This document shows, one piece after another, positions 1 to 64,000 of a DNA stretch of 64,000 nt. The stretch lies in assembly GCF_022846255.1 (NCBI RefSeq), contig NZ_AP025682.1; one strand, given 5' to 3'. Each line of letters opens with the position of its first letter. Within the stretch, counting starts at the first letter, position 1. Under the pieces are notes generated by a model, which worked only from the letters and a program-made list of their open reading frames with translations, did not search any database and was not told the origin of the DNA. This DNA comes from Escherichia coli (GTDB lineage Bacteria > Pseudomonadota > Gammaproteobacteria > Enterobacterales > Enterobacteriaceae). The position numbers were made by a program, and so were the translations under genes.

Positions 1-1938
1 GATTATGGCATCTGCGTGCGTACAGGCCATGGCTGGCTGGCGCTGGACTGTGATAGCGAAGATGAAGACATTCAGGCAGATATTCGTAAAACGCTTGTGC
101 AACTTCTGGGTGAGTTGCCGCCGCGACGCTGGCGAGCAAACAGTAATAAGTGTCTGTATCTGCTGGCCGTTGATGGTGATTTCCGTAAGCGTATCCATCG
201 CCTGGCGGGGGATATGGGCATTATCGAGTTGCTGGCGAACGGGCAGCAGTTCGTTGCCTGCGGTACGCACAGCAGCGGCGCGCGTATTGAATGGGACGGC
301 GGTTTGCCGGATGAACCTCCGGCTATTACTGGTGAGCAGCTTGAAACGCTGTGGCAGCGCCTGGCTGAACAACTCCCTGTGTCGGTAACCACCGAAGCGG
401 GCAACACGAAGATGCGCGACCGATCAGCATTCACGCCCGGCGCGACGGATGATACAGCTGAATATCTTGATGCCAATGGCTGGACGCTGCTGGATGGCGC
501 AAATGGTGAACGATATATCCGCTGTCCGTTTGAAGACGGCCACAGTAGCGGGGGCGATCCAACAAGCACAGTTTATTTTCCTGCGGGAACCGCGGGCTTT
601 GAGCAGGGGCATTTTAAATGCCTGCATGCCAGTTGTGCGCATCGTGATGACGGAGATTTCCTTAATGCCATCGGGATCCGCAACGACGATTTCGAAGATC
701 TGACCAGCACCGAAGTGGCGGAACCTTTACCGCTGCCTGCTTTCGAGCGTGATAAATGGGGGCGTATCGAGGCAACCATCAGCAACGCAGCAAAAGCAGT
801 AGTACGCCCTGATTTTGTGGACATCGATATTCGCTTTGACCAGTTCCGCGACGAAATCATGTTTGCCCCTGCAGGATCCGGACAATGGCGGGCATTCACC
901 GATGCGGATTATGCGCGCCTGCGCATCACGATGGAAAAGCGGGGATTTAAACCTGTTGGTCGTGAACTTATTCGCGATGTGGTGTTACTTGCAGCCGATG
1001 AACAACCATTCGATTCAGCGATCACCTGGCTGAACGGACTGGAGTGGGATGGCGTGCCGCGCATCGAATGTTTCTACCATACGCACTTCGGTACAGCCGA
1101 CACGCCTTATACCCGTGCGGTGTCTATGTACATGTGGACCGCGTTGGCGGGGCGAGTACTGGAGCCAGGCATCAAAGCGGATATGGTGCCGATCCTCGTT
1201 GGTCCGCAGGGCTGCGGTAAGTCTTCCGGAGTAGAGGCACTGAGCCCTGATCCTGCGTTTTTTACTGAAATCTCTTTTGCCGAAAAAGACGATGATCTCG
1301 CTCGAAAAATGCGTGGTCGGCTGGTGGCAGAGATTGGTGAACTGCGCGGACTTAATACCAAAGAGCTGGAGTCAATCAAAGCGTTTGTGACGCGTACTCA
1401 CGAAAACTGGATCCCGAAATACCGGGAGTTCGCCACCCAGTTTCCTCGTCGCCTGGTGTTCGTTGGTACCACCAATGAGGACGAATTCCTTGCGGACAAG
1501 ACTGGTAACCGTCGCTGGCTCCCCGTGGAAGTGTCGAAAGTCGACGTGAAAGCGATAAAAAGAGATCTCCTTTTACTTTGGGCTGAGGCTCGTGAGGTGT
1601 TTCAGCGTCTGGGGGGTATCCAGTTCCGTGAGGCTGAACAACTGGCAGCGAGTGTCCATGAACAGTACACCATCAAGGATGCTTGGCTTGAAACGGTAGA
1701 GAAATGGCTCGACACGCCAGACCTGATGACTAATGAACTTCCGCGAAATTGCGAATTTTTACGCGCAAGTGATGTTTTGCGTGATGCGATTGGGCTAAAT
1801 CCTGACCGCATCGGAAAACGCGAAGAAATGCGAATTAGTAATGTTTTGCAAAATTGCGGGTATAAGCGTGCCCAAAGGCGAATTGGGGGGAAAAAATGCA
1901 AGGTTTGGGAACCGCTGGAACCACGCGGAACCACCTAA
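1..1938 (+). CDS. Phage DNA primase / replication protein, P-loop NTPase (VirE / P4-primase C-terminal-like); 5'-partial
   Basis: Reading frame is open from nt 1 (no stop before the GTG at 16), so the gene starts upstream of the window. Walker A-like GPQGCGKSS, Walker B-like LVFVGTTNE, N-terminal CxxC/HxxC cluster. Confidence 0.6.
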   Translation, partial: DYGICVRTGHGWLALDCDSEDEDIQADIRKTLVQLLGELPPRRWRANSNKCLYLLAVDGDFRKRIHRLAGDMGIIELLANGQQFVACGTHSSGARIEWDGGLPDEPPAITGEQLETLWQRLAEQLPVSVTTEAGNTKMRDRSAFTPGATDDTAEYLDANGWTLLDGANGERYIRCPFEDGHSSGGDPTSTVYFPAGTAGFEQGHFKCLHASCAHRDDGDFLNAIGIRNDDFEDLTSTEVAEPLPLPAFERDKWGRIEATISNAAKAVVRPDFVDIDIRFDQFRDEIMFAPAGSGQWRAFTDADYARLRITMEKRGFKPVGRELIRDVVLLAADEQPFDSAITWLNGLEWDGVPRIECFYHTHFGTADTPYTRAVSMYMWTALAGRVLEPGIKADMVPILVGPQGCGKSSGVEALSPDPAFFTEISFAEKDDDLARKMRGRLVAEIGELRGLNTKELESIKAFVTRTHENWIPKYREFATQFPRRLVFVGTTNEDEFLADKTGNRRWLPVEVSKVDVKAIKRDLLLLWAEAREVFQRLGGIQFREAEQLAASVHEQYTIKDAWLETVEKWLDTPDLMTNELPRNCEFLRASDVLRDAIGLNPDRIGKREEMRISNVLQNCGYKRAQRRIGGKKCKVWEPLEPRGTT

Positions 1939-2090
1939 AAGAGAAGGTGGTTCCACCTTGCAGACCTTGTGGCAAGCGGGGCGGAACCACTGGAACCACC
2001 TTTCTACTAGAAACCCCATATATATATATAAGTCGATTGAGGGAAAGGTTAGGAAAAGGTGGTTCCAGGTGGGGGCAGGTGGTTCCACTC
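1905..2090. repeat. Iteron array flanking an AT-rich tract; putative phage origin of replication
   Basis: At least 8 copies of GGAACCAC(C) in both orientations (direct about 1908, 1917, 1927, 1983, 1992; inverted GGTGGTTCC about 1946, 2058, 2078) around (TA)n at 2018-2030. Overlaps the 3' end of the primase gene. Confidence 0.5.
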
Positions 2091-2217
2091 CGCATTAGCA
2101 ACTTTTTGCATGTTGATACATGCAATATGCGAATCGGAACTGCGTTATCCACACCCACGGATAAACAGACGTGGTTCTCAGAAAATTTTTTCGTAGCAAA
2201 ACGTAGAGGTCAGAGCT

Positions 2218-2640
2218 ATGCGTAATATTCAACAGGTTTTAGAGCGCTGGGGTGGCTGGGCAGCGAGTGAAGGTGGTAGCGTCTACTTTCCTCCTGTTGC
2301 AGCCGGGTTTAAGAATCTGCTACCCGCGACGCAGTCTGGAAGGCTGAAATGCAGTGACAATGACGGTCTTATCATCAACTCCGCTATGAGCTGCCTGAAG
2401 AAAAAAGATCCGTATCTGTGCACGCTCCTTGAGTGGCATTACGTCCAGGCCATGCCCGTGCGGGCGATGGGTGAGAAGCTCGGCGTATCTCACACCCACG
2501 TTCTGAAGAGGCTTCAGGCGGCAGAGGGATTTATTGACGGTTGCTTAGCCATGCTGGATGTGGTGCTCGAAATGGATCAGTCGGTTCAGTCAAAGCCTCA
2601 GGCGATCAGGACTTTGCGTAGGAGCTGCTCGGCGGCATAA
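2218..2640 (+). CDS. Late-gene antitermination protein Q (QuuD-like small Q family)
   Basis: 140 aa; N-terminus MRNIQQVLERWGGWAA and C-terminal LKRLQAAEGFIDGCLAMLDVVLEMD resemble my recollection of E. coli prophage QuuD-type Q; sits immediately upstream of the lysis cassette; SD present. Confidence 0.7.
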   Translation: MRNIQQVLERWGGWAASEGGSVYFPPVAAGFKNLLPATQSGRLKCSDNDGLIINSAMSCLKKKDPYLCTLLEWHYVQAMPVRAMGEKLGVSHTHVLKRLQAAEGFIDGCLAMLDVVLEMDQSVQSKPQAIRTLRRSCSAA

Positions 2641-2671
2641 TATCCAGCAATCAATCACGTAAGGGAACCAG

Positions 2672-3013
2672 ATGGCTCTGATCAGCGTTCGCAACAGATT
2701 TGAAAGCTTCATGGAACAGAGGTACCCAGACCTGTCGTTGCAGGTCAAAGGTAATATTAGCGCATCAATGAAGGCTCAACTTGGCATCAGGATTGAACGA
2801 GAATTGTACAGTGAAGATGTTACTTACTGTGATTCAGCAGTTCAGTTGATGTGGACACTCTTTCAGGCAGGTGTTCTGGCCGAACGAAGAGCTACCAGCG
2901 TTACGCTTCCTGCGCTGAAGGCAAAGCCGGATAGCTTATACGATGCGGGTTATAACGAAGGTATTCAGGACTGTCGTAAACATCTGACGGCATCAGGCAT
3001 CAAGGTAAGATAA
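2672..3013 (+). CDS. Hypothetical protein, 113 aa, between Q and the lysis genes
   Basis: ORF starts 31 nt after Q stop and is followed by a hairpin terminator; no recognisable motif. Confidence 0.4.
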   Translation: MALISVRNRFESFMEQRYPDLSLQVKGNISASMKAQLGIRIERELYSEDVTYCDSAVQLMWTLFQAGVLAERRATSVTLPALKAKPDSLYDAGYNEGIQDCRKHLTASGIKVR

Positions 3014-3080
3014 AAAATAGTTGTGGAATTCCAAAAAGCCGATTAGCCTGATATCCGTTGAAAACAGTTCATCACGAAGA

Positions 3081-3104
3081 GGCTTCCGCAAGGGGGCCTT
3101 TTTT
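3081..3104 (+). terminator. Rho-independent terminator (GGCUUCC-GCAA-GGGGGCC + U6)
   Basis: 7-bp stem including G-U pairs, GCAA tetraloop, T-run 3099-3104, downstream of the 113-aa ORF. Confidence 0.4.
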
Positions 3105-3109
3105 ATTGC

Positions 3110-3334
3110 CCCATTCTGGGGAAAAGTTAATAAAACAGGGCTTTCGCTGCGAAAAAACGCTATGCAGTTTTTGCCCTTTTTTATGCACCTTTTATTCACT
3201 CGAATTTCGTCATTCTGGACCACTTAAGTTGATTAAATAGGCCTTTCATCGCAAATCTATTGCGAGCGGGGATCGTGTGGTTCCTATAACGTACATTATG
3301 TTAAATCACCTTCTTTTTTAACAAATTTAACAAG
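3110..3334 (+). promoter_or_regulatory. Putative Q-dependent late promoter / qut region (inferred by position only)
   Basis: Non-coding, AT-rich stretch between the Q-operon terminator and a strong terminator just upstream of the holin, analogous to lambda pR'-tR'. No confident -35/-10 assignment. Confidence 0.3.
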
Positions 3335-3357
3335 GTTCGCTATGGCGAACTTTTTTT
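3335..3357 (+). terminator. Rho-independent terminator, candidate tR'-like terminator upstream of lysis genes
   Basis: Perfect hairpin GTTCGC-TATG-GCGAAC (3335-3350) followed by T7 (3351-3357). Confidence 0.55.
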
Positions 3358-3458
3358 GTATTCAGGGCCCACCGAAGGACGGCTCATAACCCAATCCTAC
3401 GGGCGTATACGCAGGGCCCGCCTTTCAACAACACCCCGTAATGGCGGAGGTGGGAAGT

Positions 3459-3800
3459 ATGAAAATGCACAATGCTCCTCATTCCTGGCCTGACTTACTG
3501 GAACTCTTACAAAGTTGGTGGCGTGGAGATACGCCGTTGGGCGCAGTGGTTATGTCAATTGTTATGGCTGGTTTGCGCATTGCCTATTTTGGCGGTGGCG
3601 GCGGCTGGAAACGAAAAACGCTTGAGATTTTGCTCTGTGGTGCTCTGACGCTGACCTTTGCATCCGCTCTTGAGTATGTTGGATGGCCTAAATCGCTTTC
3701 TGTTGCCATTGGTGGCGGCGTTGGGCTGATCGGTGTCGATGCTATTCGTGGGGCTGCAATGCGAGTAATCGGTAACAAATTTGGTAGCTCGAAGGAGTAA
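3459..3800 (+). CDS. Holin (lambda S-like) with M-K-M dual-start motif
   Basis: Hydrophobic segments and charged C-terminus; start MKMHN at 3459/3465 preceded by GGAGGTGG; the ORF track's start at 3441 is also possible. Directly upstream of endolysin. Confidence 0.7.
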   Translation: MKMHNAPHSWPDLLELLQSWWRGDTPLGAVVMSIVMAGLRIAYFGGGGGWKRKTLEILLCGALTLTFASALEYVGWPKSLSVAIGGGVGLIGVDAIRGAAMRVIGNKFGSSKE

Positions 3801-3803
3801 TTT

Positions 3804-4280
3804 ATGCAGGAACTAAATCCCCAGCGTAAAGCTTTCCTGGATATGTTGGCCTGGTCAGAAGGAACGGATAACGGGCGACAACCGACACGTAATCACGGTT
3901 ATGACGTTATCGTCGGAGGTGAGTTGTTCACTGATTACTCCGATCACCCTCGCAAACTTGTCACGCTAAACCCGAAGCTTAAATCAACAGCTGCAGGCCG
4001 GTATCAACTTCTTTCACGCTGGTGGGATGCCTACCGCAAGCAGCTTGGCCTGAAAGATTTTTCGCCAGAAAGTCAGGACGCTGTGGCGCTGCAGCAGATT
4101 AAAGAGCGTGGCGCTTTACCGATGATTGACCGTGGCGATATTCGTCAGGCAATCGACCGTTGCAGCAATATCTGGGCGTCGTTACCTGGTGCAGGTTACG
4201 GTCAGTATGAACATAAAATCGGTGACCTGATTTCCAGGTTTAAAGATGCTGGTGGGGTGGTAAATGAAGCTGACTTATAA
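3804..4280 (+). CDS. Endolysin, lambda R-like lytic transglycosylase
   Basis: 158 aa; near-identical over most of its length to lambda R as I recall it (NPQRKAFLDMLAWSEGTDNGRQPTRNHGYDVIVGGELFTDYSDHPRKLVTLNPKLKST). Confidence 0.9.
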   Translation: MQELNPQRKAFLDMLAWSEGTDNGRQPTRNHGYDVIVGGELFTDYSDHPRKLVTLNPKLKSTAAGRYQLLSRWWDAYRKQLGLKDFSPESQDAVALQQIKERGALPMIDRGDIRQAIDRCSNIWASLPGAGYGQYEHKIGDLISRFKDAGGVVNEADL

Positions 4281-4788
4281 GATTGTCATCGCGGCATTTT
4301 TCTTCTCTGTCTTTGGGGCGCTCGTCTGGTCTGCAAACCATTACCACAGCAAGTATCAGGCAGAAAAGTTGCGGGCTGATAAAGCGGAAGGTGAAGCTGA
4401 ATATCAAGGGAAAGTGATAGCTAATCAGGCATTAAACTTCAATCGTTTTAACCAGATAGCAGAAAACGCAAGCCGATTAAATTCTCTGGTCGACATCGGT
4501 CACGAGAAGACAGTCATCAAATACCGTGAGGTTCTGCTCCGTGAAAAGAACTGTGATTTCCCTGTTCCTGTTGATATTGCTGTCGGGTTGCTCAACTACG
4601 CGAACCGTTTACGTGCCAGCGCATTGCACGCCGATTCCGGGGACATTGACTCAGCCGGTGATCGTGCCACTACCACCAGAACGTTGACATATTGCCAGGC
4701 TGTTCTGTGGATTAACCCACTGTTGGCAGCCATCGAGAAGGCGAATAACCAGTTGGCTGGTGTCCGACAAATAGAACAGTCCCGGTAA
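4264..4788 (+). CDS. i-spanin (Rz-like)
   Basis: N-terminal signal-anchor helix then a long charged helical region; overlaps endolysin stop; contains an embedded +1-frame lipoprotein ORF. Confidence 0.65.
   Translation: MKLTYKIVIAAFFFSVFGALVWSANHYHSKYQAEKLRADKAEGEAEYQGKVIANQALNFNRFNQIAENASRLNSLVDIGHEKTVIKYREVLLREKNCDFPVPVDIAVGLLNYANRLRASALHADSGDIDSAGDRATTTRTLTYCQAVLWINPLLAAIEKANNQLAGVRQIEQSR
4541..4687 (+). CDS. o-spanin (Rz1-like outer-membrane lipoprotein) embedded in the Rz frame
   Basis: Translation from GTG at 4541: VKRTVISLFLLILLSGCSTTRTVYVPAHCTPIPGTLTQPVIVPLPPER; lipobox LLSGC, Pro-rich C-terminus; not in the supplied ORF track (under 60 aa). An in-frame GTG at 4526 is an alternative start. 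Confidence 0.6.
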   Translation: MKRTVISLFLLILLSGCSTTRTVYVPAHCTPIPGTLTQPVIVPLPPER

Positions 4789-4849
4789 TAGCATTACAGA
4801 AGCTCTTCCAGGAGGGGCTTCGATAATGACCTGATAACTGGAAAATAAA

Positions 4850-5422
4850 ATGACTAAGAAGCTGAAAGCAAAACACGAGGTGTTTTGTCGCGAGTTTCTT
4901 GTCGATCTGAATGCTACACAAGCAGCTATTCGCGCAGGCTACGTCTCCAGGCGAGCACATGTTACGGGGGCTGAACTATACGGTAAACCTGAGATACGCG
5001 CCCGTATTAACGAGCTAAAGCAGGAGCGTATTGATCAACTGGGCATTGATGCGAATTATGTGCTGATACGACTGGTTGAGATCGACAGGCTCGATGTGGC
5101 TGACATCCTGGAGGACGATTTAAGTATTAAGCCTCTGTCTGCGTGGCCGGAATCGTGGCGTCGGTACCTGAGTGGATTTAACCTCGCTGAAATGTTTGAG
5201 GGGCGAGGAGATGACAGAGAAATGGTCGGGATCCTTAAAAAGATTAAGTGGCCTGATAAGGTTAAAAACCTTGAGTTGCTTGGGCGTCATGTTTCTGTTC
5301 AGGCGTTTAAAGACAACGTCAAAAATGAAGTGACTGGCGCTGATGGAGGACCCGTCAGAACAGAAATTACCAACTTAACGCCGGAGCAGGCTGCAGAGGC
5401 GTATAGAAAAATGATGGGCTAA
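4850..5422 (+). CDS. Terminase small subunit
   Basis: 190 aa; N-terminal [16 protein letters not shown] motif typical of phage small terminase; directly upstream of large terminase. Confidence 0.8.
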
Positions 5423-5424
5423 GT

Positions 5425-7047
5425 ATGCCGTTACCATTCCCCTTCGATTTTAAACATCCTGATTACCAGATGGTTTTTGAATGGCGGATGGAACGCCTGC
5501 AGCGCATTCGCCAGAATCCTGAAATATTGCCTGCACTAAAACAGTTTTACCGAACTAATCCGGCTCAGTTCATCATCGACTGGGGCATGACAACGGACCC
5601 GCGTAATATTGATTATGGCCTGCCGGTGACCATTCCGTTTTTACTCTTCCCTAAGCAGGAGGAGTGGATCCACTGGATTATGGAACGCTGGGGCAATCGG
5701 GAGAATGGTATTACCGAAAAATCCCGTGAAATGGGGCTCAGTTGGACCGCGATCGGACTGGCATGTTCGCTTTGTCTCTTCAACAAAGAAATGGTTATCG
5801 GTTTCGGCTCCCGTAAAGAGGAATACGTCGACAGCACCGGTGACCCGAAAGCATTGTTCTGGAAGGCGCGCAAGTTCGTGGAAACACTGCCTGTAGAGTT
5901 TCGCGGTTCGTGGAGCGAGAAGAAGCACGCGCCATATATGCGTGTTGAGTTTCCTGAAACTGGTGCCGTTATCAAAGGCGAGGCTGGCGATAATATTGGT
6001 CGTGGTGACCGTACCACGCTTTATCTGGTTGATGAGGCTGCATTCCTTCAGCGTCCTCTGCTGATTGATGCGGCGTTGTCACAAACGACGCGTTGCCGTA
6101 TCGACCTGAGTTCAGTTAACGGCATGGCGAACCCGTTCGCTCAGAAGCGTCATGGCGGGAAGATACCAGTATTCACATTCCACTGGCGGGATGATCCTCG
6201 CAAGGATGAAGAGTGGTATCGCAGGGAATGCGAGAAAATCGATAATCCGGTGGTGGTGGCACAGGAACTTGATCTGAACTACAGCGCATCAGCGGAAGGC
6301 GTCCTGATTCCATCCGAATGGGTACAGGCTGCCGTTGATGCGCATATCAAACTGGGTATCCAGCCAACAGGCAAACGACTTGGCGCGATGGATGTCGCCG
6401 ACGAAGGCAGGGACAAAAATGCCTTTTCCACCCGTCATGGCTTCCTCCTGGAAAATGTGCGGGAATGGTCCGGTGTGGGCAGCGACATTTATCAGTCCGT
6501 CGAGAAGGTTTTCGGCTTTTGCGAACAGGATAACCTCGAAGAGTTTCGCTTTGACGAGGACGGGCTGGGCGCTGGCGTTCGCGGCGATGCACGCGCTATC
6601 AACGAACTGCGTAACGCTGCGCGTCGACCGTCAATACTCGCCACACCGTTTCGAGGTAGTGGCGCGGTATTTGATCCGGATGATGAAGCTGTTCGCGGGG
6701 ACAACGGGCAAGCCGCACGTCTGAACAAGGACTTCTTCGCTAACGCCAAAGCCCAAAGCTGGTGGCGGTTACGTAAACTTTTTCAGAATACCTGGCGCGC
6801 CGTGGTTGAAGGTATGGCTTACAACCCGGACGAAATCATCTCAATCAGCAGTAGCATGGCACTCAAAGATAAACTCATCATCGAGCTTTCGCAGCCGACC
6901 TATTCCATTAATGGTGTGGGAAAAATCGTTATTGATAAACAGCCTGATGGGACCCGGTCGCCAAATCTTGCCGACTCGGTGATGATCAACTATGCCCCAA
7001 TGAATTCAGCCCTGAACATCTGGGAGTTGCTAGGGAGACAGGCCTGA
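5425..7047 (+). CDS. Terminase large subunit
   Basis: 540 aa; Walker B-like LYLVDEAAF; position between small terminase and portal. Confidence 0.75.
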
Positions 7048-8513
7048 TGGCACGAAACAAACAAGCCCTGCGGCGAACTGCGCAGGCCACAGCTGATGGT
7101 TATGAGAATTTTATCGCCCGCGTAGGGATGCAGACACCTAACCAGCACTCAGCATCCACCTACCGGGCTAATTTCACCAGTCGTAACCGCATGCTGGTGG
7201 AATGGTCCTATCGTTCTTCCTGGATCATCGGCGAAGCAGTCGATGCTATCCCGGATGATATGACCCGCAAAGGCATTCGCATCACTTCGGAAATTGATGC
7301 AAAAGATCGTGGCATTCTCGAATCACAACTGGATGAGTTGCAAATCTGGGATGCGCTGAATGACGTGCTGAAATGGTCGCGCCTCTACGGCGGCGCGGTG
7401 GGTTTCATCATGATTGAGGGGCAGGCACCAATGACCCCGCTGCGACCCGAAACCATCGGTAAGGGCAAGTTTAAGGGGATTCTCCCGCTCGACCGCTGGA
7501 TGATTGACCCGGTACTGACCCGCCGCATTAAAGATATGGGGCCGGACCTGGGTAAACCTGAGTTTTATGATGTGGTGACCACAGCAACGGGAATTCCTGC
7601 CTGGCGCATTCATCACAGTCGCCTGATTCGCTTTGATGGCGTCACGCTGCCATTTCAGCAGAAGATGACCGAGAACGAATGGGGAATGTCGGTTGTAGAG
7701 CGTATCTGGGATCGTCTTACCGCGTTCGACAGCGCTACTGTCGGTGCGGCGCAGCTGGTCTACAAGGCGCATTTGCGTACCTACAGCGTGGAGAAGCTAC
7801 GCGAGCTTATCGCACTTGGTGGTCCTGCGTATGAAGCGTTGCTGAAGAATATTGACCTGATTCGACAGTTCCAGAGCAATGAAGGCATGACTCTCATGGA
7901 CTCGCGGGATAAGTTTGAAACCCATCAGTACAGCTTCAGTGGTCTGGATGACATCCTTTCACAGTTTGCAGAACAGATTAGTGGCGCTGTTGGTATCCCA
8001 CTGGTGCGGTTGTTCGGACAGTCCCCGAAGGGATTTTCTACCGGCGATGCAGACCTTGCCAACTATTACGACCGGGTAAGTTCGTTGCAGGAGAGGCGTT
8101 TACGTCTTCCGGTGCGGCGGATACTGGACATCATGCATCGTTCGGAACTTGGCAAGCCGCTCCCGGATGATTTTACATTTGAGTTTAACCCGCTCTGGCA
8201 AATGTCTGATGTCGATCGTTCAACGGTGGCATTAAATACCACCAACGCAATCAGTACAGCGCTGGGTGATGGTCTGATGACACTGAAAGCTGCTATGACT
8301 GATTTGCGCGAAAATTCTGACGTAACCGGCATCGGGGCATCCATTACCGACGAGGACATCGAGAATGCCGAAGACGAAGCGCCGCCCGGCATCGGCGAAC
8401 CTGATGACGAACCGCAGGAACCGTCAGGCGGAAATCCGCTATCGAACCAGCCTACGCAGGATAGCGCGGGCGGTCGGGGACATCGTAAATGGTCGCTACG
8501 ATGGTTCAAATGA
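7047..8513 (+). CDS. Portal protein (putative)
   Basis: 488 aa; follows large terminase with ATGA overlap; acidic C-terminus. Confidence 0.65.
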   Translation: MARNKQALRRTAQATADGYENFIARVGMQTPNQHSASTYRANFTSRNRMLVEWSYRSSWIIGEAVDAIPDDMTRKGIRITSEIDAKDRGILESQLDELQIWDALNDVLKWSRLYGGAVGFIMIEGQAPMTPLRPETIGKGKFKGILPLDRWMIDPVLTRRIKDMGPDLGKPEFYDVVTTATGIPAWRIHHSRLIRFDGVTLPFQQKMTENEWGMSVVERIWDRLTAFDSATVGAAQLVYKAHLRTYSVEKLRELIALGGPAYEALLKNIDLIRQFQSNEGMTLMDSRDKFETHQYSFSGLDDILSQFAEQISGAVGIPLVRLFGQSPKGFSTGDADLANYYDRVSSLQERRLRLPVRRILDIMHRSELGKPLPDDFTFEFNPLWQMSDVDRSTVALNTTNAISTALGDGLMTLKAAMTDLRENSDVTGIGASITDEDIENAEDEAPPGIGEPDDEPQEPSGGNPLSNQPTQDSAGGRGHRKWSLRWFK

Positions 8514-9138
8514 CAGTATCACGGAAATTATTGAGGCGCTGGAACGCTACAGTGAAATCATAACCCCCTGGGCGACAAAGGTCGCGGAAAACTTTACCGC
8601 CGACATTGTGCGCAAGAATGATGAGCAGTGGCGTAAACACAGCAAAACCATCAGCCGTGAGCTACGCAATCTGGTAAACAGTGCCCCTCCAGGGCAGGTG
8701 ATGAAATCCATCGTTGCTGAACAGGTTAAGTACATCAAATCGCTACCCCTCGAGGCGGCTGACAGGGTGTACGACATCCAGAATCGGGCGATAGAAGCTG
8801 TTGTTACCGGTGGGAGAGCGGAACATTTTGCTAAAGAAATAGCAGCATCGGGTGATATAGCAAAGTCCAGAGCTGACCTGATTGCCTGTACTGAACTTGG
8901 ACGTGCAACCGGCGCGCTGGATCAGGCGCGTGCGCTGTCAATTGGTTCGAATGGTTATATCTGGCGTACAGCCGAAGATGGTGATGTCAGGCATTCTCAT
9001 CGGGAAATGGAAGGTAAATTTGTCGAATGGGGCAAACCTCCAACGCTTGACGGCATGACAGGTCACGCTGGCGAGCTCCCGAATTGTCGCTGTAATAAAG
9101 AAATTGTTTTTCCCACCTCCCATTCTTACCCCGCCTGA
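8365..9138 (+). CDS. Head morphogenesis protein (Mu F-like / SPP1 gp7 family); start uncertain
   Basis: 257 aa; C-terminal region with NCRC motif as in F-like minor capsid proteins; overlaps portal 3' end by 149 nt if the 8365 ATG is used (alternative ATG at 8404). Confidence 0.6.
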   Translation: MPKTKRRPASANLMTNRRNRQAEIRYRTSLRRIARAVGDIVNGRYDGSNDSITEIIEALERYSEIITPWATKVAENFTADIVRKNDEQWRKHSKTISRELRNLVNSAPPGQVMKSIVAEQVKYIKSLPLEAADRVYDIQNRAIEAVVTGGRAEHFAKEIAASGDIAKSRADLIACTELGRATGALDQARALSIGSNGYIWRTAEDGDVRHSHREMEGKFVEWGKPPTLDGMTGHAGELPNCRCNKEIVFPTSHSYPA

Positions 9139-9152
9139 ATCGCAGGTAACAC

Positions 9153-10373
9153 ATGAAATATTTTTTCAATACCCGGCTGGGGGAAACCCGCTATCAGCTG
9201 GCTGACGGCTCGTTGCTGTGCAGAGACGTGCCGATAGGACGAACAGGTAAGCAGCTCTATGGTGCTGATGACCTGCCAAAACTGAAACCCGATAAGTTCG
9301 GTGAAATAGTCGTCACGCGTTCTCCTGAGCAGGTATTCCATCCCGCCACGCTTGCCTCATTCGAAGGAATGAGTATCACGGTGTTGCATCCCGAGGATGA
9401 AAACGGGGATGTGCGGCTGGTGAATCCAGAGAACTGGAAAGAGCTCGCGGTCGGGCATCTTCAGAATGTCCGGCGCGGGGCGGGTGTGCAGTCTGATTTG
9501 ATGCTGGCTGACCTTATCGTCAAAGACGAAAACGCCATTCAGCTGATCGAAGATGGCCTGCGCGAAGTGTCGTGTGGCTATGACGCGGAATATAAACAGG
9601 CTGAGCCGGGTAAGGCTCAGCAGGTCGATATTACCGGAAACCATGTGGCTCTTGTCCCTAAAGGCAGAGCCGGAAATCGTTGTGCAATTGGAGACAGAGA
9701 CACAATGGCAAATCAAAAGAAAAGCTGGTGGACCCGCATGCGCACGGCCATCAAAACGGGTGACGCTGACACCATGAACGAACTGGTGGAGTCGGCTCCC
9801 GCATCGGTTACAGGAGATGAGGGGGATTTGCCGCAGGGCGTTAATCTCAACATCAACCTGTCCCCGCAGCAACCGCTACCGGACAAAGCACCAGAGATGG
9901 GCGGAGGTCCAACCGGCGACAGTGATGATGACCTCAAAACATTACTGAAAGCCCTGCTGGCTAAGCTGGAAGGAAATGCGACGGGCGATAACGACAATAA
10001 GCCTGACGATAATCCGACCGGTGACGGCGAGGACGATGAAGAGGAAACCACGATTACTGGTGACTCAGCCTGGCGTGCCGAAGTTATCGTTCCGGGTATC
10101 GATCTGAGCCGTAAGATGAAACCGACCGCGTTCAAACGTGAGGTTCTGGCTTCTGCTGACAAAACGCTGGTTCGCCAGATAGTCGGTGATGCGGATATCC
10201 GCAAATTACCGAAACAATCGGTCGACATGGCGTTTAATGCCGTGTCTGAGATTGCCAAAGGGCGAAACACCCGCGCCACCACCGGCGATGCACAGCGCCC
10301 AAACATGGGCATGACCAGTATCGCTTCCCTGAACAAACAAAACGCTGAATTCTGGGCAAACCGTAAAGGGTAA
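9153..10373 (+). CDS. Putative head scaffolding/protease-like protein
   Basis: 406 aa; highly acidic low-complexity central region (GDGEDDEEETT); position between portal/F-like and capsid genes. Confidence 0.45.
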   Translation: MKYFFNTRLGETRYQLADGSLLCRDVPIGRTGKQLYGADDLPKLKPDKFGEIVVTRSPEQVFHPATLASFEGMSITVLHPEDENGDVRLVNPENWKELAVGHLQNVRRGAGVQSDLMLADLIVKDENAIQLIEDGLREVSCGYDAEYKQAEPGKAQQVDITGNHVALVPKGRAGNRCAIGDRDTMANQKKSWWTRMRTAIKTGDADTMNELVESAPASVTGDEGDLPQGVNLNINLSPQQPLPDKAPEMGGGPTGDSDDDLKTLLKALLAKLEGNATGDNDNKPDDNPTGDGEDDEEETTITGDSAWRAEVIVPGIDLSRKMKPTAFKREVLASADKTLVRQIVGDADIRKLPKQSVDMAFNAVSEIAKGRNTRATTGDAQRPNMGMTSIASLNKQNAEFWANRKG

Positions 10374-10376
10374 AAA

Positions 10377-10883
10377 ATGAATAATGTATTTCTGTACCGG
10401 ATGCCTGTTGGCATTGCCGGGGCCGTCTCTCGCCCGCAGGACTTAACCGTCGAACCGGTGGTCCTTAAATCCGATAACGCCTTCGCTGCCTATGGCCTGG
10501 CTGGTAAATACGATGATGACGGTTTTTTCGTGCCGCTGGCAGATGGTGATACCGCAGACAAGGTGAAGGGGATCTACGTGCGCCCTTATCCGACCACTTC
10601 GCAGCCGGACATGGTTCGCCAGGTGGGGACTGGCAAGAACTTCCCGGGCGACGCCATGAAGCGTGGCTACGTGACCGTTAATCTCGGTTCTGATTTTGAT
10701 GCCAGCACCATCAAAAAAGGCGACCCGGTATACGTTGTCGTCTCCACTGATGAATCCATCAAAGTGCCGCTGGGTGGATTCATGGCCACGTCAGTCAGTG
10801 GCAAAAACGTGGTGCTGACCAACGCTGAATTCACAGGTGCCGGTGATGCTGACGGCAATGCAGAAATTTCCTGGAAGATTTAA
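10377..10883 (+). CDS. Putative head structural/decoration protein
   Basis: 168 aa ORF tightly packed immediately upstream of the major capsid gene. Confidence 0.4.
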   Translation: MNNVFLYRMPVGIAGAVSRPQDLTVEPVVLKSDNAFAAYGLAGKYDDDGFFVPLADGDTADKVKGIYVRPYPTTSQPDMVRQVGTGKNFPGDAMKRGYVTVNLGSDFDASTIKKGDPVYVVVSTDESIKVPLGGFMATSVSGKNVVLTNAEFTGAGDADGNAEISWKI

Positions 10884-10894
10884 GGAACAGACGA

Positions 10895-11836
10895 ATGATT
10901 ACTTTTGATCAGGCAACCGTTGACAGCTCTGGTGCCTTTCTCATCGGGGAGCTGGAGCGACTCGACCAGACGCTGAACCTGCCACTGGTGGGGTACACCT
11001 GGACCCGCGATATTCAGTTGCGTGAAGATGTCTCCATCGCAGATGACATTTCCAGCTGGACGAATACCAGCTTCGCCGCTGCGGGTACTGGTGCAAATCC
11101 GAATGGCAAAAACTGGGTAGGCAAAGACTCAACCGCTATTGCTGGCGTGAACGTGGATATCGGCAAATCCGGTAACCCGCTGAACTTGTGGGGGATGGAA
11201 CTTGGCTGGACGGTCATAGAATTGCAGGCTGCTCAGCAGATCGGACGCCCGATTGATACGCAGAAGTATGACGGGATGCAACTGAAATGGCAGATGGATA
11301 ACGATGAACAGGTATATGTTGGCGATTCCGCATTAAACCTGAAAGGTCTTGTTACCCTGGACGGCGTGCCTGTCAACAACGCTGCCAAAACGTGGGCAAC
11401 CTCAACACCGGACGAAATCCGCGCAAGCATTAACCAGGTGCTGTCTGATGCGTGGGCCGCTTCCGGTTACTCTGTGGTTCCGCGTGATTTGCTGATCCCG
11501 CCTGAGCAGTTTGCTCTGTTGTCCAGCATCATCGTTTCATCTGCGGGTAACCAGTCCCTGTTGACGTACCTTCAGACCAACACCATCAGCTATCACCAGA
11601 ACGGTGTTCCGCTGAATATCCGCGCGGTTAAATGGCTGAAAGGCCGTGGTGTGGGGAATAAGGATCGCATGGTTGCGTACACCAACGATAAAAAATACGT
11701 CCGCTACCCGCTGGTTCCGCTTCAGAGCGTGCCGGTGCAGTATCGCGGTCTGTATCAGATCGTCACTTACTACGGCAAGCTGGGTGCAGTCGAGCCAGTG
11801 TACAAAGAAACCATTTCGTACGTTGATGGCATTTAA
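10895..11836 (+). CDS. Major capsid protein (putative)
   Basis: 313 aa; position after scaffold-like gene. Confidence 0.55.
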   Translation: MITFDQATVDSSGAFLIGELERLDQTLNLPLVGYTWTRDIQLREDVSIADDISSWTNTSFAAAGTGANPNGKNWVGKDSTAIAGVNVDIGKSGNPLNLWGMELGWTVIELQAAQQIGRPIDTQKYDGMQLKWQMDNDEQVYVGDSALNLKGLVTLDGVPVNNAAKTWATSTPDEIRASINQVLSDAWAASGYSVVPRDLLIPPEQFALLSSIIVSSAGNQSLLTYLQTNTISYHQNGVPLNIRAVKWLKGRGVGNKDRMVAYTNDKKYVRYPLVPLQSVPVQYRGLYQIVTYYGKLGAVEPVYKETISYVDGI

Positions 11837-11877
11837 CAGCCACATGGCCCCCTGGCGGGGCCATTAAGGATGACCCG

Positions 11878-12099
11878 ATGGCAAAAAATAATGCAGTAAT
11901 ACACGTACATACCCCGTTTGTGCTCACGCTTCCCGACGGTTCACGGCGCGAGTTTGTTAAAGGCCGTCATGCTGTGGAGGAAGACGTTGCCACGCACTGG
12001 TTCACTCGTGCGCACGCGGAAGTATCCGTTGGCAAAGCCACAGACGCGCGTAACGAGGTAAAAAATGCCAAAGAATCAAAGTCTGCCAGCGGTAAGTGA
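11878..12099 (+). CDS. Hypothetical small phage protein
   Basis: 73-aa ORF after the capsid gene; overlaps next ORF by 35 nt. Confidence 0.3.
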
Positions 12100-12472
12100 T
12101 TTTCGCCGCGACTTCCCGCAGTTTGCTGACCCTGCCAAATATCCCGAAGCGCAAATCCAGTTTCGTCTGAATCTGGCCGATGAACTGCTGAGCGAAAACG
12201 TCACCGGCAAAAAGTTGTTTCCGTACTTTGCCGGGTTGTTCGTTGCGCACTACATGACGCTCTGGGCGGCAGACAGCCGGGCGATGCTGGCTGGCGGGCC
12301 GGGCGGTTCAACCAATGGTGTTCAGTCCTCAAAGTCCGTGGATAAGGTAAGCGTCAGTTATGACACCAGCGCGACGCTGAATCCTGATGCAGGTTTCTGG
12401 AATAACACCCGATATGGCGCTGAATTTTATCAGTTGATCACGATGTTCGGTGCAGGTGGTCGCCAGCTATGA
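12065..12472 (+). CDS. Putative head-tail connector / head completion protein
   Basis: 135 aa; position in head-tail joining block. Confidence 0.4.
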
Positions 12473-13023
12473 GTTTCAAAAGCGGTGTAACAACGAGGGT
12501 GGATAACGCTAAGGCTATTCTGGATGCGCTCAGGTCGTTAACCAAAAAAGATGTGCTGGTCGGCATCCCTTCGGAAGACAGCGAGCGGGATGATGTTCCG
12601 TTTGGTAATGCGGGCATCGGTTACCTCAACGAATACGGCTCACCAGAGCAGAACATCCCGCCACGACCTCACCTGGTCCCCGGCGTTAAATCGGCAGAAG
12701 AGCAGACGGTGCCGCAGCTCAAAGCCGCGGCGCAGGCTGCACTTGATGGTAATGCTGCGGGAGCAGAAAGCGTACTCAACCGTGCCGGAACACTGGCCGC
12801 TAATGGCGTCAGGCGTTACATGACCATTACCGGCTTTACGCCGCTTGCTGACAGTACTGTTGAAGCCCGGGCTCGTCGGGGGCGCAAGGGGGCAACACTG
12901 GAACTTGCCCGGCGTGCTGCTGGCGAATCCCCGGGAACCGAACTGGCGAAACCATTAATTGACACCGGGCAATATCGCAGAGCGATTACCCATGTTGTGA
13001 GGGATAAAAATGCCGACTCTTGA
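12469..13023 (+). CDS. Putative neck / head-tail joining protein
   Basis: 184 aa; ATGA-coupled to previous gene. Confidence 0.4.
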
Positions 13024-13399
13024 TGTAACAGATGTGCTTTTTGACCCCGATTTTTGCGATTTCAATTTGTGGGTAACACGCCGTGTGCAAACGGTGGATG
13101 AGGACGGGATCGGCAGCGACAGCGAAGTTAAAAAGCAGTTTGCCGGAGTCGTAACTGTTGATCGCTCTCTGGAAAACCGTCGTATGCAGGCCGGGCAGGT
13201 AGTCAGTGGTGCAATTCTGATTGTGACGACTGAGCGACTGACGCAGGGACAGACTGGCCGTGATGCCGATATCGTGACGTATCAGGGCCGTGATTATCGT
13301 GTGACTTTCGTCGACCCGTATACAGCGTATGGTGCCGGATTCGTTCAGGCGCATTGTGAGTTGCTGCCGTTTGATGGGGGAATTCCGGTTGAGCAATAA
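13010..13399 (+). CDS. Putative neck / tail completion protein
   Basis: 129 aa; overlapping start typical of a phage structural operon. Confidence 0.4.
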   Translation: MPTLDVTDVLFDPDFCDFNLWVTRRVQTVDEDGIGSDSEVKKQFAGVVTVDRSLENRRMQAGQVVSGAILIVTTERLTQGQTGRDADIVTYQGRDYRVTFVDPYTAYGAGFVQAHCELLPFDGGIPVEQ

Positions 13400-13937
13400 C
13401 ACCAGCACAGAGCGCGGATGGCTGATACCAACCAGTGGCGATCCGGATTATGACGAAGCGCTCGACAGGCTGTTAAGCCAGTGGATGCGTAACGTTTCCG
13501 GTCTGTCTGCCGGGATGGTTCGCCCGCGCTGGCAGAAAGAGCAGCCGCCACTGCTACCGGCTGAAACGAACTGGTGTGCGTTTGGGGTTATCGGATGGTC
13601 AGGTGATGACAGTCCGGCATTCACCAGACAGACTGATGATGGCTCTCAGCTCTGGCGGCATGAAACGATTGAGTGTATGGCTTCGTTTTATGGTCCGGCG
13701 GGGATGGTGTATGCGTCCCGGTTTCGTGACGGTATATCTGTACCGCAGAACAACGCAGCACTGAATGTGCTGGGGCTGTCTCTTGGCGATTACACAGGTC
13801 TGACTCCCTTCCCTGAACTTATTAATCAGCAATGGGTCCGCCGCTACGATATGACGGTGCGTCTGCGCCGGAAGGTTGTGCGCGAGTACGGTATTAAATC
13901 GCTGGTGGAAGCACCAGTCATCTTTTTCGGAGATTAA
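13389..13937 (+). CDS. Putative tail completion protein (start uncertain: TTG 13389 or ATG 13329)
   Basis: ORF in structural operon; the 13329 start would overlap the previous gene by 70 nt, while TTG at 13389 overlaps its stop. Confidence 0.35.
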   Translation: MSNNTSTERGWLIPTSGDPDYDEALDRLLSQWMRNVSGLSAGMVRPRWQKEQPPLLPAETNWCAFGVIGWSGDDSPAFTRQTDDGSQLWRHETIECMASFYGPAGMVYASRFRDGISVPQNNAALNVLGLSLGDYTGLTPFPELINQQWVRRYDMTVRLRRKVVREYGIKSLVEAPVIFFGD

Positions 13938-13940
13938 GCT

Positions 13941-15086
13941 ATGGCACAGGGCTTGCCTGTATCAAACGTTGTTAATGTTGATGTGATCATGTCGCCACGT
14001 GCAGCATCAGGGCGAAATTTTGGTGCATTACTCATTCTCGGCCCGTCCACAATCATTCCGGTAAGTGAGCGCATTCGCCGTTATTCTGCCGCGGAAGATA
14101 TTGGAAAAGATTTTGGCGTGGAATCACCAGAATATAAGGCTGCGCAGGTGTTTTTCTCTCAATCACCGAAACCTCAGGAGGTTTTTGTTGGTCGTTGGGT
14201 GAAAACGAAGGGAGACAGCGAACAGGCCACGCCTGAGACGCTGGAGCAGGCTGTGAATGCCATGCTCGATTATACTTCATGGTATGGGCTGGGGATTGCA
14301 GACGATGCAGATATTCCGGATGCAGACTGGCTGAAAGTGGCTGCGGCGATCGAATCCTCTTCTGTAAGCCGTATTCTGGCGATTACGACAAGCGATGAGA
14401 AATGCCTGCAGACTGCATCCAGCGATGATTTGGCATCAAAACTGAAAACCGCCGGATATTCACGCAGTTTTATTCAGTATTCATCGGGTAATAAATACGC
14501 TGCGTTATCTGCATTTGGCCGGGCATTCACGGTTAATTTCAATGGCAGTAATACCGCGATTACGCTCAAGTTTAAGCAGGAGCCGGGCGTCGGGTATGAA
14601 ACACTGACAGTCAGCCAGGCATCGGCACTTGATGCAAAAAACTGCAATGTATTCGTGTACTACCAGAATGATACGGCTATCCTCCAGCAGGGAGTGATGG
14701 CTAACGGCGATTTCTTTGATGAACGCCACGGCCTGGACTGGTTACAGAATTATGTGCAGACCAACCTCTATAACCTGCTTTATACCAGCGCCACGAAAGT
14801 ACCCCAGACTGAAGCCGGTATTACCAGACTGTTATCAAGTGTTGAAAAATCACTGGATCAGGCCGTTCAGAATGGACTGATTGCTCCGGGCGTATGGAAC
14901 GGTGGCGACCTGGGTCAGTTGTCATCAGGTGACACGCTGCCCAAAGGTTATTACGTATACGCCCAGCCACTGGATGAACAGGCACAATCAGAACGTGAAG
15001 CCCGTAAGGCTCCGGTGATTCAGGCTGCAATAAAACTTGCAGGCGCGGTTCATTACGCTGACGTACAGATTAACGTTGTTCGCTAA
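13941..15086 (+). CDS. Putative tail sheath-like protein
   Basis: 381 aa, immediately upstream of a ~146-aa tube-like gene, a chaperone with frameshift, and the tape-measure gene. Confidence 0.4.
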
Positions 15087-15096
15087 GGGGAAGTGA

Positions 15097-15537
15097 ATGT
15101 CTACCTATTCTTTTATGGATGTCACTGCGACGCTGACCGGGCCGACCGGTTCGATTGACCTCGGGTACGGTTCGGCAAGTTCTGAAGAGGGGATTGTGGT
15201 TGCGATGGGCGGTCCTAAAAACACCATGACCATCGGTGCTGATGGCGAAGTGATGCACAGTCTCCATGCAGATAAAAGCGGGACGATTACCGTTAACCTT
15301 CTGAAGACATCACCGACAAATAAAAAATTGTCGCTGGCGTATAACGCACAGAGCCAGTCTTCTGCCACATGGGGGAATAACGTTATCGTGATCCGCAACA
15401 AGGTCAGCGGCGACATCATCACGGCACGCAGTGTTGCGTTCCAGAAACAACCGGATAACGCCAACGCTAAAACCGGTAATACGATGCCGTGGGTGTTTGA
15501 CTGCGGCAAGATTGACCAGGTTCTCGGGGAGTTTTAA
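15097..15537 (+). CDS. Putative tail tube protein
   Basis: 146 aa; position between sheath-like gene and tail assembly chaperone. Confidence 0.4.
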   Translation: MSTYSFMDVTATLTGPTGSIDLGYGSASSEEGIVVAMGGPKNTMTIGADGEVMHSLHADKSGTITVNLLKTSPTNKKLSLAYNAQSQSSATWGNNVIVIRNKVSGDIITARSVAFQKQPDNANAKTGNTMPWVFDCGKIDQVLGEF

Positions 15538-15540
15538 TAC

Positions 15541-15993
15541 ATGGAATTCGAAATCAAAGGCGTGAAATATCGCGTGGTAAAACTCAGCGTTTTTGACCAA
15601 CTGAAAGTGACCCGCAAACTTCTGCCGGTGCTGGCAGGAATGATGTCAGATTTCGGGAGCATTCGCTCCCGTTTGCCTGCTGATGGCAAAATCGACACCG
15701 TGAAATTCGAGCAGTTAAAACCGGTGTTTGAAACCATGCTCCCGCGTATCGCTGAGGAACTGTCTTCCCTGACCGAAGATGACACCAGTGCGATTATTCA
15801 TCCCTGTCTTGCGGTGGTATCGCGGCGTCATATGGACGGATGGGTTCCGGTATTTACCCAGGGCGAACTGATGTTTGATGATATTGACTTGCTGGTCATG
15901 CTGCAGCTGGTGGCGCGGGTGGTCGCCGATTCGCTGGGAAATTTTTTGCCTACACCCCTTACCAGCACGACGCAGAGCCTGCAACAGGGCTGA
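15541..15993 (+). CDS. Tail assembly chaperone (G-like); a -1 frameshift extension (GT-like) is predicted to 16181
   Basis: 150 aa immediately upstream of tape-measure gene; slippery run A_AAT_TTT_TTG at 15939-15948; the -1 frame is open from there to TGA at 16179-16181. Confidence 0.55.
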   Translation: MEFEIKGVKYRVVKLSVFDQLKVTRKLLPVLAGMMSDFGSIRSRLPADGKIDTVKFEQLKPVFETMLPRIAEELSSLTEDDTSAIIHPCLAVVSRRHMDGWVPVFTQGELMFDDIDLLVMLQLVARVVADSLGNFLPTPLTSTTQSLQQG

Positions 15994-16149
15994 CGTTTAA
16001 CAGCCTGCCGGACGGGCTGTCCTACCTTCTCAATCCGGTTGACGCCGGGTTAATTCCTTATACAGCACTTAAAGATGGCTCTGTCGATTTGTACGATATT
16101 GCTCTTTTGAATGACCATCTGGCGGTAAAAGCGGATAACCAGCGGCGCA

Positions 16150-18159
16150 TTGAGAAATGGAGAGAGGATAATGAACGCTGAAACTATTAAAGATTTCCTC
16201 GTCTCGCTTGGCTTCAGTGTGGATGATGCAGGAGCGAAAAAGTTCGGTTCTGTCCTCGCCGGTACAACTGCAAATGTCATCAAAATGGGGCTGGCCGTTG
16301 AAGGAGCCGCGCTGTCCGTGGTGGCCTTCACGGCTAAGATCGCCTCCGGTCTGGATAATCTTTACTGGGCGTCACAGCGCACTGGAGCGACAGTCCAGGG
16401 AATTCAGTCTATTGGCTATGCGGTTTCGCAGGTTGGCGGCAGCGTGGACGCTGCGCGATCTTCTCTGGAAAGCCTCTCCCGGTTTATTCGTAATAATCCC
16501 GGTGCAGAGGGATTTCTGAATCGCCTGGGGGTACAGACACGGGATGCCAGCGGTAACATGCGTGACATGGCCGCTATTTTTACAGGTGTAGGCCAGAAGC
16601 TCAGCGGCATGCCGTATTACCGGGCTAACCAGTATGCGCAGATGCTGGGCATTGACGAAAATACCCTTATGGCGATGCGTCGGGGTGTGGGTGGTTTCTC
16701 CGGGCAGTACAGCGCAATGGCGAAAGCTATCGGCTTCAATGCTGACGAGGCGGCCAGAAGCTCCAACAAATTTATGACCTCCCTGCGTGAGTTTAGCGCG
16801 ATGGCAGGCATGGCCCGTGACAAAATCGGCTCTAATCTTGCGGGTGGACTTGCGGGGTCGCTGGACACCCTGCGCCGCCATATCCTGGACAACTTCCCGC
16901 GCATCGAGCAGACTCTGACGAAAGCCATAAAAGGCATTCTGGCGCTCGGGGATATTATCGGGCGGCTGTTCTTCAGACTGATTGAGGGGACATCAGGCCT
17001 TATCACCTGGTGGCAATCGCTGGATAAGCAAACGCGGGAGTTGATCTCGCTGTTTGGCGCACTGACGATTGCGCTGCGCATTCTGAACAGTACGTTCTGG
17101 ATGTCGCCGATTGGCCTCATTACCGCGCTGGCGGCGGGGATTGCCCTCCTGTGGGAGGACTATCAGACCTGGAAGGAAGGCGGCGACAGCCTGATTGACT
17201 GGGGCAAGTGGAAACCGGAGGTCGATGCCGCGCTGAAGATGGTTCGTGACCTTAAAACGACCGTTAACGACCTGGCGAAAGCGCTGGCGAAACTACTCAA
17301 TATTGACCCCAAATCATGGTCCCTGAAGTGGGATTTCAGCAACTTCATCGACCAGATGGGCGAATTCAGCAAAATGCTGAACATGATCGCCGACCTGCTC
17401 AACGCTATCAAAGATGGCCGCTGGGCTGATGCCGTCAGCATCGGCAAACAGATACTTAATCAGGGCAGCGAAAATCCGTCAGCGATGCCGATGGTTACAG
17501 ACAGCGCTAACAGTACTGCCGACTGGATTAAAGAGCACTGGGGATTCGATCCCCGCAGTGTGGGCCGAACGGTACGCGGCTGGTTTGGTGATGATGAGCC
17601 GGAACAACATGCACAGGCTACGAAACGAGGAGAACGGAATAACAATCCGGGAAACCTTAATTTTGCTGGTCAGGCGGGGGCTTCTCTTGAACGCCCGGGC
17701 GGGCGATTTGCCAGATTCGAAACTGCCTTTGATGGATTACGGGCTCTTGCTCGTCAGTTAATGTTGTACGCCGGACGTGGAATAAACAGCGTGGAGAAAA
17801 TTATCTCTACCTGGGCGCCTGCGTCTGATAATAACAACACAACTGCGTATATCAGGGCTGTATCGCAACGACTGGGAGTGGATCCCCGGGCTGCCCTGAA
17901 TATGAGCGATCCGCAAACCATGTCAGCATTGATGAGCAGCATTATCCAGCATGAAAATGGAAGAAATATCTATTCTCAAGAGCTGATTAATAAGGCTGCC
18001 GTGGCGGGAATTAGTGGCAAAGTGACAGAGGTTAACCAGCAAAATACCTACCACATTTACGGTGGCGGAGATCCGCACGTTGTCGGTAATGAGGTTGCAC
18101 GTCGGCAACAGTCTGCAAATGCTCAGGTCATGCGAAGTAATCAGGTGAGGGTGAGTTAG
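16150..18159 (+). CDS. Tail tape-measure protein
   Basis: 669 aa, helical/Gly-Ala-rich N-terminal half; likely true start is ATG 16171 (GAGAGAGGA SD); the ORF track starts at TTG 16150. Confidence 0.7.
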   Translation: MRNGERIMNAETIKDFLVSLGFSVDDAGAKKFGSVLAGTTANVIKMGLAVEGAALSVVAFTAKIASGLDNLYWASQRTGATVQGIQSIGYAVSQVGGSVDAARSSLESLSRFIRNNPGAEGFLNRLGVQTRDASGNMRDMAAIFTGVGQKLSGMPYYRANQYAQMLGIDENTLMAMRRGVGGFSGQYSAMAKAIGFNADEAARSSNKFMTSLREFSAMAGMARDKIGSNLAGGLAGSLDTLRRHILDNFPRIEQTLTKAIKGILALGDIIGRLFFRLIEGTSGLITWWQSLDKQTRELISLFGALTIALRILNSTFWMSPIGLITALAAGIALLWEDYQTWKEGGDSLIDWGKWKPEVDAALKMVRDLKTTVNDLAKALAKLLNIDPKSWSLKWDFSNFIDQMGEFSKMLNMIADLLNAIKDGRWADAVSIGKQILNQGSENPSAMPMVTDSANSTADWIKEHWGFDPRSVGRTVRGWFGDDEPEQHAQATKRGERNNNPGNLNFAGQAGASLERPGGRFARFETAFDGLRALARQLMLYAGRGINSVEKIISTWAPASDNNNTTAYIRAVSQRLGVDPRAALNMSDPQTMSALMSSIIQHENGRNIYSQELINKAAVAGISGKVTEVNQQNTYHIYGGGDPHVVGNEVARRQQSANAQVMRSNQVRVS

Positions 18160-18746
18160 TGGATATTCTCTCTACACTTTTTCATCAGCAGAGCAGAAAA
18201 ATAGGAATGATTGTTCCCAGTGTTGTTATTTCAGAGAAGCATACAGATATGCTTGAAATAACCGAGCATCCGGTAGAAGTCGGGGCCGCTGTCGCTGATC
18301 ATGCCTATAAAAAACCGTCAGAAGTGGTGATGGAGGTTGGTTTCGCCGGTGGCGGCGCATTGCTGGATTTTGCCAGTAATCTGACGGCTACCAGCCTGCT
18401 CGGCCTGAGTCCTCAGCAGACGTATCAGGAGCTACTGGATCTGCAGGAAAGCCGTATCCCCTTCGATGTGGTAACCGGTAAACGACTGTACAGCAACATG
18501 TTGATCCGGGCGCTGGAAGTGACGACGGACAAGACAACCGAAAACGTCCTGTCCGCCGTTCTTACCCTGAGGGAGGTCCTTATCTCCCGGACACAGCAGA
18601 TTACCGTCGCGGATAAAACCAATATGAAGGAAGGGGCCAGCACCTCGGCGGTACAGAACAGCGGCAACAAAACCACAAAACCTCCAGATACTTCACTGCT
18701 GAAAAGCATCACGGGTAACGTGGCGTCATTACTGGGGGGCGGCTAA
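18159..18746 (+). CDS. Putative tail/baseplate protein
   Basis: 195 aa; GTG start overlapping tape-measure stop. Confidence 0.4.
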   Translation: MDILSTLFHQQSRKIGMIVPSVVISEKHTDMLEITEHPVEVGAAVADHAYKKPSEVVMEVGFAGGGALLDFASNLTATSLLGLSPQQTYQELLDLQESRIPFDVVTGKRLYSNMLIRALEVTTDKTTENVLSAVLTLREVLISRTQQITVADKTNMKEGASTSAVQNSGNKTTKPPDTSLLKSITGNVASLLGGG

Positions 18747-19048
18747 TGACAATTCAGGAAATTCCGCTGACAGCGGACAACCAGCAGTTCAGCATCGTCC
18801 TGGGTGGTGTCACCTGGCGGATTAGCATCATATGGCGCGATCTTTACTGGATTATGGACCTGCTGAATGACAGAGGGGAGCCGGTAATCTCCGGTATTCC
18901 TCTCGTCACTGGCGCTGATCTGCTGGCGCAGTACGCCTGTATGGGACTTGGTTTTAAGCTGTTGGTGGTCTGCGATGACAACACACAGGATTATCCCACG
19001 AAAACTGACTTGGGCGGGCGCAGTCATTTACTGGTATTAACGGAGTAA
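18746..19048 (+). CDS. Putative tail/baseplate protein
   Basis: 100 aa; coupled start. Confidence 0.35.
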   Translation: MTIQEIPLTADNQQFSIVLGGVTWRISIIWRDLYWIMDLLNDRGEPVISGIPLVTGADLLAQYACMGLGFKLLVVCDDNTQDYPTKTDLGGRSHLLVLTE

Positions 19049-19050
19049 GC

Positions 19051-20112
19051 ATGTCACAGAACTGGATGAGACATTTCGAGCTGCAGCTTGTGGACGGGAA
19101 CGGTCAGGGAATTGAGCTAAGTGATTTCAAAGTCACCTTTACGATCGACTGGTTCAACATCAGCAGCGCGTCCCGGGTAGGGACTATCAAAATTTATAAC
19201 CTTTCGGCAGATACTGTGAACCGAATTACCGGGCAGGAGTTTTCGAAAGTGCGTCTGATTGCGGGTTACGACGGTATCGCGCCGGAGGTGTCGGCAAGCG
19301 ACGTCGGGACAGTGCGGGAAGTTGACGCGGCGGACGTGGGCCAGAGTGATGGTCGCAACTACGGACTGATTTTCAGCGGTGAAATTCGCTACTCGGTCAC
19401 AGGAAAAGACAGTCCGGTTGATTCCTACGTCCTGATTCAGGCAGCAGATACTGATCTGGCTTTTGCCACCAGTATAACCTCACAGACGCTGGCTGCCGGT
19501 TACACGGTCGCTGATGTGAACCGTGCGCTGATGAAAGACTTCGAAGCCAAAGGTGTGACCGAAGGCCTGACGCCTGAAATGCCTGCTACTGTATTCCCCC
19601 GGGGGCGGGTGCTCTTTGGCATGACGCGGCATCTAATGGATAACGTAGCCGGGCAATGTGGCGCAACATGGCAATTCGTGGACGGTCAGCGCCAGATGGT
19701 GGCGACTAATGAATATGTTCACGAAGCGATTGTGCTCAACAGTGCTACCGGGCTTATTGGCATGCCGCAGCAGACCATCGGCAACGGCGTAAACGTCCGC
19801 GCTCTTATTAATCCGAACATCCGGGTTAACGGGCTCATTCAGCTGGATCAGGCTTCCGTCTATCGTACCGCGTTGTCGAACAACGATATTGCGATGGCTG
19901 GTGGTCAGATCACCGACCAGAACACGGACGGAAATATCACGCTCAGCGGCACCACATCGCAGCCTGCCAGCATCGCAACGGATGGAGTTTATATTGTGCG
20001 CGGGATTATGTACAGTGGCGATACAAGGGGCCAGGCGTGGTACATGGATATGATGTGCGAAGCGCGTGGCGCGGCGGATCTGTATACGCAATCGGCTTTG
20101 CAAAGGGGATGA
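19051..20112 (+). CDS. Putative baseplate hub protein (Mu gp44 / P2 gpD-like by position)
   Basis: 353 aa; directly upstream of baseplate spike, gp46-, J- and gp48-like genes. Confidence 0.4.
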   Translation: MSQNWMRHFELQLVDGNGQGIELSDFKVTFTIDWFNISSASRVGTIKIYNLSADTVNRITGQEFSKVRLIAGYDGIAPEVSASDVGTVREVDAADVGQSDGRNYGLIFSGEIRYSVTGKDSPVDSYVLIQAADTDLAFATSITSQTLAAGYTVADVNRALMKDFEAKGVTEGLTPEMPATVFPRGRVLFGMTRHLMDNVAGQCGATWQFVDGQRQMVATNEYVHEAIVLNSATGLIGMPQQTIGNGVNVRALINPNIRVNGLIQLDQASVYRTALSNNDIAMAGGQITDQNTDGNITLSGTTSQPASIATDGVYIVRGIMYSGDTRGQAWYMDMMCEARGAADLYTQSALQRG

Positions 20113-20115
20113 GCA

Positions 20116-20457
20116 ATGAGGGGTATTATTTTTCTGTTAGCTGTCTTTTCTGCGTGCAGCGCGTGGGCGGATGGCTTCACGGTTAAATGCGGTGGCTACA
20201 CTATGGTTGCAAACCAGGGCGAGTTATCGACAATCAACGGTGAAAGAGTTACCTCTCAAAAAATCACCGAACTGGGTACCAATGGTTTGAAAGTAGACAT
20301 GGGGCTTATGCCTGCCAAAGACGGTAACAACTACGGCTTTGAATACATTCGTCGCCCTGGTACCGAAACGCGATTCCTGAATGTCCAACTGCTGCAGAAC
20401 AGCATGGATGCGCCGAAAATCATCGGTTCCTTTCCATGCAAAAAGATTGTTGATTAA
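20116..20457 (+). CDS. Small exported protein (signal peptide; possible lipoprotein); moron inserted in the baseplate operon
   Basis: 113 aa; N-terminus MRGIIFLLAVFSACSAWADG (signal peptide; AWA-DG SPI site or FSAC lipobox-like); two later Cys; AGGGGA SD. Confidence 0.55.
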   Translation: MRGIIFLLAVFSACSAWADGFTVKCGGYTMVANQGELSTINGERVTSQKITELGTNGLKVDMGLMPAKDGNNYGFEYIRRPGTETRFLNVQLLQNSMDAPKIIGSFPCKKIVD

Positions 20458-20474
20458 TCACTCGTAATTATAAT
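20447..20474 (+). promoter_or_regulatory. Putative sigma70 promoter for the small membrane-protein gene
   Basis: -35 TTGTTG (20447-20452), 16-nt spacer, -10 TATAAT (20469-20474), about 36 nt upstream of the ATG at 20511. Confidence 0.4.
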
Positions 20475-20510
20475 GTGGTACTTCTACTTTCACGATAAGG
20501 AATTTGTCGC

Positions 20511-20750
20511 ATGTTCGGATTTGATAAATTAATAACTCCAAAAATCATCAACGTTCTGTATGGCATCACAATGTTACTTCTGGTTGTTGCCGCCATTATA
20601 ACGTTTGTTAATGGGAAGGCTGCTGGCGCTTTAGTGCTTTTGTTATGTGCTGTATTTTGCCGAATATTCTTTGAGTGCATCATGGTTTCATTTAAAAACA
20701 ATGAGTATCTTCGCCGAATAGCTGAAGCGTTAGAAGCAAACAAGCAGTAA
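20511..20750 (+). CDS. Small membrane protein (two predicted TM helices); moron
   Basis: 79 aa; two hydrophobic helices (ITMLLLVVAAIITFV, ALVLLLCAVFCRIFFECIMV); AAGGA SD; followed by a strong terminator. Confidence 0.55.
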   Translation: MFGFDKLITPKIINVLYGITMLLLVVAAIITFVNGKAAGALVLLLCAVFCRIFFECIMVSFKNNEYLRRIAEALEANKQ

Positions 20751-20768
20751 TGAAACTTCAATAATGAA

Positions 20769-20790
20769 CCCGCCACCCGGCGGGTTTTTT
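20769..20790 (+). terminator. Rho-independent terminator
   Basis: CCCGCC-ACCC-GGCGGG hairpin followed by T6. Confidence 0.6.
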
Positions 20791-20809
20791 GCTTTCTGGA
20801 GCCTACTAA

Positions 20810-21562
20810 ATGGCAGTATCTGACCAGACCCGCAGCGGCGACCTTGCCGAAACATTCAAATCTGAACGGGAAACAACAAAGAACCAGATCCGTGTCGCCT
20901 TGCCTGGCATTGTTCAGTCATTCGATCCCGACGCGGTGACGGCGGTTGTGCAGCCAGCTATCCGTTCGGTTGAAAAGGATAACGACGGTAACCGCATTAC
21001 CAAAAATTACCCGTTGCTGGTGGATGTGCCAGTGGTATTTCCGCGCGGCGGAGGCTGTACGTTGACTTTTCCGGTTAAAGCCGGGGATGAGTGTCTTGTC
21101 GTTTTTGCCGATCGTTGTATTGATTTCTGGTGGCAGAGCGGTGGGATACAGGAGCCGGTCGATGACAGAATGCATGATTTATCGGATGCGTTTTGTATTG
21201 CCGGTCCCCAGTCGCAGGCGAGGAAGATTAGCGGTATTAATACCAGTGCCACACAGTTGCGTAGTGACGACGGCAGCACCTATTTTGAGCTTAATCCTGA
21301 TACCCGGAAAATTAAAATTGTCGCCCCGGGTGGTCTTGATGTGGTTGCCCCTCTGGCTGATTTTTCTGAGAAAGTAACCATTCATGGCCTATTAACCTGG
21401 ATGGGGGGCATGGTGGGGTCTGTTGTTTCTGGTGTGGCTTCAAAAATCACTGGTGCTGTTGAGTTCTTGGGGAGCGTTAAGGCTAACGGCAAGCCAATCG
21501 ATGATACGCACACTCATGGCGGTGTTCAGCGCGGTGGAAGCAATACCGATGGGGTAAACTGA
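20810..21562 (+). CDS. Putative baseplate spike protein (gpV / Mu gp45-like)
   Basis: 250 aa; C-terminal THTHGG motif; position before gp46/J-like genes. Confidence 0.45.
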   Translation: MAVSDQTRSGDLAETFKSERETTKNQIRVALPGIVQSFDPDAVTAVVQPAIRSVEKDNDGNRITKNYPLLVDVPVVFPRGGGCTLTFPVKAGDECLVVFADRCIDFWWQSGGIQEPVDDRMHDLSDAFCIAGPQSQARKISGINTSATQLRSDDGSTYFELNPDTRKIKIVAPGGLDVVAPLADFSEKVTIHGLLTWMGGMVGSVVSGVASKITGAVEFLGSVKANGKPIDDTHTHGGVQRGGSNTDGVN

Positions 21563-21915
21563 TGCGATACAGACGTGAAGACGCCGATGGCGATTACACC
21601 TTTGGCAGCGGTGATGACACCTGGCTGATTAACTCACCGGAGGCCGTGGCGCAGGCGGTAAAAACGCGATTCGAATTGTGGTATGGGCAATGGTTTCTCG
21701 ACACCACCGAGGGGACTCCGTGGATCCAGTCCGTGCTGGGCAGGCAAAAACCGGAAACTTACAACCTGGCGATCAGAAAACGCATTCTGGAAACGCGGGG
21801 CGTTAAATCAATCCTCTCTTTCAATACGACGGTGGATACCACGACCCGACGTGTCATGTTTTCCGCTGAAATCGACACTCTCTATGGAATAACGACTGTT
21901 ACATCGGAGGCGTAA
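21562..21915 (+). CDS. Putative baseplate protein (Mu gp46 / gpW-like)
   Basis: 117 aa; ATGA-coupled to flanking baseplate genes. Confidence 0.4.
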   Translation: MRYRREDADGDYTFGSGDDTWLINSPEAVAQAVKTRFELWYGQWFLDTTEGTPWIQSVLGRQKPETYNLAIRKRILETRGVKSILSFNTTVDTTTRRVMFSAEIDTLYGITTVTSEA

Positions 21916-23114
21916 TGGCTCTGAACCTTGATTCTCTCGGTTTATCTGCAAAGGTAACCGCGGAGGGGATCAGTGCGCCTGATTATCAGACGATACTCAG
22001 CACCCTGATTAGCTATTTTCAGCAGATTTATGGCAGTGATGCCTACCTCGAACCGGACAGCAAAGACGGCCAGATGGTGGCTCTGACGGCGCTGGCGATT
22101 CATGATGCCAATAATATGGCGATAACTGTCTACAACTGTTTTTCACCGGCAACCGGCTATGGGGCTGCACTGACCAGTAACGTGAAAATAAATGGTATTT
22201 CACGTAAAGGCGCGACGAACTCTACGGTTGATTTGCTTCTTACAGGAACTGCCGGAACAACCATCATTAATGGCAGCGTGAAAGACAGTAATAATGTGAT
22301 ATGGCGTTTGCCTGCTTCAGTGGTGGTCGGCGTGGATGGTACAGTGATGGCGACCGCAACATGTTCCGTCAGTGGTGCAGTGGCGGCGCTGGCTGGAACT
22401 ATCACTGAAATTAATACGCCAACCCGTGGCTGGGTTTCGGTAACTAATCCTGCTGCGGCTACTGTTGGCTCTCCGGCAGAAACTGATGCTGAGTTACGTA
22501 TCCGCCAGTCGCAAAGTGTTGCGTTGCCATCAATAACCCCATTTGAAGCACTGGATGGTGCTGTTTCTAATGTTACCGGTGTAACCCGCCACAAACTCTA
22601 TGAAAACGATACTGGTTCGGAGGACGGTAACGGGTTACCGCCACACTCTGTTGCTGTAATTGTGGATGGCGGTGATGTGACGGATATTGCTCAGGCTATC
22701 AGAGGGAATAAAGGCCAGGGGACAGCCACTCACGGTACAACATCCGTTACGGTTCCGGATAAATACGGCAATCCCCATGTAATCAAATTCTCGCGTTCCA
22801 GTGATGTGCCTGTTTATGCCCGGATTAAATTAAAAGTTTTTACGGGTTATACCTCACAGATAGGGCAGCAGATCCAGCAGGCTATTTCCGACTATATCAA
22901 TAGTTTGACGATTGGTGATTCGGTCCTTTTAAGTCGCATTTACTCACCGGCGAATCTTGGCGTGGTGAGTGGCGGGAATGCACGCTATTACGATATTCAG
23001 GAACTGACGATTGGGAAATCCCCGGGGGCTTTGTCGTCATCAAACATTGATATCAGATACAACGAATCTGCGTCCTGTACCCCGGAAAATATCGTTATAA
23101 CGGTGGAGTCATGA
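21915..23114 (+). CDS. Putative baseplate J-like protein (Mu gp47-like)
   Basis: 399 aa; position and size in Mu-like baseplate order. Confidence 0.5.
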   Translation: MALNLDSLGLSAKVTAEGISAPDYQTILSTLISYFQQIYGSDAYLEPDSKDGQMVALTALAIHDANNMAITVYNCFSPATGYGAALTSNVKINGISRKGATNSTVDLLLTGTAGTTIINGSVKDSNNVIWRLPASVVVGVDGTVMATATCSVSGAVAALAGTITEINTPTRGWVSVTNPAAATVGSPAETDAELRIRQSQSVALPSITPFEALDGAVSNVTGVTRHKLYENDTGSEDGNGLPPHSVAVIVDGGDVTDIAQAIRGNKGQGTATHGTTSVTVPDKYGNPHVIKFSRSSDVPVYARIKLKVFTGYTSQIGQQIQQAISDYINSLTIGDSVLLSRIYSPANLGVVSGGNARYYDIQELTIGKSPGALSSSNIDIRYNESASCTPENIVITVES

Positions 23115-23791
23115 GCAAATACACCGAACTAATCACGAACTACCACGCCACCAAACCTAAATTTCTTGCGCATGTTGATCTGATGACCCGGCCGCTTATT
23201 GATGCTGCGGCGGCCACCAGAGGGCTGATTACTGCATTTGATATTGACTCTGCGGTTGGTGTGCAACTTGACATTCTGGGATTGTGGATCGGACGTAGCC
23301 GTGTTGTCAGCCAGCCTATCTCAGGTGTCTATTTCAGCTGGGATACCGACGGGCTTGGATATGATCAGGGGGTATGGCAGGGACCATACGATCCTGATTC
23401 CGGATACATGTACCTCAGCGATGAAACTTATCGTGTCATTCTTAAAGCGAAGATTGCGATTAATAACTGGGATGGACGGAATGATTCGCTTCCGGCAATT
23501 CTTGACGCTGCAACAGCAGGATCCGGGCTGCGAATGCAGATAGTCGATAACCAGGACATGACGATATCGGTCTGGGTCTTTCCTGATACTGATATTTCAG
23601 ATGTATCGCGTGAGTTAATTGCGGCAATTAAACAGGGGTATCTCACAGTAAAAGCCGCCGGGGTATGGGCGGGTGGCATTGAAACACCTTCGGTGGAAAC
23701 CCCATCGGAAGGCTCAAAATTTTTTGGTTTTGATATGGATAACGAATTCATCAGTGGTTTTGATGTAGGAGCATGGGGAGTATTACTCTGA
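23111..23791 (+). CDS. Putative tail protein (Mu gp48-like), immediately upstream of tail fibre
   Basis: 226 aa; ATGA overlap with the tail-fibre start. Confidence 0.45.
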
Positions 23792-24609
23792 TGGCGAAAA
23801 ATGACTTTAAAGCGTTTGCAACGGATCGAAATGCCAATGTTATATCGCAGGAGGAATGGGAAGCGTTGCCCGCGCTTGTATCCGGATTTACAGCAGGGAA
23901 AGCCTCCAGTGCGCAAGTCAATAAGGTTATTCGGCAGGCCAGCTTTATTGCTGCAGCTCTGGCCCAGTTTGTAAGTGATAAAACGCAACGGGATGTGCTT
24001 GATAATGGTGATCTGCCCGGTTTTGTTGAATTGCTGGGATCGGGGTTTGCTGTTGAATACCTGAGCCGCAAGAATCCGTTTGGTGATATCAAATCGGATG
24101 GCACGGTGAAAACGGCTCTCGAAAACCTTGGTTTGGGAGAAGGCTCTGCATTACCTGTTGGTGTGCCTGTTCCGTGGCCCTCCGCAACCCCGCCAACGGG
24201 CTGGCTGAAATGCAACGGCGCTGCCTTTGATAAGGTGAAATATTCCCATCTTGCTACAGCATATCCATCAGGGAAACTACCTGATCTCCGTGGTGAGTTT
24301 ATTCGTGGATGGGATGACGGGCGTGGTATTGATGCAGGACGTGCTTTATTGAGCATTCAGACTGGGATGCTGGAAAAACACCGCCATATTGTTGTTGCCA
24401 ACGATGGGTATGATTCAAAAGAGGAATGGGAACTGGCGACAATCTTCAGAAGAGCATATACGCAAGGCCGGGGGCTTGATGCTGCCGATGCCGGAGGAAC
24501 TCTGATTCCATCACCAACGCTACATACACGAGGGAGTATTGGTAACACAGGTGGGAGCGAAACCCGTCCACGAAATATTGCATTTAACTATATCGTGAGA
24601 GCTGCATAA
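23791..24609 (+). CDS. Tail fibre protein: constant N-terminal part fused to variable C-terminus in the current orientation of the invertible segment
   Basis: C-terminal collar-like motif [16 protein letters not shown]; gene spans the left crossover site at 24116-24141; likely start ATG 23791 (the ORF track's ATG 23773 is in frame). Confidence 0.7.
24116..24141. repeat. Left crossover site of the invertible segment (hix/gix-like 26-bp site)
   Basis: CTCTCGAAAACC-TT-GGTTTGGGAGAA; its inner half-site is a perfect inverted repeat of 26069-26080. Confidence 0.65.
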
Positions 24610-25211
24610 TGGATAAAGCCGTATTAAATAGCGAACTTATTGCCACGAAGGCGGGGAATATTACCGTCTATAACTATGATGGTGAAACACGGGAATATAT
24701 TTCCACTTCAAATGAATATCTTGCCGTTGGTGTCGGTATCCCGGCATATTCCTGTTTAGATGCTCCTGGCACATATAAGGCTGGTTATGCAATCTGCCGT
24801 TCAGTAGATTTAAACTCATGGGAATATATGCCAGACCATCGCGGTGAAATTATCTATAGCACCGAAACAGGAGAAGCAAAAGAAATCACAGCTCCGGGTG
24901 ATTACCCTGAAAATACAACCACTATCGTCCCGTTAACGCCATATGATAAATGGGATGGTGAGAAATGGGTGACAGATTCTGAGGCACAACACGGTGCCGC
25001 AGTAGAAGCGGCAGAAGCACAGCGCCAGTCACTGATTGATGCAGCAATGGCTTCCATCGGTCTGATTCAGCTGAAATTACAGGCCGGACGGAAGCTGATG
25101 CAGGCAGAAACAACCCGGCTTAACGCTGTGCTGGATTACATTGACGCGGTGACGGCAACAAATACCAGCACAGCGCCGGATGTCATCTGGCCTGAACTGC
25201 CGGAGGCGTAG
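24609..25211 (+). CDS. Tail fibre assembly protein (U-like)
   Basis: 200 aa; ATGA-coupled to tail-fibre stop. Confidence 0.7.
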   Translation: MDKAVLNSELIATKAGNITVYNYDGETREYISTSNEYLAVGVGIPAYSCLDAPGTYKAGYAICRSVDLNSWEYMPDHRGEIIYSTETGEAKEITAPGDYPENTTTIVPLTPYDKWDGEKWVTDSEAQHGAAVEAAEAQRQSLIDAAMASIGLIQLKLQAGRKLMQAETTRLNAVLDYIDAVTATNTSTAPDVIWPELPEA

Positions 25212-25626
25212 GCCATTCAATATCTGGCGCACAGGAAGTATCGACCAGTTCCAGTGCGTCCAGATAATCCAGCCATAAATTATATTGCTCCAGCTCGTTA
25301 CCTTTCAGACGACCAATAGCAGCTTTGCCAGGCCACTGATGGGTATTGATGTAAGTATTGGCTTCTGAAACCAAAGATATTTTTTTCATTTCAGCCATCA
25401 ACACCTCATCCTCTTTTGAAGGCGGTGGGGAATTAATCCATATTGGCCGTCCTGAACTGTCAGCGCCAATTTCTTTCCCTTCTGGATGCAGCCCAAGAAA
25501 TTGCTCATATGTTTCTCGGGTAATTTCAATAACATCATCTGGAAGCGTTCCCGCATCCTCATATTCTGGAAACAATTCTTGTAGATAAAAACTTTTACTT
25601 CCGGGTGAAAAGAATACTGAGTTCAT
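25183..25626 (-). CDS. Alternative tail fibre assembly protein (U'-like)
   Basis: 147 aa on the opposite strand inside the invertible segment; 3' end converges with tfa. Confidence 0.65.
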   Translation of the reverse strand: MNSVFFSPGSKSFYLQELFPEYEDAGTLPDDVIEITRETYEQFLGLHPEGKEIGADSSGRPIWINSPPPSKEDEVLMAEMKKISLVSEANTYINTHQWPGKAAIGRLKGNELEQYNLWLDYLDALELVDTSCAPDIEWPTPPAVQAR

Positions 25627-25628
25627 TA

Positions 25629-26080
25629 TTACCGTCCAATGATTAACGCTGAGACGCTGGTATCTGAAGGAAAGGCTGCATTCAGTGGTTTGTCGACTTT
25701 GAACACAATCGTATTATTCCCCCTGACAGCGGCAAAAGAACAAACCGCAGTCGCGTATGAACCTGTAATATTACTGGATACACCACCATAAGCTGTTGTT
25801 GATACCAGAGGGATAACGCCCAGCACCTTATTAGGAAATACAAAGGGCAATGTGGCTGTGGCAATATAAGACTTATTAGAGCCTGTGATGGCATAAGCAT
25901 TATCAGTCATTCCATTCATCGCCACCGGGCCGCTTATACTTACAGTAACCATCTGAATGATTAGCCCGTCAGGTTGACGAATCACAAAATTTCCATTGCC
26001 ACCAGTAACCGTCCAGAAAGACATATCAGGGATTTGGTTTTCCCCGTTGCCCACATTCCGTTTTGCCGCTTCTCCCAAAC
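25629..26080 (-). CDS. Alternative tail-fibre variable C-terminal segment (Sv'-like); no own start, expressed only after inversion
   Basis: Open frame runs from the right crossover site; encodes GLGE at the site, matching LGLGE at the left site in the expressed fibre. The ORF-track start at 26123 lies outside the segment. Confidence 0.6.
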
Positions 26081-26094
26081 CAACGTTTATGAAA
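26069..26094. repeat. Right crossover site of the invertible segment
   Basis: TTCTCCCAAACC-AA-CGTTTATGAAAA. Confidence 0.65.
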
Positions 26095-26149
26095 ATGCAG
26101 AAATAACGAGCAAATGGCATCATTCCTGCTTTTGTCAGGGAGATCTACC

Positions 26150-26704
26150 ATGCTTATTGGCTATGTACGCGTATCAACAAATGACCAGAATACCGATCTA
26201 CAACGTAATGCGTTGAACTGTGCAGGATGCGAGCTGATTTTTGAAGACAAGATAAGCGGTACAAAGTCCGAAAGGCCGGGACTGAAAAAACTGCTCAGGA
26301 CATTATCGGCAGGTGACACTCTGGTTGTCTGGAAGCTGGATCGGCTGGGGCGTAGTATGCGGCATCTGGTCATTCTGGTTGAGGAGTTGCGCGAACGTGG
26401 CGTTAATTTTCGCAGCCTGACGGATGCTATTGATACCAGCACACCGATGGGGCGTTTTTTCTTTCATGTGATGGGGGCCCTGGCTGAAATGGAACGAGAA
26501 CTGATTGTTGAACGAACAAAAGCTGGACTGGAAGCTGCTCGCGCACAGGGACGAATTGGTGGACGTCGTCCCAAACTTACACCAGAACAATGGGCGCAGG
26601 CCGGGCGACTAATTGCATCAGGAGTTCCTCGCCAGAAGGTGGCGATCATTTATGATGTTGGCGTATCGACTTTGTATAAGAAGTTTCCGGTCGGAGATAA
26701 ATGA
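26150..26704 (+). CDS. pin: Serine-recombinase DNA invertase (Pin/Gin/Hin family)
   Basis: 184 aa from MLIGYVRVSTNDQNTDLQRNAL; catalytic Ser in VRVSTNDQ; C-terminal HTH; AGGGAG SD; adjacent to the invertible segment. Confidence 0.85.
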   Translation: MLIGYVRVSTNDQNTDLQRNALNCAGCELIFEDKISGTKSERPGLKKLLRTLSAGDTLVVWKLDRLGRSMRHLVILVEELRERGVNFRSLTDAIDTSTPMGRFFFHVMGALAEMERELIVERTKAGLEAARAQGRIGGRRPKLTPEQWAQAGRLIASGVPRQKVAIIYDVGVSTLYKKFPVGDK

Positions 26705-26784
26705 AACCGTAGCACGTCGTATGCAAGAACGTGCCACGGCTGGCTGATAAGCTTGTAAAAATATTGAACAGGGAGTGGAGCATT

Positions 26785-27432
26785 CTATGAAGCTAATTTG
26801 TTTAATTTCATTTGTAGTGACTTTACTTCTTGGTCGATAATGTCGAATCCCTTATTGACAGCATCTCTTAGCTCTGCATCAATATTTTTTATCCCTTGAG
26901 CATAATCTACCATTACATTTATTTTTGCATCATGTAATCTCTTATACATGGTTTTATCTTTGTTATTGTCTGCCATGCCAATAAGGATTTTTTCATAATC
27001 CTCAATGAGTTTGTTGTTTCCTTTAAATGATTGTATTAATGAGCGTGAATATGTGTATATGTTAATTATTGAGTCTCTAGCAGAATCATTTAGTTTTGCA
27101 ATGACATTCGCATTTTGCTCATAGAATGTGAAATTATCATCCCCTACAGGGAATGTGAGAATCAACATTTGTCCCGGTTTTATATTATCAATGTGTGTTT
27201 TCATCCTTTTATTATATAAATTGATTAGGGTGAAAACTTCTCCCTTAACTCCTTTTAATACTGAAAGTTGTAATTCAAGGGATTCTCTTTCTGTCTCTAC
27301 TTTAGACAGCTTAGCTTGTTGGGTAACTCCTTTTAGGGTAAACCATCCGCCAATAAGAGTACCAACTAGAGCTGTGAGGGAGGAGGATAACCATCCAGGT
27401 ATGCTATTTAAAAGATTACTAAATTCACTCAT
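26785..27432 (-). CDS. Hypothetical membrane-anchored protein (N-terminal TM helix plus charged helical region); cargo gene
   Basis: 215 aa; hydrophobic segment WLSSSLTALVGTLIGGWFTL then K/E-rich region; AT-rich composition unlike flanking DNA. Confidence 0.5.
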   Translation of the reverse strand: MSEFSNLLNSIPGWLSSSLTALVGTLIGGWFTLKGVTQQAKLSKVETERESLELQLSVLKGVKGEVFTLINLYNKRMKTHIDNIKPGQMLILTFPVGDDNFTFYEQNANVIAKLNDSARDSIINIYTYSRSLIQSFKGNNKLIEDYEKILIGMADNNKDKTMYKRLHDAKINVMVDYAQGIKNIDAELRDAVNKGFDIIDQEVKSLQMKLNKLAS

Positions 27433-27490
27433 TATAAGTACTCGCTAATATTGAACGATATATATATCAAATTATTATAAAACTCGTCAG

Positions 27491-27769
27491 CTACTGGAGC
27501 AGGCTACCTGAACTTCGATCTATTCCTGCATCCATATAGTTGATGGTCTTCTGGAGCTCTTCGATTAGGGCAACAGCTTTTGCTCGAGAAATGCATATTA
27601 GTTGATCCGGAAATTCTTGTAAGGGCCAGTTTGGTATACAGGCCATGTTATCAGTGAAGGATGCAGACAAGTAAACTTCATTGGTAACCAGAGAATAGCT
27701 TACCTCAAAATTGGTGAGTTCCGGCAAACTGCTAACGTTTGACTCTTTTCTGCGCATAATATTATCCAT
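27491..27769 (-). CDS. Hypothetical small protein (cargo gene; start uncertain, ORF could extend to 27919)
   Basis: 92 aa from MDNIMRRKE; the longer 142-aa frame includes a PPP stretch encoded by a C10/G10 tract; no strong SD at either start. Confidence 0.35.
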   Translation of the reverse strand: MDNIMRRKESNVSSLPELTNFEVSYSLVTNEVYLSASFTDNMACIPNWPLQEFPDQLICISRAKAVALIEELQKTINYMDAGIDRSSGSLLQ

Positions 27770-27851
27770 GACTGTAATTATGTACAGGTGATGGTCTTCA
27801 ATTTCGAAGAGGGAGTCAAGGGGGAGTCTCAAATGAACCGTTATAGAAAAA

Positions 27852-27861
27852 GGGGGGGGGG
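27852..27861. repeat. Homopolymeric tract G10 (C10 on the coding strand of the cargo gene)
   Basis: Ten consecutive G at 27852-27861. Confidence 0.9.
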
Positions 27862-28073
27862 ATCTTTGTGTTGCTGAACTTATGCAAAATTTTTTTGCAC
27901 CATAAATCCAACAACACATTCAATAACACATTGCTGTATCACTATGAAAATAAATGTGTTTTTATTTGATTTCACACATATCACAATTGATGCATTTTTT
28001 AGTGATTAACAGCGCCATAAGGAAACTCTCAAAACAACACAAACCGGGCGGGCATTATACGCGCATTCTTTAC

Positions 28074-28922
28074 TCAGACCAGTTTTTTCACCAGCGCTTC
28101 GCTATGACGAATACGTTCTGGTGCCAGTTCCAGATCCTGCTGAATCAGCGCAATGAACAGCAAATCCGTTAACATTCCCTGCGCGTGACAAGCAGAGATT
28201 GAAGCACTGTTTGTCGCTTGTTCTTCGGCAATGGTATACAGGCAATGAGAAGCACGCTGTTGCAGGGCATTGGGAGTAAAGCCGGTAATAGCCAGCACTT
28301 TTCCGCCCACTCGCAGCATCTCATCTGCCGCCAGGTTTAACTCGCGTCGTACACCGGTGTAGGAAATGGCTAATAACAGATCGTCAGGGGACGACGCCTG
28401 TACTGTAGCGAGTAGCGCATGCATATCGCGCACTGCGGCAGCATTGAAGCCAATCTTCATCAGCTTCCAGGCAAAGTTTTGCGCCACCAGACCCGAAGCG
28501 CCAATACCGGTCAGAATTATCCGCCGCGCAGAGCGCAACATTGCCACGCATTCATGCAGTTTCTCTTCACTATTAACGTTTAACGTTGCGTACATAGCGG
28601 CAGTATTTTCTTTAATCAGTTTTTCGCCGACCAGCCGTAACGGATCATCACCGCGGATTTGGTTATGAATGGGCACGGAGGGAGATTCCGGCTGGCTTGC
28701 CAGCGCTTCACTCAACGCCAACTTTAGTGCCGGAAAACCTTTATAGCCGAGTTTTTGCGCGAACTTCACGACGCTGGATTGACTGACTCCGGCTTCGTTG
28801 GCCAGTTGCTGAGAGCTTAAATGGCGCGCCGTATCAGGTTGTAGCAGCAGATAATCCGCCAGTTTTTTATCACTCTGGGCAAGCCCCTGGTAACGCTGAC
28901 GGATACGAAGTAAGCCGTTCAT
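28074..28922 (-). CDS. yfhH: RpiR/SIS-family transcriptional regulator YfhH
   Basis: 282 aa from MNGLLRIRQRY; N-terminal HTH, SIS domain (ILTGIGASGLVAQ); conserved context next to pgpC-tadA-mltF-purL. Confidence 0.8.
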   Translation of the reverse strand: MNGLLRIRQRYQGLAQSDKKLADYLLLQPDTARHLSSQQLANEAGVSQSSVVKFAQKLGYKGFPALKLALSEALASQPESPSVPIHNQIRGDDPLRLVGEKLIKENTAAMYATLNVNSEEKLHECVAMLRSARRIILTGIGASGLVAQNFAWKLMKIGFNAAAVRDMHALLATVQASSPDDLLLAISYTGVRRELNLAADEMLRVGGKVLAITGFTPNALQQRASHCLYTIAEEQATNSASISACHAQGMLTDLLFIALIQQDLELAPERIRHSEALVKKLV

Positions 28923-29130
28923 ATCTTTCCTCGCGATGAAATAATGGCGACAACAGGCAATATGAGACAAACGCGAGTGAATTTTATATTCCATTGCCGC
29001 TAATTGCCATGAATTAAAAATTCCAGTTAGCCATGATGCGGTCGATTGTTGCCGGAAAAGTGATGATCTATCTGTTAGGCTATGTAGTAGCGAAAATTAA
29101 TCAGGATGTTTCAGTCCAGAGGAGTATGGT

Positions 29131-29766
29131 TTGGCAACTCACGAGCGTCGTGTGGTGTTTTTTGACTTAGATGGAACATTGCATCAGCAGGATATGTTCG
29201 GCAGTTTTTTGCGTTATTTACTGCGTCGCCAACCGCTGAATGCGTTACTTGTTCTGCCGTTGTTGCCGATCATAGCCATTGCGTTATTGATAAAAGGTCG
29301 TGCGGCACGCTGGCCGATGAGTCTGCTTCTGTGGGGATGCACTTTTGGTCACAATGAAGCGCGTTTGCAGGCGTTGCAGGCCGATTTCGTACGCTGGTTT
29401 CGTGACAATGTTACCGCCTTTCCGCTGGTTCAGGAGCGATTAACCACCTACCTGTTAAGTTCCGATGCTGATATCTGGTTGATTACCGGCTCTCCGCAGC
29501 CGCTGGTTGAAGCGGTTTATTTCGATACGCCCTGGCTGCCGCGGGTTAATCTTATCGCCAGTCAGATTCAGCGTGGCTATGGTGGTTGGGTATTGACGAT
29601 GCGTTGTCTGGGACATGAAAAGGTCGCGCAACTGGAGCGCAAAATCGGCACGCCGCTGCGGCTGTACAGTGGCTATAGCGACAGTAATCAGGACAACCCG
29701 CTGCTTTATTTCTGTCAGCATCGTTGGCGAGTAACTCCGCGCGGTGAACTCCAGCAACTGGAATAG
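29131..29766 (+). CDS. pgpC: Phosphatidylglycerophosphatase C (HAD family)
   Basis: 211 aa; HAD motif FFDLDGTL; synteny with tadA. Confidence 0.8.
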   Translation: MATHERRVVFFDLDGTLHQQDMFGSFLRYLLRRQPLNALLVLPLLPIIAIALLIKGRAARWPMSLLLWGCTFGHNEARLQALQADFVRWFRDNVTAFPLVQERLTTYLLSSDADIWLITGSPQPLVEAVYFDTPWLPRVNLIASQIQRGYGGWVLTMRCLGHEKVAQLERKIGTPLRLYSGYSDSNQDNPLLYFCQHRWRVTPRGELQQLE

Positions 29767-29778
29767 AGTAAAGCATAG

Positions 29779-31880
<2,102 letters not shown>

Positions 31881-32045
31881 TTAGTTAATTCTCTGTGTCG
31901 TGCGCGTCCCAGCTTGAAAAAACGTAATAATAGTGAAAGGTTTACTCATAAATGAGCGGCATTTTGCGTAAACCTGCGCCAGTTGGCAACTTATTACAGC
32001 CATTGGCGGCACGCGTTGCTAATTCACGATGGTGATTTTATTTCC

Positions 32046-32061
32046 ACGCAAACGGTTTCGT
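32046..32061 (+). promoter_or_regulatory. PurR operator (pur box) in purL control region
   Basis: ACGCAAACGGTTTCGT matches the pur-box consensus, about 90 bp upstream of the purL start. Confidence 0.6.
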
Positions 32062-32137
32062 CAGCGCATCAGATTCTTTATAATGACGCCCGTTTCCCCC
32101 CCTTGGGTACACCGAAAGCTTAGAAGACGAGAGACTT

Positions 32138-35100
32138 ATGATGGAAATTCTGCGTGGTTCGCCTGCATTGTCGGCATTCCGAATCAACAAACTGCTGGCA
32201 CGTTTTCAGGCTGCCAGGCTCCTGGTTCACACTATTTACGCCGAGTATGTCCATTTTGCTGACCTCAATGCGCCGTTAAACGATGATGAGCACGCACAAC
32301 TTGAACGCCTGCTGAAATATGGCCCGGCACTCGCCAGCCACGCCCCGCAAGGCAAACTCCTGCTGGTGACCCCGCGTCCTGGCACCATCTCTCCCTGGTC
32401 TTCGAAAGCGACCGATATTGCCCATAACTGCGGGCTGCAACAGGTAAACCGCCTTGAGCGCGGCGTTGCTTACTATATAGAAGCCGGTACGCTGACCAAT
32501 GAACAATGGCAGCAGGTTACCGCTGAACTGCACGACCGCATGATGGAAACGGTCTTTTTTGCTTTAGATGATGCAGAGCAGCTGTTTGCACACCATCAAC
32601 CGACTCCGGTCACCAGCGTTGATTTGCTGGGGCAGGGCCGTCAGGCGCTAATCGACGCTAACCTGCGTCTTGGCCTGGCACTGGCGGAAGATGAAATTGA
32701 CTATTTGCAGGATGCTTTCACAAAGCTTGGTCGTAACCCGAACGACATCGAACTGTATATGTTTGCCCAGGCGAACTCCGAGCACTGCCGCCACAAAATT
32801 TTTAACGCCGACTGGGTTATCGATGGTGAACAGCAGCCGAAATCGCTATTTAAGATGATCAAAAACACCTTCGAAACCACGCCGGATCACGTTCTCTCTG
32901 CTTATAAAGATAACGCCGCCGTAATGGAAGGTTCTGAAGTGGGCCGCTACTTTGCTGACCACGAAACGGGCCGCTACGATTTCCATCAGGAACCGGCGCA
33001 TATTCTGATGAAAGTCGAAACTCACAACCACCCGACGGCGATTTCTCCGTGGCCGGGCGCGGCGACCGGTTCCGGCGGTGAAATCCGCGATGAAGGTGCC
33101 ACCGGACGTGGCGCAAAGCCGAAAGCCGGTCTGGTTGGTTTCTCCGTATCCAACCTGCGAATTCCTGGCTTCGAACAGCCGTGGGAAGAAGATTTCGGTA
33201 AACCTGAGCGCATTGTTACCGCGCTGGACATCATGACCGAAGGCCCGCTGGGCGGTGCGGCGTTTAACAACGAATTTGGTCGTCCGGCACTGAACGGCTA
33301 CTTCCGTACTTATGAAGAAAAAGTGAACAGCCACAATGGCGAAGAGCTGCGCGGTTATCACAAACCGATCATGCTGGCGGGTGGGATCGGCAACATTCGC
33401 GCCGATCACGTACAAAAAGGCGAGATCAACGTTGGTGCGAAGCTGGTCGTTCTCGGCGGCCCGGCAATGAACATCGGTCTTGGCGGCGGCGCGGCGTCTT
33501 CCATGGCATCTGGTCAGTCTGATGCCGACCTCGACTTTGCTTCCGTACAGCGCGACAACCCGGAGATGGAGCGTCGCTGCCAGGAAGTGATCGACCGTTG
33601 CTGGCAGCTTGGTGATGCCAACCCAATCCTGTTTATCCACGACGTTGGCGCAGGCGGTCTTTCTAACGCCATGCCGGAACTGGTGAGCGACGGCGGGCGC
33701 GGCGGTAAATTTGAACTGCGCGATATCCTGAGCGACGAACCGGGCATGAGCCCGCTGGAAATCTGGTGTAACGAATCCCAGGAACGCTACGTGCTGGCGG
33801 TTGCTGCCGATCAGTTACCGCTGTTTGACGAACTGTGTAAGCGTGAGCGCGCACCCTACGCGGTGATTGGTGAAGCGACCGAAGAACTGCATCTTTCTTT
33901 GCACGATCGTCATTTTGATAATCAGCCGATTGATCTACCGCTGGACGTACTGCTTGGCAAAACGCCGAAGATGACCCGCGATGTACAAACGCTGAAAGCG
34001 AAAGGCGACGCGCTGGCCCGTGAAGGGATCACCATCGCTGACGCGGTGAAACGCGTGCTGCATCTGCCGACCGTGGCGGAGAAAACTTTCCTGGTGACCA
34101 TCGGTGACCGCAGCGTAACCGGCATGGTGGCGCGCGATCAGATGGTGGGGCCGTGGCAGGTGCCGGTCGCTAACTGCGCGGTCACTACCGCCAGCCTCGA
34201 CAGCTACTATGGCGAAGCGATGGCAATTGGCGAACGTGCGCCAGTTGCGCTGCTGGATTTCGCCGCTTCTGCCCGTCTGGCAGTCGGTGAAGCGCTAACC
34301 AACATCGCCGCAACACAAATTGGCGATATCAAACGCATTAAACTTTCCGCCAACTGGATGGCGGCGGCAGGCCACCCTGGTGAAGATGCTGGCCTGTATG
34401 AAGCCGTTAAAGCTGTGGGTGAAGAACTTTGTCCGGCGCTGGGCCTGACGATACCGGTGGGTAAAGACTCTATGTCGATGAAAACCCGCTGGCAGGAAGG
34501 TAACGAAGAGCGCGAAATGACGTCGCCGTTGTCGCTGGTGATTTCCGCATTTGCCCGCGTGGAAGATGTACGTCACACCATTACGCCGCAGCTTTCTACC
34601 GAAGATAACGCACTGTTGCTGATTGATTTGGGCAAAGGCAATAACGCGCTGGGCGCAACGGCACTGGCGCAGGTTTATCGTCAGCTTGGCGACAAACCGG
34701 CAGATGTACGCGATGTTGCCCAACTGAAAGGTTTCTATGACGCGATTCAGGCACTGGTTGCACAGCGTAAGCTGCTCGCGTACCACGACCGCTCTGACGG
34801 TGGCCTGCTGGTGACGCTGGCGGAAATGGCGTTTGCTGGTCATTGTGGCATTGACGCAGATATCGCCACTCTGGGTGACGATCGTCTGGCTGCATTGTTT
34901 AGCGAAGAACTGGGTGCGGTGATTCAGGTGCGAGCCGCTGACCGTGAAGCCGTTGAAGCGGTACTGGCACAGCATGGGCTTGCTGATTGCGTCCATTATG
35001 TTGGGCAGGCGGTTTCCGGTGACCGTTTTGTGATTACCGCCAACGGGCAGACTGTATTTAGCGAAAGCCGCACCACGTTGCGTGTCTGGTGGGCAGAAAC

Positions 35101-36025
35101 TACCTGGCAGATGCAGCGCCTGCGTGACAACCCGGAGTGTGCCGATCAGGAACATCAGGCGAAATCAAACGACGCCGATCCGGGCCTTAATGTGAAACTG
35201 TCGTTCGATATCAACGAAGATGTGGCAGCACCGTTTATTGCCACTGGCGCGCGTCCGAAAGTTGCTGTGCTGCGTGAGCAGGGCGTGAACTCCCATGTTG
35301 AAATGGCGGCAGCTTTCCACCGTGCAGGCTTCGATGCTATCGACGTGCATATGAGCGATCTGCTGGCTGGACGCACGGGCCTGGAGGGTTTCCACGCCCT
35401 GGTCGCGTGCGGTGGTTTTTCCTACGGTGATGTGCTGGGCGCTGGTGAAGGTTGGGCGAAGTCTATCCTGTTCAATGACCGTGTACGCGATGAGTTTGCA
35501 ACCTTCTTCCATCGTCCGCAAACGCTGGCGCTGGGGGTATGTAACGGTTGCCAGATGATGTCTAATCTGCGTGAACTGATCCCAGGTAGCGAGTTGTGGC
35601 CACGTTTTGTGCGTAACACCTCCGATCGCTTTGAAGCGCGTTTCAGTCTGGTAGAAGTAACCCAAAGCCCGTCGCTGCTGTTGCAGGGGATGGTGGGCTC
35701 GCAGATGCCGATTGCTGTCTCTCACGGTGAAGGGCGCGTTGAAGTGCGCGATGCGGCGCATCTGGCGGCACTGGAAAGCAAAGGGCTGGTGGCACTGCGC
35801 TATGTCGATAACTTCGGCAAAGTCACTGAAACCTACCCGGCTAACCCGAACGGTTCACCGAACGGTATTACGGCGGTCACGACTGAAAGTGGTCGAGTCA
35901 CCATTATGATGCCGCACCCGGAACGAGTTTTCCGTACTGTCAGCAACTCCTGGCATCCGGAAAACTGGGGCGAGGATGGCCCATGGATGCGCATTTTCCG
36001 CAATGCACGTAAGCAGTTGGGGTAA
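32138..36025 (+). CDS. purL: Phosphoribosylformylglycinamidine synthase
   Basis: 1295 aa; FGAM synthetase with C-terminal glutamine amidotransferase domain. Confidence 0.95.
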
Positions 36026-36048
36026 GTCGTCAACCCATTGGTATTGCA

Positions 36049-36080
36049 GCCCGGATGAGGCATTCACGCCGCATCCGGCA
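36049..36080. repeat. REP-like palindromic element
   Basis: GCCCGGATGAGGCATTCACGCCGCATCCGGCA with CCGGATG / CATCCGG inverted arms. Confidence 0.5.
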
Positions 36081-36102
36081 TTAAGCACCAACCGCTATTA
36101 TG

Positions 36103-36127
36103 AGCTCCCAACTTCGGGAGCTTTTTT
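36103..36127 (+). terminator. Rho-independent terminator downstream of purL
   Basis: AGCTCCC-loop-GGGAGCT followed by T6. Confidence 0.6.
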
Positions 36128-36128
36128 G

Positions 36129-36243
36129 TGTCTGTAAATCACGACAATGGGTGGTTTGCCGTGTCGCTTTTTGGTGACACTTAACTCATTGATTTTAATA
36201 TTATCTAATAAGTTTATCTTAAGTTGTCTCTTTTTAGCGACAC
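36129..36243 (+). promoter_or_regulatory. Three TGTC-N10-GACA sites (GlrR-type sigma54 activator binding sites) upstream of glmY
   Basis: Sites at 36129-36146, 36162-36179 and 36226-36243, each exactly TGTC-N10-GACA. Confidence 0.65.
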
Positions 36244-36331
36244 AGTGGCTGATTTACATTCAAATAGCGGAGAAGCCATAAACCCCTCAAAGCAGCGTAT
36301 AATCAGTATGTTACCAAACTATTTTCTTTAT

Positions 36332-36351
36332 TGGCACAGTTACTGCATAAT
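36332..36351 (+). promoter_or_regulatory. Overlapping sigma54 (-24 TGGCAC / -12 TGCA) and sigma70 (-10 CATAAT) promoters of glmY
   Basis: TGGCACagttacTGCATAAT with GG-to-GC spacing of 12; predicted start about 36359. Confidence 0.65.
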
Positions 36352-36358
36352 AGTAAGC

Positions 36359-36543
36359 AGTGGCTCATTCGCCGACTTATGTCAGCCCCTTCGGGACGTG
36401 CTACATAAAATTCGAATGACGCACAACAAGGTGCCTGCCGTCCAACTTCTGATATCAGCGTAGCTATATCAACCATCGGGCGAAACGTCGAGTTAGGCAC
36501 CGCCTTATTCCATAACAAAGCCGGGTAATTCCCGGCTTTGTTG
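36359..36543 (+). ncRNA. glmY: Small regulatory RNA GlmY
   Basis: Begins AGTGGCTCATTC right after the sigma54/sigma70 promoter and ends at hairpin AAAGCCGGG-TAATT-CCCGGCTTT plus U-run; lies between purL and glrK. Confidence 0.75.
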
Positions 36544-36600
36544 TATCTGAACTTCCCCTCGGTTAGCATCAGGCTATTCGCGTCTGACGAGAGTAACGCC

Positions 36601-38028
36601 TTGAAACGCTGGCCCGTTTTTCCCCGCTCATTACGACAACTGGTAATGCTGGCATTTTTGCTGATTCTGCTGCCCCTGTTGGTGCTGGCATGGCAAGCCT
36701 GGCAAAGCCTGAATGCACTTAGCGATCAGGCGGCGCTGGTTAACCGCACTACGCTTATTGATGCCCGGCGCAGTGAAGCGATGACCAACGCGGCACTGGA
36801 GATGGAGCGCAGCTATCGTCAGTACTGCGTGCTGGACGACCCTACGCTTGCGAAGGTTTATCAAAGCCAGCGCAAGCGTTACAGCGAAATGCTCGATGCC
36901 CACGCAGGCGTGCTGCCGGACGATAAACTCTACCAGGCATTACGTCAGGATTTGAACAATCTGGCTCAACTTCAGTGTAACAACAGCGGTCCCGATGCTG
37001 CTGCCGCCGCGCGTCTGGAAGCCTTTGCCAGTGCCAATACCGAAATGGTGCAGGCCACGCGCACAGTGGTGTTCTCTCGTGGGCAGCAACTTCAGCGTGA
37101 AATCGCCGAACGTGGGCAATATTTTGGTTGGCAATCGCTGGTGCTATTTCTGGTGAGTCTGGTGATGGTACTGCTTTTCACGAGGATGATTATCGGTCCG
37201 GTGAAAAATATCGAGCGCATGATCAACCGGCTGGGGGAAGGGCGTTCTCTGGGCAATAGCGTCTCGTTCAGTGGACCGAGCGAGTTACGCTCGGTTGGGC
37301 AACGTATTCTTTGGTTAAGTGAGCGCCTGTCATGGCTGGAATCCCAACGCCATCAATTTTTAAGACATTTATCTCATGAATTAAAAACGCCACTGGCGAG
37401 TATGCGCGAGGGCACTGAATTACTGGCTGATCAGGTTGTCGGGCCGCTTACGCCAGAGCAAAAAGAGGTGGTGAGCATTCTTGATAGCAGCAGCCGCAAT
37501 TTGCAAAAGCTGATCGAACAACTGCTTGATTACAACCGTAAACAGGCGGACAGTGCGGTGGAACTGGAGAATGTTGAGTTAGCACCGCTGGTGGAGACAG
37601 TGGTTTCTGCTCATAGCCTGCCCGCACGGGCTAAAATGATGCATACCGACGTTGATCTCAAAGCAACAGCTTGCCTGGCGGAGCCAATGCTGCTGATGAG
37701 CGTACTGGATAATCTTTACTCCAATGCGGTGCACTACGGGGCTGAATCCGGTAACATTTGCCTTCGCAGCAGTTTACATGGTGCGCGGGTTTATATTGAT
37801 GTCATCAATACAGGCACGCCCATTCCGCAAGAGGAACGCGCCATGATCTTCGAACCCTTTTTTCAGGGAAGCCACCAGCGAAAAGGGGCGGTGAAGGGCA
37901 GCGGTCTGGGATTAAGCATTGCCAGGGATTGTATTCGCCGTATGCAAGGGGAACTGTATCTGGTCGACGAGAGCGGGCAAGACGTTTGTTTCCGCATTGA
38001 ATTACCGTCGTCGAAAAACACGAAATAA
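36601..38028 (+). CDS. glrK: Sensor histidine kinase GlrK
   Basis: TM helices, H-box (LSHELKTPL), ATPase domain; 475 aa from the TTG at 36601 (ORF track starts earlier at 36538). Confidence 0.85.
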   Translation: MKRWPVFPRSLRQLVMLAFLLILLPLLVLAWQAWQSLNALSDQAALVNRTTLIDARRSEAMTNAALEMERSYRQYCVLDDPTLAKVYQSQRKRYSEMLDAHAGVLPDDKLYQALRQDLNNLAQLQCNNSGPDAAAAARLEAFASANTEMVQATRTVVFSRGQQLQREIAERGQYFGWQSLVLFLVSLVMVLLFTRMIIGPVKNIERMINRLGEGRSLGNSVSFSGPSELRSVGQRILWLSERLSWLESQRHQFLRHLSHELKTPLASMREGTELLADQVVGPLTPEQKEVVSILDSSSRNLQKLIEQLLDYNRKQADSAVELENVELAPLVETVVSAHSLPARAKMMHTDVDLKATACLAEPMLLMSVLDNLYSNAVHYGAESGNICLRSSLHGARVYIDVINTGTPIPQEERAMIFEPFFQGSHQRKGAVKGSGLGLSIARDCIRRMQGELYLVDESGQDVCFRIELPSSKNTK

Positions 38029-38186
38029 TGCTAACAGCCCATCCCATCAGGCTATTTTATTTGTCAGTTCGGCCCCGGGCAGTGCTCGAAATCTTCACGT
38101 ACGACATGTACGCTCCGGTTTCTCCGCGCTGTCCATGTCCAAACTGCCTGCAACAATTACGCCCACTGGGATAGGCTTTAAGTCTG

Positions 38187-38906
38187 GTGAATATGCGACA
38201 CATTTTTCAACGATTATTGCCCCGACGGCTGTGGCTGGCAGGGCTGCCATGTCTGGCATTGCTGGGTTGCGTGCAGAGTCACAATAGGCCAGCCATTGAT
38301 ACGCCAGCAGAAGAAAAAATTCCGGTTTATCAACTGGCTGACTATCTTTCTACTGAATGTAGCGACATCTGGGCGCTGCAAGGTAAATCTACCGAAACCA
38401 ATCCGCTTTACTGGCTGCGGGCGATGGATTGTGCTGATCGTTTAATGCCTGCGCAGTCGCGTCAGCAAGCCCGCCAATATGACGACGGCAACTGGCAAAA
38501 TACCTTTAAACAAGGGATTTTGCTCGCCGACGCCAAAATTACTCCGTATGAGCGCCGCCAGCTGGTCGCGCGCATTGATGCGCTAAGTACCGAGATCCCG
38601 GCACAGGTTCGCCCACTGTATCAACTTTGGCGCGACGGTCAGGCGCTGCAACTGCAACTGGCGGAAGAGCGCCAACGCTACAGCAAACTCCAGCAGTCCA
38701 GCGACAGCGAGCTGGATACTTTGCGCCAGCAACATCACGTTCTACAACAGCAACTGGAACTCACTACCCGCAAGCTGGAAAACCTGACCGATATTGAACG
38801 CCAGCTCTCGACCCGCAAACCGGCCGGAAATTTCTCGCCGGATACGCCGCACGAGAGTGAAAAGCCCGCGCCATCCACCGATGAGGTCACTCCTGATGAG
38901 CCATAA
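38187..38906 (+). CDS. qseG: Two-component-system accessory lipoprotein QseG
   Basis: Signal peptide with lipobox LLGCVQ; located between glrK and glrR. Confidence 0.8.
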   Translation: MNMRHIFQRLLPRRLWLAGLPCLALLGCVQSHNRPAIDTPAEEKIPVYQLADYLSTECSDIWALQGKSTETNPLYWLRAMDCADRLMPAQSRQQARQYDDGNWQNTFKQGILLADAKITPYERRQLVARIDALSTEIPAQVRPLYQLWRDGQALQLQLAEERQRYSKLQQSSDSELDTLRQQHHVLQQQLELTTRKLENLTDIERQLSTRKPAGNFSPDTPHESEKPAPSTDEVTPDEP

Positions 38907-40230
38907 ACCTGCGCATTTATTACTGGTCGATGACGATCCGGGATTGCTGAAACTGCTTGGCCTGCGCCTGACCAGCGAAGGCTACAGTGTGGTCACGGCG
39001 GAAAGTGGTGCTGAAGGATTGCGGGTACTGAATCGCGAAAAAGTAGATTTAGTCATCAGCGACCTGCGGATGGATGAAATGGACGGTATGCAGCTGTTTG
39101 CTGAAATCCAGAAAGTGCAGCCGGGAATGCCAGTAATTATTCTTACCGCGCATGGTTCTATTCCTGATGCCGTTGCTGCAACACAGCAGGGCGTGTTCAG
39201 TTTTCTCACCAAGCCTGTCGATAAAGATGCGCTATATCAGGCAATTGACGATGCGCTGGAACAATCCGCGCCAGCCACCGACGAACGTTGGCGCGAGGCG
39301 ATTGTCACCCGCAGCCCGCTGATGCTGCGCTTGCTGGAACAGGCGCGGCTGGTGGCACAATCAGACGTTAGCGTTTTGATTAACGGCCAGAGCGGCACCG
39401 GGAAAGAGATTTTCGCCCAGGCTATCCACAACGCCAGCCCGCGCAACAGCAAGCCATTTATTGCTATTAACTGTGGCGCATTACCCGAGCAATTGCTGGA
39501 GTCGGAGCTGTTTGGTCATGCACGTGGCGCGTTTACTGGCGCTGTCAGCAATCGCGAAGGTTTATTCCAGGCGGCGGAAGGCGGTACGCTATTTCTTGAT
39601 GAGATTGGCGATATGCCTGCACCGTTGCAGGTCAAACTGCTGCGCGTGTTGCAGGAGCGTAAAGTGCGCCCGCTGGGCAGTAACCGCGATATTGATATCG
39701 ACGTGCGGATTATTTCTGCGACCCACCGCGACCTGCCAAAAGCGATGGCGCGTGGGGAATTCCGTGAAGATCTTTATTACCGCCTCAATGTTGTCAGCCT
39801 GAAAATTCCGGCACTGGCGGAGCGCACAGAAGACATTCCGCTACTGGCAAATCACCTGTTGCGCCAGGCGGCAGAGCGACATAAACCGTTTGTCCGCGCG
39901 TTCTCCACCGATGCAATGAAACGCCTGATGACTGCGAGCTGGCCGGGCAACGTGCGCCAGTTGGTCAACGTGATTGAACAGTGCGTGGCGCTGACATCAT
40001 CTCCGGTAATTAGTGATGCGCTGGTGGAGCAGGCGCTGGAGGGCGAAAACACGGCGCTGCCAACCTTTGTTGAGGCGCGTAATCAGTTTGAACTCAACTA
40101 TTTGCGTAAGCTGCTGCAAATCACCAAAGGCAACGTCACCCACGCGGCGAGAATGGCGGGGCGCAACCGGACAGAATTTTATAAACTGCTTTCCCGACAC
40201 GAACTGGATGCAAACGATTTCAAGGAATGA
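38896..40230 (+). CDS. glrR: Sigma54-dependent response regulator GlrR
   Basis: Receiver domain (LLVDDD), AAA+ sigma54-interaction domain with GAFTGA motif, C-terminal HTH; start ATG overlaps qseG stop. Confidence 0.9.
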   Translation: MSHKPAHLLLVDDDPGLLKLLGLRLTSEGYSVVTAESGAEGLRVLNREKVDLVISDLRMDEMDGMQLFAEIQKVQPGMPVIILTAHGSIPDAVAATQQGVFSFLTKPVDKDALYQAIDDALEQSAPATDERWREAIVTRSPLMLRLLEQARLVAQSDVSVLINGQSGTGKEIFAQAIHNASPRNSKPFIAINCGALPEQLLESELFGHARGAFTGAVSNREGLFQAAEGGTLFLDEIGDMPAPLQVKLLRVLQERKVRPLGSNRDIDIDVRIISATHRDLPKAMARGEFREDLYYRLNVVSLKIPALAERTEDIPLLANHLLRQAAERHKPFVRAFSTDAMKRLMTASWPGNVRQLVNVIEQCVALTSSPVISDALVEQALEGENTALPTFVEARNQFELNYLRKLLQITKGNVTHAARMAGRNRTEFYKLLSRHELDANDFKE

Positions 40231-40254
40231 ATTGGCGTTATGTGTTACGTTTAG

Positions 40255-40629
<375 letters not shown>

Positions 40630-40641
40630 AACGCGTCAAGG

Positions 40642-40666
40642 GTTGCCGGATGTGTCCATCCGGCAA
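40642..40666. terminator. Bidirectional hairpin terminator between convergent glnB and hmp
   Basis: Perfect inverted repeat GTTGCCGGATG-TGT-CATCCGGCAAC. Confidence 0.6.
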
Positions 40667-40673
40667 CATCAAA

Positions 40674-41864
40674 TCACAGCACCTTATGCGGGCCAAAGCA
40701 TTCGTAATGAATGTTTTCCTGTTTCACGCCCAGATCCACTAACTGTTTCGCGGCAAACTGCATGAAGCCAACCGGGCCGCAGAGATAGAACTGCATTGTC
40801 GGATCGCTGAACGCACCTTCCAGTTTGCTCAAATCCATCAGACCTTCGCTATCAAACTGACCTTTAGCGCGATCGGCTTCGCTCGGCTGACGATACCAGG
40901 TGTGTGCGGTAAAGCGTGGCAGTGATTGACCCAGTTCCTTAACTTCATCGGCAAAGGCGTGAACATTGCCATTTTCTGCCGCATGGAACCAGTTCACTTG
41001 TGCTGTGTGGCCTGCTTTTGCCAGCGTGTCGAGCATTGCCAGCATTGGCGTTTGACCGACACCGGCAGAGATTAACGTCACTGGTGTGTCATCTGCGACA
41101 GCCATAAAGAAATCACCTGCCGGAGCGACCAGTTTCACGACATCGCCAACATTGGCGTGATTGTGCAGCCAGTTGGATACCTGCCCGCCATCTTCGCGTT
41201 TCACCGCAATACGATAGCCTTTGCCATCCGGTTTGCGAGTCAAAGAGTACTGACGAATTTCCTGATGCGGGAAACCTTCCGGCTTCAGCCAGACGCCGAG
41301 ATATTGCCCCGGACGGTATTCTGCCACTGCGCCACCGTCGACCGGCTCCAGTTCGAAGCTGGTGATAAGCGCGCTGCGCGGTGTTTTAGCCACAATGCGG
41401 AAATCGCGAGTACCTTCCCAACCACCGGCTTTGCTGGCGTTTTCGTTATAGATTTCCGCCTCGCGATTGATAAATACATTAGCCAGGACGCCATAGGCTT
41501 TACCCCACGCGTCCAGCACTTCCTGCCCCGGGCTGAACATTTCGTCCAGCGTTGCCAACAGGTGTTCACCGACGATGTTGTACTGTTCCGGTTTGATCTG
41601 GAAACTGGTGTGCTTCTGCGCGATTTTTTCTACCGCTGGCAGCAGCGCAGGCAGGTTTTCAATATTGCTGGCGTAGGCGGCAATAGCGTTAAACAGGGCT
41701 TCACGTTGATCGCCATTACGCTGGTTACTCATGTTAAAAATTTCTTTGAGTTCTGGGTTATGAGTAAACATACGGTCGTAGAAATGGGCGGTTAACTTTG
41801 GTCCCGTTTCCACCAGTAAAGGGATGGTGGCTTTTACTGTAGCGATGGTTTGAGCGTCAAGCAT
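40674..41864 (-). CDS. hmp: Flavohaemoglobin (nitric oxide dioxygenase)
   Basis: 396 aa; N-terminal globin domain plus FAD/NAD-binding reductase domain. Confidence 0.95.
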
Positions 41865-41892
41865 ATGGTCTTCCTTTTTTTTTGCATCTTAA

Positions 41893-41915
41893 TTGATGTA
41901 TCTCAAATGCATCTT
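41893..41915. promoter_or_regulatory. NsrR-type operator in the hmp promoter
   Basis: Inverted repeat AAGATGCATTTGAGATACATCAA (reverse strand) about 30-50 bp upstream of the hmp start, in the hmp-glyA divergent region. Confidence 0.55.
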
Positions 41916-42193
41916 ATAAAAAATAGCCCTGCAATGTAAATGGTTCTTTGGTGTTTTTCAGAAAGAATGTGATGAAGTGAAAAATTTGCATCACAAACCT
42001 GAAAAGAAATCCGTTTCCGGTTGCAAGCTCTTTATTCTCCAAAGCCTTGCGCAGCCTGAAGGTAATCGTTTGCGTAAATTCCTTTGTCAAGACCTGTTAT
42101 CGCACAATGATTCGGTTATACTGTTCGCCGTTGTCCAACAGGACCGCCTATAAAGGCCAAAAATTTTATTGTTAGCTGAGTCAGGAGATGCGG

Positions 42194-43447
42194 ATGTTAA
42201 AGCGTGAAATGAACATTGCCGATTATGATGCCGAACTGTGGCAGGCTATGGAGCAGGAAAAAGTACGTCAGGAAGAGCACATCGAACTGATCGCCTCCGA
42301 AAACTACACCAGCCCGCGCGTAATGCAGGCGCAGGGTTCTCAGCTGACCAACAAATATGCTGAAGGTTATCCGGGCAAACGCTACTACGGCGGTTGCGAG
42401 TATGTTGATATCGTTGAACAACTGGCGATCGATCGTGCGAAAGAACTGTTCGGCGCTGACTACGCTAACGTCCAGCCGCACTCCGGCTCCCAGGCTAACT
42501 TTGCGGTGTACACCGCGCTGCTGGAACCAGGCGATACCGTTCTGGGTATGAACCTGGCGCATGGCGGTCACCTGACTCACGGTTCTCCGGTTAACTTCTC
42601 CGGTAAACTGTATAACATCGTTCCTTACGGTATCGATGCTACCGGGCATATCGACTACGCCGATCTGGAAAAACAAGCCAAAGAACACAAACCGAAAATG
42701 ATTATCGGTGGCTTCTCTGCATATTCCGGCGTGGTGGACTGGGCGAAAATGCGTGAAATCGCTGACAGCATCGGTGCTTACCTGTTCGTTGATATGGCGC
42801 ACGTTGCGGGCCTGGTTGCAGCTGGCGTCTACCCGAACCCGGTTCCTCATGCTCACGTTGTTACTACCACCACTCACAAAACCCTGGCGGGTCCGCGCGG
42901 CGGCCTGATCCTGGCGAAAGGTGGTAGCGAAGAGCTGTACAAAAAACTGAACTCTGCCGTTTTCCCTGGTGGTCAGGGTGGTCCGTTGATGCACGTAATC
43001 GCCGGTAAAGCGGTTGCTCTGAAAGAAGCAATGGAACCTGAGTTCAAAACTTACCAGCAGCAGGTCGCGAAAAACGCCAAAGCGATGGTAGAAGTGTTCC
43101 TCGAACGTGGCTACAAAGTGGTTTCTGGTGGTACTGATAACCACCTGTTCCTGGTTGATCTGGTTGATAAAAACCTGACCGGTAAAGAAGCAGACGCCGC
43201 TCTGGGCCGTGCTAACATCACCGTGAACAAAAACAGCGTACCGAACGATCCGAAGAGCCCGTTTGTGACTTCCGGTATTCGTGTAGGTACTCCGGCGATT
43301 ACCCGTCGTGGCTTTAAAGAAGCCGAAGCGAAAGAACTGGCTGGCTGGATGTGTGACGTGCTGGACAGCATCAATGATGAAGCCGTTATCGAGCGCATCA
43401 AAGGTAAAGTTCTCGACATCTGCGCACGTTACCCGGTTTACGCATAA
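42194..43447 (+). CDS. glyA: Serine hydroxymethyltransferase
   Basis: 417 aa from [12 protein letters not shown]; PLP-lysine region [14 protein letters not shown]. Confidence 0.95.
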
Positions 43448-43473
43448 GCGAAACGGTTAATCTGTTGAAAAAA

Positions 43474-43491
43474 GGCTTCCTTCGGGAAGCC
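43474..43491. terminator. Bidirectional hairpin terminator between convergent glyA and yphH
   Basis: GGCTTCC-TTCG-GGAAGCC flanked by A/T runs. Confidence 0.55.
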
Positions 43492-43510
43492 TTTCTACGT
43501 TATCGCGCCA

Positions 43511-44710
43511 TCAAATCTGCCGTAACTGCGCCTCAACATACAAATAGCCAATTCCCAGTACCTGTTGTGCGCGGCTTAATTGCCCAAAGCCAATCTGTGT
43601 CGCTTTCACGCTCGGTCCTTCGTCGCGGTCGAACGGGTTAAATCCCGTCTGGCGAATAATGGTATTAAGCCAGTTCTCACCAAAGGCACAACTGCGACCG
43701 TACAACCAAATCTGATTAATATTGAGGATGTTGAGGAAGTTATACAGACTCAAACCAATGGCGTTGGCACTGTGGTCAACCCAACTGGTGATCCACGGTT
43801 CTCCACTCTGCCAGGCAGCGATTAACTGCGCGGTAGTCAGTTTTTCAGGATCAAGCTGAGTATTAACCGGTTGTGATTTTAGCCATACCCGCGCCTGTTT
43901 TTTTAATGCGCTTAACGAGGCGACGGTTTCCAGGCAGCCATAACGTCCGCAGTCGCAGACGACGCCATCCGGATTAACGATGGTGTGACCAATCTGTCCG
44001 CTACCATACAAACTGCCGCGATAAATTTGCTCGTTAATCACGAACGACGAGCCAATGCCGTAATCAACGTTGATCACGCAGAAATCCCGGCCCTGCGAAT
44101 TATTTTGCCATTTCTCCGCCAGCGCCAGCATCACGCAGTCATTATCGACCATCACCCGAATGCCGAGCTTCTCTTCCAGCAGATATTTTACCTCAACCGG
44201 CGTTGTCCACGGCGCTTGCGGCATGGTTTGCGACACGCCGGTCACCGGATCAACCTGACCGTGGATTGCCAGCGCCAGGTTGATGGTACGGTCCGGCCAC
44301 AATTTACGGTGGCGATGCCAGCATTTTTCGATTTCGGACAGCAGCGCCTGCGGCGTCGGTGCATCAATCTGTAAATACTCAAATTCACCTTTCGGACTTA
44401 AACAAGCATTAGCAACCTGACACTCAATACTGGTGGGCGTCACGTTCAGGCACAGCGTCCAGTCACCTTCCGGCGCAATCAGCCATGTACCGCTACTATG
44501 CCCGCGCGTCTGGCTTTCATCGTCGATATTCACCACCCGTTTTTCGCTTTCCAGTTCCTGCAAAATATTACTGACTGCCGGAATCGAAATTTGCGCCAGC
44601 CGGGCCAGTGTCGATTTATTGGCGCGCTTTTGCCGGTACAGCAGTTCCAGAATCACGCATTTGTTATGGTGGCGAATCTGTTGATTATTAATGCAGGCTC
44701 TCATCTTCAC
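43511..44710 (-). CDS. yphH: ROK-family (NagC/XylR-like) transcriptional regulator
   Basis: N-terminal HTH, sugar-kinase-like fold with Cys/His cluster; synteny. Confidence 0.75.
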   Translation of the reverse strand: MKMRACINNQQIRHHNKCVILELLYRQKRANKSTLARLAQISIPAVSNILQELESEKRVVNIDDESQTRGHSSGTWLIAPEGDWTLCLNVTPTSIECQVANACLSPKGEFEYLQIDAPTPQALLSEIEKCWHRHRKLWPDRTINLALAIHGQVDPVTGVSQTMPQAPWTTPVEVKYLLEEKLGIRVMVDNDCVMLALAEKWQNNSQGRDFCVINVDYGIGSSFVINEQIYRGSLYGSGQIGHTIVNPDGVVCDCGRYGCLETVASLSALKKQARVWLKSQPVNTQLDPEKLTTAQLIAAWQSGEPWITSWVDHSANAIGLSLYNFLNILNINQIWLYGRSCAFGENWLNTIIRQTGFNPFDRDEGPSVKATQIGFGQLSRAQQVLGIGYLYVEAQLRQI

Positions 44711-44821
44711 TAAACCTTGTTTAGTTAATTGCGTGATTATTCCACGAAAACATTGCCAGATTGTTCAATACACTGCCACAAATCTTTTAATTCAGTATGT
44801 CTTGTTAATATTGAGGGTACC

Positions 44822-47800
44822 ATGACTCCAGTAAAAGTGTGGCAAGAGCGCGTTGAGATCCCGACCTATGAAACCGGGCCGCAGGATATACATCCCATGT
44901 TCCTGGAAAATCGCGTTTATCAGGGATCGTCCGGCGCGGTTTATCCCTACGGCGTGACCGATACGCTGAGCGAGCAGAAAACCCTGAAATCCTGGCAGGC
45001 GGTGTGGCTGGAAAACGACTACATCAAAGTGATGATCCTGCCGGAACTGGGCGGTCGGGTGCATCGCGCGTGGGATAAAGTGAAACAGCGCGATTTTGTT
45101 TATCACAATGAAGTCATTAAACCGGCGCTGGTGGGACTGCTGGGGCCGTGGATCTCCGGCGGGATTGAGTTTAACTGGCCGCAACACCATCGCCCGACCA
45201 CCTTTATGCCCGTTGATTTCACCCTCGAAGCCCATGACGACGGCGCACAGACGGTGTGGGTCGGCGAAACGGAGCCGATGCACGGTTTACAGGTGATGAC
45301 AGGTTTCACCCTGCGCCCTGACCGGGCGGCGCTGGAAATCGCCAGTCGCGTCTATAACGGCAACGCCACGCCGCGTCATTTCTTGTGGTGGGCCAACCCG
45401 GCAGTGAAAGGGGGTGAAGGGCATCAGAGCGTTTTCCCACCGGATGTGACTGCGGTGTTTGATCACGGCAAACGGGCCGTCTCCGCTTTCCCCATCGCCA
45501 CCGGCACTTACTACAAAGTGGACTACTCCGCCGGAGTGGACATTTCTCGCTATAAAAATGTGCCCGTTCCAACCTCATATATGGCTGAAAAATCACAGTA
45601 CGATTTTGTTGGCGCGTGGTGTCACGATGAAGATGGTGGTTTGCTACACGTTGCCAACCACCATATTGCGCCAGGTAAAAAACAGTGGAGCTGGGGACAC
45701 AGTGAATTTGGCCAGGCGTGGGATAAGAGCCTGACCGACAATAACGGTCCGTATATCGAACTGATGACCGGTATTTTTGCCGATAACCAGCCTGATTTTA
45801 CCTGGCTTGATGCTTACGAGGAGAAGCGTTTCGAGCAGTATTTCCTGCCTTACCATTCTTTGGGCATGGTGCAAAACGCCTCCCGCGATGCGGTGATTAA
45901 ACTCCAGCGTAGCGAGCGGGGGATTGAGTGGGGGCTGTATGCCATCTCTCCGTTGAACGGATACCGTCTGGCGATCCGCGAAATCGGCAAATGCAACGCG
46001 TTGCTCGATGATGCGGTGGTCCTGACACCAGCGACCGCCATCCAGGGCGTGTTGCACGGTATCAATCCTGAAAGGCTGACCATTGAGCTCTCCGATGCCG
46101 ACGGCAATATTGTACTGAGTTATCAGGAACATCAGCCGCAAGCGTTGCCGTTGCCGGACGTCGCCAAAGCGCCACTGGCAGCACAAGACATTACCAGTAC
46201 AGATGAAGCCTGGTTTATCGGTCAACATCTGGAGCAATATCATCACGCCAGCCGTTCACCGTTCGATTACTATCTGCGCGGCGTGGCGCTGGATCCGCTG
46301 GATTATCGCTGTAATCTGGCGCTGGCAATGCTGGAATATAACCGTGCCGATTTCCCGCAAGCGGTGGTATATGCCAGTCAGGCACTGAAACGCGCACATG
46401 CGCTGAACAAAAATCCGCAGTGCGGACAGGCGAGTTTGATTCGCGCCAGCGCTTACGAACGTCAGGGGCAATATCAACAAGCCGAAGAGGATTTCTGGCG
46501 TGCGGTCTGGAGCGGCAACAGTAAAGCGGGCGGCTATTATGGTCTGGCACGACTGGCGGCGCGTAATGGTAACTTCGACACTGGTCTGGATTTTTGCCAA
46601 CAAAGTCTTCGCGCCTGCCCAACCAATCAGGAAGTGCTTTGCCTGCATAACCTGCTACTGGTGTTAAGTGGTCGTCAGGACAACGCGCGTTTGCAGCGCG
46701 AGAAACTGCTGCGTGATTATCCGCTGAACGCCACTCTGTGGTGGCTGAACTGGTTCGATGGTCGTAGCGAATCAGCCCTCGCGCAGTGGCGAGGTCTTTG
46801 TCAGGGACGCGACGTTAACGCCCTGATGACCGCCGGGCAACTGATTAACTGGGGCATGCCCGCCCTGGCGGCAGATATGCTGAACGCACTGGACTGTCAG
46901 CGCACGCTACCGCTTTACCTGCAAGCCAGTTTGCTACCAAAAGCTGAACGCGGAGAACTGGTCGTAAAAGCTATTGATGCCTTCCCGCAGTTTGTCCGTT
47001 TCCCTAATACGCTGGAAGAAGTGGCGGCGCTGGAGAGTATCGAAGAGTGCTGGTTTGCCCGGCATTTACTGGCCTGCTTCTACTACAACAAGCGTAGCTA
47101 CGGCAAAGCCATTGCCTTATGGCAGCGTTGCGTAGAGATGTCGCCGGAGTTTGCCGACGGCTGGCGCGGGTTGGCGATCCATGCGTGGAATAAGCAGCAC
47201 GATTATGAGCTGGCCGCGCGTTATCTTGATAATGCTTATCAGCTTGCGCCGCAGGATGCACGTCTGCTTTTCGAACGGGATTTGCTGGATAAGTTAAGCG
47301 GTGTCACACCGGAGAAACGACTGGCGCGTCTGGAAAATAATCTGGAAATTGCGCTGAAACGCGACGACATGACCGCAGAACTGCTCAATTTGTGGCATCT
47401 CACTGGTCAGGCAGACAAAGCGGCGGACATTCTCGCCACGCGCAAATTCCACCCGTGGGAAGGTGGGGAAGGGAAGGTCACCAGCCAGTTTATCCTCAAC
47501 CAGTTATTACGCGCCTGGCAGCATCTTGATGCCAGAGAGCCGCAGCAGGCCAGCGAACTGCTTCATGCCGCGCTGCATTATCCGGAGAATTTAAGCGAAG
47601 GCCGTTTACCGGGGCAAACTGACAACGACATCTGGTTCTGGCAGGCAGTATGCGCCAACGTGCAGGGCGATGAAACTGAAGCGACGCGTTGTTTACGTCT
47701 GGCGGCGACCGGCGATCGCACCATTAACATCCACAGTTATTACAACGATCAGCCGGTTGATTATCTCTTCTGGCAAGGAATGGCGCTGCGACTGCTGGGC

Positions 47801-48103
47801 GAACAACACACCGCACAGCAACTGTTTAGTGAAATGAAACAGTGGGCACAAGAGATGGCGAAAACCAGTATCGAAGCGGATTTCTTTGCCGTCTCGCAGC
47901 CTGACTTGTTGTCGCTGTATGGCGATTTACAACAGCAGCATAAAGAAAAATGCCTGATGGTGGCGATGCTGGCGGCCGCGGGATTAGGGGAGGTTGCGCA
48001 CTATGAATCTGCTCGCGCTGAATTGATGGCGATTAATCCAGCCTGGCCGAAAGCGGCATTATTCACCACCGTGATGCCTTTTATTTTTAGCTACGTTCAC
48101 TAA
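44822..48103 (+). CDS. yphG: Large TPR-containing protein YphG
   Basis: 1093 aa from MTPVKVWQ; C-terminal TPR-like repeats; synteny with yphF-A. Confidence 0.7.
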   Translation: MTPVKVWQERVEIPTYETGPQDIHPMFLENRVYQGSSGAVYPYGVTDTLSEQKTLKSWQAVWLENDYIKVMILPELGGRVHRAWDKVKQRDFVYHNEVIKPALVGLLGPWISGGIEFNWPQHHRPTTFMPVDFTLEAHDDGAQTVWVGETEPMHGLQVMTGFTLRPDRAALEIASRVYNGNATPRHFLWWANPAVKGGEGHQSVFPPDVTAVFDHGKRAVSAFPIATGTYYKVDYSAGVDISRYKNVPVPTSYMAEKSQYDFVGAWCHDEDGGLLHVANHHIAPGKKQWSWGHSEFGQAWDKSLTDNNGPYIELMTGIFADNQPDFTWLDAYEEKRFEQYFLPYHSLGMVQNASRDAVIKLQRSERGIEWGLYAISPLNGYRLAIREIGKCNALLDDAVVLTPATAIQGVLHGINPERLTIELSDADGNIVLSYQEHQPQALPLPDVAKAPLAAQDITSTDEAWFIGQHLEQYHHASRSPFDYYLRGVALDPLDYRCNLALAMLEYNRADFPQAVVYASQALKRAHALNKNPQCGQASLIRASAYERQGQYQQAEEDFWRAVWSGNSKAGGYYGLARLAARNGNFDTGLDFCQQSLRACPTNQEVLCLHNLLLVLSGRQDNARLQREKLLRDYPLNATLWWLNWFDGRSESALAQWRGLCQGRDVNALMTAGQLINWGMPALAADMLNALDCQRTLPLYLQASLLPKAERGELVVKAIDAFPQFVRFPNTLEEVAALESIEECWFARHLLACFYYNKRSYGKAIALWQRCVEMSPEFADGWRGLAIHAWNKQHDYELAARYLDNAYQLAPQDARLLFERDLLDKLSGVTPEKRLARLENNLEIALKRDDMTAELLNLWHLTGQADKAADILATRKFHPWEGGEGKVTSQFILNQLLRAWQHLDAREPQQASELLHAALHYPENLSEGRLPGQTDNDIWFWQAVCANVQGDETEATRCLRLAATGDRTINIHSYYNDQPVDYLFWQGMALRLLGEQHTAQQLFSEMKQWAQEMAKTSIEADFFAVSQPDLLSLYGDLQQQHKEKCLMVAMLAAAGLGEVAHYESARAELMAINPAWPKAALFTTVMPFIFSYVH

Positions 48104-48199
48104 ACCCTATTAACTGTAATATTTGAGCGGCACGCGCTGCCGCTCACGCTCAAATAATTAAAATAAGCCGTTGTAAATAAAAACCCTACAGGAGGCACT

Positions 48200-49183
48200 A
48201 TGCCTAAAAAAATGACAAGAACCCGTAATTTATTATTAATAGCTACGCTATTGGGTAGCGCACTATTTGCCAGGGCTTCTGATAAAGACATGACTATTGG
48301 CGCAATATACCTTGATACCCAGGGATATTACGCCGGAGTGCGTCAGGGCGTTCAGGATGCGGCAAAAGATTCTTCAGTACAGGTACAGTTAATTGAAACT
48401 AACGCTCAGGGCGATATTTCGAAAGAAAGTACCTTTGTTGATACCCTCGTGGCGCGTAATGTCGATGCCATTATTTTATCGGCAGTGTCTGAAAATGGCA
48501 GTAGCCGTACCGTTCGTCGCGCCAGTGAAGCGGGTATTCCGGTGATTTGCTACAACACCTGTATTAATCAAAAGGGTGTCGATAAATATGTCTCGGCATA
48601 TCTGGTTGGTGACCCGCTGGAATTTGGTAAAAAACTGGGTAACGCAGCCGCCGATTATTTTATTGCCAACAAAATTGACCAGCCGAAAATTGCCGTCATC
48701 AATTGCGAAGCCTTTGAAGTTTGTGTGCAGCGACGTAAAGGATTTGAAGAAGTATTAAAATCCCGCGTTCCCGGCGCGCAAATAGTCGCTAATCAGGAAG
48801 GGACTGTTTTAGATAAAGCGATTTCCGTTGGTGAAAAACTGATTATCTCCACGCCGGATCTCAACGCCATTATGGGGGAATCGGGCGGAGCGACACTCGG
48901 CGCGGTAAAAGCGGTACGTAATCAAAATCAGGCCGGAAAAATTGCTGTTTTCGGTTCGGATATGACCACTGAAATTGCTCAGGAGCTGGAAAACAATCAG
49001 GTGTTGAAAGCGGTGGTGGATATTTCCGGTAAGAAAATGGGCAATGCTGTTTTCGCGCAAACTTTGAAGGTTATCAATAAACAAGCCGACGGTGAAAAAG
49101 TGATTCAGGTGCCTATCGATCTCTATACCAAAACGGAAGACGGTAAACAGTGGCTGGCAACGCACGTTGATGGTCTGCCCTAA
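48200..49183 (+). CDS. yphF: ABC transporter periplasmic sugar-binding protein
   Basis: 327 aa; signal peptide; upstream of ABC ATPase and permease genes. Confidence 0.8.
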   Translation: MPKKMTRTRNLLLIATLLGSALFARASDKDMTIGAIYLDTQGYYAGVRQGVQDAAKDSSVQVQLIETNAQGDISKESTFVDTLVARNVDAIILSAVSENGSSRTVRRASEAGIPVICYNTCINQKGVDKYVSAYLVGDPLEFGKKLGNAAADYFIANKIDQPKIAVINCEAFEVCVQRRKGFEEVLKSRVPGAQIVANQEGTVLDKAISVGEKLIISTPDLNAIMGESGGATLGAVKAVRNQNQAGKIAVFGSDMTTEIAQELENNQVLKAVVDISGKKMGNAVFAQTLKVINKQADGEKVIQVPIDLYTKTEDGKQWLATHVDGLP

Positions 49184-49205
49184 TCGCTGATTCGCAGAGG
49201 TCCCT

Positions 49206-50717
49206 ATGTTCACGGCAACAGAGGCAGTCCCGGTAGCAAAAGTGGTGGCAGGAAATAAGCGTTACCCCGGCGTCGTTGCGCTGGATAACGTTAACTTCAC
49301 GCTCAATAAAGGCGAAGTTCGCGCGCTGTTAGGCAAAAACGGTGCGGGAAAATCGACCCTCATTCGAATGCTGACCGGTAGCGAACGTCCGGATAGCGGT
49401 GATATCTGGATTGGCGAGACGCGACTGGAAGGTGACGAAGCTACGCTGACTCGCCGTGCCGCTGAACTGGGGGTTCGTGCGGTTTATCAGGAGTTAAGTC
49501 TGGTGGAAGGGCTGACAGTGGCGGAAAACCTCTGCCTCGGTCAGTGGCCCCGCCGCAACGGCATGATTGATTACCTGCAAATGGCGCAGGACGCCCAACG
49601 TTGCTTGCAGGCGTTGGGCGTTGACGTTAGTCCTGAACAACTTGTTTCAACACTAAGCCCGGCGCAAAAGCAACTGGTGGAAATTGCGCGGGTGATGAAG
49701 GGCGAGCCGCGCGTGGTCATTCTTGATGAACCCACCAGCTCGCTTGCCAGTGCGGAAGTTGAACTGGTGATCAGCGCGGTGAAAAAGATGTCGGCACTGG
49801 GCGTGGCGGTGATTTATGTCAGCCACCGGATGGAAGAAATTCGCCGCATTGCCTCCTGTGCCACCGTTATGCGCGATGGTCAGGTGGCGGGCGATGTGAT
49901 GCTCGAAAACACCTCTACGCATCATATTGTGTCGCTAATGCTCGGGCGCGATCACGTTGATATTGCGCCGGTTGCCCCTCAGGAAATTATGGATCAGGCC
50001 GTGCTGGAAGTCCGTGCGTTACGCCATAAGCCCAAGCTGGAGGATATCAGCTTTACGCTACGTCGCGGCGAAGTGCTCGGCATTGCTGGCCTGCTGGGGG
50101 CAGGGCGCAGTGAATTGCTGAAGGCGATTGTTGGGCTGGAGACGTATGAACAGGGCGAAATTGTTATCAACGGCGAGAAAATCACGCGCCCCGATTACGG
50201 CGACATGCTGAAACGCGGCATTGGCTATACGCCAGAAAACCGCAAAGAAGCGGGGATCATTCCCTGGCTGGGCGTTGACGAAAATACAGTGCTGACCAAT
50301 CGGCAAAAAATCAGCGCCAACGGTGTGCTGCAATGGTCCACCATCCGCCGCCTGACCGAAGAGGTGATGCAGCGGATGACGGTCAAGGCCGCCAGTAGCG
50401 AAACGCCCATCGGCACGCTTTCTGGCGGCAATCAGCAAAAAGTGGTGATCGGTCGTTGGGTCTATGCCGCCAGCCAGATTTTGTTGCTCGACGAGCCAAC
50501 GCGTGGCGTCGATATCGAAGCCAAACAGCAGATTTACCGTATTGTCCGCGAGCTGGCTGCCGAAGGAAAAAGCGTGGTGTTTATCTCCAGTGAAGTGGAG
50601 GAGTTGCCGCTGGTGTGTGACCGCATCCTGTTATTACAGCACGGCACGTTCTCGCAGGAGTTTCACTCTCCGGTCAATGTGGATGAGCTGATGTCCGCCA
50701 TTCTGTCTGTGCACTGA
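49206..50717 (+). CDS. yphE: ABC transporter ATP-binding protein (two fused ATPase domains)
   Basis: 503 aa; Walker A GKNGAGKST and ABC signature LSGGNQQK. Confidence 0.85.
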   Translation: MFTATEAVPVAKVVAGNKRYPGVVALDNVNFTLNKGEVRALLGKNGAGKSTLIRMLTGSERPDSGDIWIGETRLEGDEATLTRRAAELGVRAVYQELSLVEGLTVAENLCLGQWPRRNGMIDYLQMAQDAQRCLQALGVDVSPEQLVSTLSPAQKQLVEIARVMKGEPRVVILDEPTSSLASAEVELVISAVKKMSALGVAVIYVSHRMEEIRRIASCATVMRDGQVAGDVMLENTSTHHIVSLMLGRDHVDIAPVAPQEIMDQAVLEVRALRHKPKLEDISFTLRRGEVLGIAGLLGAGRSELLKAIVGLETYEQGEIVINGEKITRPDYGDMLKRGIGYTPENRKEAGIIPWLGVDENTVLTNRQKISANGVLQWSTIRRLTEEVMQRMTVKAASSETPIGTLSGGNQQKVVIGRWVYAASQILLLDEPTRGVDIEAKQQIYRIVRELAAEGKSVVFISSEVEELPLVCDRILLLQHGTFSQEFHSPVNVDELMSAILSVH

Positions 50718-50741
50718 TGAATTTTACCGAGGAACCTGAAG

Positions 50742-51740
50742 ATGTCTGCTTCGTCATTACCATTGCCGCAGGGCAAGAGCGTCTCGCTCAAACAATTTGT
50801 CAGTCGCCATATTAATGAGATCGGTTTGCTGGTGGTGATTGCCATTCTTTATCTGGTCTTCTCCCTGAACGCGCCTGGCTTTATCTCATTGAATAACCAG
50901 ATGAACGTGCTGCGCGATGCCGCCACCATCGGGATCGCCGCCTGGGCGATGACGCTGATTATTATCTCCGGTGAAATTGATGTCAGCGTTGGGCCGATGG
51001 TGGCTTTTGTTTCAGTGTGCTTGGCGTTTTTGCTGCAATTTGAAGTTCCGCTGGCGATTGCTTGTCTGCTGGTGTTGCTGTTAGGTGCGCTGATGGGAAC
51101 GCTGGCCGGGGTGCTGCGCGGCGTGTTTAATGTGCCAAGTTTTGTTGCCACGCTGGGTTTATGGAGCGCCCTGCGCGGAATGGGGCTGTTTATGACGAAC
51201 GCCTTGCCAGTGCCAATTAACGAAAACGAAGTGCTGGACTGGCTGGGCGGACAATTTCTCGGTGTGCCGGTATCCGCGCTGATCATGATGGTGTTATTTG
51301 CGCTGTTTGTGTTCATTAGCCGCAAAACCGCCTTCGGGCGCTCGGTTTTTGCTGTTGGCGGTAATGCCACTGCAGCGCAGTTGTGCGGTATTAACGTTCG
51401 TCGGGTACGCATTCTTATTTTTACCCTTTCGGGATTATTAGCGGCGGTGACCGGCATTTTGTTGGCGGCGCGCCTCGGTTCCGGTAACGCAGGTGCCGCA
51501 AACGGTCTGGAGTTTGACGTCATCGCCGCGGTCGTGGTCGGCGGTACGGCGCTTTCCGGTGGTCGCGGCTCGTTGTTCGGTACGCTGCTTGGCGTACTGG
51601 TGATTACGCTAATCGGTAACGGTCTGGTGCTGCTCGGGATTAACTCCTTTTTCCAGCAGGTGGTGCGCGGCGTCATCATCGTGGTGGCGGTGCTGGCGAA
51701 TATCTTGCTGACCCAGCGTAGCAGTAAAGCGAAACGCTAA
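50742..51740 (+). CDS. yphD: ABC transporter permease
   Basis: 332 aa; multiple TM helices; operon position. Confidence 0.85.
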   Translation: MSASSLPLPQGKSVSLKQFVSRHINEIGLLVVIAILYLVFSLNAPGFISLNNQMNVLRDAATIGIAAWAMTLIIISGEIDVSVGPMVAFVSVCLAFLLQFEVPLAIACLLVLLLGALMGTLAGVLRGVFNVPSFVATLGLWSALRGMGLFMTNALPVPINENEVLDWLGGQFLGVPVSALIMMVLFALFVFISRKTAFGRSVFAVGGNATAAQLCGINVRRVRILIFTLSGLLAAVTGILLAARLGSGNAGAANGLEFDVIAAVVVGGTALSGGRGSLFGTLLGVLVITLIGNGLVLLGINSFFQQVVRGVIIVVAVLANILLTQRSSKAKR

Positions 51741-51805
51741 ACCTTAACGCCCCTGGCGCGGGTGCGGCAGGGATGAAAATTAATCGTATTGTTAATGAGG
51801 GATTT

Positions 51806-52867
51806 ATGAAAACGATGCTGGCAGCTTATTTACCAGGAAATTCGACCGTCGATCTGCGGGAAGTTGCGGTGCCGACGCCGGGTATTAACCAGGTACTGAT
51901 CAAAATGAAATCCTCCGGAATTTGCGGAAGCGATGTCCACTATATCTACCACCAGCACCGCGCTACGGCGGCGGCACCCGATAAACCGTTATACCAGGGA
52001 TTTATCAACGGTCATGAACCGTGCGGGCAAATTGTGGCGATGGGGCAAGGCTGCCGCCATTTTAAAGAGGGCGACCGTGTGCTGGTGTATCATATTTCTG
52101 GCTGTGGTTTTTGCCCGAACTGCCGTCGTGGTTTTCCTATCTCTTGTACTGGCGAAGGAAAAGCGGCTTACGGCTGGCAGCGTGACGGCGGCCATGCTGA
52201 ATACCTGCTGGCGGAAGAAAAAGATCTGATCCTCCTGCCGGATGCACTGAGTTACGAAGATGGTGCGTTTATCAGTTGCGGCGTTGGTACAGCGTATGAA
52301 GGGATTTTGCGCGGCGAAGTTTCCGGCAGTGATAACGTGCTGGTGGTCGGTCTGGGGCCGGTCGGCATGATGGCGATGATGCTGGCAAAAGGTCGCGGTG
52401 CAAAAAGGATCATCGGCGTTGATATGCTGCCGGAACGTCTGGCGATGGCGAAACAGTTAGGAGTGATGGATCACGGCTATTTAGCGACTACCGAAGGTCT
52501 GTCGCAGATAATCGCCGAACTCACTCACGGCGGCGCGGATGTTGCGCTTGATTGTTCCGGTAATGCCGCAGGTCGCTTACTGGCACTGCAATCCACCGCT
52601 GACTGGGGACGCGTGGTTTACATTGGTGAAACCGGAAAAGTGGAGTTCGAGGTTAGCGCCGACCTGATGCACCATCAACGGCGGATTATCGGCTCCTGGG
52701 TGACCAGTTTGTTCCATATGGAAAAATGCGCCCACGATTTAACGGACTGGAAACTGTGGCCGCGTAACGCCATTACCCATCGTTTCTCGCTGGAACAGGC
52801 GGGAGATGCTTATGCACTGATGGCAAGCGGCAAATGTGGGAAAGTTGTGATTAATTTCCCGGATTAA
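51806..52867 (+). CDS. yphC: Zn-dependent alcohol/polyol dehydrogenase family oxidoreductase
   Basis: 353 aa from MKTMLAAY; GHEPCG zinc motif; GLGPVG Rossmann motif. Confidence 0.8.
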   Translation: MKTMLAAYLPGNSTVDLREVAVPTPGINQVLIKMKSSGICGSDVHYIYHQHRATAAAPDKPLYQGFINGHEPCGQIVAMGQGCRHFKEGDRVLVYHISGCGFCPNCRRGFPISCTGEGKAAYGWQRDGGHAEYLLAEEKDLILLPDALSYEDGAFISCGVGTAYEGILRGEVSGSDNVLVVGLGPVGMMAMMLAKGRGAKRIIGVDMLPERLAMAKQLGVMDHGYLATTEGLSQIIAELTHGGADVALDCSGNAAGRLLALQSTADWGRVVYIGETGKVEFEVSADLMHHQRRIIGSWVTSLFHMEKCAHDLTDWKLWPRNAITHRFSLEQAGDAYALMASGKCGKVVINFPD

Positions 52868-52878
52868 GGAGTCTGCGG

Positions 52879-53751
52879 ATGACCATCTATACCTTATCTC
52901 ACGGGCCGCTAAAGCTGGACGTTTCTGATCAGGGCGGCGTAATCGAAGGCTTCTGGCGCGATACGACGCCGCTGCTACGTCCTGGTAAAAAAAGCGGTGT
53001 GGCAACCGATGCCTCTTGTTTTCCGCTGGTGCCGTTTGCAAACCGGGTGAGCGGCAATCGTTTTGTCTGGCAGGGGCGTGAGTATCAACTGCAACCGAAT
53101 GTTGAGTGGGATGCGCACTATCTGCACGGCGACGGCTGGCTGGGGCAGTGGCAATGTGTCTCGCGCAGCGAAGATAGCTTGTGTCTGGTGTATGAACATC
53201 GCAGCGGTGTTTATCACTATCGGGTAAGTCAGGCGTTTCATTTAACGGCAGATACGCTGACGGTGACGCTCTCTGTCACCAATCAAGGGGCAGAGACGCT
53301 GCCATTTGGTACCGGCTGGCATCCTTATTTTCCGTTGTCGCCGCAAACGCGGATTCAGGCACAGGCGAGCGGTTACTGGCTGGAGCGGGAGCAGTGGCTG
53401 GCGGGTGAATTTTGCGAGCAGCTACCGCAGGAACTGGATTTTAACCAGCTCACGCCGTTGCCGCGCCAGTGGGTAAACAATGGTTTTGCCGGATGGAATG
53501 GTAAGGCCCGCATCGAGCAGCCGCAGGAGGGTTATGCCATCATCATGGAAACGACGACACCTGCACCGTGTTATTTCATCTTTGTTTCAGACCCGGCGTT
53601 TGATAAAGGATATGCGTTTGATTTCTTCTGTCTGGAACCGATGAGCCATGCGCCGGATGACCATCATCGCCCGGAAGGTGGTGACCTCATTGCGCTTGCA
53701 CCAGGGGAATCAACAACTTCAGAGATGTCGTTGCGGGTTGCGTTACTGTAA
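52879..53751 (+). CDS. yphB: Aldose 1-epimerase family protein
   Basis: 290 aa; operon position. Confidence 0.75.
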   Translation: MTIYTLSHGPLKLDVSDQGGVIEGFWRDTTPLLRPGKKSGVATDASCFPLVPFANRVSGNRFVWQGREYQLQPNVEWDAHYLHGDGWLGQWQCVSRSEDSLCLVYEHRSGVYHYRVSQAFHLTADTLTVTLSVTNQGAETLPFGTGWHPYFPLSPQTRIQAQASGYWLEREQWLAGEFCEQLPQELDFNQLTPLPRQWVNNGFAGWNGKARIEQPQEGYAIIMETTTPAPCYFIFVSDPAFDKGYAFDFFCLEPMSHAPDDHHRPEGGDLIALAPGESTTSEMSLRVALL

Positions 53752-53759
53752 TTTATAAA

Positions 53760-53792
53760 ATGCCGGATAAGGCGTTCACGCCGCATCCGGCA
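53760..53792. repeat. REP palindromic element
   Basis: TGCCGGATAAGGCGTTCACGCCGCATCCGGCA between convergent yphB and yphA. Confidence 0.6.
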
Positions 53793-53798
53793 TCTTTC

Positions 53799-54221
53799 CT
53801 AACGGCGATCGAGAGAAATCGCCCCCGGCCCGGTAATTGCCAACAGCAGGAATGCGCCAGCGATACTGACATTCTTCCAGAAATTAATCATATTTGGCCC
53901 AACCGCATCGCCGGTCATATCCCAGTAATGGTGACCAATTACCGCTGTACCCAGCGTGTAGAAAATAAACAGCACCGCCAGCGGACGGGTGAAAAAGCCA
54001 AGCACGATTAATATCGCGGCGGGCACTTCCATAACTACCGCAATAATCGCTGCCAGCATCGGCATTGGCGCGCCCAGCGAGGCCATATATTGGACCGTAC
54101 CGTCAAAGCCCATCATTTTGGGAAAACCAAAAATAATGAAAATTAAGACCACGGCGATACGGGCAATTAATAACAAAACGGGGCGTGCAGCACCAAAATC
54201 AAAATAACGTAGTGTGTTCAT
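53799..54221 (-). CDS. yphA: DoxX-family inner membrane protein
   Basis: 140 aa from MNTLRYFDF; four hydrophobic helices. Confidence 0.75.
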
Positions 54222-54317
54222 AACCAATCCCTTTGCAAGATAATGTGATTTAAACGTAATACACACTCTGGCACCTCGCCACGCCCCAGGAGTTGAGATA
54301 TTCGCTAATTGTCCTGG

Positions 54318-55529
<1,212 letters not shown>

Positions 55530-56342
55530 TTAAAGATCCAGCCCAGCCGCTACGTGGCGAATGCCGCGAATCGCTAAACCCGCATCAGCGTTGATCATCA
55601 CACCGCTTAATGCGCGATTATTGCGCCGCGATGCCAACATCACATACGGACCCGTAAAATCCGCCGGTTGCGGGAAAAATTGCAGCGGTAATATGGCGGC
55701 AATTTTCTCCGGCGTCAGAGACTGCATTATCGAGGTTTCACTTTGCCCGAGCGCCTGTGGGCCGCGCAGGTCGCTGGCCATACCACACGGGCCGACGCCA
55801 TTCACCCGCACTTTCGGTGCCAGTTCATAAGCCAGTTGGCGAATAAGTCCGGTTGCGGCATGTTTACTGGCGGTGTACAGCGGGCCACCGCCGCCGGGAT
55901 ACCAGGCGGCATTTGACAGTGTGAAAATCATGCTGCCTTCACTGGCGATTAACGCCGGAGCGCAGGCTTTTGCGCCCAGCAGGTAACCGAGTACGTTGAC
56001 GTTAAACAGCTCGTGGAAGCCGGTTTCGAGCGTCTCTGCGGGAGTATTAACCAGTGAGGCATTGTGATCCCAGATGCCCGCATTGCCGATAAAACAATCC
56101 AGTTTGCCAGAACGAGTCAGGATCTGATCGATCGCGCGTTGATAATCGGTATAACAGGTCACGTTGCCTTCCACCGCCAGAATATGTTCACCAAATCGCT
56201 GACGCAGACTGGCGACTTTCGCCGCCGACAGTTCCAACGTGGCAACCTGCGCGCCTTCTTCGATAAATCGCTCGACCAGCGCCAGGCCTAATCCCGAACC
56301 GCCGCCGGTAATAAAGATGGACTCGTTATGCAGATCGCTCAT
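55530..56342 (-). CDS. hcaB: cis-Dihydrodiol dehydrogenase (SDR family)
   Basis: 270 aa; SDR motifs TGGGSGLG and YTASK. Confidence 0.85.
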
Positions 56343-56658
56343 GGCTGCGCCTCCGGTAAGTCGATGAAGATGTCACCACCTTCAACGTGTACTGGATAAG
56401 TGGTTAGCGGATCGGTGGCGGGCAGGCATAATGCTTTCCCCGTTTTCAGGCAAAAACTGGCGGCGTGCAGCGGGCACTCCACCGTGGCGTCATCTTCCAG
56501 ATACCCTTCTGACATCGACGCATTACCATGGCTGCAACGATCGTTAATGGCATAAAACTCGCCGCCTACGTTGAACAGGGCGATGACGGGCGAGGTATCG
56601 ATCCGGAGAGCCTCACCCTCCGGCACATCCGCAACGGGACACGCATAAATTCGATTCA

Positions 56659-56659
<1 letters not shown>
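56339..56659 (-). CDS. hcaC: Rieske-type ferredoxin of 3-phenylpropionate dioxygenase
   Basis: 106 aa; Rieske motifs CSHG and CPLH. Confidence 0.85.
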
Positions 56660-58571
<1,912 letters not shown>

Positions 58572-58670
58572 CTATTTTTGTGCCATAAGGATGTTGCTGG
58601 TTGGTTGCTGATATGTGAAATAGTTAATTTCTACCAGCTGAGACGTTTTTTCGATAACAAGGGGAAGGTG

Positions 58671-59561
58671 ATGGAACTACGGCATTTACGCTATTTCGTC
58701 GCAGTGGCGCAGGCACTGAACTTTACCCGTGCGGCGGAAAAACTGCATACCTCACAGCCTTCGTTAAGCAGCCAGATCCGCGATCTTGAAAACTGTGTCG
58801 GTGTTCCGTTACTGGTGAGGGATAAGCGCAAAGTCGCGTTGACGGCGGCGGGAGAATGTTTTCTCCAGGACGCGCTGGCAATCCTCGAACAAGCGGAAAA
58901 TGCCAAATTACGGGCGCGGAAAATTGTTCAGGAAGACAGACAATTAACCATTGGCTTTGTGCCATCGGCGGAAGTGAATTTACTGCCAAAAGTATTACCG
59001 ATGTTTCGTCTCAGACAGCCAGACACCTTAATTGAGCTGGTGAGTTTAATCACCACGGAACAGGAAGAAAAAATTCGCCGTGGTGAACTCGACGTCGGCT
59101 TAATGCGCCATCCCGTTTATAGCCCGGAGATTGATTATCTGGAGCTTTTTGACGAACCATTAGTGGTGGTGTTACCGGTTGATCACCCTTTAGCACATGA
59201 AAAAGAGATCACTGCCGCGCAACTGGATGGCGTGAATTTCGTCAGTACTGATCCAGCGTATTCCGGTTCGCTTGCGCCGATCGTTAAAGCGTGGTTTGCG
59301 CAAGAAAACAGCCAGCCAAATATCGTCCAGGTGGCAACGAATATTCTGGTGACCATGAATCTGGTGGGGATGGGGCTGGGCGTCACTTTGATACCCGGTT
59401 ATATGAATAATTTTAATACCGGCCAGGTGGTATTTCGACCCATTGCCGGAAATGTGCCTGCCATTGCTTTACTGATGGCGTGGAAAAAAGGGGAGATGAA
59501 GCCGGCATTACGCGATTTCATCGCCATTGTGCAGGAACGTTTGGCATGCGTAACGGCATAA
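58671..59561 (+). CDS. hcaR: LysR-type transcriptional activator of the hca operon
   Basis: 296 aa from MELRHLRYFVAVAQALNFTRAAEKLHTSQPSLS (LysR HTH); divergent from hcaE. Confidence 0.85.
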   Translation: MELRHLRYFVAVAQALNFTRAAEKLHTSQPSLSSQIRDLENCVGVPLLVRDKRKVALTAAGECFLQDALAILEQAENAKLRARKIVQEDRQLTIGFVPSAEVNLLPKVLPMFRLRQPDTLIELVSLITTEQEEKIRRGELDVGLMRHPVYSPEIDYLELFDEPLVVVLPVDHPLAHEKEITAAQLDGVNFVSTDPAYSGSLAPIVKAWFAQENSQPNIVQVATNILVTMNLVGMGLGVTLIPGYMNNFNTGQVVFRPIAGNVPAIALLMAWKKGEMKPALRDFIAIVQERLACVTA

Positions 59562-59720
59562 TTACGCATTATTTTTGCAACATGCGTCGCGGCTCGCAGT
59601 TTTTTAGTGCTTGTGAACTGGCGTTACAGACATCAGGAAGCAGGCTCGAATATTCTTATTTTTCAACTTGCACCAACATTCGATTAACCCCAGACTAACG
59701 CCTCCTGACGGGAGGGACTC

Positions 59721-60860
59721 ATGGTTTTGCAATCCACGCGCTGGTTGGCGCTCGGCTATTTCACATACTTTTTTAGTTACGGCATTTTTCTACCTTTCTG
59801 GAGCGTCTGGCTTAAAGGGATTGGTTTAACGCCAGAAACCATCGGCCTGTTATTGGGGGCGGGTCTGGTTGCCCGTTTCCTCGGGAGTTTGCTCATCGCG
59901 CCCCGCGTCAGCGATCCTTCCCGCCTGATTTCCGCCTTGCGCGTGCTGGCACTGCTGACACTTCTCTTTGCTGTCGCCTTCTGGGCGGGGGCGCACGTAG
60001 CGTGGCTGATGCTGGTGATGATTGGCTTTAACCTCTTTTTCTCACCGCTGGTACCGTTGACCGATGCACTGGCGAATACGTGGCAAAAGCAGTTCCCGCT
60101 TGATTACGGCAAAGTGAGACTGTGGGGCTCGGTGGCGTTTGTCATTGGCTCGGCGCTGACGGGCAAACTGGTCAGTATGTTTGATTATCGGGTGATCCTC
60201 GCGCTGTTGACGTTGGGCGTGGCATCCATGCTGCTCGGCTTTCTCATCCGTCCGACGATTCAGCCACAAGGGGCAAGCCGCCAGCAGGAGAGCACCGGCT
60301 GGTCTGCGTGGTTGGCGTTGGTTCGCCAGAACTGGCGCTTTCTGGCCTGCGTTTGTTTATTGCAGGGGGCACATGCGGCCTATTACGGTTTTAGCGCCAT
60401 TTACTGGCAGGCAGCTGGCTACTCGGCCTCGGCGGTGGGGTATTTGTGGTCGCTGGGCGTGGTGGCGGAAGTCATTATCTTTGCGCTGAGTAATAAACTT
60501 TTCCGCCGTTGTAGTGCACGCGATATGCTGTTGATCTCGGCGATTTGCGGCGTAGTGCGCTGGGGCATTATGGGAGCAACGACGGCGTTGCCGTGGTTGA
60601 TAGTGGTGCAAATTCTGCATTGCGGTACCTTCACGGTCTGCCACCTGGCTGCCATGCGCTATATTGCTGCTCGCCAGGGTAGCGAAGTCATCCGTTTACA
60701 GGCGGTTTACTCTGCCGTCGCGATGGGCGGCAGTATCGCCATCATGACCGTTTTCGCCGGTTTCCTGTATCAATATCTCGGCCACGGCGTGTTCTGGGTG
60801 ATGGCGCTGGTGGCGCTTCCGGCAATGTTTTTGCGCCCGAAAGTTGTTACCTCATGCTGA
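59721..60860 (+). CDS. hcaT: MFS transporter (putative 3-phenylpropionate permease)
   Basis: 379 aa; 12 predicted TM helices. Confidence 0.8.
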   Translation: MVLQSTRWLALGYFTYFFSYGIFLPFWSVWLKGIGLTPETIGLLLGAGLVARFLGSLLIAPRVSDPSRLISALRVLALLTLLFAVAFWAGAHVAWLMLVMIGFNLFFSPLVPLTDALANTWQKQFPLDYGKVRLWGSVAFVIGSALTGKLVSMFDYRVILALLTLGVASMLLGFLIRPTIQPQGASRQQESTGWSAWLALVRQNWRFLACVCLLQGAHAAYYGFSAIYWQAAGYSASAVGYLWSLGVVAEVIIFALSNKLFRRCSARDMLLISAICGVVRWGIMGATTALPWLIVVQILHCGTFTVCHLAAMRYIAARQGSEVIRLQAVYSAVAMGGSIAIMTVFAGFLYQYLGHGVFWVMALVALPAMFLRPKVVTSC

Positions 60861-62132
60861 TTCGAGCATTTTGCGGATCTGCTCCTGTTGATGTGTTGTC
60901 AATGTCAGGTCCGTATAGATCAGCGGTGGTGAAAAGAGCGGTAACGGCATGGTATAAGGCGCAATAATCAGTGCCGCGCCGCGCGGAGCGCCTGTCTGCA
61001 AAAATGCCTTTACCGACATATGTTTAATGTTGAGCGGCAGTAACGTTAGTTCGCGTAGCTGCTGCTCAATCTGCGCTTCTCGCTCGCTATCATTCCCGGT
61101 CAGTAGAATAATCTGTTTCTCATGCAGGTCGTTTTCCTGCATTAGCCAGGCACCAAAAATCACCGCTACCAGACCGCTTTCCTCATCAGAAAGATGGACG
61201 CCGTATTCACTTTCAAATCCGGCCAGCGCCGCGCGGGTGGTGCGCACCAGGCGTGGATACAGGCGGGCGAACTCTTCCGGCAGGGTGTTATCAATACCGA
61301 TGGCAAACAAACTGCGATTTAACGCCTGGGCGAGGTGGGTATAAAGCTGATCGCATAACCCCTGTTCATCATAAAAACGAACATTTCCCAGCTCACGAAA
61401 GTGGTTTACCAGACGTTTGATAGACTGACGCAGTTGTCTGTCCCGCTGATGCGCATCCCGCAGTGGATCGGGAACCCGCAACATGGAAAAGAGTAGAGCC
61501 ATAAACAGTGGCTCATCAGGCGGTACAGGCTGGAGTGCCCGACGCTGCCAGTGGCGTCCAATTTCCTGCGCTACCTGAAATTCAAGGCAGGATTCTGCCC
61601 AGCGACGTTGGAGCGGATTAAACTGAGGCGTAATTCCAGCGTGATGTTGCAACAAACAATATTGCAAATACAGACACAGGAAATGAATATCGCGCGTTTC
61701 AAAGCGTTTTTGCAGCCGTCGGGAGCAGAGATTCACTAACGCTTGTAGATTGGTATCGTCGTAAAAGTTACGCGCAATTCCGCGCCGCTTCAGTTCACTC
61801 TTCAGGGCGGGGGTGAATCGGCTGGTAATAAATGACGGACACAGACGGAAACCACGTCGTAGCCAGTGAAATAAACACAAACGTTGGTTAAGCACTGTAC
61901 CTTCAACCCGGTAGCTGCCGTCATAACCAGTAGTCAGTGTGAGTTGATGATAGCGCAGGATCTCCCGTCCTGTTTCGCTGATATCAAGACTGGCAATATC
62001 ATCATCCACACCATTAAGCTCGCTGAAAGTTGCCGTGGTGGCGGTCAACCCCGGCTGAAAGAGCGTCAGCAAGATCTGGCAGCGGCGCTGGGGAGCCGAA
62101 AGGACAGATGGTGGAGCAAGCGTAGGCATCAT
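60852..62132 (-). CDS. csiE: Stationary-phase inducible protein CsiE
   Basis: 426 aa from MMPTLAPPSV; synteny between hcaT and yfhR. Confidence 0.75.
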   Translation of the reverse strand: MMPTLAPPSVLSAPQRRCQILLTLFQPGLTATTATFSELNGVDDDIASLDISETGREILRYHQLTLTTGYDGSYRVEGTVLNQRLCLFHWLRRGFRLCPSFITSRFTPALKSELKRRGIARNFYDDTNLQALVNLCSRRLQKRFETRDIHFLCLYLQYCLLQHHAGITPQFNPLQRRWAESCLEFQVAQEIGRHWQRRALQPVPPDEPLFMALLFSMLRVPDPLRDAHQRDRQLRQSIKRLVNHFRELGNVRFYDEQGLCDQLYTHLAQALNRSLFAIGIDNTLPEEFARLYPRLVRTTRAALAGFESEYGVHLSDEESGLVAVIFGAWLMQENDLHEKQIILLTGNDSEREAQIEQQLRELTLLPLNIKHMSVKAFLQTGAPRGAALIIAPYTMPLPLFSPPLIYTDLTLTTHQQEQIRKMLESA

Positions 62133-62322
62133 CTGTAGATCTCCCATAAGCATAATTGATAAGAATAGCTAAAGTTTGCTCAGGGAAATGGCGAAGGGAA
62201 TGCTAATCATCAGAAATGTTGGCAAGCATCACAGAATTTTTCTCATTTTAAACTGTTCTGACCAGTGGATTAGCATGTCTTAAGGTGGTTTTGTGAATGA
62301 TTATCGTGCTAGTGATCATGGG

Positions 62323-63177
62323 TTAGTTCTGCGGATTCAACGCGCTAAGAATAAAATCCACCATCTGTTCGCGATAAACATCGCCGTGACGATCGGAAAA
62401 AGCATCAATGTGTTCGCCATCCGGGATTAGGATCAACCGTTTTGGTTCTTTTGCCAGGCTATACAACTTTTCACTGTGCTGCCATGGGATAACGTGATCA
62501 GCTTTACCGTGAATGAGTAAAAGCGGGATCGGGCTGACGCTGGCGATGTAATTTTCGCCGCTGTAACTCTCATCAAGTAAGTAGCCACTGCCGGGGATCA
62601 TCTGGTTGGCAATGGTCGCATAAGAGGCAAATGTGGAGTCGAGGATCACCGCACGTATGCCTTCACGATCACCCTGACCAATAACATCCAGAATATTCGC
62701 CCCGCCAATACTCTGCCCGAACAGCACCAGCCGTTGTGGGTTTACATCGCTGCGATGGCGCACCACATTGATGGCACTTTGCGTATCGTCCAGCAATCCG
62801 GCCTGGGACGGTGTGCCTTTTGATTTACCAAACCCGCGATAATCAAACATAAAAACGTTGAAATTACGCTCGGGTAACCAACTGACCAGCGGCCAGTGGG
62901 CGGACATATTTCCGGCATTGCCGTGAGCATGAATGATGGTTGCGATGGCGTTGTCAGCAGGGCCCGTCGAAGAAGGAATAAACCAGCCTTGCAGACGAGT
63001 ACCGTCCTTAGCCGTAAATTCGACGGATTCCGCCGACCAGGGGTCGGGACCGTATATTTTATCGTCAGGATAATAGAAGAAGTTGATGGCGACGCGCGGC
63101 ACTAAATAAACGCAGAAGGCAACAACAAAGAGAATAAACAGAATTTTGAGAACGCGTTTGTTCACTGGCAGCGCCAT
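62323..63177 (-). CDS. yfhR: Alpha/beta-hydrolase (S9 peptidase-like) membrane-anchored protein
   Basis: 284 aa from MALPVNKRV; N-terminal TM helix; nucleophile elbow GQSIG. Confidence 0.75.
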   Translation of the reverse strand: MALPVNKRVLKILFILFVVAFCVYLVPRVAINFFYYPDDKIYGPDPWSAESVEFTAKDGTRLQGWFIPSSTGPADNAIATIIHAHGNAGNMSAHWPLVSWLPERNFNVFMFDYRGFGKSKGTPSQAGLLDDTQSAINVVRHRSDVNPQRLVLFGQSIGGANILDVIGQGDREGIRAVILDSTFASYATIANQMIPGSGYLLDESYSGENYIASVSPIPLLLIHGKADHVIPWQHSEKLYSLAKEPKRLILIPDGEHIDAFSDRHGDVYREQMVDFILSALNPQN

Positions 63178-63321
63178 AACCTTTCCTTGCGACTTCTTTA
63201 TCATCCATTAATCGGGGAAAGATGGTGGGAGAGTGACGAAAGAAAGTAAAGCGGTGAGGAAGTATTTCGGAATAGCGCCTGAAAGGCGAGGGCGGGTGAG
63301 TGATATCACCCGCCTGAGTCA

Positions 63322-64000
63322 TTAACGCTTCAGAGCGTCGCTTAACTCGTCACGCATGTTCGCCAGCATGGCTTTAACAACGCGCGGGTTACCAGCAACG
63401 ATGTTACCGGTCAGCATATAGTTATGACCACCGGTGAAGTCGCTGACGATGCCGCCTGCTTCACGAACCAGCAGCTCGCCTGCCGCGAAATCCCACGGGC
63501 GCAGACCGATTTCAAAGAAACCGTCAACACGACCCGCAGCGACGTAAGCCAGATCCAGCGCCGCAGAACCGGTACGACGGAAGTCTGCACATTCGTTGAA
63601 CAGTTTGCCGACGATATTGATGTAGGTAGTGGCGTACTGTTTTGCTTTGAACGGGAAGCCGGTCGCCAGAATAGTACCGTCGAGATCGCGAGCGGTGCTG
63701 CCGCGCAGACGGTAGCCGTTCAGCTGTGCGCCCTGACCGCGAGTGGCGGTGAACAGTTCGTTACGCATAGGATCGTATACCACAGCAACTTCGGTGCGGC
63801 CTTTGATACGAACGGCGATAGATACCGCGAAGTGCGGCAGACGTTTGATAAAGTTGGTAGTGCCATCCAGTGGATCGATAACCCATTGAACATCCTGATC
63901 GGTACCTTCAAGTTCACCGCTTTCTTCGGTGATGATGGTGTGCTGTGGGTAAGATTTACGAATCGTGTCGATAATCACCGCTTCGGCAGCTTTATCTACG
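63322..64000 (-). CDS. suhB: Inositol monophosphatase; 5' end (N-terminus) lies beyond the window
   Basis: IMPase motifs WVIDPLDGT and DFAAG; frame continues to the window edge. Confidence 0.85.
   Translation of the reverse strand, partial: VDKAAEAVIIDTIRKSYPQHTIITEESGELEGTDQDVQWVIDPLDGTTNFIKRLPHFAVSIAVRIKGRTEVAVVYDPMRNELFTATRGQGAQLNGYRLRGSTARDLDGTILATGFPFKAKQYATTYINIVGKLFNECADFRRTGSAALDLAYVAAGRVDGFFEIGLRPWDFAAGELLVREAGGIVSDFTGGHNYMLTGNIVAGNPRVVKAMLANMRDELSDALKR

What the first reader, a model, noticed from the sequence alone, without database searches (positions are those of the whole stretch)
15939..16181. Predicted -1 programmed frameshift in the tail assembly chaperone (G/GT-like)
The slippery run A_AAT_TTT_TTG lies 15 codons before the chaperone stop. 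The -1 frame is open from there for about 78 codons and ends at 16179-16181, overlapping the tape-measure start. This mirrors the conserved lambda G/GT arrangement.
Basis: partly seen in the sequence, partly recalled or inferred. Interest (0 to 1): 0.45.

Follow-up and report, generated by a model that had tools for sequence, protein, structure and literature searches.

The report
Tail chaperone -1 frameshift site
An E. coli prophage almost certainly makes a second, longer version of its tail assembly chaperone by letting a few ribosomes slip back one base, the same trick phage lambda uses for gpG/gpGT; it is ordinary biology, but E. coli genome annotation misses it.

Summary
The gene at 15541-15993 (Pfam Phage_TAC_15) lies between the tube gene and the tape-measure gene. 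It contains CTG GGA AAT TTT TTG, which gives three overlapping in-phase slippery heptamers at 15936-15948. The -1 frame is open to a TGA at 16179-16181, which overlaps the tape-measure ATG at 16171.

The pattern alone is not rare in this window. Comparison with relatives decides the case:
- The -1 stretch encodes a conserved domain (Pfam DUF6889, E 1e-20) and has no ATG, GTG or TTG start ahead of it.
- In 98 of 98 related loci, down to about 30% identity, that domain lies in the -1 frame. In 96 of them a phased heptamer sits at the same L-G-x-F position although its sequence changes; the other two have only a non-canonical U_UUU site.
- Synonymous-site conservation in the chaperone gene peaks at the site.
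- 79 of 80 close homologues keep the frame open.

A_AAU_UUU (15939-15945) is probably the main shift site. I found no conserved downstream RNA structure. An upstream Shine-Dalgarno-like GGUGG is a possible stimulator.

This is a new member of a well-known kind. Two relatives (phages Mulock and Magia) already carry the frameshift annotation. RefSeq E. coli instead lists a 54-aa "DUF6889 family protein" starting at CTG. Nothing has been tested experimentally, and the efficiency is unknown.

The parts
13941..15086 (+). Tail sheath gene (381 aa). Context only.
   Evidence: Pfam DUF3383 E 5e-101 and phrog_205 'tail sheath' E 3e-135.
15097..15537 (+). Tail tube gene (146 aa). Context only.
   Evidence: Pfam KPP10_Orf10 (DUF3277) E 9e-61. 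It sits directly upstream of the chaperone gene.
15541..15993 (+). Tail assembly chaperone, zero-frame product (150 aa). This is the gpG analogue.
   Evidence: Pfam PF21822 Phage_TAC_15 at 107 bits against a cut-off of 22, and phrog_1688 'tail assembly chaperone' E 1.5e-64. RefSeq names it 'phage tail assembly chaperone'.
15918..15924 (+). Candidate upstream Shine-Dalgarno-like stimulator GGUGGUC. This part is inferred.
   Evidence: Its predicted duplex with the 16S 3' end is -11.7 kcal/mol, and the mean profile over 78 loci has its minimum here. [quoted passage not shown]
15936..15948 (+). Slippery run GGGAAATTTTTTG. It holds three in-phase heptamers: G_GGA_AAU, A_AAU_UUU (the likely main site) and U_UUU_UUG.
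   Evidence: Read directly from the sequence. The run is identical in 80 of 80 close homologues and in SEN34, YP3 and Mulock. Synonymous-site identity peaks here at 0.8-0.95 against a baseline of 0.4-0.6. Measured frameshifting values are from PMC4066793 Table S3.
15945..16181 (+). The -1 frame extension (78 codons plus stop), the gpT analogue. The predicted fusion protein is 213 aa and reads ...SLGNF-FAYTPYQ...
   Evidence: Translation. Pfam DUF6889 E 1.2e-20 and phrog_4364 E 1.9e-23. The first ATG, GTG or TTG in this frame is the TTG near 16086. The frame is intact in 79 of 80 close homologues.
16017..16181 (+). The stretch RefSeq/PGAP annotates as a stand-alone 54-aa 'DUF6889 family protein'. 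It starts at CTG and is probably a mis-annotation of the frameshift extension.
16171..18159 (+). Tape-measure protein gene with a C-terminal lytic transglycosylase region. Its ATG is overlapped by the stop codon of the -1 frame.
   Evidence: phrog_2276 'tail length tape measure protein' E 2e-282. GGAGAGAGGA lies upstream of the ATG.

Best explanation
This is a programmed -1 ribosomal frameshift in the tail assembly chaperone gene of a temperate E. coli phage with a contractile tail, related to Salmonella phage SEN34 and Klebsiella phage Mulock.

Most ribosomes translate 15541-15993 and release a 150-aa chaperone. A minority slip back one nucleotide while the P- and A-site tRNAs sit on the run G_GGA_AAU_UUU_UUG. 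The most likely site has tRNA-Asn on AAU and tRNA-Phe on UUU, re-pairing to AAA and UUU. These ribosomes continue in the -1 frame to 16181 and make a 213-aa fusion (...SLGNF-FAYTPYQ...) that carries the DUF6889 domain.

By analogy with lambda gpG/gpGT, both proteins would coat the tape-measure protein through the shared N-terminal domain. The rare C-terminal domain would recruit the tube protein, and neither protein would end up in the virion.

Shown here: the anatomy of the site, the conservation of the frame relationship and of slipperiness, and the coding signature of the -1 frame. Inferred: that shifting actually occurs, its efficiency, which heptamer is used, and what the extension does. 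No downstream RNA structure is conserved. An upstream Shine-Dalgarno-like GGUGG (15918-15922) may act as a stimulator.
For: - Gene order is sheath, tube, chaperone, tape measure, with curated-level family hits.
- The -1 frame encodes Pfam DUF6889 (E 1e-20) and phrog_4364 (E 2e-23), and no canonical start precedes the conserved part. PGAP has to use a CTG start.
- A tblastn search with the fusion against 50,697 phage records found 40 records, each matching in two pieces.
- In all 18 inspected loci and all 80 further IMG/VR loci (34-100% identity to the Bordetella phage chaperone), the DUF6889 part lies in the -1 frame. In 96 of these 98 a phased X_XXY_YYZ heptamer sits at the homologous L-G-x-F position.
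- The heptamer sequence varies between clades: AAATTTT, TTTTTTT/C, CCCTTTT, GGGTTTT, GGGAAAT. Of 78 distinct contexts, 65 fall in the H_HH.U_UU.Y class that PMC4066793 ranks among the most efficient in E. coli.
- Synonymous-site identity across 39 chaperone genes peaks at 0.8-0.95 over codons 133-139, against a baseline of 0.4-0.6.
- 80 of 80 close homologues keep the run and 79 of 80 keep the -1 frame open.
- AlphaFold2 folds the fusion confidently (pLDDT 90, pTM 0.80), and its best viral structural matches are tail assembly chaperones.
- The same frameshift is already annotated in the relatives Mulock (MN098327) and Magia (NC_070954).
- The system is well established for lambda and other long-tailed phages (PMC5009743).
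Against: - There is no experimental evidence for the fusion protein in this phage or any relative I found. No held paper mentions DUF6889, and the Mulock paper does not discuss the shift.
- Without a stimulator, the three heptamers give only 0.07-0.12% frameshifting in reporter assays, close to background (PMC4066793 Table S3).
- I found no significant or conserved downstream structure. The local fold has z = -0.49, and the alignment consensus is -1.35 kcal/mol with no covarying pairs. How a useful efficiency is reached is therefore unexplained.
- The Shine-Dalgarno-like signal is confounded by conserved K/R-V-I/V and E-N residues. In the window it sits at the edge of the accepted spacing for A_AAU_UUU.
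- Two distant relatives (Edwardsiella phage ZHS and Burkholderia phage vB_E192a) lack a canonical heptamer and have only a U_UUU site.
Confidence: 0.9

Rival explanations
1. Transcriptional slippage. RNA polymerase adds one extra U while copying the T6 run (15942-15947), so a fraction of the mRNAs carry the extension in frame. The resulting fusion protein (...GNFFAYT...) would be identical to the product of ribosomal frameshifting.
For: The window has a run of six T, and many relatives have a run of seven. PMC4066793 notes that UUUUUUU is under-represented in all three frames, possibly because of transcriptional slippage. The protein product cannot tell the two mechanisms apart.
Against: Whole clades keep the -1 arrangement without a long homopolymer. 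Examples are GGGAAATAC/ATATTTTC (13 contexts) and CCCTTTTAT (T4 only) in the Burkholderia and Acinetobacter phages. What is conserved is codon-phased X_XXY_YYZ slipperiness, and polymerase slippage does not need phasing. From my own knowledge, runs of six are short for efficient slippage by E. coli RNA polymerase. A minor contribution in the window cannot be excluded.
Confidence: 0.05
2. Independent small gene, as RefSeq annotates it. The DUF6889 ORF would be translated on its own from the CTG at 16017 or another non-canonical start as a protein of about 54 aa. The slippery run would be a by-product of the conserved L-G-N-F residues.
For: PGAP and several phage records annotate a separate small CDS here. 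That 54-aa sequence is on record on at least 999 contigs.
Against: There is no ATG, GTG or TTG before about 16086, and the annotated start is CTG. Different annotators chose different starts in different phages. Homology in the -1 frame runs upstream of those starts, right up to the slip site; the tblastn matches with the extension begin at the slip site. Codon choices that create the heptamer are maintained even in high-GC phages (GGC CCT TTT), and synonymous variation is suppressed at the site. The frame offset is -1 in 98 of 98 loci, which independent genes would not need.
Confidence: 0.04
3. Chance open frame. The -1 ORF would be untranslated spacer sequence between the chaperone gene and the tape-measure gene.
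For: Phased heptamers followed by long open -1 frames are not rare in this window; 10 of 93 have at least 78 open codons.
Against: The stretch matches a curated Pfam domain and a PHROG family. It is conserved at the protein level down to about 30% identity in hosts from Acinetobacter to Burkholderia.
Confidence: 0.01

Closest known systems
Phage lambda gpG/gpGT tail assembly chaperone frameshift (Levin, Hendrix and Casjens 1993; Xu, Hendrix and Duda 2004, 2013, 2014; reviewed in PMC5009743)
   Same: Two overlapping ORFs lie between the tube gene and the tape-measure gene. [quoted passage not shown] The result is a short abundant product and a rare C-terminally extended fusion. I know of no requirement for a strong downstream structure in lambda, and none is seen here.
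   Different: There is no detectable sequence similarity to gpG or gpT. The families here are Phage_TAC_15 and DUF6889, and the N15 GT protein appears only at Foldseek E = 2. The virion has a contractile tail, so a sheath gene is present. The likely main heptamer is A_AAU_UUU rather than X_XXA_AAG. The function of the extension is untested.
Phage P2 E/E+E' and the Mu tail chaperone pair (contractile-tail examples of the same conserved frameshift; Xu et al. 2004; P2 efficiency noted in PMC5009743)
   Same: These are myophage tail modules with the chaperone frameshift immediately upstream of the tape-measure gene.
   Different: No family-level sequence match was found at E <= 0.1. The baseplate here resembles the Pam3/E217-type simple baseplate rather than that of P2 or Mu.
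Annotated 'tape measure chaperone frameshift product' of Klebsiella phage Mulock (MN098327, QFG06717.1) and Burkholderia phage Magia (NC_070954, YP_010668111.1)
   Same: These are true homologues, at 58% and about 36-42% identity. They have the same -1 arrangement at the same L-G-x-F position. Mulock has the identical GGGAAATTTTTTG run.
   Different: Magia uses C_CCU_UUU. Both annotations are predictions by the depositors and have not been tested experimentally.
E. coli dnaX and IS911-type -1 frameshift signals with an upstream Shine-Dalgarno-like stimulator (Larsen et al. 1994; criteria in PMC4066793)
   Same: A sequence complementary to the 16S 3' end lies 6-17 nt upstream of the heptamer. 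By the published criterion it is present in 73% of 78 family contexts, against 12% at control positions.
   Different: There is no downstream hairpin. The pairing uses GGUGRUC (the 16S AUCACC region) rather than the GGAG core. In the window the spacing is at the outer limit for A_AAU_UUU. The signal is confounded with conserved amino acids.

Membership tests
Tail assembly chaperone (gpG-like) proteins | Sequence or fold membership in a recognised tail assembly chaperone family | tested here: met
   Pfam PF21822 Phage_TAC_15 at 107 bits against a cut-off of 22, and phrog_1688 E 1.5e-64. The AlphaFold2 model matches BFVD tail assembly chaperones at E 2.5e-8. There was no PDB match by sequence or Foldseek.
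Conserved G/GT-type tail chaperone frameshift (Xu et al. 2004) | Two overlapping ORFs located between the major tail/tube gene and the tape-measure gene | tested here: met
   Tube gene 15097-15537, chaperone 15541-15993, -1 ORF to 16181, tape-measure gene from 16171.
Conserved G/GT-type tail chaperone frameshift (Xu et al. 2004) | The second ORF is in the -1 frame, lacks its own start, and overlaps the 3' end of the first ORF | tested here: met
   The -1 frame is open from 15888 to 16181. The first ATG, GTG or TTG in it is near 16086, and the PGAP start is CTG.
Conserved G/GT-type tail chaperone frameshift (Xu et al. 2004) | A slippery X_XXY_YYZ heptamer, phased to the zero frame, inside the overlap | tested here: met
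   Three heptamers lie at 15936-15948. A_AAU_UUU belongs to the efficient H_HH.U_UU.Y class in E. coli.
Conserved G/GT-type tail chaperone frameshift (Xu et al. 2004) | The arrangement (frame offset and slippery site) is conserved in diverged relatives although sequences change | tested here: met
   The -1 offset holds in 98 of 98 loci, and a phased heptamer is present in 96 of 98, with at least six different heptamer sequences. Synonymous suppression occurs at the site.
Conserved G/GT-type tail chaperone frameshift (Xu et al. 2004) | A fusion protein is actually produced at a low, fixed ratio and is needed for tail assembly | not testable with these tools
   This needs proteomics, reporter assays and genetics. 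No published data were found for this family.
Conserved G/GT-type tail chaperone frameshift (Xu et al. 2004) | The extension (T domain) binds the tube protein and the shared domain binds the tape-measure protein | not tested
   Inferred by analogy with lambda (PMC5009743). Complex prediction or pull-down experiments were not done.
-1 frameshift signals with an RNA stimulator (IS3, IS911 or dnaX type) | A conserved downstream hairpin or pseudoknot 5-9 nt after the heptamer | tested here: not met
   The local fold is not better than shuffled sequences (z = -0.49 and +0.30). RNAalifold on 21 clade members gives -1.35 kcal/mol with no covarying pairs. A GGGCUGCU...AGCAGCCC stem seen by eye in the Burkholderia clade was not tested and has no counterpart in the window.
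-1 frameshift signals with an RNA stimulator (IS3, IS911 or dnaX type) | An upstream Shine-Dalgarno-like sequence 6-17 nt before the motif | tested here: inconclusive
   [quoted passage not shown] The criterion is met in 57 of 78 contexts, against 12% background. The Val codon at the site is GTG in 59%, against 38% elsewhere. The sequences are related to one another and the residues are conserved, so selection on the RNA is not proven.

The most novel reading that the evidence does not exclude
The family may achieve its frameshift without any downstream RNA structure. It would combine several overlapping, individually weak heptamers (three in a 13-nt run here) with an upstream pairing between the mRNA (GGUGRUC) and the AUCACC part of the 16S rRNA 3' end. 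If so, this is a compact, structure-free -1 frameshift cassette conserved from Acinetobacter phages to Burkholderia phages. DUF6889 would then be a previously unrecognised T-domain family specific to contractile tails.
Probability: 0.25. Interest if true: 0.45.

Novelty: new member of a known kind. Interest (0 to 1): 0.25.

Why it matters
The mechanism is textbook, so the biological surprise is small. The practical value is in annotation.

This prophage family is present in 336 of 5,426 complete E. coli genomes. RefSeq represents the extension as a free-standing 54-aa "DUF6889 family protein" starting at CTG. Older records call it "NTP pyrophosphohydrolase". The 213-aa fusion is absent from a collection of about 15 billion proteins.

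Recognising DUF6889 as the frameshift-encoded C-terminal domain of Phage_TAC_15 chaperones gives that domain of unknown function a role. It would also correct thousands of records.

The set of 78 distinct natural contexts is a ready-made comparative series. It could be used to study which heptamers and which upstream Shine-Dalgarno-like elements set low-level frameshift ratios in bacteria when no downstream structure is present.

Tried and rejected
1. Downstream stimulatory structure. Folding 15946-16030 and 15890-16060 gave energies no better than shuffled sequences. RNAalifold on 21 clade members gave essentially no consensus structure and no covariation. I rejected this for the window.
   - The long-range pairing GCUGGUGG...CCUUACCAGC that encloses the slip site in the 171-nt fold is not conserved in Mulock. 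It would also be melted by the ribosome.
   - The hairpin at 16000-16020 lies 55 nt downstream, which is too far. It also coincides with the conserved L-P-D-G codons.
2. Statistical rarity of the pattern within the window. It is not rare, so I did not use it as evidence.
3. Chi site as the reason for nucleotide conservation upstream. The Chi octamer at 15906-15913 is lost in phages yong1 and Omnitron, while the downstream GTGGCGCGGGTGGTCGCC is kept. Chi is therefore not the conserved element.
5. Published evidence. A search for DUF6889 returned no papers, and the Mulock announcement does not mention the frameshift. The gene-family screen in PMC4066793 did not include the A_AA.U_UU.U pattern, so it could not have found this family.
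6. The first search for related loci with the single protein returned only relatives of 92-99% identity. These served for the intactness test but not for divergence, so I repeated the search with an alignment headed by the Bordetella phage sequence.
Full report
**What is in the sequence**

The window carries a contractile-tail morphogenesis module on the + strand:
- sheath, 13941-15086 (DUF3383, phrog_205);
- tube, 15097-15537 (KPP10_Orf10/DUF3277);
- a 150-aa ORF, 15541-15993;
- a tape-measure protein with a lytic transglycosylase region, ATG 16171 to 18159 (phrog_2276, E 2e-282).

The 150-aa ORF is a tail assembly chaperone. It matches Pfam PF21822 Phage_TAC_15 at 107 bits against a cut-off of 22, and phrog_1688 at E 1.5e-64.

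Its last codons read CTG GGA AAT TTT TTG CCT ..., and the stop TGA is at 15991-15993. The -1 frame reads GGG AAA TTT TTT GCC TAC ... and stays open from 15888 to a TGA at 16179-16181. That stop lies inside ATGAACGCTGA, the start of the tape-measure gene.

The 13-nt run GGGAAATTTTTTG holds three overlapping heptamers, all phased X_XXY_YYZ to the chaperone frame: G_GGA_AAU (15936), A_AAU_UUU (15939) and U_UUU_UUG (15942). A shift on either of the first two gives ...LGNFFAYT.... A shift on the third gives ...LGNFLAYT....

**Is the pattern more than chance?**

By itself it is not. A mechanical scan found 93 phased heptamers in 114 ORFs of at least 100 aa in this window. Ten of them are followed by at least 78 open -1 codons, mostly because the -1 frame is the next gene or lies antisense to a real one. 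The case rests on other evidence.

**The -1 frame is coding but has no start**

The 78-codon extension matches Pfam DUF6889 (E 1.2e-20) and phrog_4364 (E 1.9e-23). No ATG, GTG or TTG occurs in that frame before about 16086, which is downstream of the beginning of the conserved region.

RefSeq/PGAP nevertheless annotates a separate 54-aa "DUF6889 family protein" whose first codon is CTG, equivalent to window 16017. Other depositors chose other arbitrary starts or left the stretch unannotated. No promoter-like site lies in the region.

**Comparative evidence**

The locus is an E. coli prophage. It is 99.7% identical to strain NCTC9022 and is present in 336 of 5,426 complete genomes. It is 98% identical to phages vB_EcoM-606R2 and its relatives, 84% to Yersinia phage YP3, 75% to Salmonella phage SEN34 and about 73% to Klebsiella phage Mulock.

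A tblastn search with the predicted fusion found 40 phage records, and each matched in two pieces. I analysed 18 loci in detail, with hosts including Klebsiella, Hafnia, Citrobacter, Elizabethkingia, Bordetella, Providencia, Ralstonia, Burkholderia, Acinetobacter and Edwardsiella. In all 18 the DUF6889 part is in the -1 frame relative to the chaperone. A second set of 80 IMG/VR loci, 34-100% identical to the Bordetella phage chaperone, gave 80 of 80 in the -1 frame.

The slippery heptamer always sits at the homologous L-G-x-F position, but its sequence changes from clade to clade:
- GGGAAATTTTTTG in the enteric clade;
- GGGAAAT alone in the Bordetella-like clade;
- TTTTTTT or TTTTTTC;
- GGGTTTTTTC;
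- CCCTTTT in high-GC Burkholderia phages, where CCT and TTT are disfavoured codons;
- AAATTTT alone in some Acinetobacter phages.

Two loci have only a non-canonical U_UUU site (GAT TTT A and TCT TTT A). Slipperiness and phase are conserved while the sequence varies. That is the signature expected of a programmed shift, not of a coincidence.

Three further results point the same way:
- In a codon alignment of 39 distinct chaperone genes, the fraction of identical codons among same-residue pairs is 0.4-0.6 along the gene. It rises to 0.8-0.95 over codons 133-139 (15937-15957), the highest value apart from the 5' end.
- All 80 close homologues keep the run.
- 79 of 80 keep the -1 frame open for 80 or 83 codons, ending on the tape-measure start; one is cut at 37 codons.

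**Which heptamer, and how efficient**

Sharma et al. 2014 (PMC4066793) measured all 64 heptamers in E. coli. They rank V_VV.A_AA.R and H_HH.U_UU.Y among the most efficient. Their Table S3 gives these values:

| Heptamer | No stimulator | IS911 stimulators | IS3 pseudoknot |
|---|---|---|---|
| AAAUUUU | 0.07% | 0.36% | 11.4% |
| GGGAAAU | 0.07% | 0.11% | 1.05% |
| UUUUUUG | 0.12% | 0.25% | 0.77% |

Across the family, 65 of 78 distinct contexts contain an H_HH.U_UU.Y motif.

Without a stimulator all three heptamers are close to background. The efficiency here is therefore an open question.

**Stimulators**

I found no downstream element. The local folds are not better than shuffled sequences (z = -0.49 and +0.30). 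An RNAalifold consensus of 21 clade members from the slip site to +100 is -1.35 kcal/mol with no covarying pairs. The nucleotide conservation just downstream is explained by dual coding, because F-A-R-T-P-Y-Q-R is conserved in the -1 frame.

Upstream there is a candidate. GGUGGUC (15918-15924) can form seven pairs with the 16S 3' end, at -11.7 kcal/mol. Only 1.2% of 8-mers in these genes reach -8 kcal/mol or lower. The mean duplex-energy profile over 78 contexts has its minimum at this position, typically as AAGGUGAUC.

[quoted passage not shown] At other in-frame positions of the same genes the figure is 12%. The conserved Val codon is GTG in 59% of contexts against 38% elsewhere, and the preceding codon ends in G in 79% against 49%.

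These sequences are phylogenetically related and the residues (K/R-V-I/V, E-N) are conserved. The element remains a hypothesis. In the window its spacing to A_AAU_UUU (17 nt) is at the limit of the accepted range.

**Structure**

AlphaFold2 was run on a 34-sequence alignment of predicted fusions. It gave a confident model (mean pLDDT 90.1, pTM 0.80), with the extension at pLDDT around 96.

**Rivals**

- Transcriptional slippage on the T6 run would give the same protein. However, clades without a long homopolymer keep the arrangement, and strict codon phasing is not needed for polymerase slippage. A minor contribution is not excluded.
- Independent translation of a 54-aa DUF6889 protein is what RefSeq implies. 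It requires a CTG start, ignores -1 frame homology that runs up to the slip site, and does not explain a -1 offset in 98 of 98 loci.
- A non-coding spacer is excluded by the domain matches.

**Comparison with what is known**

This works like lambda gpG/gpGT. In lambda, a low-level -1 shift sets a ratio of about 30:1, the shared domain binds the tape-measure protein and the T domain binds the tube protein. The arrangement is conserved among long-tailed phages despite low sequence similarity (PMC5009743).

All computable defining features are met. Production of the fusion and its function are untested. It is not a sequence relative of gpG or gpT. It belongs to the Phage_TAC_15 and DUF6889 families, and its baseplate resembles the Pam3/E217 type.

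Depositors have already annotated the same frameshift in two homologues, Mulock and Magia. The finding is therefore a new member of a known kind, and arguably already known at the family level. The exact fusion sequence is absent from a collection of about 15 billion proteins, whereas the 54-aa fragment is recorded on at least 999 contigs.

**Verdict**

Interest is low to moderate. The value lies in correcting annotation and in assigning a role to DUF6889. A modest open question remains about how a structure-free site built from weak heptamers reaches a useful efficiency.

Noticed in passing
window 1320-21023 (+ strand); whole window: Chi octamers (GCTGGTGG) are about ten-fold enriched: 21 in the window against 2.1 expected from shuffles. 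Eighteen are on the + strand. Ten lie in the prophage late region and all ten are on the + strand. One (15906-15913) sits 26 nt upstream of the slippery run.
   Followed up: partly
window 20116-20457 and 20511-20750: Two small ORFs interrupt the tail/baseplate gene string. One is a 113-aa protein with a signal-peptide-like N-terminus (MRGIIFLLAVFSACSAWA) and no Pfam hit. The other is a 79-aa DUF4282 membrane protein. Both look like morons, that is, accessory cargo genes.
   Followed up: partly
window 16017-16181; L004 1977-2141: RefSeq/PGAP annotates the frameshift extension as a stand-alone 54-aa 'DUF6889 family protein' beginning at a CTG codon. Some older records name the same sequence 'NTP pyrophosphohydrolase', which is probably a propagated mis-annotation (also for Klebsiella phage records).
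   Followed up: yes
L086, L090, L096, L098, L113, L133, L149, L167, L171 (Burkholderia-type clade), 6-8 nt after CCCTTTT: This clade shows a possible downstream hairpin, GGGCUGCU..(13 nt)..AGCAGCCC. Apparent compensatory variants are GGACUG...CAGUCC in Acinetobacter phage MD-2021a (L095) and GGACUACU...AGCAGUCC in L149. I saw this by eye. It has no counterpart in the window's own clade.
   Followed up: no
L137 (IMGVR_UViG_2791354900_000015), -1 frame 1209-2030: In this relative the -1 frame runs on for about 270 codons. It passes from the DUF6889 domain into a sequence resembling a baseplate-J-like protein, with no tape-measure gene in between. This is probably a deletion or an assembly chimera.
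   Followed up: no
window 18746-23114: The baseplate genes match families defined from the simple myophage baseplates of cyanophage Pam3 (gp18 plug) and Pseudomonas phage E217 (gp41 hub, a weak hit below the Pfam cut-off). They also match the gpV spike N-terminal domain, the Apex motif and Baseplate_J.
   Followed up: partly
[not shown]
   Followed up: no

Follow-up and report, generated by a model that had tools for sequence, protein, structure and literature searches.

Tape-measure proteins (TMPs) with lytic domains, such as T5 Pb2, mycobacteriophage TM4 Tmp and the TMP lysins of enterococcal and staphylococcal phages, deliver a muralytic module at the tail tip during infection. The modules in these examples are peptidases (M23-like), Rpf-like or SLT. 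Among the gp16-type proteins of Autographiviridae, which are ejected virion proteins with a small peptidoglycan-cleaving domain, T7 gp16 carries an SLT domain at the N-terminal position where Kayfunavirus Gp29 has an Enc34-type domain.

The characterised members of the Enc34-type family, Hafnia phage Enc34 ORF39 (7Q47) and Salmonella phage BSPM4 M4Lys, are endolysins: lysis-cassette proteins of ~26 kDa with a C-terminal transmembrane domain and demonstrated muralytic activity. The catalytic domain of Enc34 ORF39 lyses outer membrane-permeabilised E. coli, P. aeruginosa and H. alvei, and the authors noted its distant kinship with both GH23 and GH73 and proposed a GH73-like glucosaminidase, with the catalytic role of its Trp, Tyr and Glu residues derived from superposition rather than from mutants (PMC8943055). 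M4Lys degrades purified peptidoglycan (PMC7143992), and its data were interpreted as combined glucosaminidase and endopeptidase activity, with muramidase given in one figure legend (PMC8943055, PMC7143992). The structural protein P5 of Corticovirus PM2, likened here by its description (bioRxiv 10.1101/2022.07.18.500477), is a virion-associated member of this fold family and has an equivalent W/Y/E triad. The literature searched yielded no description of an Enc34-type domain in a TMP, and the combination of "Enc34" with tape measure returned only genome comparisons.

The window analysed here, a 64,000-nucleotide stretch of an Escherichia coli genome, contains a contractile-tailed, SEN34-like prophage whose TMP, with a probability of roughly 0.8, carries a virion-associated peptidoglycan hydrolase of the Enc34 type used at entry. 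All peptides quoted in an earlier sequence-only reading of this DNA lie within a single ORF, 16150..18159 counted from a TTG; translation most likely begins at the ATG at 16171, for a product of 662 aa, and PGAP calls this start in an E. coli prophage of 99.2% identity. The gene and two of its conserved parts are:

16171..18159, + strand, tape-measure protein gene of a Brunovirus (SEN34)-like myovirus prophage, 662 aa plus stop
16330..16638, + strand, conserved N-terminal TMP region, aa 54-156 (PF10145, E 1.4e-4, 22.3 bits, cut-off 33.2)
17041..17154, + strand, hydrophobic, highly conserved segment, aa 291-328 (...STFWMSPIGLITALAAGIALLW...), from Kyte-Doolittle analysis

The product matches phrog_2276, "tail length tape measure protein," over its full length (E 1.7e-282), which places it in the TMP family. 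The gene is located downstream of the tail tube and frameshifting assembly chaperone genes and upstream of the baseplate hub genes, in the order sheath-like DUF3383, tube-like DUF3277, tail assembly chaperone TAC (PF21822), -1 frame extension, TMP, Dit-like (PF21821), Pam3_gp18 plug, hub and spike. In the Pfam and NCBIfam scans the matches to PF10145 (PhageMin_Tail) and TIGR01760 both remained under the curated cut-offs, so the TMP call is based on PHROGs and synteny. An extended helical body was also found, in the form of long helices with low pLDDT at aa ~190-470 of the full-length model, and the only confident fold of this model besides aa ~490-615 is at aa ~60-170 (pLDDT 71-87). The protein probably sits in the lumen of the tail tube. 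Its hydrophobic segment, where hydropathy in a 19-aa window peaks at 1.88 (aa 309), is identical in three TMP variants and is a candidate membrane-inserting part.

The sequence-only reading had proposed a discrete C-terminal domain at 17560-18010 (aa 464-613), less helical than the rest of the protein and possibly a cell-wall hydrolase. The region is now delimited as follows:

17581..17619, + strand, linker without helix, aa 471-483 (DSSP coil, pLDDT <50), containing a recurrent recombination junction
17620..18015, + strand, Enc34-type (PHA02564 / PM2 P5-like) peptidoglycan hydrolase domain, aa 484-615, assigned from sequence and predicted fold
18031..18156, + strand, conserved C-terminal tail, aa 621-662 (QQNTYHIYGGGDPH...RRQQSANAQ), present downstream of either type of lytic cassette

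AlphaFold2 modelling of aa 464-662 from 71 aligned sequences gave pLDDT >90 over aa 484-613 and predicts a compact bundle of short helices with a small hairpin. In the full-length model aa 207-484 form long helices with pLDDT <50, and linkers without helix flank the domain at aa 471-485 and 615-634. Such a combination of a confident compact fold and non-helical linkers indicates that aa 484-615 form a discrete domain, as had been proposed, which is set apart from the helical body and not continuous with it. The expected lower helicity was not seen: the domain is almost all-alpha, and it differs from the body in being globular instead of extended. Its placement near the C-terminus holds, but not at the very end, since the conserved 42-aa tail lies beyond it. 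The full-length model served solely for secondary structure and domain limits, being of low confidence (mean pLDDT 57.7) and derived from a shallow 20-sequence alignment. This alignment was taken from a search of cluster representatives, because the homologues listed for the full-length protein were all ≥92% identical, too uniform for alignment depth or cassette diversity; TMP homologues number at least 6,077. A helix is predicted at aa 635-660 of the tail, which is nearly identical between this TMP, the SLT variant of SEN34 and phage 606R2. Related tails are present in distant TMP homologues, and the tail probably anchors the TMP to the baseplate hub or spike.

Within the last 209 aa (aa 454-662) Pfam and NCBIfam gave no match, even at E≤1, and the domain was identified by PHROGs and PDB sequence searches only. 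The Enc34/PHA02564 family has no Pfam or NCBIfam model, which explains why the sequence-only reading could not name a family; a domain search did find matches, in PDB and PHROGs. A phmmer search against PDB aligned aa 31-145 of the C-terminal fragment with residues 6-135 of 7q47_A, the Enc34 endolysin catalytic domain (E 1.5e-13); chain L of 9VVP, where the match is to the N-terminal domain of a gp16-type ejection protein from a Kayfunavirus, scored E 1.7e-20. This protein was identified, by comparing its aligned N-terminal part with phage genomes in tblastn, as Gp29 of a K1F-like Kayfunavirus, a 1295-aa gp16-type "DNA ejectosome component" with the Enc34-type domain at its N-terminus. With the domain model as query, 7q47 was the sole Foldseek match at E≤0.001 (E 2e-8), and the domain region also matched phrog_873, 7182, 992 and 7694. 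The predicted fold comprises six helices, resembling the alpha-lobe of lysozyme, and has no beta-lobe. The sequence match to the family is far above chance, and aa 484-615, as judged by sequence and predicted fold, are homologous to Enc34 and constitute an Enc34-type (PHA02564 / PM2 P5-like) domain, which bears out the suspected cell-wall hydrolase. The family is large: in a library of 1.84 billion proteins, 19,781 cluster representatives match at E≤1e-3, or about 20,000 clusters defined at 50% identity. It comprises stand-alone proteins of ~140-230 aa and domains embedded in proteins of 500-1700 aa; in ten long proteins with the domain, a scan against PHROGs identified little else.

The peptides quoted in the sequence-only reading contain the most conserved motifs of the family: RGxRNNNPGN, the aromatic residue of TWAP and the putative catalytic Glu of HENG. 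The corresponding positions in the window are:

17638..17655, + strand, NNNPGN motif (aa 490-495), the best conserved motif in the N-terminal part of the family
17812..17814, + strand, codon of W548, aligned to Enc34 Trp79 in 7q47 (substrate positioning, role from PMC8943055)
17848..17850, + strand, codon of Y560, aligned to Enc34 Tyr95 in 7q47
17953..17955, + strand, codon of E595 in the HENG motif, aligned to Enc34 Glu131 in 7q47 (proposed catalytic, role from PMC8943055)

The full Trp79 / Tyr95 / Glu131 signature of Enc34 is thus retained as W548, Y560 and E595. The W548 column is aromatic in all 71 homologues (W in 53, Y in 15, F in 3), Tyr occupies position 560 in 71 of 71, and Glu position 595 in 70 of 71 (99%). 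NNNPGN is at least 90% conserved in the 71 homologues and shows no variation among 20 TMP or domain homologues. The all-helical, alpha-lobe-only lysozyme-like fold, the Trp/Tyr/Glu residues, RNNNPGN and HENG are common to the TMP domain, Enc34 ORF39 and M4Lys, at 30-37% identity. The TMP domain differs from the two endolysins in being embedded in a structural protein, in lacking a transmembrane anchor and in being followed by a baseplate-type tail. It likewise differs from Kayfunavirus Gp29, a capsid-internal carrier of a podovirus in which the domain is N-terminal, and from PM2 P5, which is a stand-alone protein and belongs to a phage with a membrane and no tail.

The TMPs of Salmonella phage SEN34 and of SLT-type E. 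coli prophages are encoded by the same gene in the same synteny and share the N-terminal ~480 aa (88-95% DNA identity); SEN34 also has the same C-terminal tail. Between these parts the slot is filled by a Pfam SLT domain (PF01464, GH23), located at aa 510-604 in SEN34 (E 1.9e-23), without sequence similarity to the Enc34-type domain (BLASTP between the two cassettes, E 14). The gene is 88.8% identical to that of SEN34 over nt 1-1467, and E. coli AF20 displays the same cassette swap, with upstream DNA 95% identical. DNA identity to both SEN34 and AF20 collapses at about nt 17604-17616, where identity to phage 606R2 begins; megablast matches stop at query positions 1457-1467, and identity to SEN34 is back from about 18040. 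Both the swap and the recurrence of the breakpoint at about nt 17604-17616 are evidenced by these comparisons. At megablast sensitivity, the Enc34-type cassette was found in 254 of 5,426 complete E. coli genomes and the SEN34-type SLT cassette in only 6 of the 5,426.

The presence of a true SLT domain in this slot in SEN34 and AF20 raises the question of whether the domain studied here could itself be a GH23/SLT-like lytic transglycosylase, cutting between MurNAc and GlcNAc with formation of 1,6-anhydroMurNAc. In hundreds of genomes the RefSeq/PGAP name is "lytic transglycosylase" or "lytic transglycosylase catalytic", Enc34-type enzymes resemble lytic transglycosylases in having a single identified catalytic Glu and no beta-lobe, and a distant relation to GH23 as well as GH73 was seen by the Enc34 authors (PMC8943055). 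This assignment is nevertheless unlikely. Neither Pfam SLT (PF01464) nor Transglycosylas was found at E≤1 in aa 454-662, the SEN34 SLT cassette is dissimilar in sequence, among enzymes of related structure GH73 glucosaminidases come closest after Enc34, in agreement with PMC8943055, and the products of M4Lys were interpreted as those of a glucosaminidase (PMC7143992). The PGAP label is moreover inconsistent, the identical protein being called "hypothetical protein" in many genomes. A cryptic SLT domain as the reason for the label was likewise rejected, on account of the missing Pfam SLT match and the dissimilar cassettes in BLASTP.

It is still less probable that the domain is inert, acting as a plug or adaptor in the baseplate hub cavity or binding peptidoglycan without cutting it. 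The domain adjoins a conserved tail that probably contacts the hub, and sugar co-crystals of Enc34 were not obtained (PMC8943055), both of which fit such a role; the catalytic signature, NNNPGN and HENG are, however, 90-100% conserved between the active stand-alone endolysin relatives and the TMP-borne copies. In addition, the alternative occupant of the slot is a peptidoglycan-cleaving enzyme with intact motifs (TESGGN...GLFQF...SYNWG), and the alternation of the domain with another intact wall-cleaving enzyme argues for selection on wall cleavage.

A complete lysis cassette of the lambda type is encoded 12 kb upstream in the window (3441-4788), consisting of S holin (PF05106), R-like lysozyme (1AM7, E 5e-96) and Rz spanin. 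The prophage thus has its own S/R/Rz cassette, and the TMP domain is best read as a virion-borne peptidoglycan hydrolase for entry. Its use as a second endolysin for host lysis would agree with the function of Enc34 ORF39 and M4Lys, but is extremely improbable: the domain is not the product of a separate late gene beside holin and spanin, being fused within a 662-aa structural protein of the tail-assembly operon, it lacks the transmembrane anchor of those endolysins, and homologous domains occur in virion proteins, both in the ejectosome protein of gp16 type and in PM2 P5, a structural protein. A role as the endolysin of this phage was rejected given the separate cassette. Enc34 ORF39 and M4Lys act from inside at lysis, whereas the TMP domain would act from outside at entry.

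In such an entry pathway the TMP would lie in the lumen of the tail tube, and its C-terminal tail would be fixed to the hub or spike of the baseplate. Once the sheath has contracted and the spike has been lost, the C-terminal end would leave the tube first and enter the periplasm, where E595 could act as general acid, with W548 and Y560 positioning the glycan, and cleave the glycan strands locally. By analogy with M4Lys, Enc34 and GH73 relatives, the bond cut would most likely be GlcNAc-MurNAc, as by an N-acetylglucosaminidase. The passage opened in the wall would allow the tube, TMP and DNA to reach the inner membrane, after which the hydrophobic segment (aa ~291-328) may help to form a membrane conduit. 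The example of T7 gp16, whose lytic-transglycosylase mutants show a defect at 20 °C and on stationary-phase cells, suggests that domains of this kind may be dispensable in laboratory conditions.

A more speculative proposal, possible but doubtful, is that the linker and the tail delimit an exchange slot through which Brunovirus-like phages swap wall-cutters adaptively, trading a probable glucosaminidase of the Enc34 type against an SLT lytic transglycosylase, or else that the Enc34-type domain is truly bifunctional. In the first case the choice would be adaptive if, for example, a glucosaminidase-type cutter were insensitive to MurNAc O-acetylation or to 1,6-anhydro ends that block lytic transglycosylases; in the second, with glycosidase and endopeptidase activities as suggested for M4Lys, the TMP would be a drill with two activities. 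The SLT/Enc34 exchange offers a natural, near-isogenic gene pair for testing the contribution of the virion lysin and its bond chemistry.

TMP-borne lysins are already well known, so that the domain is an ordinary feature which leaves concepts unchanged. The RefSeq "lytic transglycosylase" label is not supported for this TMP variant, naming the wrong family. The listed clusters of this TMP, with more than 2,000 member sequences from E. coli, Salmonella, Enterobacter, Citrobacter and Klebsiella, contain proteins named "lytic transglycosylase" or "hypothetical protein" that have no SLT domain and are members of the Enc34/PHA02564 family, and their annotation could be corrected. The finding extends the Enc34-type domain from endolysins to TMPs. 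Together with the gp16-type ejectosome copies, the TMP copies suggest that the Enc34-type domain, which forms a very large family, is mainly a virion-borne entry enzyme.

A single long plus-strand open reading frame contains the site at 17560-18010 in its 3' quarter:

16150..18159, plus strand, tape-measure protein (TMP) in the ORF list, read from a TTG

In an E. coli prophage 99.2% identical to this one, PGAP places the gene start at the ATG corresponding to 16171, giving a TMP of 662 aa, and residues are numbered here from that ATG. The protein matches phrog_2276, 'tail length tape measure protein', from end to end (E 1.7e-282). Genes for sheath-like DUF3383, tube-like DUF3277 and tail assembly chaperone (PF21822) proteins are located upstream, and those for Dit-like, Pam3_gp18 plug, hub and spike proteins downstream. 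These data identify the gene as coding for the tape measure of a temperate phage with a contractile tail, a relative of Salmonella phage SEN34 (genus Brunovirus). From about 26 kb onward the window is E. coli chromosome (yfhH, tadA, mltF, purL).

The C-terminal region of the TMP is predicted to contain a discrete domain. For aa 464-662, AlphaFold2 run with 71 homologues predicts short helices packed into a compact bundle, with pLDDT >90 at aa 484-613. The full-length model (20 sequences, mean pLDDT 57.7), which served for secondary structure and domain limits only, comprises long helices at aa 207-484 (pLDDT <50), a coil at aa 471-485, a confident domain at about aa 490-615, then coil again at aa 615-634 and a terminal helix at aa 635-660. 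The sequence-only reading had described this region as C-terminal, less repetitive and helical than the rest, and possibly a discrete globular domain. Structure prediction agrees that it is globular and separate; 'less helical' is inexact because the domain is nearly all-alpha, and although it lies in the C-terminal quarter it is not terminal, being followed by a conserved tail of 42 residues.

The suggestion of a possible cell-wall hydrolase is supported, the domain being of the Enc34 endolysin type. Pfam-A and NCBIfam offer no model matching the region, even at E≤1; relatives emerged through a PDB sequence search. Two PDB chains match: 9VVP chain L (E 1.7e-20), over the N-terminal 137 residues of the 1295-aa 'Gp29', and 7Q47 (E 1.5e-13), which is the Enc34 endolysin catalytic domain from a Hafnia phage. 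Structure prediction bears out the second match, 7q47 being the sole Foldseek hit at E≤0.001 (E 2e-8, TM 0.71). The Enc34 endolysin family corresponds to CDD PHA02564, 'provisional virion protein', and the Enc34 domain is lytic to E. coli, P. aeruginosa and H. alvei whose outer membrane has been permeabilised; its all-helical fold is a remnant of the lysozyme alpha-lobe, with helix order permuted relative to GH73 and GH23, and its likeliest chemistry is that of a GH73-like N-acetylglucosaminidase (PMC8943055). A relative, M4Lys, degrades peptidoglycan as purified protein, with products interpreted as those of glucosaminidase and endopeptidase activity (PMC7143992).

The proposed catalytic signature of Enc34, Glu131, Tyr95 and Trp79 (PMC8943055; 7Q47 chain numbering is shifted by one), falls in the HMMER alignment on TMP residues E595 (qHENG), Y560 (nTTAY) and W548 (sTWAP). 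The three peptides quoted in the sequence-only reading, TWAP and HENG among them, carry signature motifs of the family. Among the 71 homologues, the W548 column is aromatic and the Y560 column Tyr in all, while Glu occupies the E595 column in 70.

When 1.84 billion cluster representatives were searched with a profile, the domain turned up in 19,781 at E≤1e-3, of which 13,946 reach E≤1e-10. Many of the best 150 of the 19,781 are stand-alone proteins of 140-230 aa, and about one quarter to one third are proteins of 500-1700 aa in which the domain is N-terminal, internal or close to the C-terminus; this set includes at least seven full-length proteins, and two fragments, that are homologous to the N-terminal part of the window TMP. 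BFVD matches carry the names 'virion protein' and 'internal virion protein D', and structural protein P5 of corticovirus PM2 has been assigned to the same fold family (bioRxiv 10.1101/2022.07.18.500477). By tblastn, the 9VVP N-terminus belongs to the gp16-type 'DNA ejectosome component' of K1F-like Kayfunavirus phages, encoded by a 3888-nt gene downstream of gp14 and gp15 and ahead of the endosialidase, and a related domain is present in 747 phage records. The 762-aa metagenomic protein P0121 has several tandem copies of the domain, with five stretches matched by the profile search and three by phrog_873.

The domain occupies a slot in which cassettes are exchanged. In a megablast search of phage genomes, SEN34 matched only TMP nt 1-1467, because a different domain lies between shared flanks: the two proteins are near-identical over the first ~480 aa and the last ~42 aa (QQNTYHIYGGGDPH...RRQQSANAQ), whereas the SEN34 protein carries an SLT lytic transglycosylase domain between them (aa 510-604, Pfam E 1.9e-23), without detectable similarity to the Enc34-type cassette (BLASTP E 14). 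In a sliding comparison with SEN34, DNA identity runs at 0.88-0.98 over ~1 kb before the junction (16591-17603), drops to 0.35-0.53 over 17604-18059 and is back at 0.82 from 18060. Escherichia phage vB_EcoM-606R2 shows the converse, with a diverged middle (16650-17603, identity 0.27-0.78) and identity of 0.95-1.00 from 17604 onward. In E. coli isolate AF20, 95% identity extends to about 17600, and an SLT cassette and a more diverged tail follow. These three independent sequence comparisons therefore place the junction at about 17604-17616, within the coil preceding the domain.

The TMP middle (16650-17603) is mosaic too: vB_EcoM-606R2 and many E. coli prophages show 92-100% identity in its flanks and 27-78% within, and other E. 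coli prophages match no further than ~708-726 nt into the query, whose first position is 16150.

Several other features of the prophage were observed. The tail assembly chaperone gene (15541-15993) contains a slippery run, GGGAAATTTTTTG, with in-phase heptamers A_AAT_TTT (15939) and T_TTT_TTG (15942), and its -1 frame is open up to a stop at about 16181; a programmed -1 frameshift is probable here (15936-16181). As this frame contains PGAP's separate 'DUF6889 family protein' (16017-16181, phrog_4364), the latter probably forms the C-terminal extension in a gpGT-like fusion that overlaps the TMP start. Collinearity with E. coli strain 48 runs from window position 1 to about 20081 and resumes at 20767. 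The intervening segment, 20082-20766, between the hub and spike genes, is missing from the strain 48 prophage; SEN34 shares 82% identity with part of this segment, which looks like a moron. Its small ORFs, and one at the right end, are:

20116-20457, 113 aa, signal-peptide-like N-terminus
20511-20750, 79 aa, hydrophobic
26785-27432, minus strand, 215 aa, 'hypothetical protein' in strain 48, just before chromosomal yfhH

GC falls to 0.406 at 26000-28000, the right end of the prophage past the invertase, where this minus-strand ORF lies. The tail-fibre and fibre-assembly segments 24123-25132 and 26114-26704 are inverted relative to strain 48 and adjoin a pinE-type invertase gene; on sequence grounds they are identified as an invertible host-range switch in the opposite orientation.

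The TMP-borne domain is not the endolysin, since a complete lambda-type lysis cassette is encoded elsewhere in the prophage, at 3441-4788:

within 3441-4788, S-family holin (PF05106)
3804-4280, endolysin (lysozyme), essentially full-length matches to the lambda lysozyme structures 1AM7 (E 5e-96) and 3D3D (E 1e-94)
within 3441-4788, Rz-like spanin

PGAP calls this endolysin a GH24 protein; it has no Pfam-A match at E≤0.001. The TMP domain is most likely a virion-associated lysin embedded in the TMP, of an already known kind. Its location in a structural tail protein, the alternative occupancy of the slot by another glycan-strand-cleaving enzyme, and the same domain in a podovirus ejection protein argue that selection favours cutting of the wall during entry. 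By what is generally known of TMPs and contractile tails, the conserved tail at the C-terminus would hold the TMP at the hub or spike, and contraction with spike release would bring its C-terminal end first into the periplasm. There the domain would cut glycan strands locally, with E595 as general acid, and a conserved hydrophobic segment (aa ~291-328) may join an inner-membrane conduit. Bond specificity across the family may be that of a glucosaminidase, a lytic transglycosylase or a muramidase.

The window TMP is present in 323 of 5,426 complete E. coli genomes; in the same 5,426, the Enc34-type cassette occurs at ≥95% identity in 254 and the SEN34-type SLT cassette, at megablast sensitivity, in six. 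RefSeq names SLT-type TMPs 'transglycosylase SLT domain-containing protein', and Enc34-type proteins 'lytic transglycosylase', 'lytic transglycosylase catalytic' or 'hypothetical protein'; on the Enc34-type variant, the name 'lytic transglycosylase' has no domain-model support in Pfam-A or NCBIfam. The interest of the finding is modest and lies in a widely propagated mislabel of the family and in a recurrent junction at which non-homologous lytic cassettes are cleanly swapped.

Follow-up and report, generated by a model that had tools for sequence, protein, structure and literature searches.

Between the baseplate hub gene and the spike gene of a prophage in Escherichia coli (NCBI RefSeq assembly GCF_022846255.1, contig NZ_AP025682.1) lie two short genes, and the question that they raise is whether they form a single inserted unit and what each may do. 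We refer to the whole stretch of DNA that was analysed, 64,000 nucleotides in length, as the window; all features described are on the plus strand unless noted otherwise. The hub gene (353 aa; 19051..20112), which forms the left flank, matches phrog_196, 'baseplate hub' (E = 5e-89), and the Pfam model E217_GP41 is found in its relatives. The spike (tail-tip) gene on the right (250 aa; 20810..21562) ends in a C-terminal HxH apex motif and is annotated in RefSeq as 'membrane-puncturing spike protein'; its relatives carry the Pfam Apex domain, and its match to TIGR01644 (phage_P2_V; 1.2e-7) falls below the cut-off of that model. Farther upstream, the C-terminal region of the tape-measure protein (17620..18024) is endolysin-like, with phmmer matches in the PDB to 7q47, 'Endolysin' (1.7e-13), and 9vvp, Gp29 (2.2e-20); as context only, this region is a conceivable periplasmic target of an exclusion factor. 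The prophage is probably a SEN34-like (Brunovirus-type) lambdoid myovirus, and the interval an accessory region of its baseplate operon.

The initial annotation had placed reading frames of 113 and 79 codons here, and both are genuine and come from conserved families. The first, gene A (20116..20457), encodes a small predicted exported protein that matches phrog_3443 (1.4e-47), a family of 396 clusters at 90% identity; its Shine-Dalgarno sequence, AAGGGGA (20103-20109), sits within the last hub codons, and its start lies 3 nt past the hub stop. The second, gene B (20511..20750), has its own Shine-Dalgarno sequence, AAGGAA (20497-20502), and encodes a DUF4282 protein (PF14110, 6.8e-9; phrog_12129, 8e-48); 86 of the 87 clusters of B homologues have a precomputed PF14110 match. 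A 102-aa antisense open reading frame (20468-20776) overlaps the conserved DUF4282 frame and was taken as spurious, and the only match in an Rfam scan of the interval, a sub-threshold snoRNA, was attributed to chance.

A and B had been thought to form a self-contained insert. This did not hold in a set of 78 loci on IMG/VR viral contigs with hubs at least 96% identical: A is found directly 3' of the hub in 70, B in only 12, and the two assort independently, as would be expected of separate modules. By presence and absence, B behaves as a moron and A does not, and a moron-like reading holds for B. A fixed position in all related tails had been named beforehand as an observation that would tell against the exclusion reading; A comes close to it, keeping its place in the 70 loci and in distant relatives, though it is replaced in the other eight. 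Our preferred description, and probably the right one, is a two-slot accessory region, with a conserved slot for A and a swappable slot for cargo. Slot 1 is directly 3' of the hub, is translationally coupled to it and almost always holds A; slot 2 is hypervariable, its left edge being the conserved 3' end of A and its right edge a conserved terminator ahead of the spike ribosome-binding site.

That terminator (20766..20793) consists of a GC-rich stem of 9 bp, a loop of 4 nt and a T-run; its hairpin (20766-20787) folds at -16.4 kcal/mol (z = -3.76) and, together with the T-run, ranks first among the terminator calls over the 12 kb that were scanned. The initial annotation was right to call it strong but not to assign it to B: in 76 of the 78 loci this hairpin marks the end of the slot regardless of cargo, cargo-free loci included, and it is therefore part of the phage backbone. 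Just 3' of it comes GGAG (20798-20801), the ribosome-binding site of the spike gene. The σ70-like promoter candidate for B (20447..20474) consists of TTGTTG (20447-20452), a 16-nt spacer and TATAAT (20469-20474). The -35 hexamer matches the consensus at only three of six positions, so that a consensus scan makes no promoter call; even so, no other TTGNNN-N16-18-TATAAT occurs in the 64-kb window, for which chance alone predicts about 1.2. An own promoter for B is plausible, and B would then be transcribed independently in the lysogen, with the backbone terminator keeping its transcript out of the spike gene and antiterminated late transcription reading through.

The content of slot 2 differs widely among these sister phages. 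The hub-spike slot ranges from 399 to 1861 bp, with at least 22 architectures in the 78 loci, and where B is absent, slot 2 is either empty or holds one of at least 21 other gene sets. Among the alternatives are toxin pairs with YafO, in one case beside a 190-aa protein, HEPN-like pairs, a 184-aa membrane protein with a 56-aa partner, DUF2335 and a Sie-like protein (phrog_8545, 2.5e-15), the commonest cargo being a protein of 243-276 aa together with a HEPN-like protein. PADLOC, run on 15 cargo proteins, gave only weak matches to PycTM (9e-4) and HEPN_IX (3e-3). Cargo type tracks the last three to four residues of A and not its N-terminal allele: the -35 hexamer of the B promoter candidate overlaps the final codons of A (K-I-V-D-stop), and this KIVD tail is present in all 12 loci with B and specific to them. 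Cargo may be exchanged by homologous recombination within the two conserved anchors, the 3' end of A and the terminator. The gene order hub, A homologue and a differing second gene recurs in the phage relatives YP3, SEN34, 689R2 and Mulock; the SEN34 paper itself contains nothing on the hub-spike region. The interval is probably a moron or defence hotspot.

The N-terminus of A had been read as either a signal peptide or a lipobox, and of the two the signal peptide stands. The predicted signal peptide covers residues 1-18 (20116-20169), with predicted cleavage at AWA|DG. Among A homologues the N-terminal 18-22 residues vary freely, yet the positive charge, the hydrophobic stretch and the Ala-x-Ala layout are always kept, and the Ala at -1 is invariant (alignment A1). 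The lipobox-like FSAC satisfies just a permissive pattern, and its cysteine, Cys14, is missing from alleles T2, T3, T5 and T6, that is from most alleles, and from distant members, so that the lipoprotein reading was rejected at the level of the family. From the alignment, A appears to carry a signal peptide of the Ala-x-Ala type and not to be a conserved lipoprotein. The mature protein, of 95 aa, was modelled by AlphaFold2 as a small eight-stranded beta-barrel (pLDDT 91.9). Its two invariant cysteines, Cys25 and Cys108, lie in the first and last strands and appear to neighbour each other in the modelled barrel; the pair would fit an extracytoplasmic disulfide. Conserved motifs of the family are CGxY, ING, SQK, DGNNYGF and FLNVQ (alignment A2). 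Searches of PHROGs, Pfam, NCBIfam and PADLOC returned no named family for A, only phrog_3443, of unknown function. Four giant repeat proteins that matched the A profile (P0126, P0147, P0159 and P0162) were set aside as repeat or compositional artefacts after inspection of their sequences.

The place of A next to the hub is kept over long distances. In the 70 close loci its start lies 3-9 nt past the hub stop, and starts that overlap this stop (ATGA) also occur; A also comes next after the hub in relatives down to about 30% identity with A, and in marine relatives it is found on the opposite side of the hub, still adjoining. The eight loci that lack A have an unrelated lipoprotein or secreted protein in its place (in four of the 78, the lipoprotein C13). 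The hub is at least 96% identical in all eight, the spike is near-identical in most, and the tape-measure C-terminal region is 98-99% identical to that of the window in seven; in the eighth this region went undetected and likely lies outside the fetched flank. Because unrelated exported proteins replace A while the tape-measure C-terminus stays near-identical, A appears to be an exported accessory factor rather than a part of the virion. The Pbunaviruses E217 and Pa193 have an open reading frame between hub and tail tip that is not reported in the virion structures; it shows no relationship to A and lacks a signal peptide, and the comparison therefore says little. A-like genes also occur outside phages, one on a chromosome (L014) and one on a small plasmid (L015), so that the function of A need not concern phages at all; the L015 neighbours, checked as a possible bacteriocin/immunity pair, are membrane-anchored proteins rich in repeats, for which no match was informative.

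A would be produced late, alongside the baseplate proteins, and would act in the periplasm. Our leading proposal for what it does there is that it binds an envelope component or a component of the incoming tail tip, and so limits superinfection or wasteful re-adsorption; we hold this tentatively, as a possibility short of even chances, and a role in superinfection exclusion as such is speculative. A possibly is not made in lysogens, lacking a promoter of its own, and that would be uncommon among exclusion factors. The initial annotation had pointed to the Cor and Llp lipoproteins; on a model built along that line, A and B would be one insert in which A blocks the receptor that the phage itself uses at the outer membrane, with B assisting. 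Like Cor (phi80, N15, T1) and Llp (T5), A is small, predicted to be exported and encoded beside tail genes, and Llp and T1 Cor are made in lytic growth; moreover, allele T4 has LFSC where the A of the window has FSAC, the distant member P0146 is a true lipoprotein fusion (LSGC), and C13, which takes the place of A in some loci, is a lipoprotein. The likeness does not extend to the family, however: the lipobox cysteine is not conserved whereas the Ala-x-Ala site is, A has no PHROG or Pfam match to the Cor/Llp families, A and B go separate ways, and A, conserved and coupled to the late operon, contrasts with the variable receptor-binding tail fibres that set receptor choice. We consider this reading very unlikely. 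The modelled barrel instead recalls MliC/PliC (PF09864), periplasmic proteins of about 90 aa with an eight-stranded beta-barrel and a cysteine near each end, and one member of the A family, 49% identical to A, bears the UniProt name 'C-type lysozyme inhibitor domain'. With the endolysin-like tape-measure C-terminus close by, A might be a periplasmic inhibitor of peptidoglycan hydrolases that neutralises the lysin domain of a superinfecting sibling. Fold and name had suggested membership in PF09864, but this was ruled out: Pfam MliC matches none of 31 A-family members, and hhalign of the family (A2) against the MliC/PliC alignment (A5) gives a probability of 8.4% and aligns only the leader. The motifs SxSGAxY and YxxxTKG, visible in A5, are not in A2; nor do A alleles show clear co-variation with the lysin domain or the spike over the 78 loci, and the loci without A keep the tape-measure C-terminus as it is in the window (seven of eight). 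In T4, the periplasmic protein spackle (Sp) inhibits the tail-tip lysozyme gp5, which resembles in concept a phage-encoded protein possibly acting on an incoming tail tip, and the tail described here has a lysin domain; Sp is helical and made early, whereas A is a modelled beta-barrel presumably made late, and no homology between the two was found. A hydrolase inhibitor of the PliC/MliC or spackle kind is distinctly unlikely.

Two further readings take the tie to the hub gene as their starting point. A promoterless gene that starts a few nucleotides past the hub stop, or overlaps it, and remains beside the hub across deep divergence, marine relatives included, could serve late in egress or lysis, saving progeny from debris or tuning envelope breakdown, rather than in exclusion by the lysogen; yet a full holin, endolysin and Rz/Rz1 cassette is present elsewhere in the prophage and A-like genes exist outside phages too, and this role seems unlikely. 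The same fixed place, kept by distant relatives and by about 90% of the close ones, would suit a cytoplasmic baseplate assembly factor or a minor virion protein, the hydrophobic N-terminus then not being a signal peptide. Such a protein is hard to reconcile with an N-terminus that is free to vary as long as charge, hydrophobicity and cleavage site are kept, with the modelled cysteine pair, or with the exchange of A for unrelated exported proteins among near-identical hubs and mostly near-identical spikes and tape-measure C-termini; we regard it as highly improbable. Whatever the role of A, solving it would reveal which periplasmic function a temperate myovirus requires at a late stage of infection.

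As to gene B, a two-helix membrane protein had been expected, and the hydropathy profile does show two hydrophobic helices, predicted to span the membrane. Residues 2-71 align to positions 2-85 of the 86 in the PF14110 model (E = 6.8e-9); the motifs FDKLITPKI, RxFFE and FKNNEYLRRI are conserved (alignment A7), and the Pfam scan gave, besides DUF4282, a weak YbhQ, DUF4231 and DUF6358, with YebO not among the matches. DUF4282 is not mentioned in the searchable literature, and PADLOC found nothing for either A or B. Close homologues of B were examined in four contexts, all of them prophages with the gene in moron positions by tail or lysis genes; these include Klebsiella siphovirus-type prophages, in which B is 3' of the tape-measure gene, Pantoea, in which it is 3' of the lysis cassette, and Pectobacterium, in which it occupies the same hub-spike slot. 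In each of these a terminator comes next. The leaders 5' of B do not align from one context to another, a point against the promoter candidate. B is thus moron-like, in view of its presence in only 12 of the 78 loci, its GC content (0.37, against 0.55 for the hub and 0.52 for the spike), its ribosome-binding site and promoter-like site, its neighbours in the slot and its moron positions elsewhere.

The closest precedent is gene 15 of HK97, a moron whose product excludes superinfecting phages (Juhala et al., 2000; Cumby et al., 2012; PMC3594210, also for the definition of a moron). B resembles it as a gene for a small predicted inner-membrane protein within the tail operon that is missing from close relatives, AT-rich, preceded by a promoter-like site and followed by a terminator, and the B family, like gp15/YebO, is spread across Enterobacterales. 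Unlike gp15/YebO, B is a DUF4282 protein with no sequence relationship to it, the terminator is of the backbone and common to all cargo types, and expression from the prophage and exclusion are candidate properties of B. By analogy with gp15, B may block genome entry at the inner membrane or otherwise exclude other phages; we favour this without giving it even odds, and a superinfection-exclusion or defence role is plausible on the same analogy. B could instead be a host-fitness membrane protein, acting in stress or in homeostasis of the envelope and taking no part in resistance to phages: DUF4282, a family with no known function, is broad among bacteria and without a PADLOC match, and many morons, Lom and Bor among them, benefit the host and are not concerned with defence (PMC3594210). 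The prophage contexts of the close homologues and the Sie-like, toxin and HEPN-like cargo of the same slot speak against this, and we consider it somewhat unlikely.

The site as a whole recalls the old/tin and Z/fun hotspots of P2-like phages, the latter 3' of a baseplate gene, at which unrelated accessory and defence genes interchange at a fixed site between morphogenesis genes of near-identical phages (Rousset et al., 2022, PMC9122126; bioRxiv 10.1101/2024.10.15.618418). In contrast to these, the present lineage has a Pam3/E217-type tail on a lambdoid backbone, its site lies within the late operon, with the hub on one side and the spike on the other, and has as its boundaries a conserved gene for an exported protein and a conserved terminator, and PADLOC does not know most of its cargo families. 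Variable hotspots of P2-like prophages have already been a source of new anti-phage systems, and the hub-spike site adds another, common prophage lineage; because its conserved anchors are clear, the cargo can be harvested systematically, IMG/VR alone offering at least 564 loci. Most of it is uncharacterised, including DUF4282, the pairs of a 243-aa and a HEPN-like protein and a 184-aa membrane protein. Two bolder readings may be put together, to which jointly we give only a minor chance. A would be a new phage periplasmic beta-barrel family, made with the baseplate and recognising a superinfecting sibling by the complex at its tail tip, be it hub, spike or tape-measure lysin, in effect a spackle-like device for self-exclusion or superinfection sensing whose genetic link to the hub gene runs from enteric phages to marine ones; the hub-spike slot would be an unmined defence hotspot in which the pair of a 243-276-aa and a HEPN-like protein is maybe a new anti-phage system. 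The flanking genes are carried by 352 of 5,426 complete E. coli genomes (about 6%), with varied contents between them, and the site is also present in Klebsiella, Salmonella and Pectobacterium.

The initial annotation is confirmed in part. Related loci do not bear out its reading of the two forward ORFs between the baseplate hub gene (19051-20112, + strand; phrog_196, E 5e-89) and the tail-tip, or spike, gene (20810-21562, +; the right flank of the interval) as a self-contained two-gene insert. Both ORFs, A (20116-20457, +, 113 aa; phrog_3443, 1.4e-47) and B (20511-20750, +, 79 aa; phrog_12129, 8e-48; Pfam DUF4282, 6.8e-9), are real genes; homologues of A fall into 396 clusters (90% identity), none of them named and every one from Enterobacteriaceae, and those of B form 87 clusters across Enterobacterales. 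In the prophage that carries them, the regulatory and lysis genes are lambdoid and the tail is contractile and of Pam3/E217 type (Pfam domains in relatives: Dit_like, Pam3_gp18, E217_GP41, Sheath_initiator and Baseplate_J). The hub-spike interval of E. coli FDAARGOS_1059 is 100% identical to that of the window.

The flanking genes are present in 352 of 5,426 complete E. coli genomes, with DUF4282, a YafO toxin pair, DUF2335 or various hypothetical proteins in the interval. In four of four sequenced phages (Yersinia YP3, Salmonella SEN34, E. coli vB_EcoM-689R2 and Klebsiella Mulock) an A homologue directly follows the hub, and the second gene differs in each. We also fetched 80 IMG/VR loci with a hub at least 96% identical to that of the window; counts below use the 78 in which the spike is also present, with intervals of 399-1861 bp. 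A is found in 70 of these, starting 3-9 nt past the hub stop codon. In the other eight, the same position is occupied by an unrelated 241-aa lipoprotein (four loci, L068, L071, L088 and L100; also in locus L010, 619-1344; named 'HMG-box domain-containing protein' in RefSeq) or by a 176-aa secreted protein (L064, L083, L087 and L092), neither of which has a match in PHROGs. The first post-hub gene encodes an exported protein in 78 of 78 loci. The second slot, between A and the spike, shows at least 22 architectures, and its cargo is independent of the N-terminal allele of A (six alleles) and follows the three or four C-terminal residues of A, which are KIVD in 12/12 loci with B and KVAG in 12/13 loci with the commonest cargo pair. 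Thus, the left cassette junction is the very end of A; the right one is a backbone terminator. These comparisons show a two-slot architecture with conserved anchors.

This terminator, near-identical among loci (AACCCGCC and GGCGGGTTTTTTGCTTTCTGGAGCC, separated by 4 loop nucleotides that vary), lies within window 20766-20801, just before the ribosome-binding site of the spike gene. Its hairpin and T-run close the interval in 76 of the 78 loci (last 75 nt of the interval, L030-L109), whatever the cargo, including loci without cargo and loci without A. The strong terminator previously assigned to B is therefore genuine, but it is part of the phage backbone. A terminator kept in place midway through a late operon is unexpected. 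The lambdoid late-gene layout suggests that late transcription would be antiterminated and pass through it; in a lysogen, transcripts begun at cargo promoters would end there. Such a scheme for the second slot would follow the classic logic of morons (PMC3594210).

In about 30 of 78 loci the second slot holds its commonest cargo, which pairs a 243-276-aa protein (phrog_22649 and its relatives, with a weak TPR match) with a HEPN-like protein of 131-142 aa (phrog_5176; Pfam HEPN, 2.8e-3; PADLOC HEPN_IX, 3e-3), as in L047 (498-1229) with L046 (1229-1657), L036 and L064; the pair does not correspond to a recognised defence system. B is the cargo in 12 of 78 loci, and a 190-aa protein with a YafO toxin in nine. 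Other cargoes are DUF2335; a 176-184-aa multi-pass membrane protein (weak PADLOC match, 9e-4, to the Pycsar membrane effector PycTM) with an acidic 56-aa protein (L007, 974-1528; L009; L080, 364-918); and a 245-aa exported protein (L107, 366-1103) matching phrog_13333, phrog_8545 'superinfection exclusion Sie-like' (2.5e-15) and Pfam tRNA_anti-like (OB-fold; 5.3e-16). Three loci have no cargo.

Close homologues of B occupy other moron positions: in Klebsiella prophages of siphovirus type they come directly after the tape-measure gene, in a Pantoea prophage after the lysis cassette, and in Pectobacterium the order hub-A-B-spike is that of the window. A stable hairpin with a T-run follows each of these homologues. 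The GC content is 0.55 in the hub and drops to 0.37 across B; a 102-aa antisense ORF over B was rejected as an artefact of AT-rich sequence. B has its own Shine-Dalgarno sequence, and the 53-nt gap before it holds the candidate sigma70-like promoter proposed earlier (TTGTTG-16 nt-TATAAT), its -35 hexamer made by cassette-specific last codons of A. In favor of this promoter, it is the sole TTGNNN-N16-18-TATAAT in the 64-kb window, where about 1.2 would be expected anywhere by chance; against it, the -35 hexamer is weak and a promoter scan did not call the site. A shared promoter is unsupported, since the leaders upstream of B and its homologues do not align between contexts. A short loop connects the two hydrophobic helices of B, and the invariant motifs FDKLITPKI, RxFFE and FKNNEYLRRI lie on one side of the membrane, which the charge distribution suggests is cytoplasmic.

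The ATG of A lies 3 nt past the hub stop codon, with a Shine-Dalgarno sequence (AAGGGGA) within the 3' end of the hub gene, and the promoter scan called no promoter-like site upstream on its strand. Its N-terminus has a signal-peptide layout. In alignments of 14 and then 31 members the signal segment varies freely, always ending in Ala-x-Ala, and close members all share the Ala at -1; most alleles lack the Cys of the 'FSAC' motif. The pattern points to secretion of the family by signal peptidase I, and the Cor/Llp-like lipoprotein reading of A finds no support in it; as judged from the sequence, additional lipidation could be conceived for two alleles only, T1 (that of this window) and T4. The mature protein (95 residues) is strongly conserved, with two invariant cysteines near its ends, and AlphaFold2 modelled it from the 31 sequences as an eight-stranded up-and-down beta-barrel (pLDDT 91.9). 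In AFDB50 the family appears as 'Secreted protein' in Photorhabdus, Yersinia, Pectobacterium, Serratia, Pantoea and Erwinia, one member bearing the name C-type lysozyme inhibitor domain. Membership in the MliC/PliC family was ruled out: Pfam MliC matched 0 of 31 members, profile-profile comparison with an MliC/PliC alignment gave 8% probability, and the inhibitory motifs are absent. An Rfam SNORD46 match antisense within A (20277-20362, -) scores 25.1 bits, below the gathering score of 40 (E 0.006), and is due to chance.

Members of the A family at only about 30% identity still directly follow the hub (L013, L110), and in L017 a member is fused behind a lipoprotein domain. Two marine metagenome contigs (Tara and other; L113, 371-709, and L114, 234-572) carry a divergent A-like gene on the opposite side of a clearly homologous hub (47% identity), in the order plug, A, hub, spike. 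Members at about 24% identity occur in a chromosome between cls/yciY and yciI/tonB (L014, 6001-6357) and on a 6.6-kb Rep3/NikA plasmid-like contig (L015, 2651-2995), and therefore the family is not limited to phages. The chromosomal site is where E. coli K-12 has kch; the proteins adjoining the plasmid copy are repeat-rich and membrane-anchored. Pbunaviruses likewise place an ORF between the hub and tail-tip genes; in Pseudomonas phage E217 it is gp42 (L029, 7595-8128; 177 aa), between gp41 and gp43. This protein lacks a signal peptide and any relationship to A, and the account of the E217 virion structure does not name it among those that were built.

For B, a part in exclusion or defence is plausible; for A it is possible. 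In HK97, a gene of the tail operon encodes gp15, a small protein of the inner membrane that blocks genome entry (PMC3594210); B is like gp15 in position and kind but unrelated to it, and by this analogy we tentatively favor blocking of entry or exclusion of phages as its most likely function. A is exported, made with the baseplate proteins and replaceable by other exported proteins, and so appears to be an accessory periplasmic factor rather than part of the virion. The C-terminal part (17620-18024, +) of the tape-measure gene (16150-18159, +), not recognised by Pfam, is homologous to PDB 7q47 'Endolysin' (1.7e-13) and 9vvp Gp29 (2.2e-20); the tail therefore carries a muralytic-type domain, which makes a periplasmic factor against incoming tail tips conceivable. 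Alleles of A track neither this domain nor the spike among the 78 loci, and the tape-measure C-terminal region is 98-99% identical in the A-less loci where it was detected (7/8). For A, our first choice is a role against superinfection or re-adsorption, though we would put it at well under even odds; action as a late egress factor and action as a lysin inhibitor are live rivals to it.

The hub-spike region adds a new example to a known class of feature, the moron or defence hotspot. P2-like prophages carry comparable hotspots (PMC9122126; bioRxiv 10.1101/2024.10.15.618418), but the present one belongs to another lineage and occupies another site, and the literature that could be searched yielded no account of it. 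Farther downstream, at window ~24460-26610 (mapped from L012, 24349-26495), tail-fibre and tail-fibre-assembly genes lie in opposite orientation beside a pinE-type site-specific recombinase; this stretch resembles an invertible segment for host range at the prophage end, beside the host genes pphA and yebW.

Follow-up and report, generated by a model that had tools for sequence, protein, structure and literature searches.

Does the tail-fibre gene of a prophage in this Escherichia coli genome (RefSeq assembly GCF_022846255.1, contig NZ_AP025682.1) run into a DNA segment that can be inverted, so that one fibre tip is exchanged for another, and if so, to which kind of switch does it belong? The stretch of DNA analysed, here called the window, is 64,000 nucleotides long. 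The locus is very probably an e14-type P inversion module, composed of two pix sites, two convergent cassettes of a tip and its chaperone, and pinE, and carried by a SEN34-like myovirus prophage. A Pin-type tail-fibre switch with these flip sites is already known from K-12 e14, and the system is of a textbook kind. The features are listed by position in the window:

23791..24141, plus strand: constant N-terminal part of the tail-fibre gene (117 aa, common to both fibre forms)
24064..26705, no strand: portable e14-type module, to the bounds of which DNA homology to K-12 e14 is confined (blastn)
24116-24141: left crossover site, hix/gix-type, CTCTCGAAAACC-TT-GGTTTGGGAGAA, core dinucleotide at 24128-24129
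24142..24609, plus strand: variable fibre tip A, the one now expressed as part of the fibre (whole fibre, 272 aa)
24609..25211, plus strand: tfaA, tail-fibre assembly chaperone for tip A (200 aa)
25183..25626, minus strand: tfaB, assembly chaperone for tip B, currently silent (147 aa)
25629..26069, minus strand: variable fibre tip B, at present separate from the constant part (146 aa following GLGE)
26070-26095: right crossover site in 12-2-12 register, TTCTCCCAAACC-AA-CGTTTATGAAAA, core at 26082-26083
26096..26123, minus strand: short leader (MMPFARYFC...) with its ATG outside the segment, opening an ORF across the right site into the pin-facing tip
26150..26704, plus strand: pin, serine DNA invertase (184 aa, full length)
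26172..26234, no strand: putative recombinational enhancer within the 5' end of pin (motif scan)

The fibre start at 23791, which is also in the list of open reading frames, is the one called by PGAP in a 98.9% identical genome, and residues 1-122 are covered by the PHROG tail fibre family phrog_11303. In tip A, Pfam recognizes a Phage Tail Collar domain (PF07484, Collar, E=2.3e-13), and PHROG tail collar fibre families match it as well; its 58% amino acid identity to K-12 stfE marks it as a variant form of that StfE tip. Its chaperone shows 89% amino acid identity to K-12 TfaE and matches phrog_105 (tail fiber assembly, E=3.6e-95). On the opposite strand, tfaB, the 3' end of which overlaps tfaA convergently by 29 bp, encodes a protein with 56% amino acid identity to K-12 TfaP, nearly identical over the last 60 aa, that falls into phrog_188 (E=2.2e-54). 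Tip B has a weak match to Pfam Gp53-like_C at its C-terminus (E=9e-4), and sequence similarity to the K-12 StfP tip was undetectable. The fibre and Tfa proteins matched no NCBIfam family.

According to the original prediction, inversion would replace the current fibre C-terminus and its assembly gene with the set encoded on the minus strand, and an inversion carried out in silico bears this out. The first 117 residues are retained and joined in frame to tip B, resulting in an uninterrupted fibre of 263 aa, and tfaB begins 2 nt past its gene. The design is, on sequence, frame-preserving: both fibre forms (272 aa and 263 aa) share their 117 N-terminal residues, and each tip is followed by its own tfa. 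A further statement was that the alternative C-terminus lacks its own start codon; this is correct within the segment, but the frame stays open through the right site and reaches an ATG beyond the segment, at 26121-26123.

As for the crossover sites, they had been placed at 24116-24141 and 26069-26094. The left position stands, whereas the right one is off by one base, the 12-2-12 register giving 26070-26095. The two 26-bp sites are inverted relative to each other and bound a 1.95-kb segment. Their cores, TT on the left (within the Leu codon CTT) and AA on the right, are mutually inverted and matching, and the inner half-sites are exact inverted copies, in agreement with the perfectly inverted 12-bp half-sites of hix/gix type that had been described. 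Aligning the two sites, a check proposed at the time, gave 21/26 matches over the entire sites, 7/12 in the outer half-sites and a perfect inverted repeat of 15 bp (24128-24142 / 26069-26083), the longest inverted repeat within 23700-26800. Comparison with K-12 establishes both sites, each being 26/26 identical to a P-segment site of e14 by blastn (left, L005 3779-3804; right, L005 5606-5631), and both align with Mu gix. The 14-mer TTCTCCCAAACCAA has exactly two copies in the window, which are the two crossover sites, on opposite strands. A scan with this 14-mer tolerating 2 mismatches, for which 0.59 matches are expected by chance in the window, found no third crossover site in the segment or the rest of the 64 kb. 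A Min-like multi-state shufflon was also considered, and rejected given the absence of further crossover sites from segment and window.

The adjacent gene (26150-26704) encodes the 184-aa Pin-like serine recombinase that had been noted there, with 96% identity to K-12 PinE and 78% to Mu Gin. It contains the Resolvase (PF00239, E=1.1e-51) and HTH_7 (PF02796, E=7.3e-14) domains, and among solved structures Gin 3uj3 is the best match (E=1.3e-93). PinE and Gin have the same R7, S9, D64, R65 and R68, Ser9 being the catalytic serine. An inactivated invertase gene, which had been named as evidence against switching, is not what we find, with pin full length and the catalytic residues intact. Also invariant with PinE and Gin are Q150, R153 and L154, corresponding to the residues by which Hin contacts Fis (Gln151, Arg154 and Leu155, in helix 1 of the DNA-binding domain; PMC3798978). 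Two Fis-consensus-like 15-mers, matches to a degenerate motif in coding DNA, lie at 26172-26186 and 26220-26234, exactly 48 bp apart. Centre to centre, the proximal one and the right site are ~97 bp apart, and the Hin enhancer is located ~100 bp from hixL, within the invertase gene (PMC3798978). Both 15-mers are identical in K-12 pin and match at 15/15 and 13/15 in Mu gin, a conservation to be expected anyway, since the same DNA encodes the invertase N-terminus. Inversion would probably depend on Fis here. A sigma-70 scan for promoters of pin and the leader ORF returned 11 sites versus 7.7 expected by chance, none convincingly placed, and so gave no sign of orientation-dependent expression of pin.

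Among related genomes, both orientations occur. In OkiPb01695, cassette A (99.0% identical) lies on the opposite strand at the same yfhH locus, between flanks that are 99.7-100% identical. In CFS3292, cassette B (97.9% identical) is turned round and joined to the constant part, and a 97.1% identical tip B is fused to the constant part in CD45; fused fibre forms are annotated in all three genomes. The TfaB protein WP_001089533.1 is encoded in CFS3292 behind the constant part, at the other end of the segment from where it lies in PS1Thumoskin9. Over 5,426 complete E. coli genomes, cassette A forms its junction on the constant side in ~557 genomes and on the pin side in ~817, and cassette B in ~64 and ~165, respectively. 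The presence of both cassettes in both orientations indicates that inversion occurs in this family of loci. The outer half of the left site stays with the constant region and the outer half of the right site with pin (five related loci), the base adjoining the 15-bp repeat travels with the cassette, and the isomer breakpoints fall inside the 15-bp repeat. Because an exact flipped copy of this segment was not found in complete E. coli genomes (the best full-length match to the inverted query being 94.9% over 91%), the orientation evidence is that of cassette-level isomers. An out-of-frame junction in Z1323CEC0003, suggested by a PGAP pseudogene call on the fused fibre, was discarded as an annotation quirk, the translation being uninterrupted. 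For the K-12 P segment, attributed together with PinE to Plasterk & van de Putte 1985 as cited in PMC4272514, there are qPCR/PCR measurements of inversion by PinE (PMC12529663), and inversion was seen in read mapping (PMC4272514). The segment studied here is predicted to invert in this strain as well.

Concerning the setting of the module, the constant fibre N-terminus is unrelated to e14 up to a point 52 bp short of the left site. DNA upstream of the module is 97% identical to vB_EcoM-606R2, on which a literature search found no paper, and 82% identical to Salmonella phage SEN34, from which an invertase is absent. Flanking the e14-type module are myovirus tail genes of the SEN34 kind and yfhH; by this homology the host element is the prophage of a SEN34-like (Brunovirus-like) myovirus, adjacent to yfhH and distinct from e14. 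Judging by a 98.9% identical relative, which has the full set of head, tail and baseplate genes, it looks complete and virion-forming; its left end lies beyond the window. A tRNA scan of the window found none that could serve as attachment site, an Rfam scan of 23000-28500 gave no match, a 215-aa downstream ORF had no match in PADLOC, PHROG or NCBIfam, and a 142-aa ORF had none in PADLOC.

In the mechanism that we propose, Pin dimers would bind both 26-bp sites, and host Fis on the putative enhancer inside pin, at its 5' end, would lead to an invertasome. A cut at the central TT/AA dinucleotides, followed by a rotation of 180 degrees, would invert positions 24129-26082. The present state would display the constant part with tip A (Collar, 272 aa), assembled with the chaperone TfaA, and the inverted state the constant part with tip B (gp53-like, 263 aa), assembled with TfaB. 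A lysogen population would then yield virions of two receptor specificities, and host-range switching by this prophage is the probable outcome.

The ORF opened by the leader raises the question of whether the switch could instead be chiefly an anti-phage device of the host, the pin-facing tip being made from it as a free receptor-binding protein that would mask receptors of the outer membrane. The model for this is StfE2, composed of the stfE leader and the gp53-like StfP tip, which is produced upon inversion of the K-12 e14 P segment and was reported to block T2 adsorption (PMC12529663). A corresponding ORF of leader and tip B is present (25629-26123, 164 aa, found mechanically) and is called as a CDS by PGAP in the closest genome, under the name 'hypothetical protein'. 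The leader is nearly equal to that of K-12 stfE, the counterpart of this ORF, Mu too has an in-frame ATG in the corresponding stretch, and tip B likewise carries a gp53-like domain. However, an AGGA motif directly abuts the first leader ATG, which is poor spacing, promoter matches are no better than chance, tip B lacks detectable similarity to StfP, and the defence claim comes from a single study of a cryptic element. Moreover, the prophage appears, from its 98.9% identical relative, to be complete and virion-forming, so that the canonical role applies. We regard an anti-phage device as unlikely. The anti-phage role and the virion host-range role are compatible with each other.

A dual output, in which virions would be given one tip while the other is made from the leader ORF as a free receptor-binding protein that shields surface receptors of the lysogen from competing phages, in the manner claimed for StfE2, seems to us still less probable. 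If it were true, an intact temperate phage would couple its choice of host range to a complementary state of superinfection exclusion.

Alternatively, the module could be an inert relic in this strain, with sites and gene intact on sequence, in which inversion no longer takes place at a meaningful rate, for example with pin unexpressed, and the fibre is effectively fixed as tip A. The lack of a convincing sigma-70 promoter upstream of pin in the scan would fit with this, as would the two closest relatives with an A-type tip, PS1Thumoskin9 and MINF_1D, which share the orientation of the window. On the other hand, pin is 100% identical at the nucleotide level to that of OkiPb01695, where the segment, at an identical locus, is oriented the other way. 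Cassette B has remained intact, with no stops in its ORF, and is 98% identical to expressed copies in other genomes, and these sites can also be recombined in trans by further invertases of the Pin family that the cell contains (PMC12529663). We thus consider an inert relic highly improbable.

That the inverted repeat arose by chance, or from shared GLGE coding in two homologous fibre genes with no role in recombination, has next to no probability: it does lie in coding sequence and encode an identical peptide on both strands, but the 26-bp sites are those of e14 over their full length, with the outer halves that lie beyond the repeat, exact 14-mers are confined to the two crossover sites in 64 kb, and orientation isomers break exactly at the sites, so that the comparative data refute it within in-silico limits.

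With the reading as an e14-type inversion module retained, exact coordinates are now given for the crossover sites, both fibre forms and the module bounds, which has little import beyond annotation. The 'hypothetical protein' beside pin is the presumably unexpressed fibre tip, and assemblies may differ at this position by genuine inversion instead of assembly error. The 2.6-kb e14-type module travels as a unit among unrelated prophage backbones (lambdoid e14, P2-like and Brunovirus-like). The prediction for those who study phage in this strain is that virions will be of two types, differing in their receptors.

Comparison with Mu G and e14 P, as the original prediction had suggested, gave sites 26/26 identical to those of e14 within a Mu-like architecture. 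With the Mu G segment and Gin, the locus shares the constant S part, the arrangement [Sv U / U' S'v], an invertase pointing away from the segment and 78% identical, sites of 12-2-12 format and conserved sequence around the candidate Fis sites. It differs in the length of the segment (~1.95 kb versus ~3 kb in Mu), in the sites, as gix reads TTCCTGTAAACC-GA-GGTTTTGGATAA, and in the fibre, which is much shorter here (272/263 aa) and ends in unrelated tips. Mu G(+) and G(-) particles differ in host range. The P1 C segment with Cin and p15B with Min likewise have Fis-dependent fibre-switching invertases, of the family to which Pin belongs; Min acts on six crossover sites with many isomers, in contrast to the two sites found here, with which two states are possible. 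The Salmonella H segment is similar in invertase subfamily, site format and the position of the enhancer (putative here), which for Hin is ~100 bp from one site within the invertase gene (PMC3798978), but Hin flips a promoter for flagellin genes, whereas here a fusion of coding sequences is switched. Recombinase-activated phage inhibition by PinQ and StfE2 (PMC12529663) involves the same sites and segment type, and a leader ORF that would give an StfE2-like protein is present here; the inhibition was shown only for K-12 e14, the tips of which differ from these. The e14 P segment itself is set apart by its location in a lambdoid remnant at icd (here, a SEN34/Brunovirus-like myovirus prophage at yfhH), its length of 1,797 bp (here, 1,954 bp), the downstream mcrA, which is absent here, and an StfP tip to which tip B bears no detectable similarity. 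The two agree as follows: both 26-bp sites are identical, the invertase (96%), TfaA/TfaE (89%), TfaB/TfaP (56%) and tip A/StfE tip (58%) correspond, the genes come in the same order, with the convergent tfa genes overlapping by 29 bp, and a leader ORF adjoins pin in each.

The DNA between the two crossover sites, a segment of 1.95 kb, together with the adjoining recombinase gene, is supported in its reading as an invertible tail-fibre switch; inversion in the strain at hand, and an effect on host range, would follow from the sequence features listed here (sites in 12-2-12 form as read from the sequence, genes and frames from the ORF list).

23791-24609, plus strand, tail-fibre gene, 272 aa
24116-24141, left crossover site, CTCTCGAAAACC-TT-GGTTTGGGAGAA
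24609-25211, plus strand, fibre assembly gene (tfaA), 200 aa
25183-25626, minus strand, assembly gene inside the segment (tfaB), 147 aa
25629-26069, minus strand, open frame (tip B) running into the right site
26070-26095, right crossover site, TTCTCCCAAACC-AA-CGTTTATGAAAA
26150-26704, plus strand, recombinase gene (pin), 184 aa, beyond the right site

Read inversely, the two inner half-sites match each other perfectly, in line with the original prediction of shared inverted 12-bp halves; extended by the core dinucleotide and one more base, they make up a perfect inverted repeat of 15 bp (24128-24142 / 26069-26083), longer than which none was found in the region. The left 26-bp site stands as first placed, while the right one, put at 26069-26094, was one base off the 12-2-12 register; save for this 1-bp shift, the observation is confirmed. 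The 14-mer TTCTCCCAAACCAA occurs just twice in the 64-kb window, once per site (chance expectation with two mismatches allowed, 0.59 matches), and as a scan of the same window found no third crossover site, only two states are possible.

The first 117 residues of the fibre end in ...ALENLGLGE, coded by the left site itself, and the crossover dinucleotide falls inside a Leu codon, with tips A and B both in frame with GLGE. When 24129-26082 was reverse-complemented in silico, an uninterrupted 263-aa fibre was obtained, having the same 117 N-terminal residues followed by tip B, and tfaB starts 2 nt past its stop, so that the proposed swap of the fibre C-terminus with its assembly gene is reproduced by the simulated form. 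Tip A carries a Phage Tail Collar domain, tip B matches a gp53-like C-terminal domain weakly, and both assembly proteins match PHROG tail-fibre-assembly families. At their 3' ends the convergent tfaA and tfaB share 29 bp (25183-25211), exactly like tfaP and tfaE of K-12 e14; U and U' of Mu have no such overlap. The LDYIDA/LDYLDA motifs, homologous C-terminal elements of both chaperones, account for an imperfect inverted repeat of 18 nt (25130-25147 / 25256-25273).

The recombinase was rightly called Pin-like: it combines a Resolvase with an HTH_7 domain, shows 96% identity to K-12 PinE and 78% to Mu Gin (its best solved structural relative), and retains the catalytic Ser9 and conserved Arg/Asp residues. 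As a member of the Hin/Gin/Cin/Pin family, it would be expected to need host Fis, bound to a cis enhancer, for inversion. A scan with a degenerate Fis 15-mer gave one pair exactly 48 bp apart (26172-26186 and 26220-26234, in coding DNA), with the centre of the proximal 15-mer ~97 bp from that of the right site; the Hin enhancer lies ~100 bp from hixL, and Q150, R153 and L154 of the recombinase are conserved counterparts of Fis-contacting Hin residues (PMC3798978). Both 15-mers recur unchanged in K-12 pin and match at 15/15 and 13/15 positions in Mu gin, a conservation that is not proof, because the same DNA encodes the conserved invertase N-terminus. The putative pair and the contact residues thus agree with the Fis-enhancer model rather than prove it.

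Both orientations were found among related genomes. In the closest complete genome, PS1Thumoskin9 (98.9%), the arrangement and its place, adjoining yfhH, are the same. OkiPb01695, with the same yfhH site, a constant part 99.7% and a pin 100% identical to those of the window, carries cassette A (99.0% identical, full length) on the opposite strand adjoining pin, with another gp53-like tip fused to the constant part. In CFS3292, whose prophage lies at pphA, cassette B (97.9% identical) is inverted and joined to the constant part, the fused fibre being annotated as a 792-nt CDS followed by a Tfa protein; the pphA prophage of CD45 shows the same flipped fusion, of a cassette B that is 97.1% identical. 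The same prophage type occupies two chromosomal places, adjoining yfhH and adjoining pphA/yebW. In all loci compared, the outer half-sites are fixed, one with the constant part and the other with pin, while the base just inside the 15-bp repeat moves with the cassette, which confines the exchange to the repeat, as cleavage at the central dinucleotide would predict. Using 265-bp junction-specific queries on 5,426 complete E. coli genomes (at least 80% coverage; counts approximate), cassette A was found joined to a constant part in ~557 genomes and to the pin side in ~817, and cassette B in ~64 and ~165, respectively. At the B position (25629-26069), otherwise 97-100% identical prophages (loci L002, L003, L007 and L008) carry at least three gp53-like tip alleles, all starting after the site with the linker AAKR(N/D)VG.G.NQIPDM.

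The alternative C-terminus was described as having no start codon of its own, which holds inside the segment, but this frame extends past the right site as far as an ATG at 26121-26123, outside the segment, and so makes up a mechanical 164-aa ORF. PGAP annotates it as a CDS, and it opens with a leader matching the one in K-12 stfE; the corresponding e14 ORF after inversion is claimed to yield StfE2, a free tip blocking T2 adsorption (PMC12529663). That a similar free tip is made here, which would be compatible with a fibre switch, seems improbable, given that the AGGA motif directly adjoins the ATG and that a promoter scan returned nothing better than chance; nothing in the sequence indicates expression of the leader ORF.

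The backbone carrying the switch is not e14. On the upstream side, the DNA matches the records vB_EcoM-606R2 and vB_EcoM-611R5 at 97% identity and, at 82%, SEN34, a Salmonella phage of the genus Brunovirus, which has one fibre and one tfa gene and no invertase; in this type phage the entire module is absent, with an O-acetyltransferase downstream of the fibre genes in its stead. Since the backbone is SEN34-like and SEN34 lacks the invertase, the 2.64-kb module has been grafted onto the fibre gene of another phage. The window opens within the prophage, at a gene for a VapE-like primase (16-1938, by comparison with NZ_CP180607), so the left end, integrase and attachment site lie outside it; no tRNA gene was found in the whole window. 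Integrity can be judged from a near-identical relative, where the head, tail, baseplate and lysis gene set is full. Between pin and yfhH lies an AT-rich minus-strand stretch (26785-27919, GC 0.32-0.38 versus ~0.48 around), probably cargo at the right end of the prophage, with two ORFs:

26785-27432, minus strand, ORF of 215 aa, no match in PHROG, NCBIfam or PADLOC
27491-27919, minus strand, ORF of 142 aa, no match in PADLOC

The deposited phage records that come closest have an annotated invertase CDS of only 315 nt and an annotated pin-proximal tip of 168 nt. ON470588.1 (vB_EcoM-611R5; invertase CDS at 4819-5133) also extends into the host gene yfhH and so resembles a prophage prediction in which the switch is damaged or annotated differently.

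The comparison with the Mu G and e14 P segments that had been proposed places the system among known ones. Mu has the same layout, constant S followed by the G segment and gin. The two 26-bp sites match those of the K-12 P segment in every base and equal the e14 repeats TTGGTTTGGGAGAAGG / CCTTCTCCCAAACCAA given in PMC12529663, where e14 inversion by PinE and PinQ was measured, and both orientations were seen in clonal MG1655-derived cultures (PMC4272514). The stretch homologous to e14 at the DNA level extends from 24064, which lies in the fibre gene 52 bp to the left of the left crossover site, up to the pin stop codon (26705), and both mosaic boundaries are sharp. Within this stretch, K-12 TfaE is 89% identical to TfaA, the StfE tip 58% to tip A (with a divergent middle) and TfaP 56% to TfaB, while the StfP tip has no detectable sequence similarity to tip B. 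This is the known Pin/P module of e14 type, one of the textbook Gin/Cin/Hin systems; it is present in thousands of E. coli genomes, annotated pinE, and differs from K-12 only in its backbone (a prophage at yfhH that is Brunovirus-like) and in its tip-B allele.

Follow-up and report, generated by a model that had tools for sequence, protein, structure and literature searches.

We examined the region between the DNA invertase gene pin and the chromosomal gene yfhH in a 64-kb stretch of Escherichia coli DNA, referred to here as the window. Two open reading frames (ORFs) are present on the minus strand, as a preliminary description of the locus had stated: one of 215 aa at positions 26785 to 27432 (ORF-A) and a smaller one, ORF-B, whose longest reading frame, at 27491 to 27919, encodes 142 aa. 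The sliding GC content is 0.32 to 0.38 across this two-gene region, compared with about 0.5 on each flank. Both genes had been described as far more AT-rich than the phage and the chromosome. This holds for ORF-A (33.2% GC, against 51.4% for the prophage and 52.9% for the chromosome) but not for ORF-B, which at 43.4% GC is mildly AT-rich. We consider the anatomy of the locus, as set out below, to be very likely correct.

Alignment with the uninterrupted yfhH-yfhL region of strain K-12 placed the phage/host junction at 27970/27971, within yfhL. Because the junction falls inside this gene, ORF-A and ORF-B are prophage DNA. The preliminary description, in which the disruption of yfhL was overlooked, had placed them after the last phage gene and ahead of the chromosome, and this placement is not correct. 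The same alignment revealed what remains of yfhL, an 18-codon stump on the minus strand at 27962 to 28017 that reads MALLITKKCINCDMCE followed by IK and a stop codon. The first intact chromosomal gene is yfhH (28074 to 28922, minus strand), an ORF that RefSeq annotates in identical DNA and that is transcribed toward the prophage end. The host element is a phiP27/SEN34-like myovirus prophage integrated in yfhL, and both genes lie inside its right end. The att-proximal arm of the phage also contains a palindrome read from the sequence, TGCAAAAAAATTTTGCA (27883 to 27899), which is kept in all three prophage variants and may bind a host factor, take part in recombination, or form a weak hairpin.

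On the other side, the cargo slot is bordered by pin (26150 to 26704, plus strand), which RefSeq labels pinE, site-specific DNA recombinase. Its ORF spans 26114 to 26704, and the likely start is at MLIGYVRVST. This gene is the context of the cargo slot and is not itself cargo; in some carriers it is frameshifted. A short conserved element 3' of pin (26705 to 26751) is part of the phage backbone. The variant-3 prophage (L020) remains homologous as far as 26751, and a 35- to 46-nt piece of the element matches phiP27 and many Stx phages. An Rfam match to CssrB at 26682 to 26738 is partial and below threshold (31.7 bits, where the gathering score is 76).

Comparison with sister prophages by blastn identified a single segment that is specific to this prophage variant, positions 26752 to 27475. 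This ORF-A cassette is 724 bp long, has a GC content of 32.6%, and lies on the minus strand. Homology to the window is absent between 26411 and 27475 in the variant-2 prophage (L018) and between 26752 and 27862 in variant 3. At least three alternative contents of the slot between pin and att were found among the E. coli yfhL prophages. Salmonella relatives and phage SEN34 have an O-antigen acetylase there, and in Citrobacter relatives the slot is empty, with a resolvase gene abutting ORF-B. ORF-B is retained with other cargo or with none in the three genera. The pin-att position is a variable cargo slot, and ORF-A is the only real cargo in it here. Two earlier suggestions, that this position is a known cargo slot and that it corresponds to the pinE-mcrA-attR arrangement of e14, proved sound, and the mcrA/pinE region of e14 has the same pin-cargo-att layout as the window. 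Besides McrA of e14, the interpretable occupants of the slot are the O-antigen acetylase and small membrane proteins classified as morons in PHROGs. When the alternative cargo genes were searched with PADLOC, no defense model was matched.

The longest reading frame of ORF-B is not its most probable coding sequence. All homologues are 87 to 88 aa long, PHROG 17793 covers only residues 55 to 142 of the 142-aa ORF, and the longer gene calls run through a variable poly-C tract. For these reasons the true ORF-B, as judged from sequence comparison, is a gene of 88 aa at 27491 to 27757 on the minus strand. The preliminary description was right that the product is soluble, but its size of approximately 92 to 142 aa was an overestimate. 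The protein is acidic (pI 4.6), and its sole hidden Markov model (HMM) match is PHROG 17793, a family without an assigned function. The structure model is of moderate quality, with a pLDDT of 76; the remaining four models scored 55 to 60. In phiP27/SEN34-like prophages of E. coli, Salmonella, and Citrobacter, ORF-B is part of the conserved backbone near att. It adjoins the att site in every such prophage and moves together with the tail and att module between prophages whose immunity regions differ. Among 5426 complete E. coli genomes, 120 have ORF-B and 153 have the att-proximal arm.

Pattern matching revealed a LexA-type SOS box, CTGT-N8-ACAG, at 27772 to 27787, 15 to 30 nt 5' of the ORF-B start codon. 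This is the only exact match to the pattern in the 64-kb window, and in other loci the same pattern also recovers the umuD and dinI boxes. The distance between the box and ORF-B is identical in all 11 position-checked loci, which come from E. coli, Salmonella, Citrobacter, and phage SEN34. Since a conserved LexA box precedes it, ORF-B probably is switched on by the SOS response. Alignment of the upstream regions further identified an invariant, -35-like TTGACT hexamer 5' of the SOS box (27814 to 27819, minus strand), which may serve as a promoter element. Approximately 95 nt 5' of ORF-B lies a hypervariable poly-C tract (27852 to 27861, minus strand), followed by a run of T. It has 10 C in the window; comparison of variants gave lengths of 10, 9, 8, and 7 C in closely related prophages and the sequence CTCCCC in the variant-2 lineage.

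The tum gene of phage 186 and the antirepressor genes of the Gifsy phages are LexA-controlled prophage genes. ORF-B resembles their products in being small and acidic and in being encoded away from the immunity region, at the prophage end, behind a conserved CTGT-N8-ACAG box. The repressor of SEN34, an HTH protein of 127 aa, has no S24 autocleavage domain, as would be expected of a phage induced through an antirepressor. The E. coli relative vB_EcoM-611R5 also carries ORF-B, and its repressor is of the S24 type and presumably self-cleaving, so that an antirepressor is not required in this phage. Unlike Tum and the Gifsy antirepressors, ORF-B shows no homology to any named antirepressor in PHROGs. 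It is possible that ORF-B is an antirepressor or has another induction-linked role. An excisionase was also considered. Excisionases typically are basic, and the acidity of ORF-B makes this assignment unlikely.

ORF-A was supported as a gene by the ORF list, its homologues, a structure model, and dN/dS analysis. It is present in 79 of the 5426 complete E. coli genomes, always at the yfhL-prophage site. RefSeq names the product only as a "hypothetical protein," truncated versions of 139 to 142 aa occur in some lineages (e.g., O55:H7), and pin is frameshifted in some carriers, all of which might be expected if ORF-A were a spurious or decaying reading frame within AT-rich junk where the end of the prophage has degraded. 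That reading is scarcely credible given the dN/dS values, which are 0.04 to 0.07 within E. coli and 0.10 to 0.17 between genera, and given that the full length is kept across genera. The many invariant columns in the alignment, the confident structure model, and the hundreds of clusters in the family also speak against it. ORF-A is a real gene under strong purifying selection. Its GC content lies far from that of the prophage, and its presence is patchy at one position among related phages, as is characteristic of the accessory genes known as morons. We conclude that ORF-A is a single-gene, AT-rich mobile accessory gene of this kind, located in the slot between pin and ORF-B.

A typical moron has its own promoter and terminator; in contrast, neither is evident for ORF-A in the window. 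The spacer between ORF-B and ORF-A (27433 to 27490, minus strand) is 58 nt long and AT-rich, and no terminator-like or consensus promoter site was found in it. Only about 43 nt of cassette sequence lies 5' of ORF-A. Many homologues elsewhere share a conserved upstream region of approximately 120 nt that contains promoter-like sites, and this region is missing from the window. Because the upstream region has been lost and ORF-A lies 58 nt 3' of a gene with an SOS box, with no terminator between them, ORF-A may be expressed at induction rather than during lysogeny. ORF-B would be under SOS control, and ORF-A may be as well. Expression linked to induction would make ORF-A fit the classical lysogen-protecting gene less well.

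The LexA box before ORF-B, the lack of a terminator or consensus promoter before ORF-A, and the truncated upstream region of the cassette raise the alternative that ORF-A serves the induction or lytic program of the phage itself. Cotranscribed with ORF-B, it would act at the membrane during induction, for instance in lysis timing or in blocking reinfection of the induced cell. However, sister prophages do without ORF-A, and the gene therefore is not needed for the phage cycle. In addition, homologues elsewhere carry their own conserved upstream region, no LexA-type box was found near homologues in the loci checked, and some homologues reside in nonphage contexts. We consider this alternative improbable.

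The ORF-A family comprises 663 clusters at 50% identity (E ≤ 1e-3), and 216 full-length homologues with 60 to 75% identity were found across the Enterobacterales. Many alignment columns are invariant among the close homologues, G24, G28, and G29 being among them. The homologues keep a GC content of 32 to 36% in hosts of 39 to 59% GC. Searches of the Pfam, NCBIfam, PHROGs, and PADLOC HMM libraries with ORF-A returned no family match, and neither ORF-A nor ORF-B matched any family in PADLOC-DB v2.0 even at E ≤ 1. The earlier observation that no known-family motif is recognizable was thereby confirmed, as neither protein matches Pfam, NCBIfam, or PADLOC. A Pfam search with 46 family members likewise gave no match. 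Ten distant relatives produced noise only in PADLOC (E > 0.003) and matched no annotated family in PHROGs. The best match of ORF-A itself in PHROGs, a collection that includes annotated superinfection-exclusion families, was no better than E = 0.088. In a tblastn search of 50,697 deposited phage genomes, P2 included, zero copies of ORF-A were found, and P2 Orf30 is thus unrelated to it. No structural match was obtained among viral proteins (BFVD, E ≤ 0.001), and a profile search of PDB sequences gave noise only. When a large protein collection was searched with a profile of the distant-family alignment, all matches were hypothetical proteins without a Pfam domain. A literature search for WP_001288820, G2583_3093, and DUF4760 yielded nothing useful.

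The genomic contexts of the homologues are diverse, and the gene occupies them singly. In P2-like prophages, homologues are found alone in the R,S-V slot, where P2 holds the nonessential orf30, and beside a PifA-like gene in the gpA-gpQ hotspot defined previously (PMC9122126). They lie directly after cI and an HSDR_N-domain gene in Providencia lambdoid prophages, after tail gene J in Morganella, in an ICE-like region near ccdAB in Dickeya, in an islet adjoining higBA in Enterobacter, and on IncFIB plasmids of about 110 kb that carry phage-type genes. Paralogous subfamilies were observed bordering integrated elements and within a satellite-like element. The family is large and unannotated, and it moves independently between accessory slots of unrelated mobile elements. 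Because most immediate neighbors of the homologues in these other contexts are themselves unknown genes, any "defense neighborhood" of the family is anecdotal. For two distant relatives, the context was uninformative because of short contigs or unannotated neighbors.

These distributions bear on the proposal, made in the preliminary description, that the two genes form a cassette. In its strict form, this would mean that ORF-B and ORF-A are one horizontally acquired defense or exclusion system and work as a pair. The genes share an orientation, the 58-nt gap between them has no terminator-like site, and both are without annotation. Nevertheless, about 41 E. coli genomes, Salmonella, Citrobacter, and phage SEN34 have ORF-B but no ORF-A, and none of the other contexts examined pairs an ORF-A homologue with ORF-B. 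The two genes also differ in GC content (33% for ORF-A versus 43% for ORF-B), and the segment swapped between prophage variants holds ORF-A only. A paired system thus is very improbable, and the two-gene cassette was not upheld. Separate horizontal acquisition, which had been suggested for both genes, applies to ORF-A, an AT-rich member of an undescribed family, and not to ORF-B, which belongs to the conserved backbone. The preliminary description had also named an outcome that would count against it, namely, that both proteins are core components of related prophages; we found ORF-B to be core and ORF-A to be variable.

The AlphaFold2 model of ORF-A has a mean pLDDT of 84, and values exceed 90 for most of residues 45 to 215. 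The N-terminal helix, at about 50, is the low-confidence part of the model. ORF-A is predicted to consist of an N-terminal glycine-rich membrane helix (approximately residues 14 to 34) followed by a cytoplasmic four-helix bundle. The single N-terminal transmembrane helix noted previously is therefore predicted here as well, but it is weakly hydrophobic in this allele (Kyte-Doolittle value of 1.35, compared with 1.63 to 2.12 in relatives), and model confidence is low over that stretch. The hydrophobic, glycine-rich character of the helix is conserved. Across 125 family representatives, the K+R count is 0.4 for the stretch preceding the membrane helix and 3.1 for the stretch following it, and by the positive-inside rule 116 of the 125 are oriented N-out/C-in. 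Nine representatives have an additional signal-like N-terminal segment. These features suggest a topology with the N terminus outside and the C terminus inside, in which a glycine-zipper-like helix would tether the protein to the inner membrane.

No catalytic motif is recognizable in ORF-A, and its fold matches to four-helix bundles are generic. The similarity to DUF4760 (PF15956), itself an uncharacterized family, is at the level of the fold only, with no Pfam HMM match in ORF-A or the 46 members. Identity to DUF4760 and 4HB_MCP-type bundles is 14 to 21%. Moreover, 4HB_MCP bundles are periplasmic and lie between two membrane helices, whereas the bundle of ORF-A is predicted to be cytoplasmic, and ORF-A does not belong to that group.

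Several small inner-membrane proteins act in exclusion or abortive infection, including SieA and SieB of P22, Imm of T4, gp15 of HK97, RexB of lambda, and the lactococcal AbiP. Like these proteins, ORF-A is small and prophage borne, has a predicted inner-membrane anchor, and has no enzymatic motif. By analogy, its architecture is of the kind expected for a protein that blocks DNA entry or collapses the membrane. It differs from SieA/SieB-type proteins in having a single weakly hydrophobic helix and a large predicted cytoplasmic four-helix bundle. With P2 orf30, P2 old/tin, and lambda rexAB, ORF-A shares the status of an accessory gene in a recombination-prone prophage slot, and its homologues occupy the P2 S-V slot, the P2 gpA-gpQ hotspot, and the post-cI position. 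However, tblastn, PHROG, and PADLOC searches gave no sequence relationship between ORF-A and mcrA, orf30, old/tin, or rexAB.

As a mobile, AT-rich, unstudied, and probably membrane-anchored piece of prophage cargo, ORF-A is a reasonable candidate for a phage-exclusion gene. We propose that it was inserted singly into the variable slot between pin and ORF-B and that it would be anchored in the inner membrane with its conserved bundle facing the cytoplasm. Our best guess is that it would benefit the lysogen by a nonenzymatic action at the membrane. ORF-A might block genome entry of incoming phages (superinfection exclusion), or it might sense infection and disturb the membrane (abortive infection). 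An exclusion or abortive-infection function is a tentative assignment, and somewhat more likely to be wrong than right. For the explanation as a whole, which combines a backbone ORF-B with a mobile ORF-A that has a membrane-based antiphage role, our assessment falls just short of evenly balanced.

ORF-A might instead be an accessory gene whose benefit is unrelated to phages, acting on the envelope or in stress, interfering with conjugation or entry, or stabilizing the element. Members of the family are also found in an ICE-like region, on plasmids, and beside toxin-antitoxin genes in a chromosomal islet; the slot contents of relatives that can be interpreted are an O-antigen acetylase and moron-type membrane proteins; and neither ORF-A nor its relatives match a defense model. 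All of this would suit such a role. However, the family recurs in classic exclusion-gene slots (after cI, between P2 gpA and gpQ beside a PifA-like gene, and next to pin), and there is no positive indication of another function. We regard a nonphage benefit as rather unlikely, though it deserves to be taken seriously.

A further-reaching version of the antiphage reading is that ORF-A founds a new and widespread family of single-gene antiphage proteins. Such a protein would be nonenzymatic and tethered to the inner membrane by a glycine-zipper helix, and its cytoplasmic four-helix bundle would sense or block incoming phage. A unit of approximately 0.8 kb would hop among the hotspots of P2-like, lambdoid, and phiP27-like prophages, satellites, phage-plasmids, and ICEs. 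At this locus its capture would have brought it under the lead of a gene with SOS control, such that protection would rise upon induction of the lysogen or upon damage. This proposal is speculative, and on balance we think it unlikely to hold in full.

If ORF-A has no phage phenotype, it would be an ordinary prophage accessory gene. If it does exclude phages, a large family missed by Pfam, NCBIfam, PHROGs, and PADLOC, extending over hundreds of clusters in the Proteobacteria and beyond, would join the single-gene defenses. This prophage is carried by ETEC H10407, O103:H2, O45:H2, O55:H7, and IAI1, and an exclusion function would help explain differences in phage susceptibility among the pathogenic E. 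coli lineages that harbor it. The locus also offers a tidy natural illustration of how a cargo slot works, with one backbone, one integration site, at least three cargoes, and an empty state. Finally, the conserved SOS box before ORF-B offers a handle on how phiP27/SEN34-like prophages are coupled to DNA damage.

The prophage in this stretch is integrated inside yfhL, a gene for a putative 4Fe-4S protein that the literature mentions alongside prophage integration. To its right, the chromosomal gene order is yfhH-pgpC-tadA-mltF-purL. In an alignment with the uninterrupted K-12 locus, identity spanned yfhH and the first 16 codons of yfhL (MALLITKKCINCDMCE) and stopped between positions 27971 and 27970. 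Because chromosomal identity breaks within yfhL, the junction is at 27970/27971, and both minus-strand genes of the AT-rich interval, ORF-A (26785-27432, 215 aa) and ORF-B (27491-27757, 88 aa), lie within the prophage and not, as the preliminary description held, beyond its end. An 18-codon yfhL stump (27962-28017) is fused to phage sequence (…CDMCE-IK-stop); attL falls outside the window. The backbone is that of a phiP27/SEN34 (Brunovirus)-like myovirus, with DUF1073, DUF2213, DUF2184, DUF4054, DUF3383, DUF3277, baseplate J, and invertible tail-fiber genes and pin. The att-proximal phage arm contains a perfect palindrome, TGCAAAAAAATTTTGCA (27883-27899), that is kept in three of three E. coli prophage variants and could be a recombination site, a host-factor site, or a weak hairpin.

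The invertible tail-fiber module occupies 23773-26123 and consists of a fiber gene and an assembly gene on the plus strand (23773-25211), faced by an alternative assembly gene and fiber C terminus on the minus strand (25183-26123). pin follows directly, an arrangement like that of the Mu G, P1 C, and e14 P segments. The stretch formed by the stop codon of pin plus about 47 nt beyond it (26682-26738, plus strand) gave a partial, subthreshold match (31.7 bits; gathering score, 76) to CssrB, a Shigella chromosomal sRNA family in Rfam. Dozens of Stx-converting phages have, near their genome ends, a 100% match to a 35-nt piece of 26705-26751, which may be a shared terminator or sRNA-like element.

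The two minus-strand genes predicted in 26705-28073 are both present, and sliding GC content is 0.32 to 0.38 within this interval versus about 0.5 on either flank. By feature, GC is 33.2% for ORF-A, 43.4% for ORF-B, 51.4% for the prophage part of the window, and 52.9% for its chromosomal part; the anomaly is therefore real and is borne mainly by ORF-A, so that of the two genes called AT-rich, ORF-B is only mildly so. The exchanged DNA was delimited by blastn against sister prophages with other cargo at the same yfhL site. Homology to variant-2 (L018) runs through 26410 and resumes at 27476, and homology to variant-3 (L020) runs through 26751 and resumes at 27863. Only 26752-27475 is therefore peculiar to this variant; it comprises ORF-A with 33 nt downstream and 43 nt upstream.

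Among 5426 complete E. coli genomes, ORF-A was found in 79, always as a single copy and always in the yfhL-prophage context, ORF-B in 120, and the att-proximal arm in 153. From these counts, about 41 genomes carry a truncated pin, a 281-aa gene, and ORF-B, and about 33 carry pinE and genes for 53-aa, DUF2335, and 108-aa proteins, without ORF-B. The 281-aa cargo protein (WP_001039127.1; L018 2854-3699), the insertion of which deleted the 3' half of pin, is unmatched in Pfam, PHROGs, and PADLOC, and none of the slot's alternative cargo proteins matches PADLOC, a library of antiphage defense models. PHROGs places the DUF2335 and 53-aa proteins in membrane-protein families filed as "moron" (an accessory gene unit of temperate phages). 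These alternative contents at one site bear out the proposal that the pin-att interval is a cargo slot, and the analogy drawn with e14 is correct (pinE-mcrA-attR). The supposed two-gene cassette is one gene, however: the exchanged segment carries ORF-A alone, and its partner, ORF-B, is a conserved, SOS-linked phage gene of the backbone. Separate acquisition, suggested for both, thus holds for ORF-A, the sole cargo, which comes from an undescribed family.

ORF-B homologues in Salmonella, Citrobacter, and Escherichia are all 87 to 88 aa long, and PHROG 17793 (function unknown) covers only residues 55 to 142 of the longest, 142-aa reading (27491-27919, minus strand; E = 3e-44). The gene is therefore 27491-27757, shorter than the 92 to 142 aa first estimated, although the 142-aa frame exists. 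Its setting varies. In phage SEN34 it adjoins attP and the integrase gene; in Salmonella it lies at the prophage edge beside an O-antigen acetylase gene; in Citrobacter it abuts a resolvase/invertase gene, the slot being empty; and in E. coli phages vB_EcoM-606R2, 611R5, and 683R1 it sits beside a different, 281-aa gene. ORF-B is a backbone gene at the att-proximal end, independent of its neighbor, and not cargo; the two-gene system first proposed for it and ORF-A, 58 nt behind it, is very improbable.

When ORF-B upstream regions were aligned across lineages, TTGACT was invariant and CTGT-N8-(A/C)CAG was conserved 15 to 30 nt 5' of the start codon. Here it is a perfect LexA-type SOS box (CTGT-N8-ACAG; 27772-27787), the sole exact match in the 64-kb window. 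Because one chance match in 64 kb is not unlikely, we place weight on position and conservation: the box precedes ORF-B in E. coli, Salmonella, and Citrobacter prophages and in phage SEN34, and its offset is constant in 11 of 11 loci whose position was checked. At other loci, the pattern also recovers the known SOS operators that precede umuD and dinI. Judged from these alignments, ORF-B is probably LexA controlled, and the data suggest that the prophage end carries an SOS-controlled function not previously described for the phiP27/SEN34-like group. The protein is small, acidic (pI 4.6), and soluble; the model obtained for its structure has only moderate quality. For SEN34, with its short HTH repressor, a role of ORF-B as antirepressor would fit, whereas the E. 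coli phage 611R5 has a Peptidase_S24 domain in its repressor and does not need one. In its early region, 611R5 also has a gene whose annotated product is a TIR-like domain protein (L061 3105-3866); the corresponding prophage region falls outside the window. A poly-C tract 5' of ORF-B (27852-27861, minus strand) has 10, 9, 8, or 7 C residues among near-identical prophages, with an adjoining run of 4 to 6 T residues, and is replaced by CTCCCC in the variant-2 lineage. This length variation accounts for inconsistent ORF-B gene calls of 140 to 145 aa; the tract could be a slipped-strand switch of ORF-B/ORF-A expression or merely hypermutable.

For ORF-A, 216 full-length homologues (about 215 to 223 aa, 60 to 75% identity) were found in Dickeya, Salmonella, Enterobacter, Yersinia, Serratia, Providencia, Morganella, Proteus, Klebsiella, Citrobacter, Pantoea, and other genera; every one is called "hypothetical protein" and lacks a Pfam domain. 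When 1.84 billion cluster representatives were searched with a profile, 663 family clusters reached E ≤ 1e-3 and 256 of them E ≤ 1e-10; most of these proteins stand alone and are about 200 aa long. Distant members were unmatched in Pfam, PADLOC, and PHROGs, and another profile search likewise gave no relative with a name. ORF-A itself is unmatched in these three collections, and no Pfam, NCBIfam, or PADLOC family matches either protein, in agreement with the initial impression that no known-family motif is recognizable. dN/dS is 0.04 to 0.07 among E. coli alleles and 0.10 to 0.17 between genera, where dS is saturated. Purifying selection on ORF-A is strong, and we give almost no credence to its being a dead ORF.

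An AlphaFold2 model of ORF-A built from the family alignment has a mean pLDDT of 84 and a pTM of 0.72, with pLDDT above 90 in most blocks of residues 45 to 215 and about 50 over the first 40 residues. A long helix from the hydrophobic N terminus leads to an ordered loop bearing the invariant motif FP(V/I)GDDNFTFYE and then to two long helices; in the model, the helices make a four-helix-bundle-like domain. Among 125 family representatives, K plus R averages 0.4 in the 15 residues before the hydrophobic helix and 3.1 in the 15 after it, and nine have an extra signal-like N-terminal segment; both features favor an N-out/C-in topology, in which the conserved domain is predicted to be cytoplasmic. 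This allele's helix is weakly hydrophobic. Its G24, G28, and G29 are invariant among close homologues, and a small-xxx-G motif occurs in 105 of the 125 representatives, a pattern suggesting that the helix packs against others instead of serving as a passive anchor. In the wide family, invariance is limited to E65 and F101, Y73, Y126, N139, N140, and Y177 come close to it, and no conserved catalytic constellation was found; we read ORF-A as a putative binding or scaffold protein, not an enzyme.

ORF-A homologues have 32 to 36% GC in hosts of 39 to 59% GC, and many have about 120 nt of conserved upstream sequence in common although their surroundings are unrelated, which looks like a self-contained mobile gene unit. 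They occur singly in all the settings found. In P2-like phages, a lone homologue lies between tail-completion genes R and S and baseplate gene V, where P2 holds the nonessential orf30, or between gpA and portal gene Q beside a PifA-like gene, in a described hotspot of antiviral systems (PMC9122126). At one such locus (L039 7161-9302), the homologue is followed by a 713-aa protein whose N-terminal half matches PADLOC PifA (E = 1.7e-65). PifA is the T7-exclusion protein of the F plasmid; the two could work as a pair or could simply be neighbors in the hotspot. In Providencia lambdoid prophages, the homologue comes right after cI (Peptidase_S24) and an HSDR_N-domain gene, a position resembling that of lambda rexAB. 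The latter gene (385 aa, nuclease-like; L009-L012 6715-7872), between cI and the homologue at the rexA/rexB position, has no match in PADLOC and is a further candidate for exclusion. In Morganella prophages, the homologue is right behind tail gene J, followed by umuDC. Others lie beside umuC-like and SRAP genes with an integrase gene nearby, in a Dickeya ICE-like region with ccdAB and IS110, and in a small islet on the Enterobacter chromosome, next to higBA. A 31%-identical paralogue is carried on nonmobilizable IncFIB plasmids of about 110 kb with phage-type genes, and further paralogous subfamilies are in a satellite-like element with integrase, helicase, and major capsid genes and at the edges of small integrated elements. 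No copy of ORF-A was found among 50,697 deposited phage genomes; IMG/VR has 20 loci.

It is because of these slots that we judge an antiphage benefit the likeliest, if tentatively: acting without catalysis on the cytoplasmic side of the inner membrane, the ORF-A product would shield its carrier from other phages, either keeping their genomes out or sensing infection and perturbing the membrane. An advantage that does not involve phages is somewhat less likely. The family's usual upstream region is missing from the cassette of this prophage, and no terminator-like site was detected in the 58-nt gap behind ORF-B; for these reasons, ORF-A expression may be tied to that of ORF-B and would increase upon DNA damage. 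Service in the phage's own induction programme, to which such control would be relevant, is improbable. Transcription of yfhH and the yfhL stump is also directed into the prophage end, with no terminator-like site detected on that path. As a putative defense gene, ORF-A is a well-defined, cheaply tested candidate, yet one among very many unannotated prophage accessory genes. Its known part is a prophage moron in a hotspot, and its unfamiliar part is the protein family.
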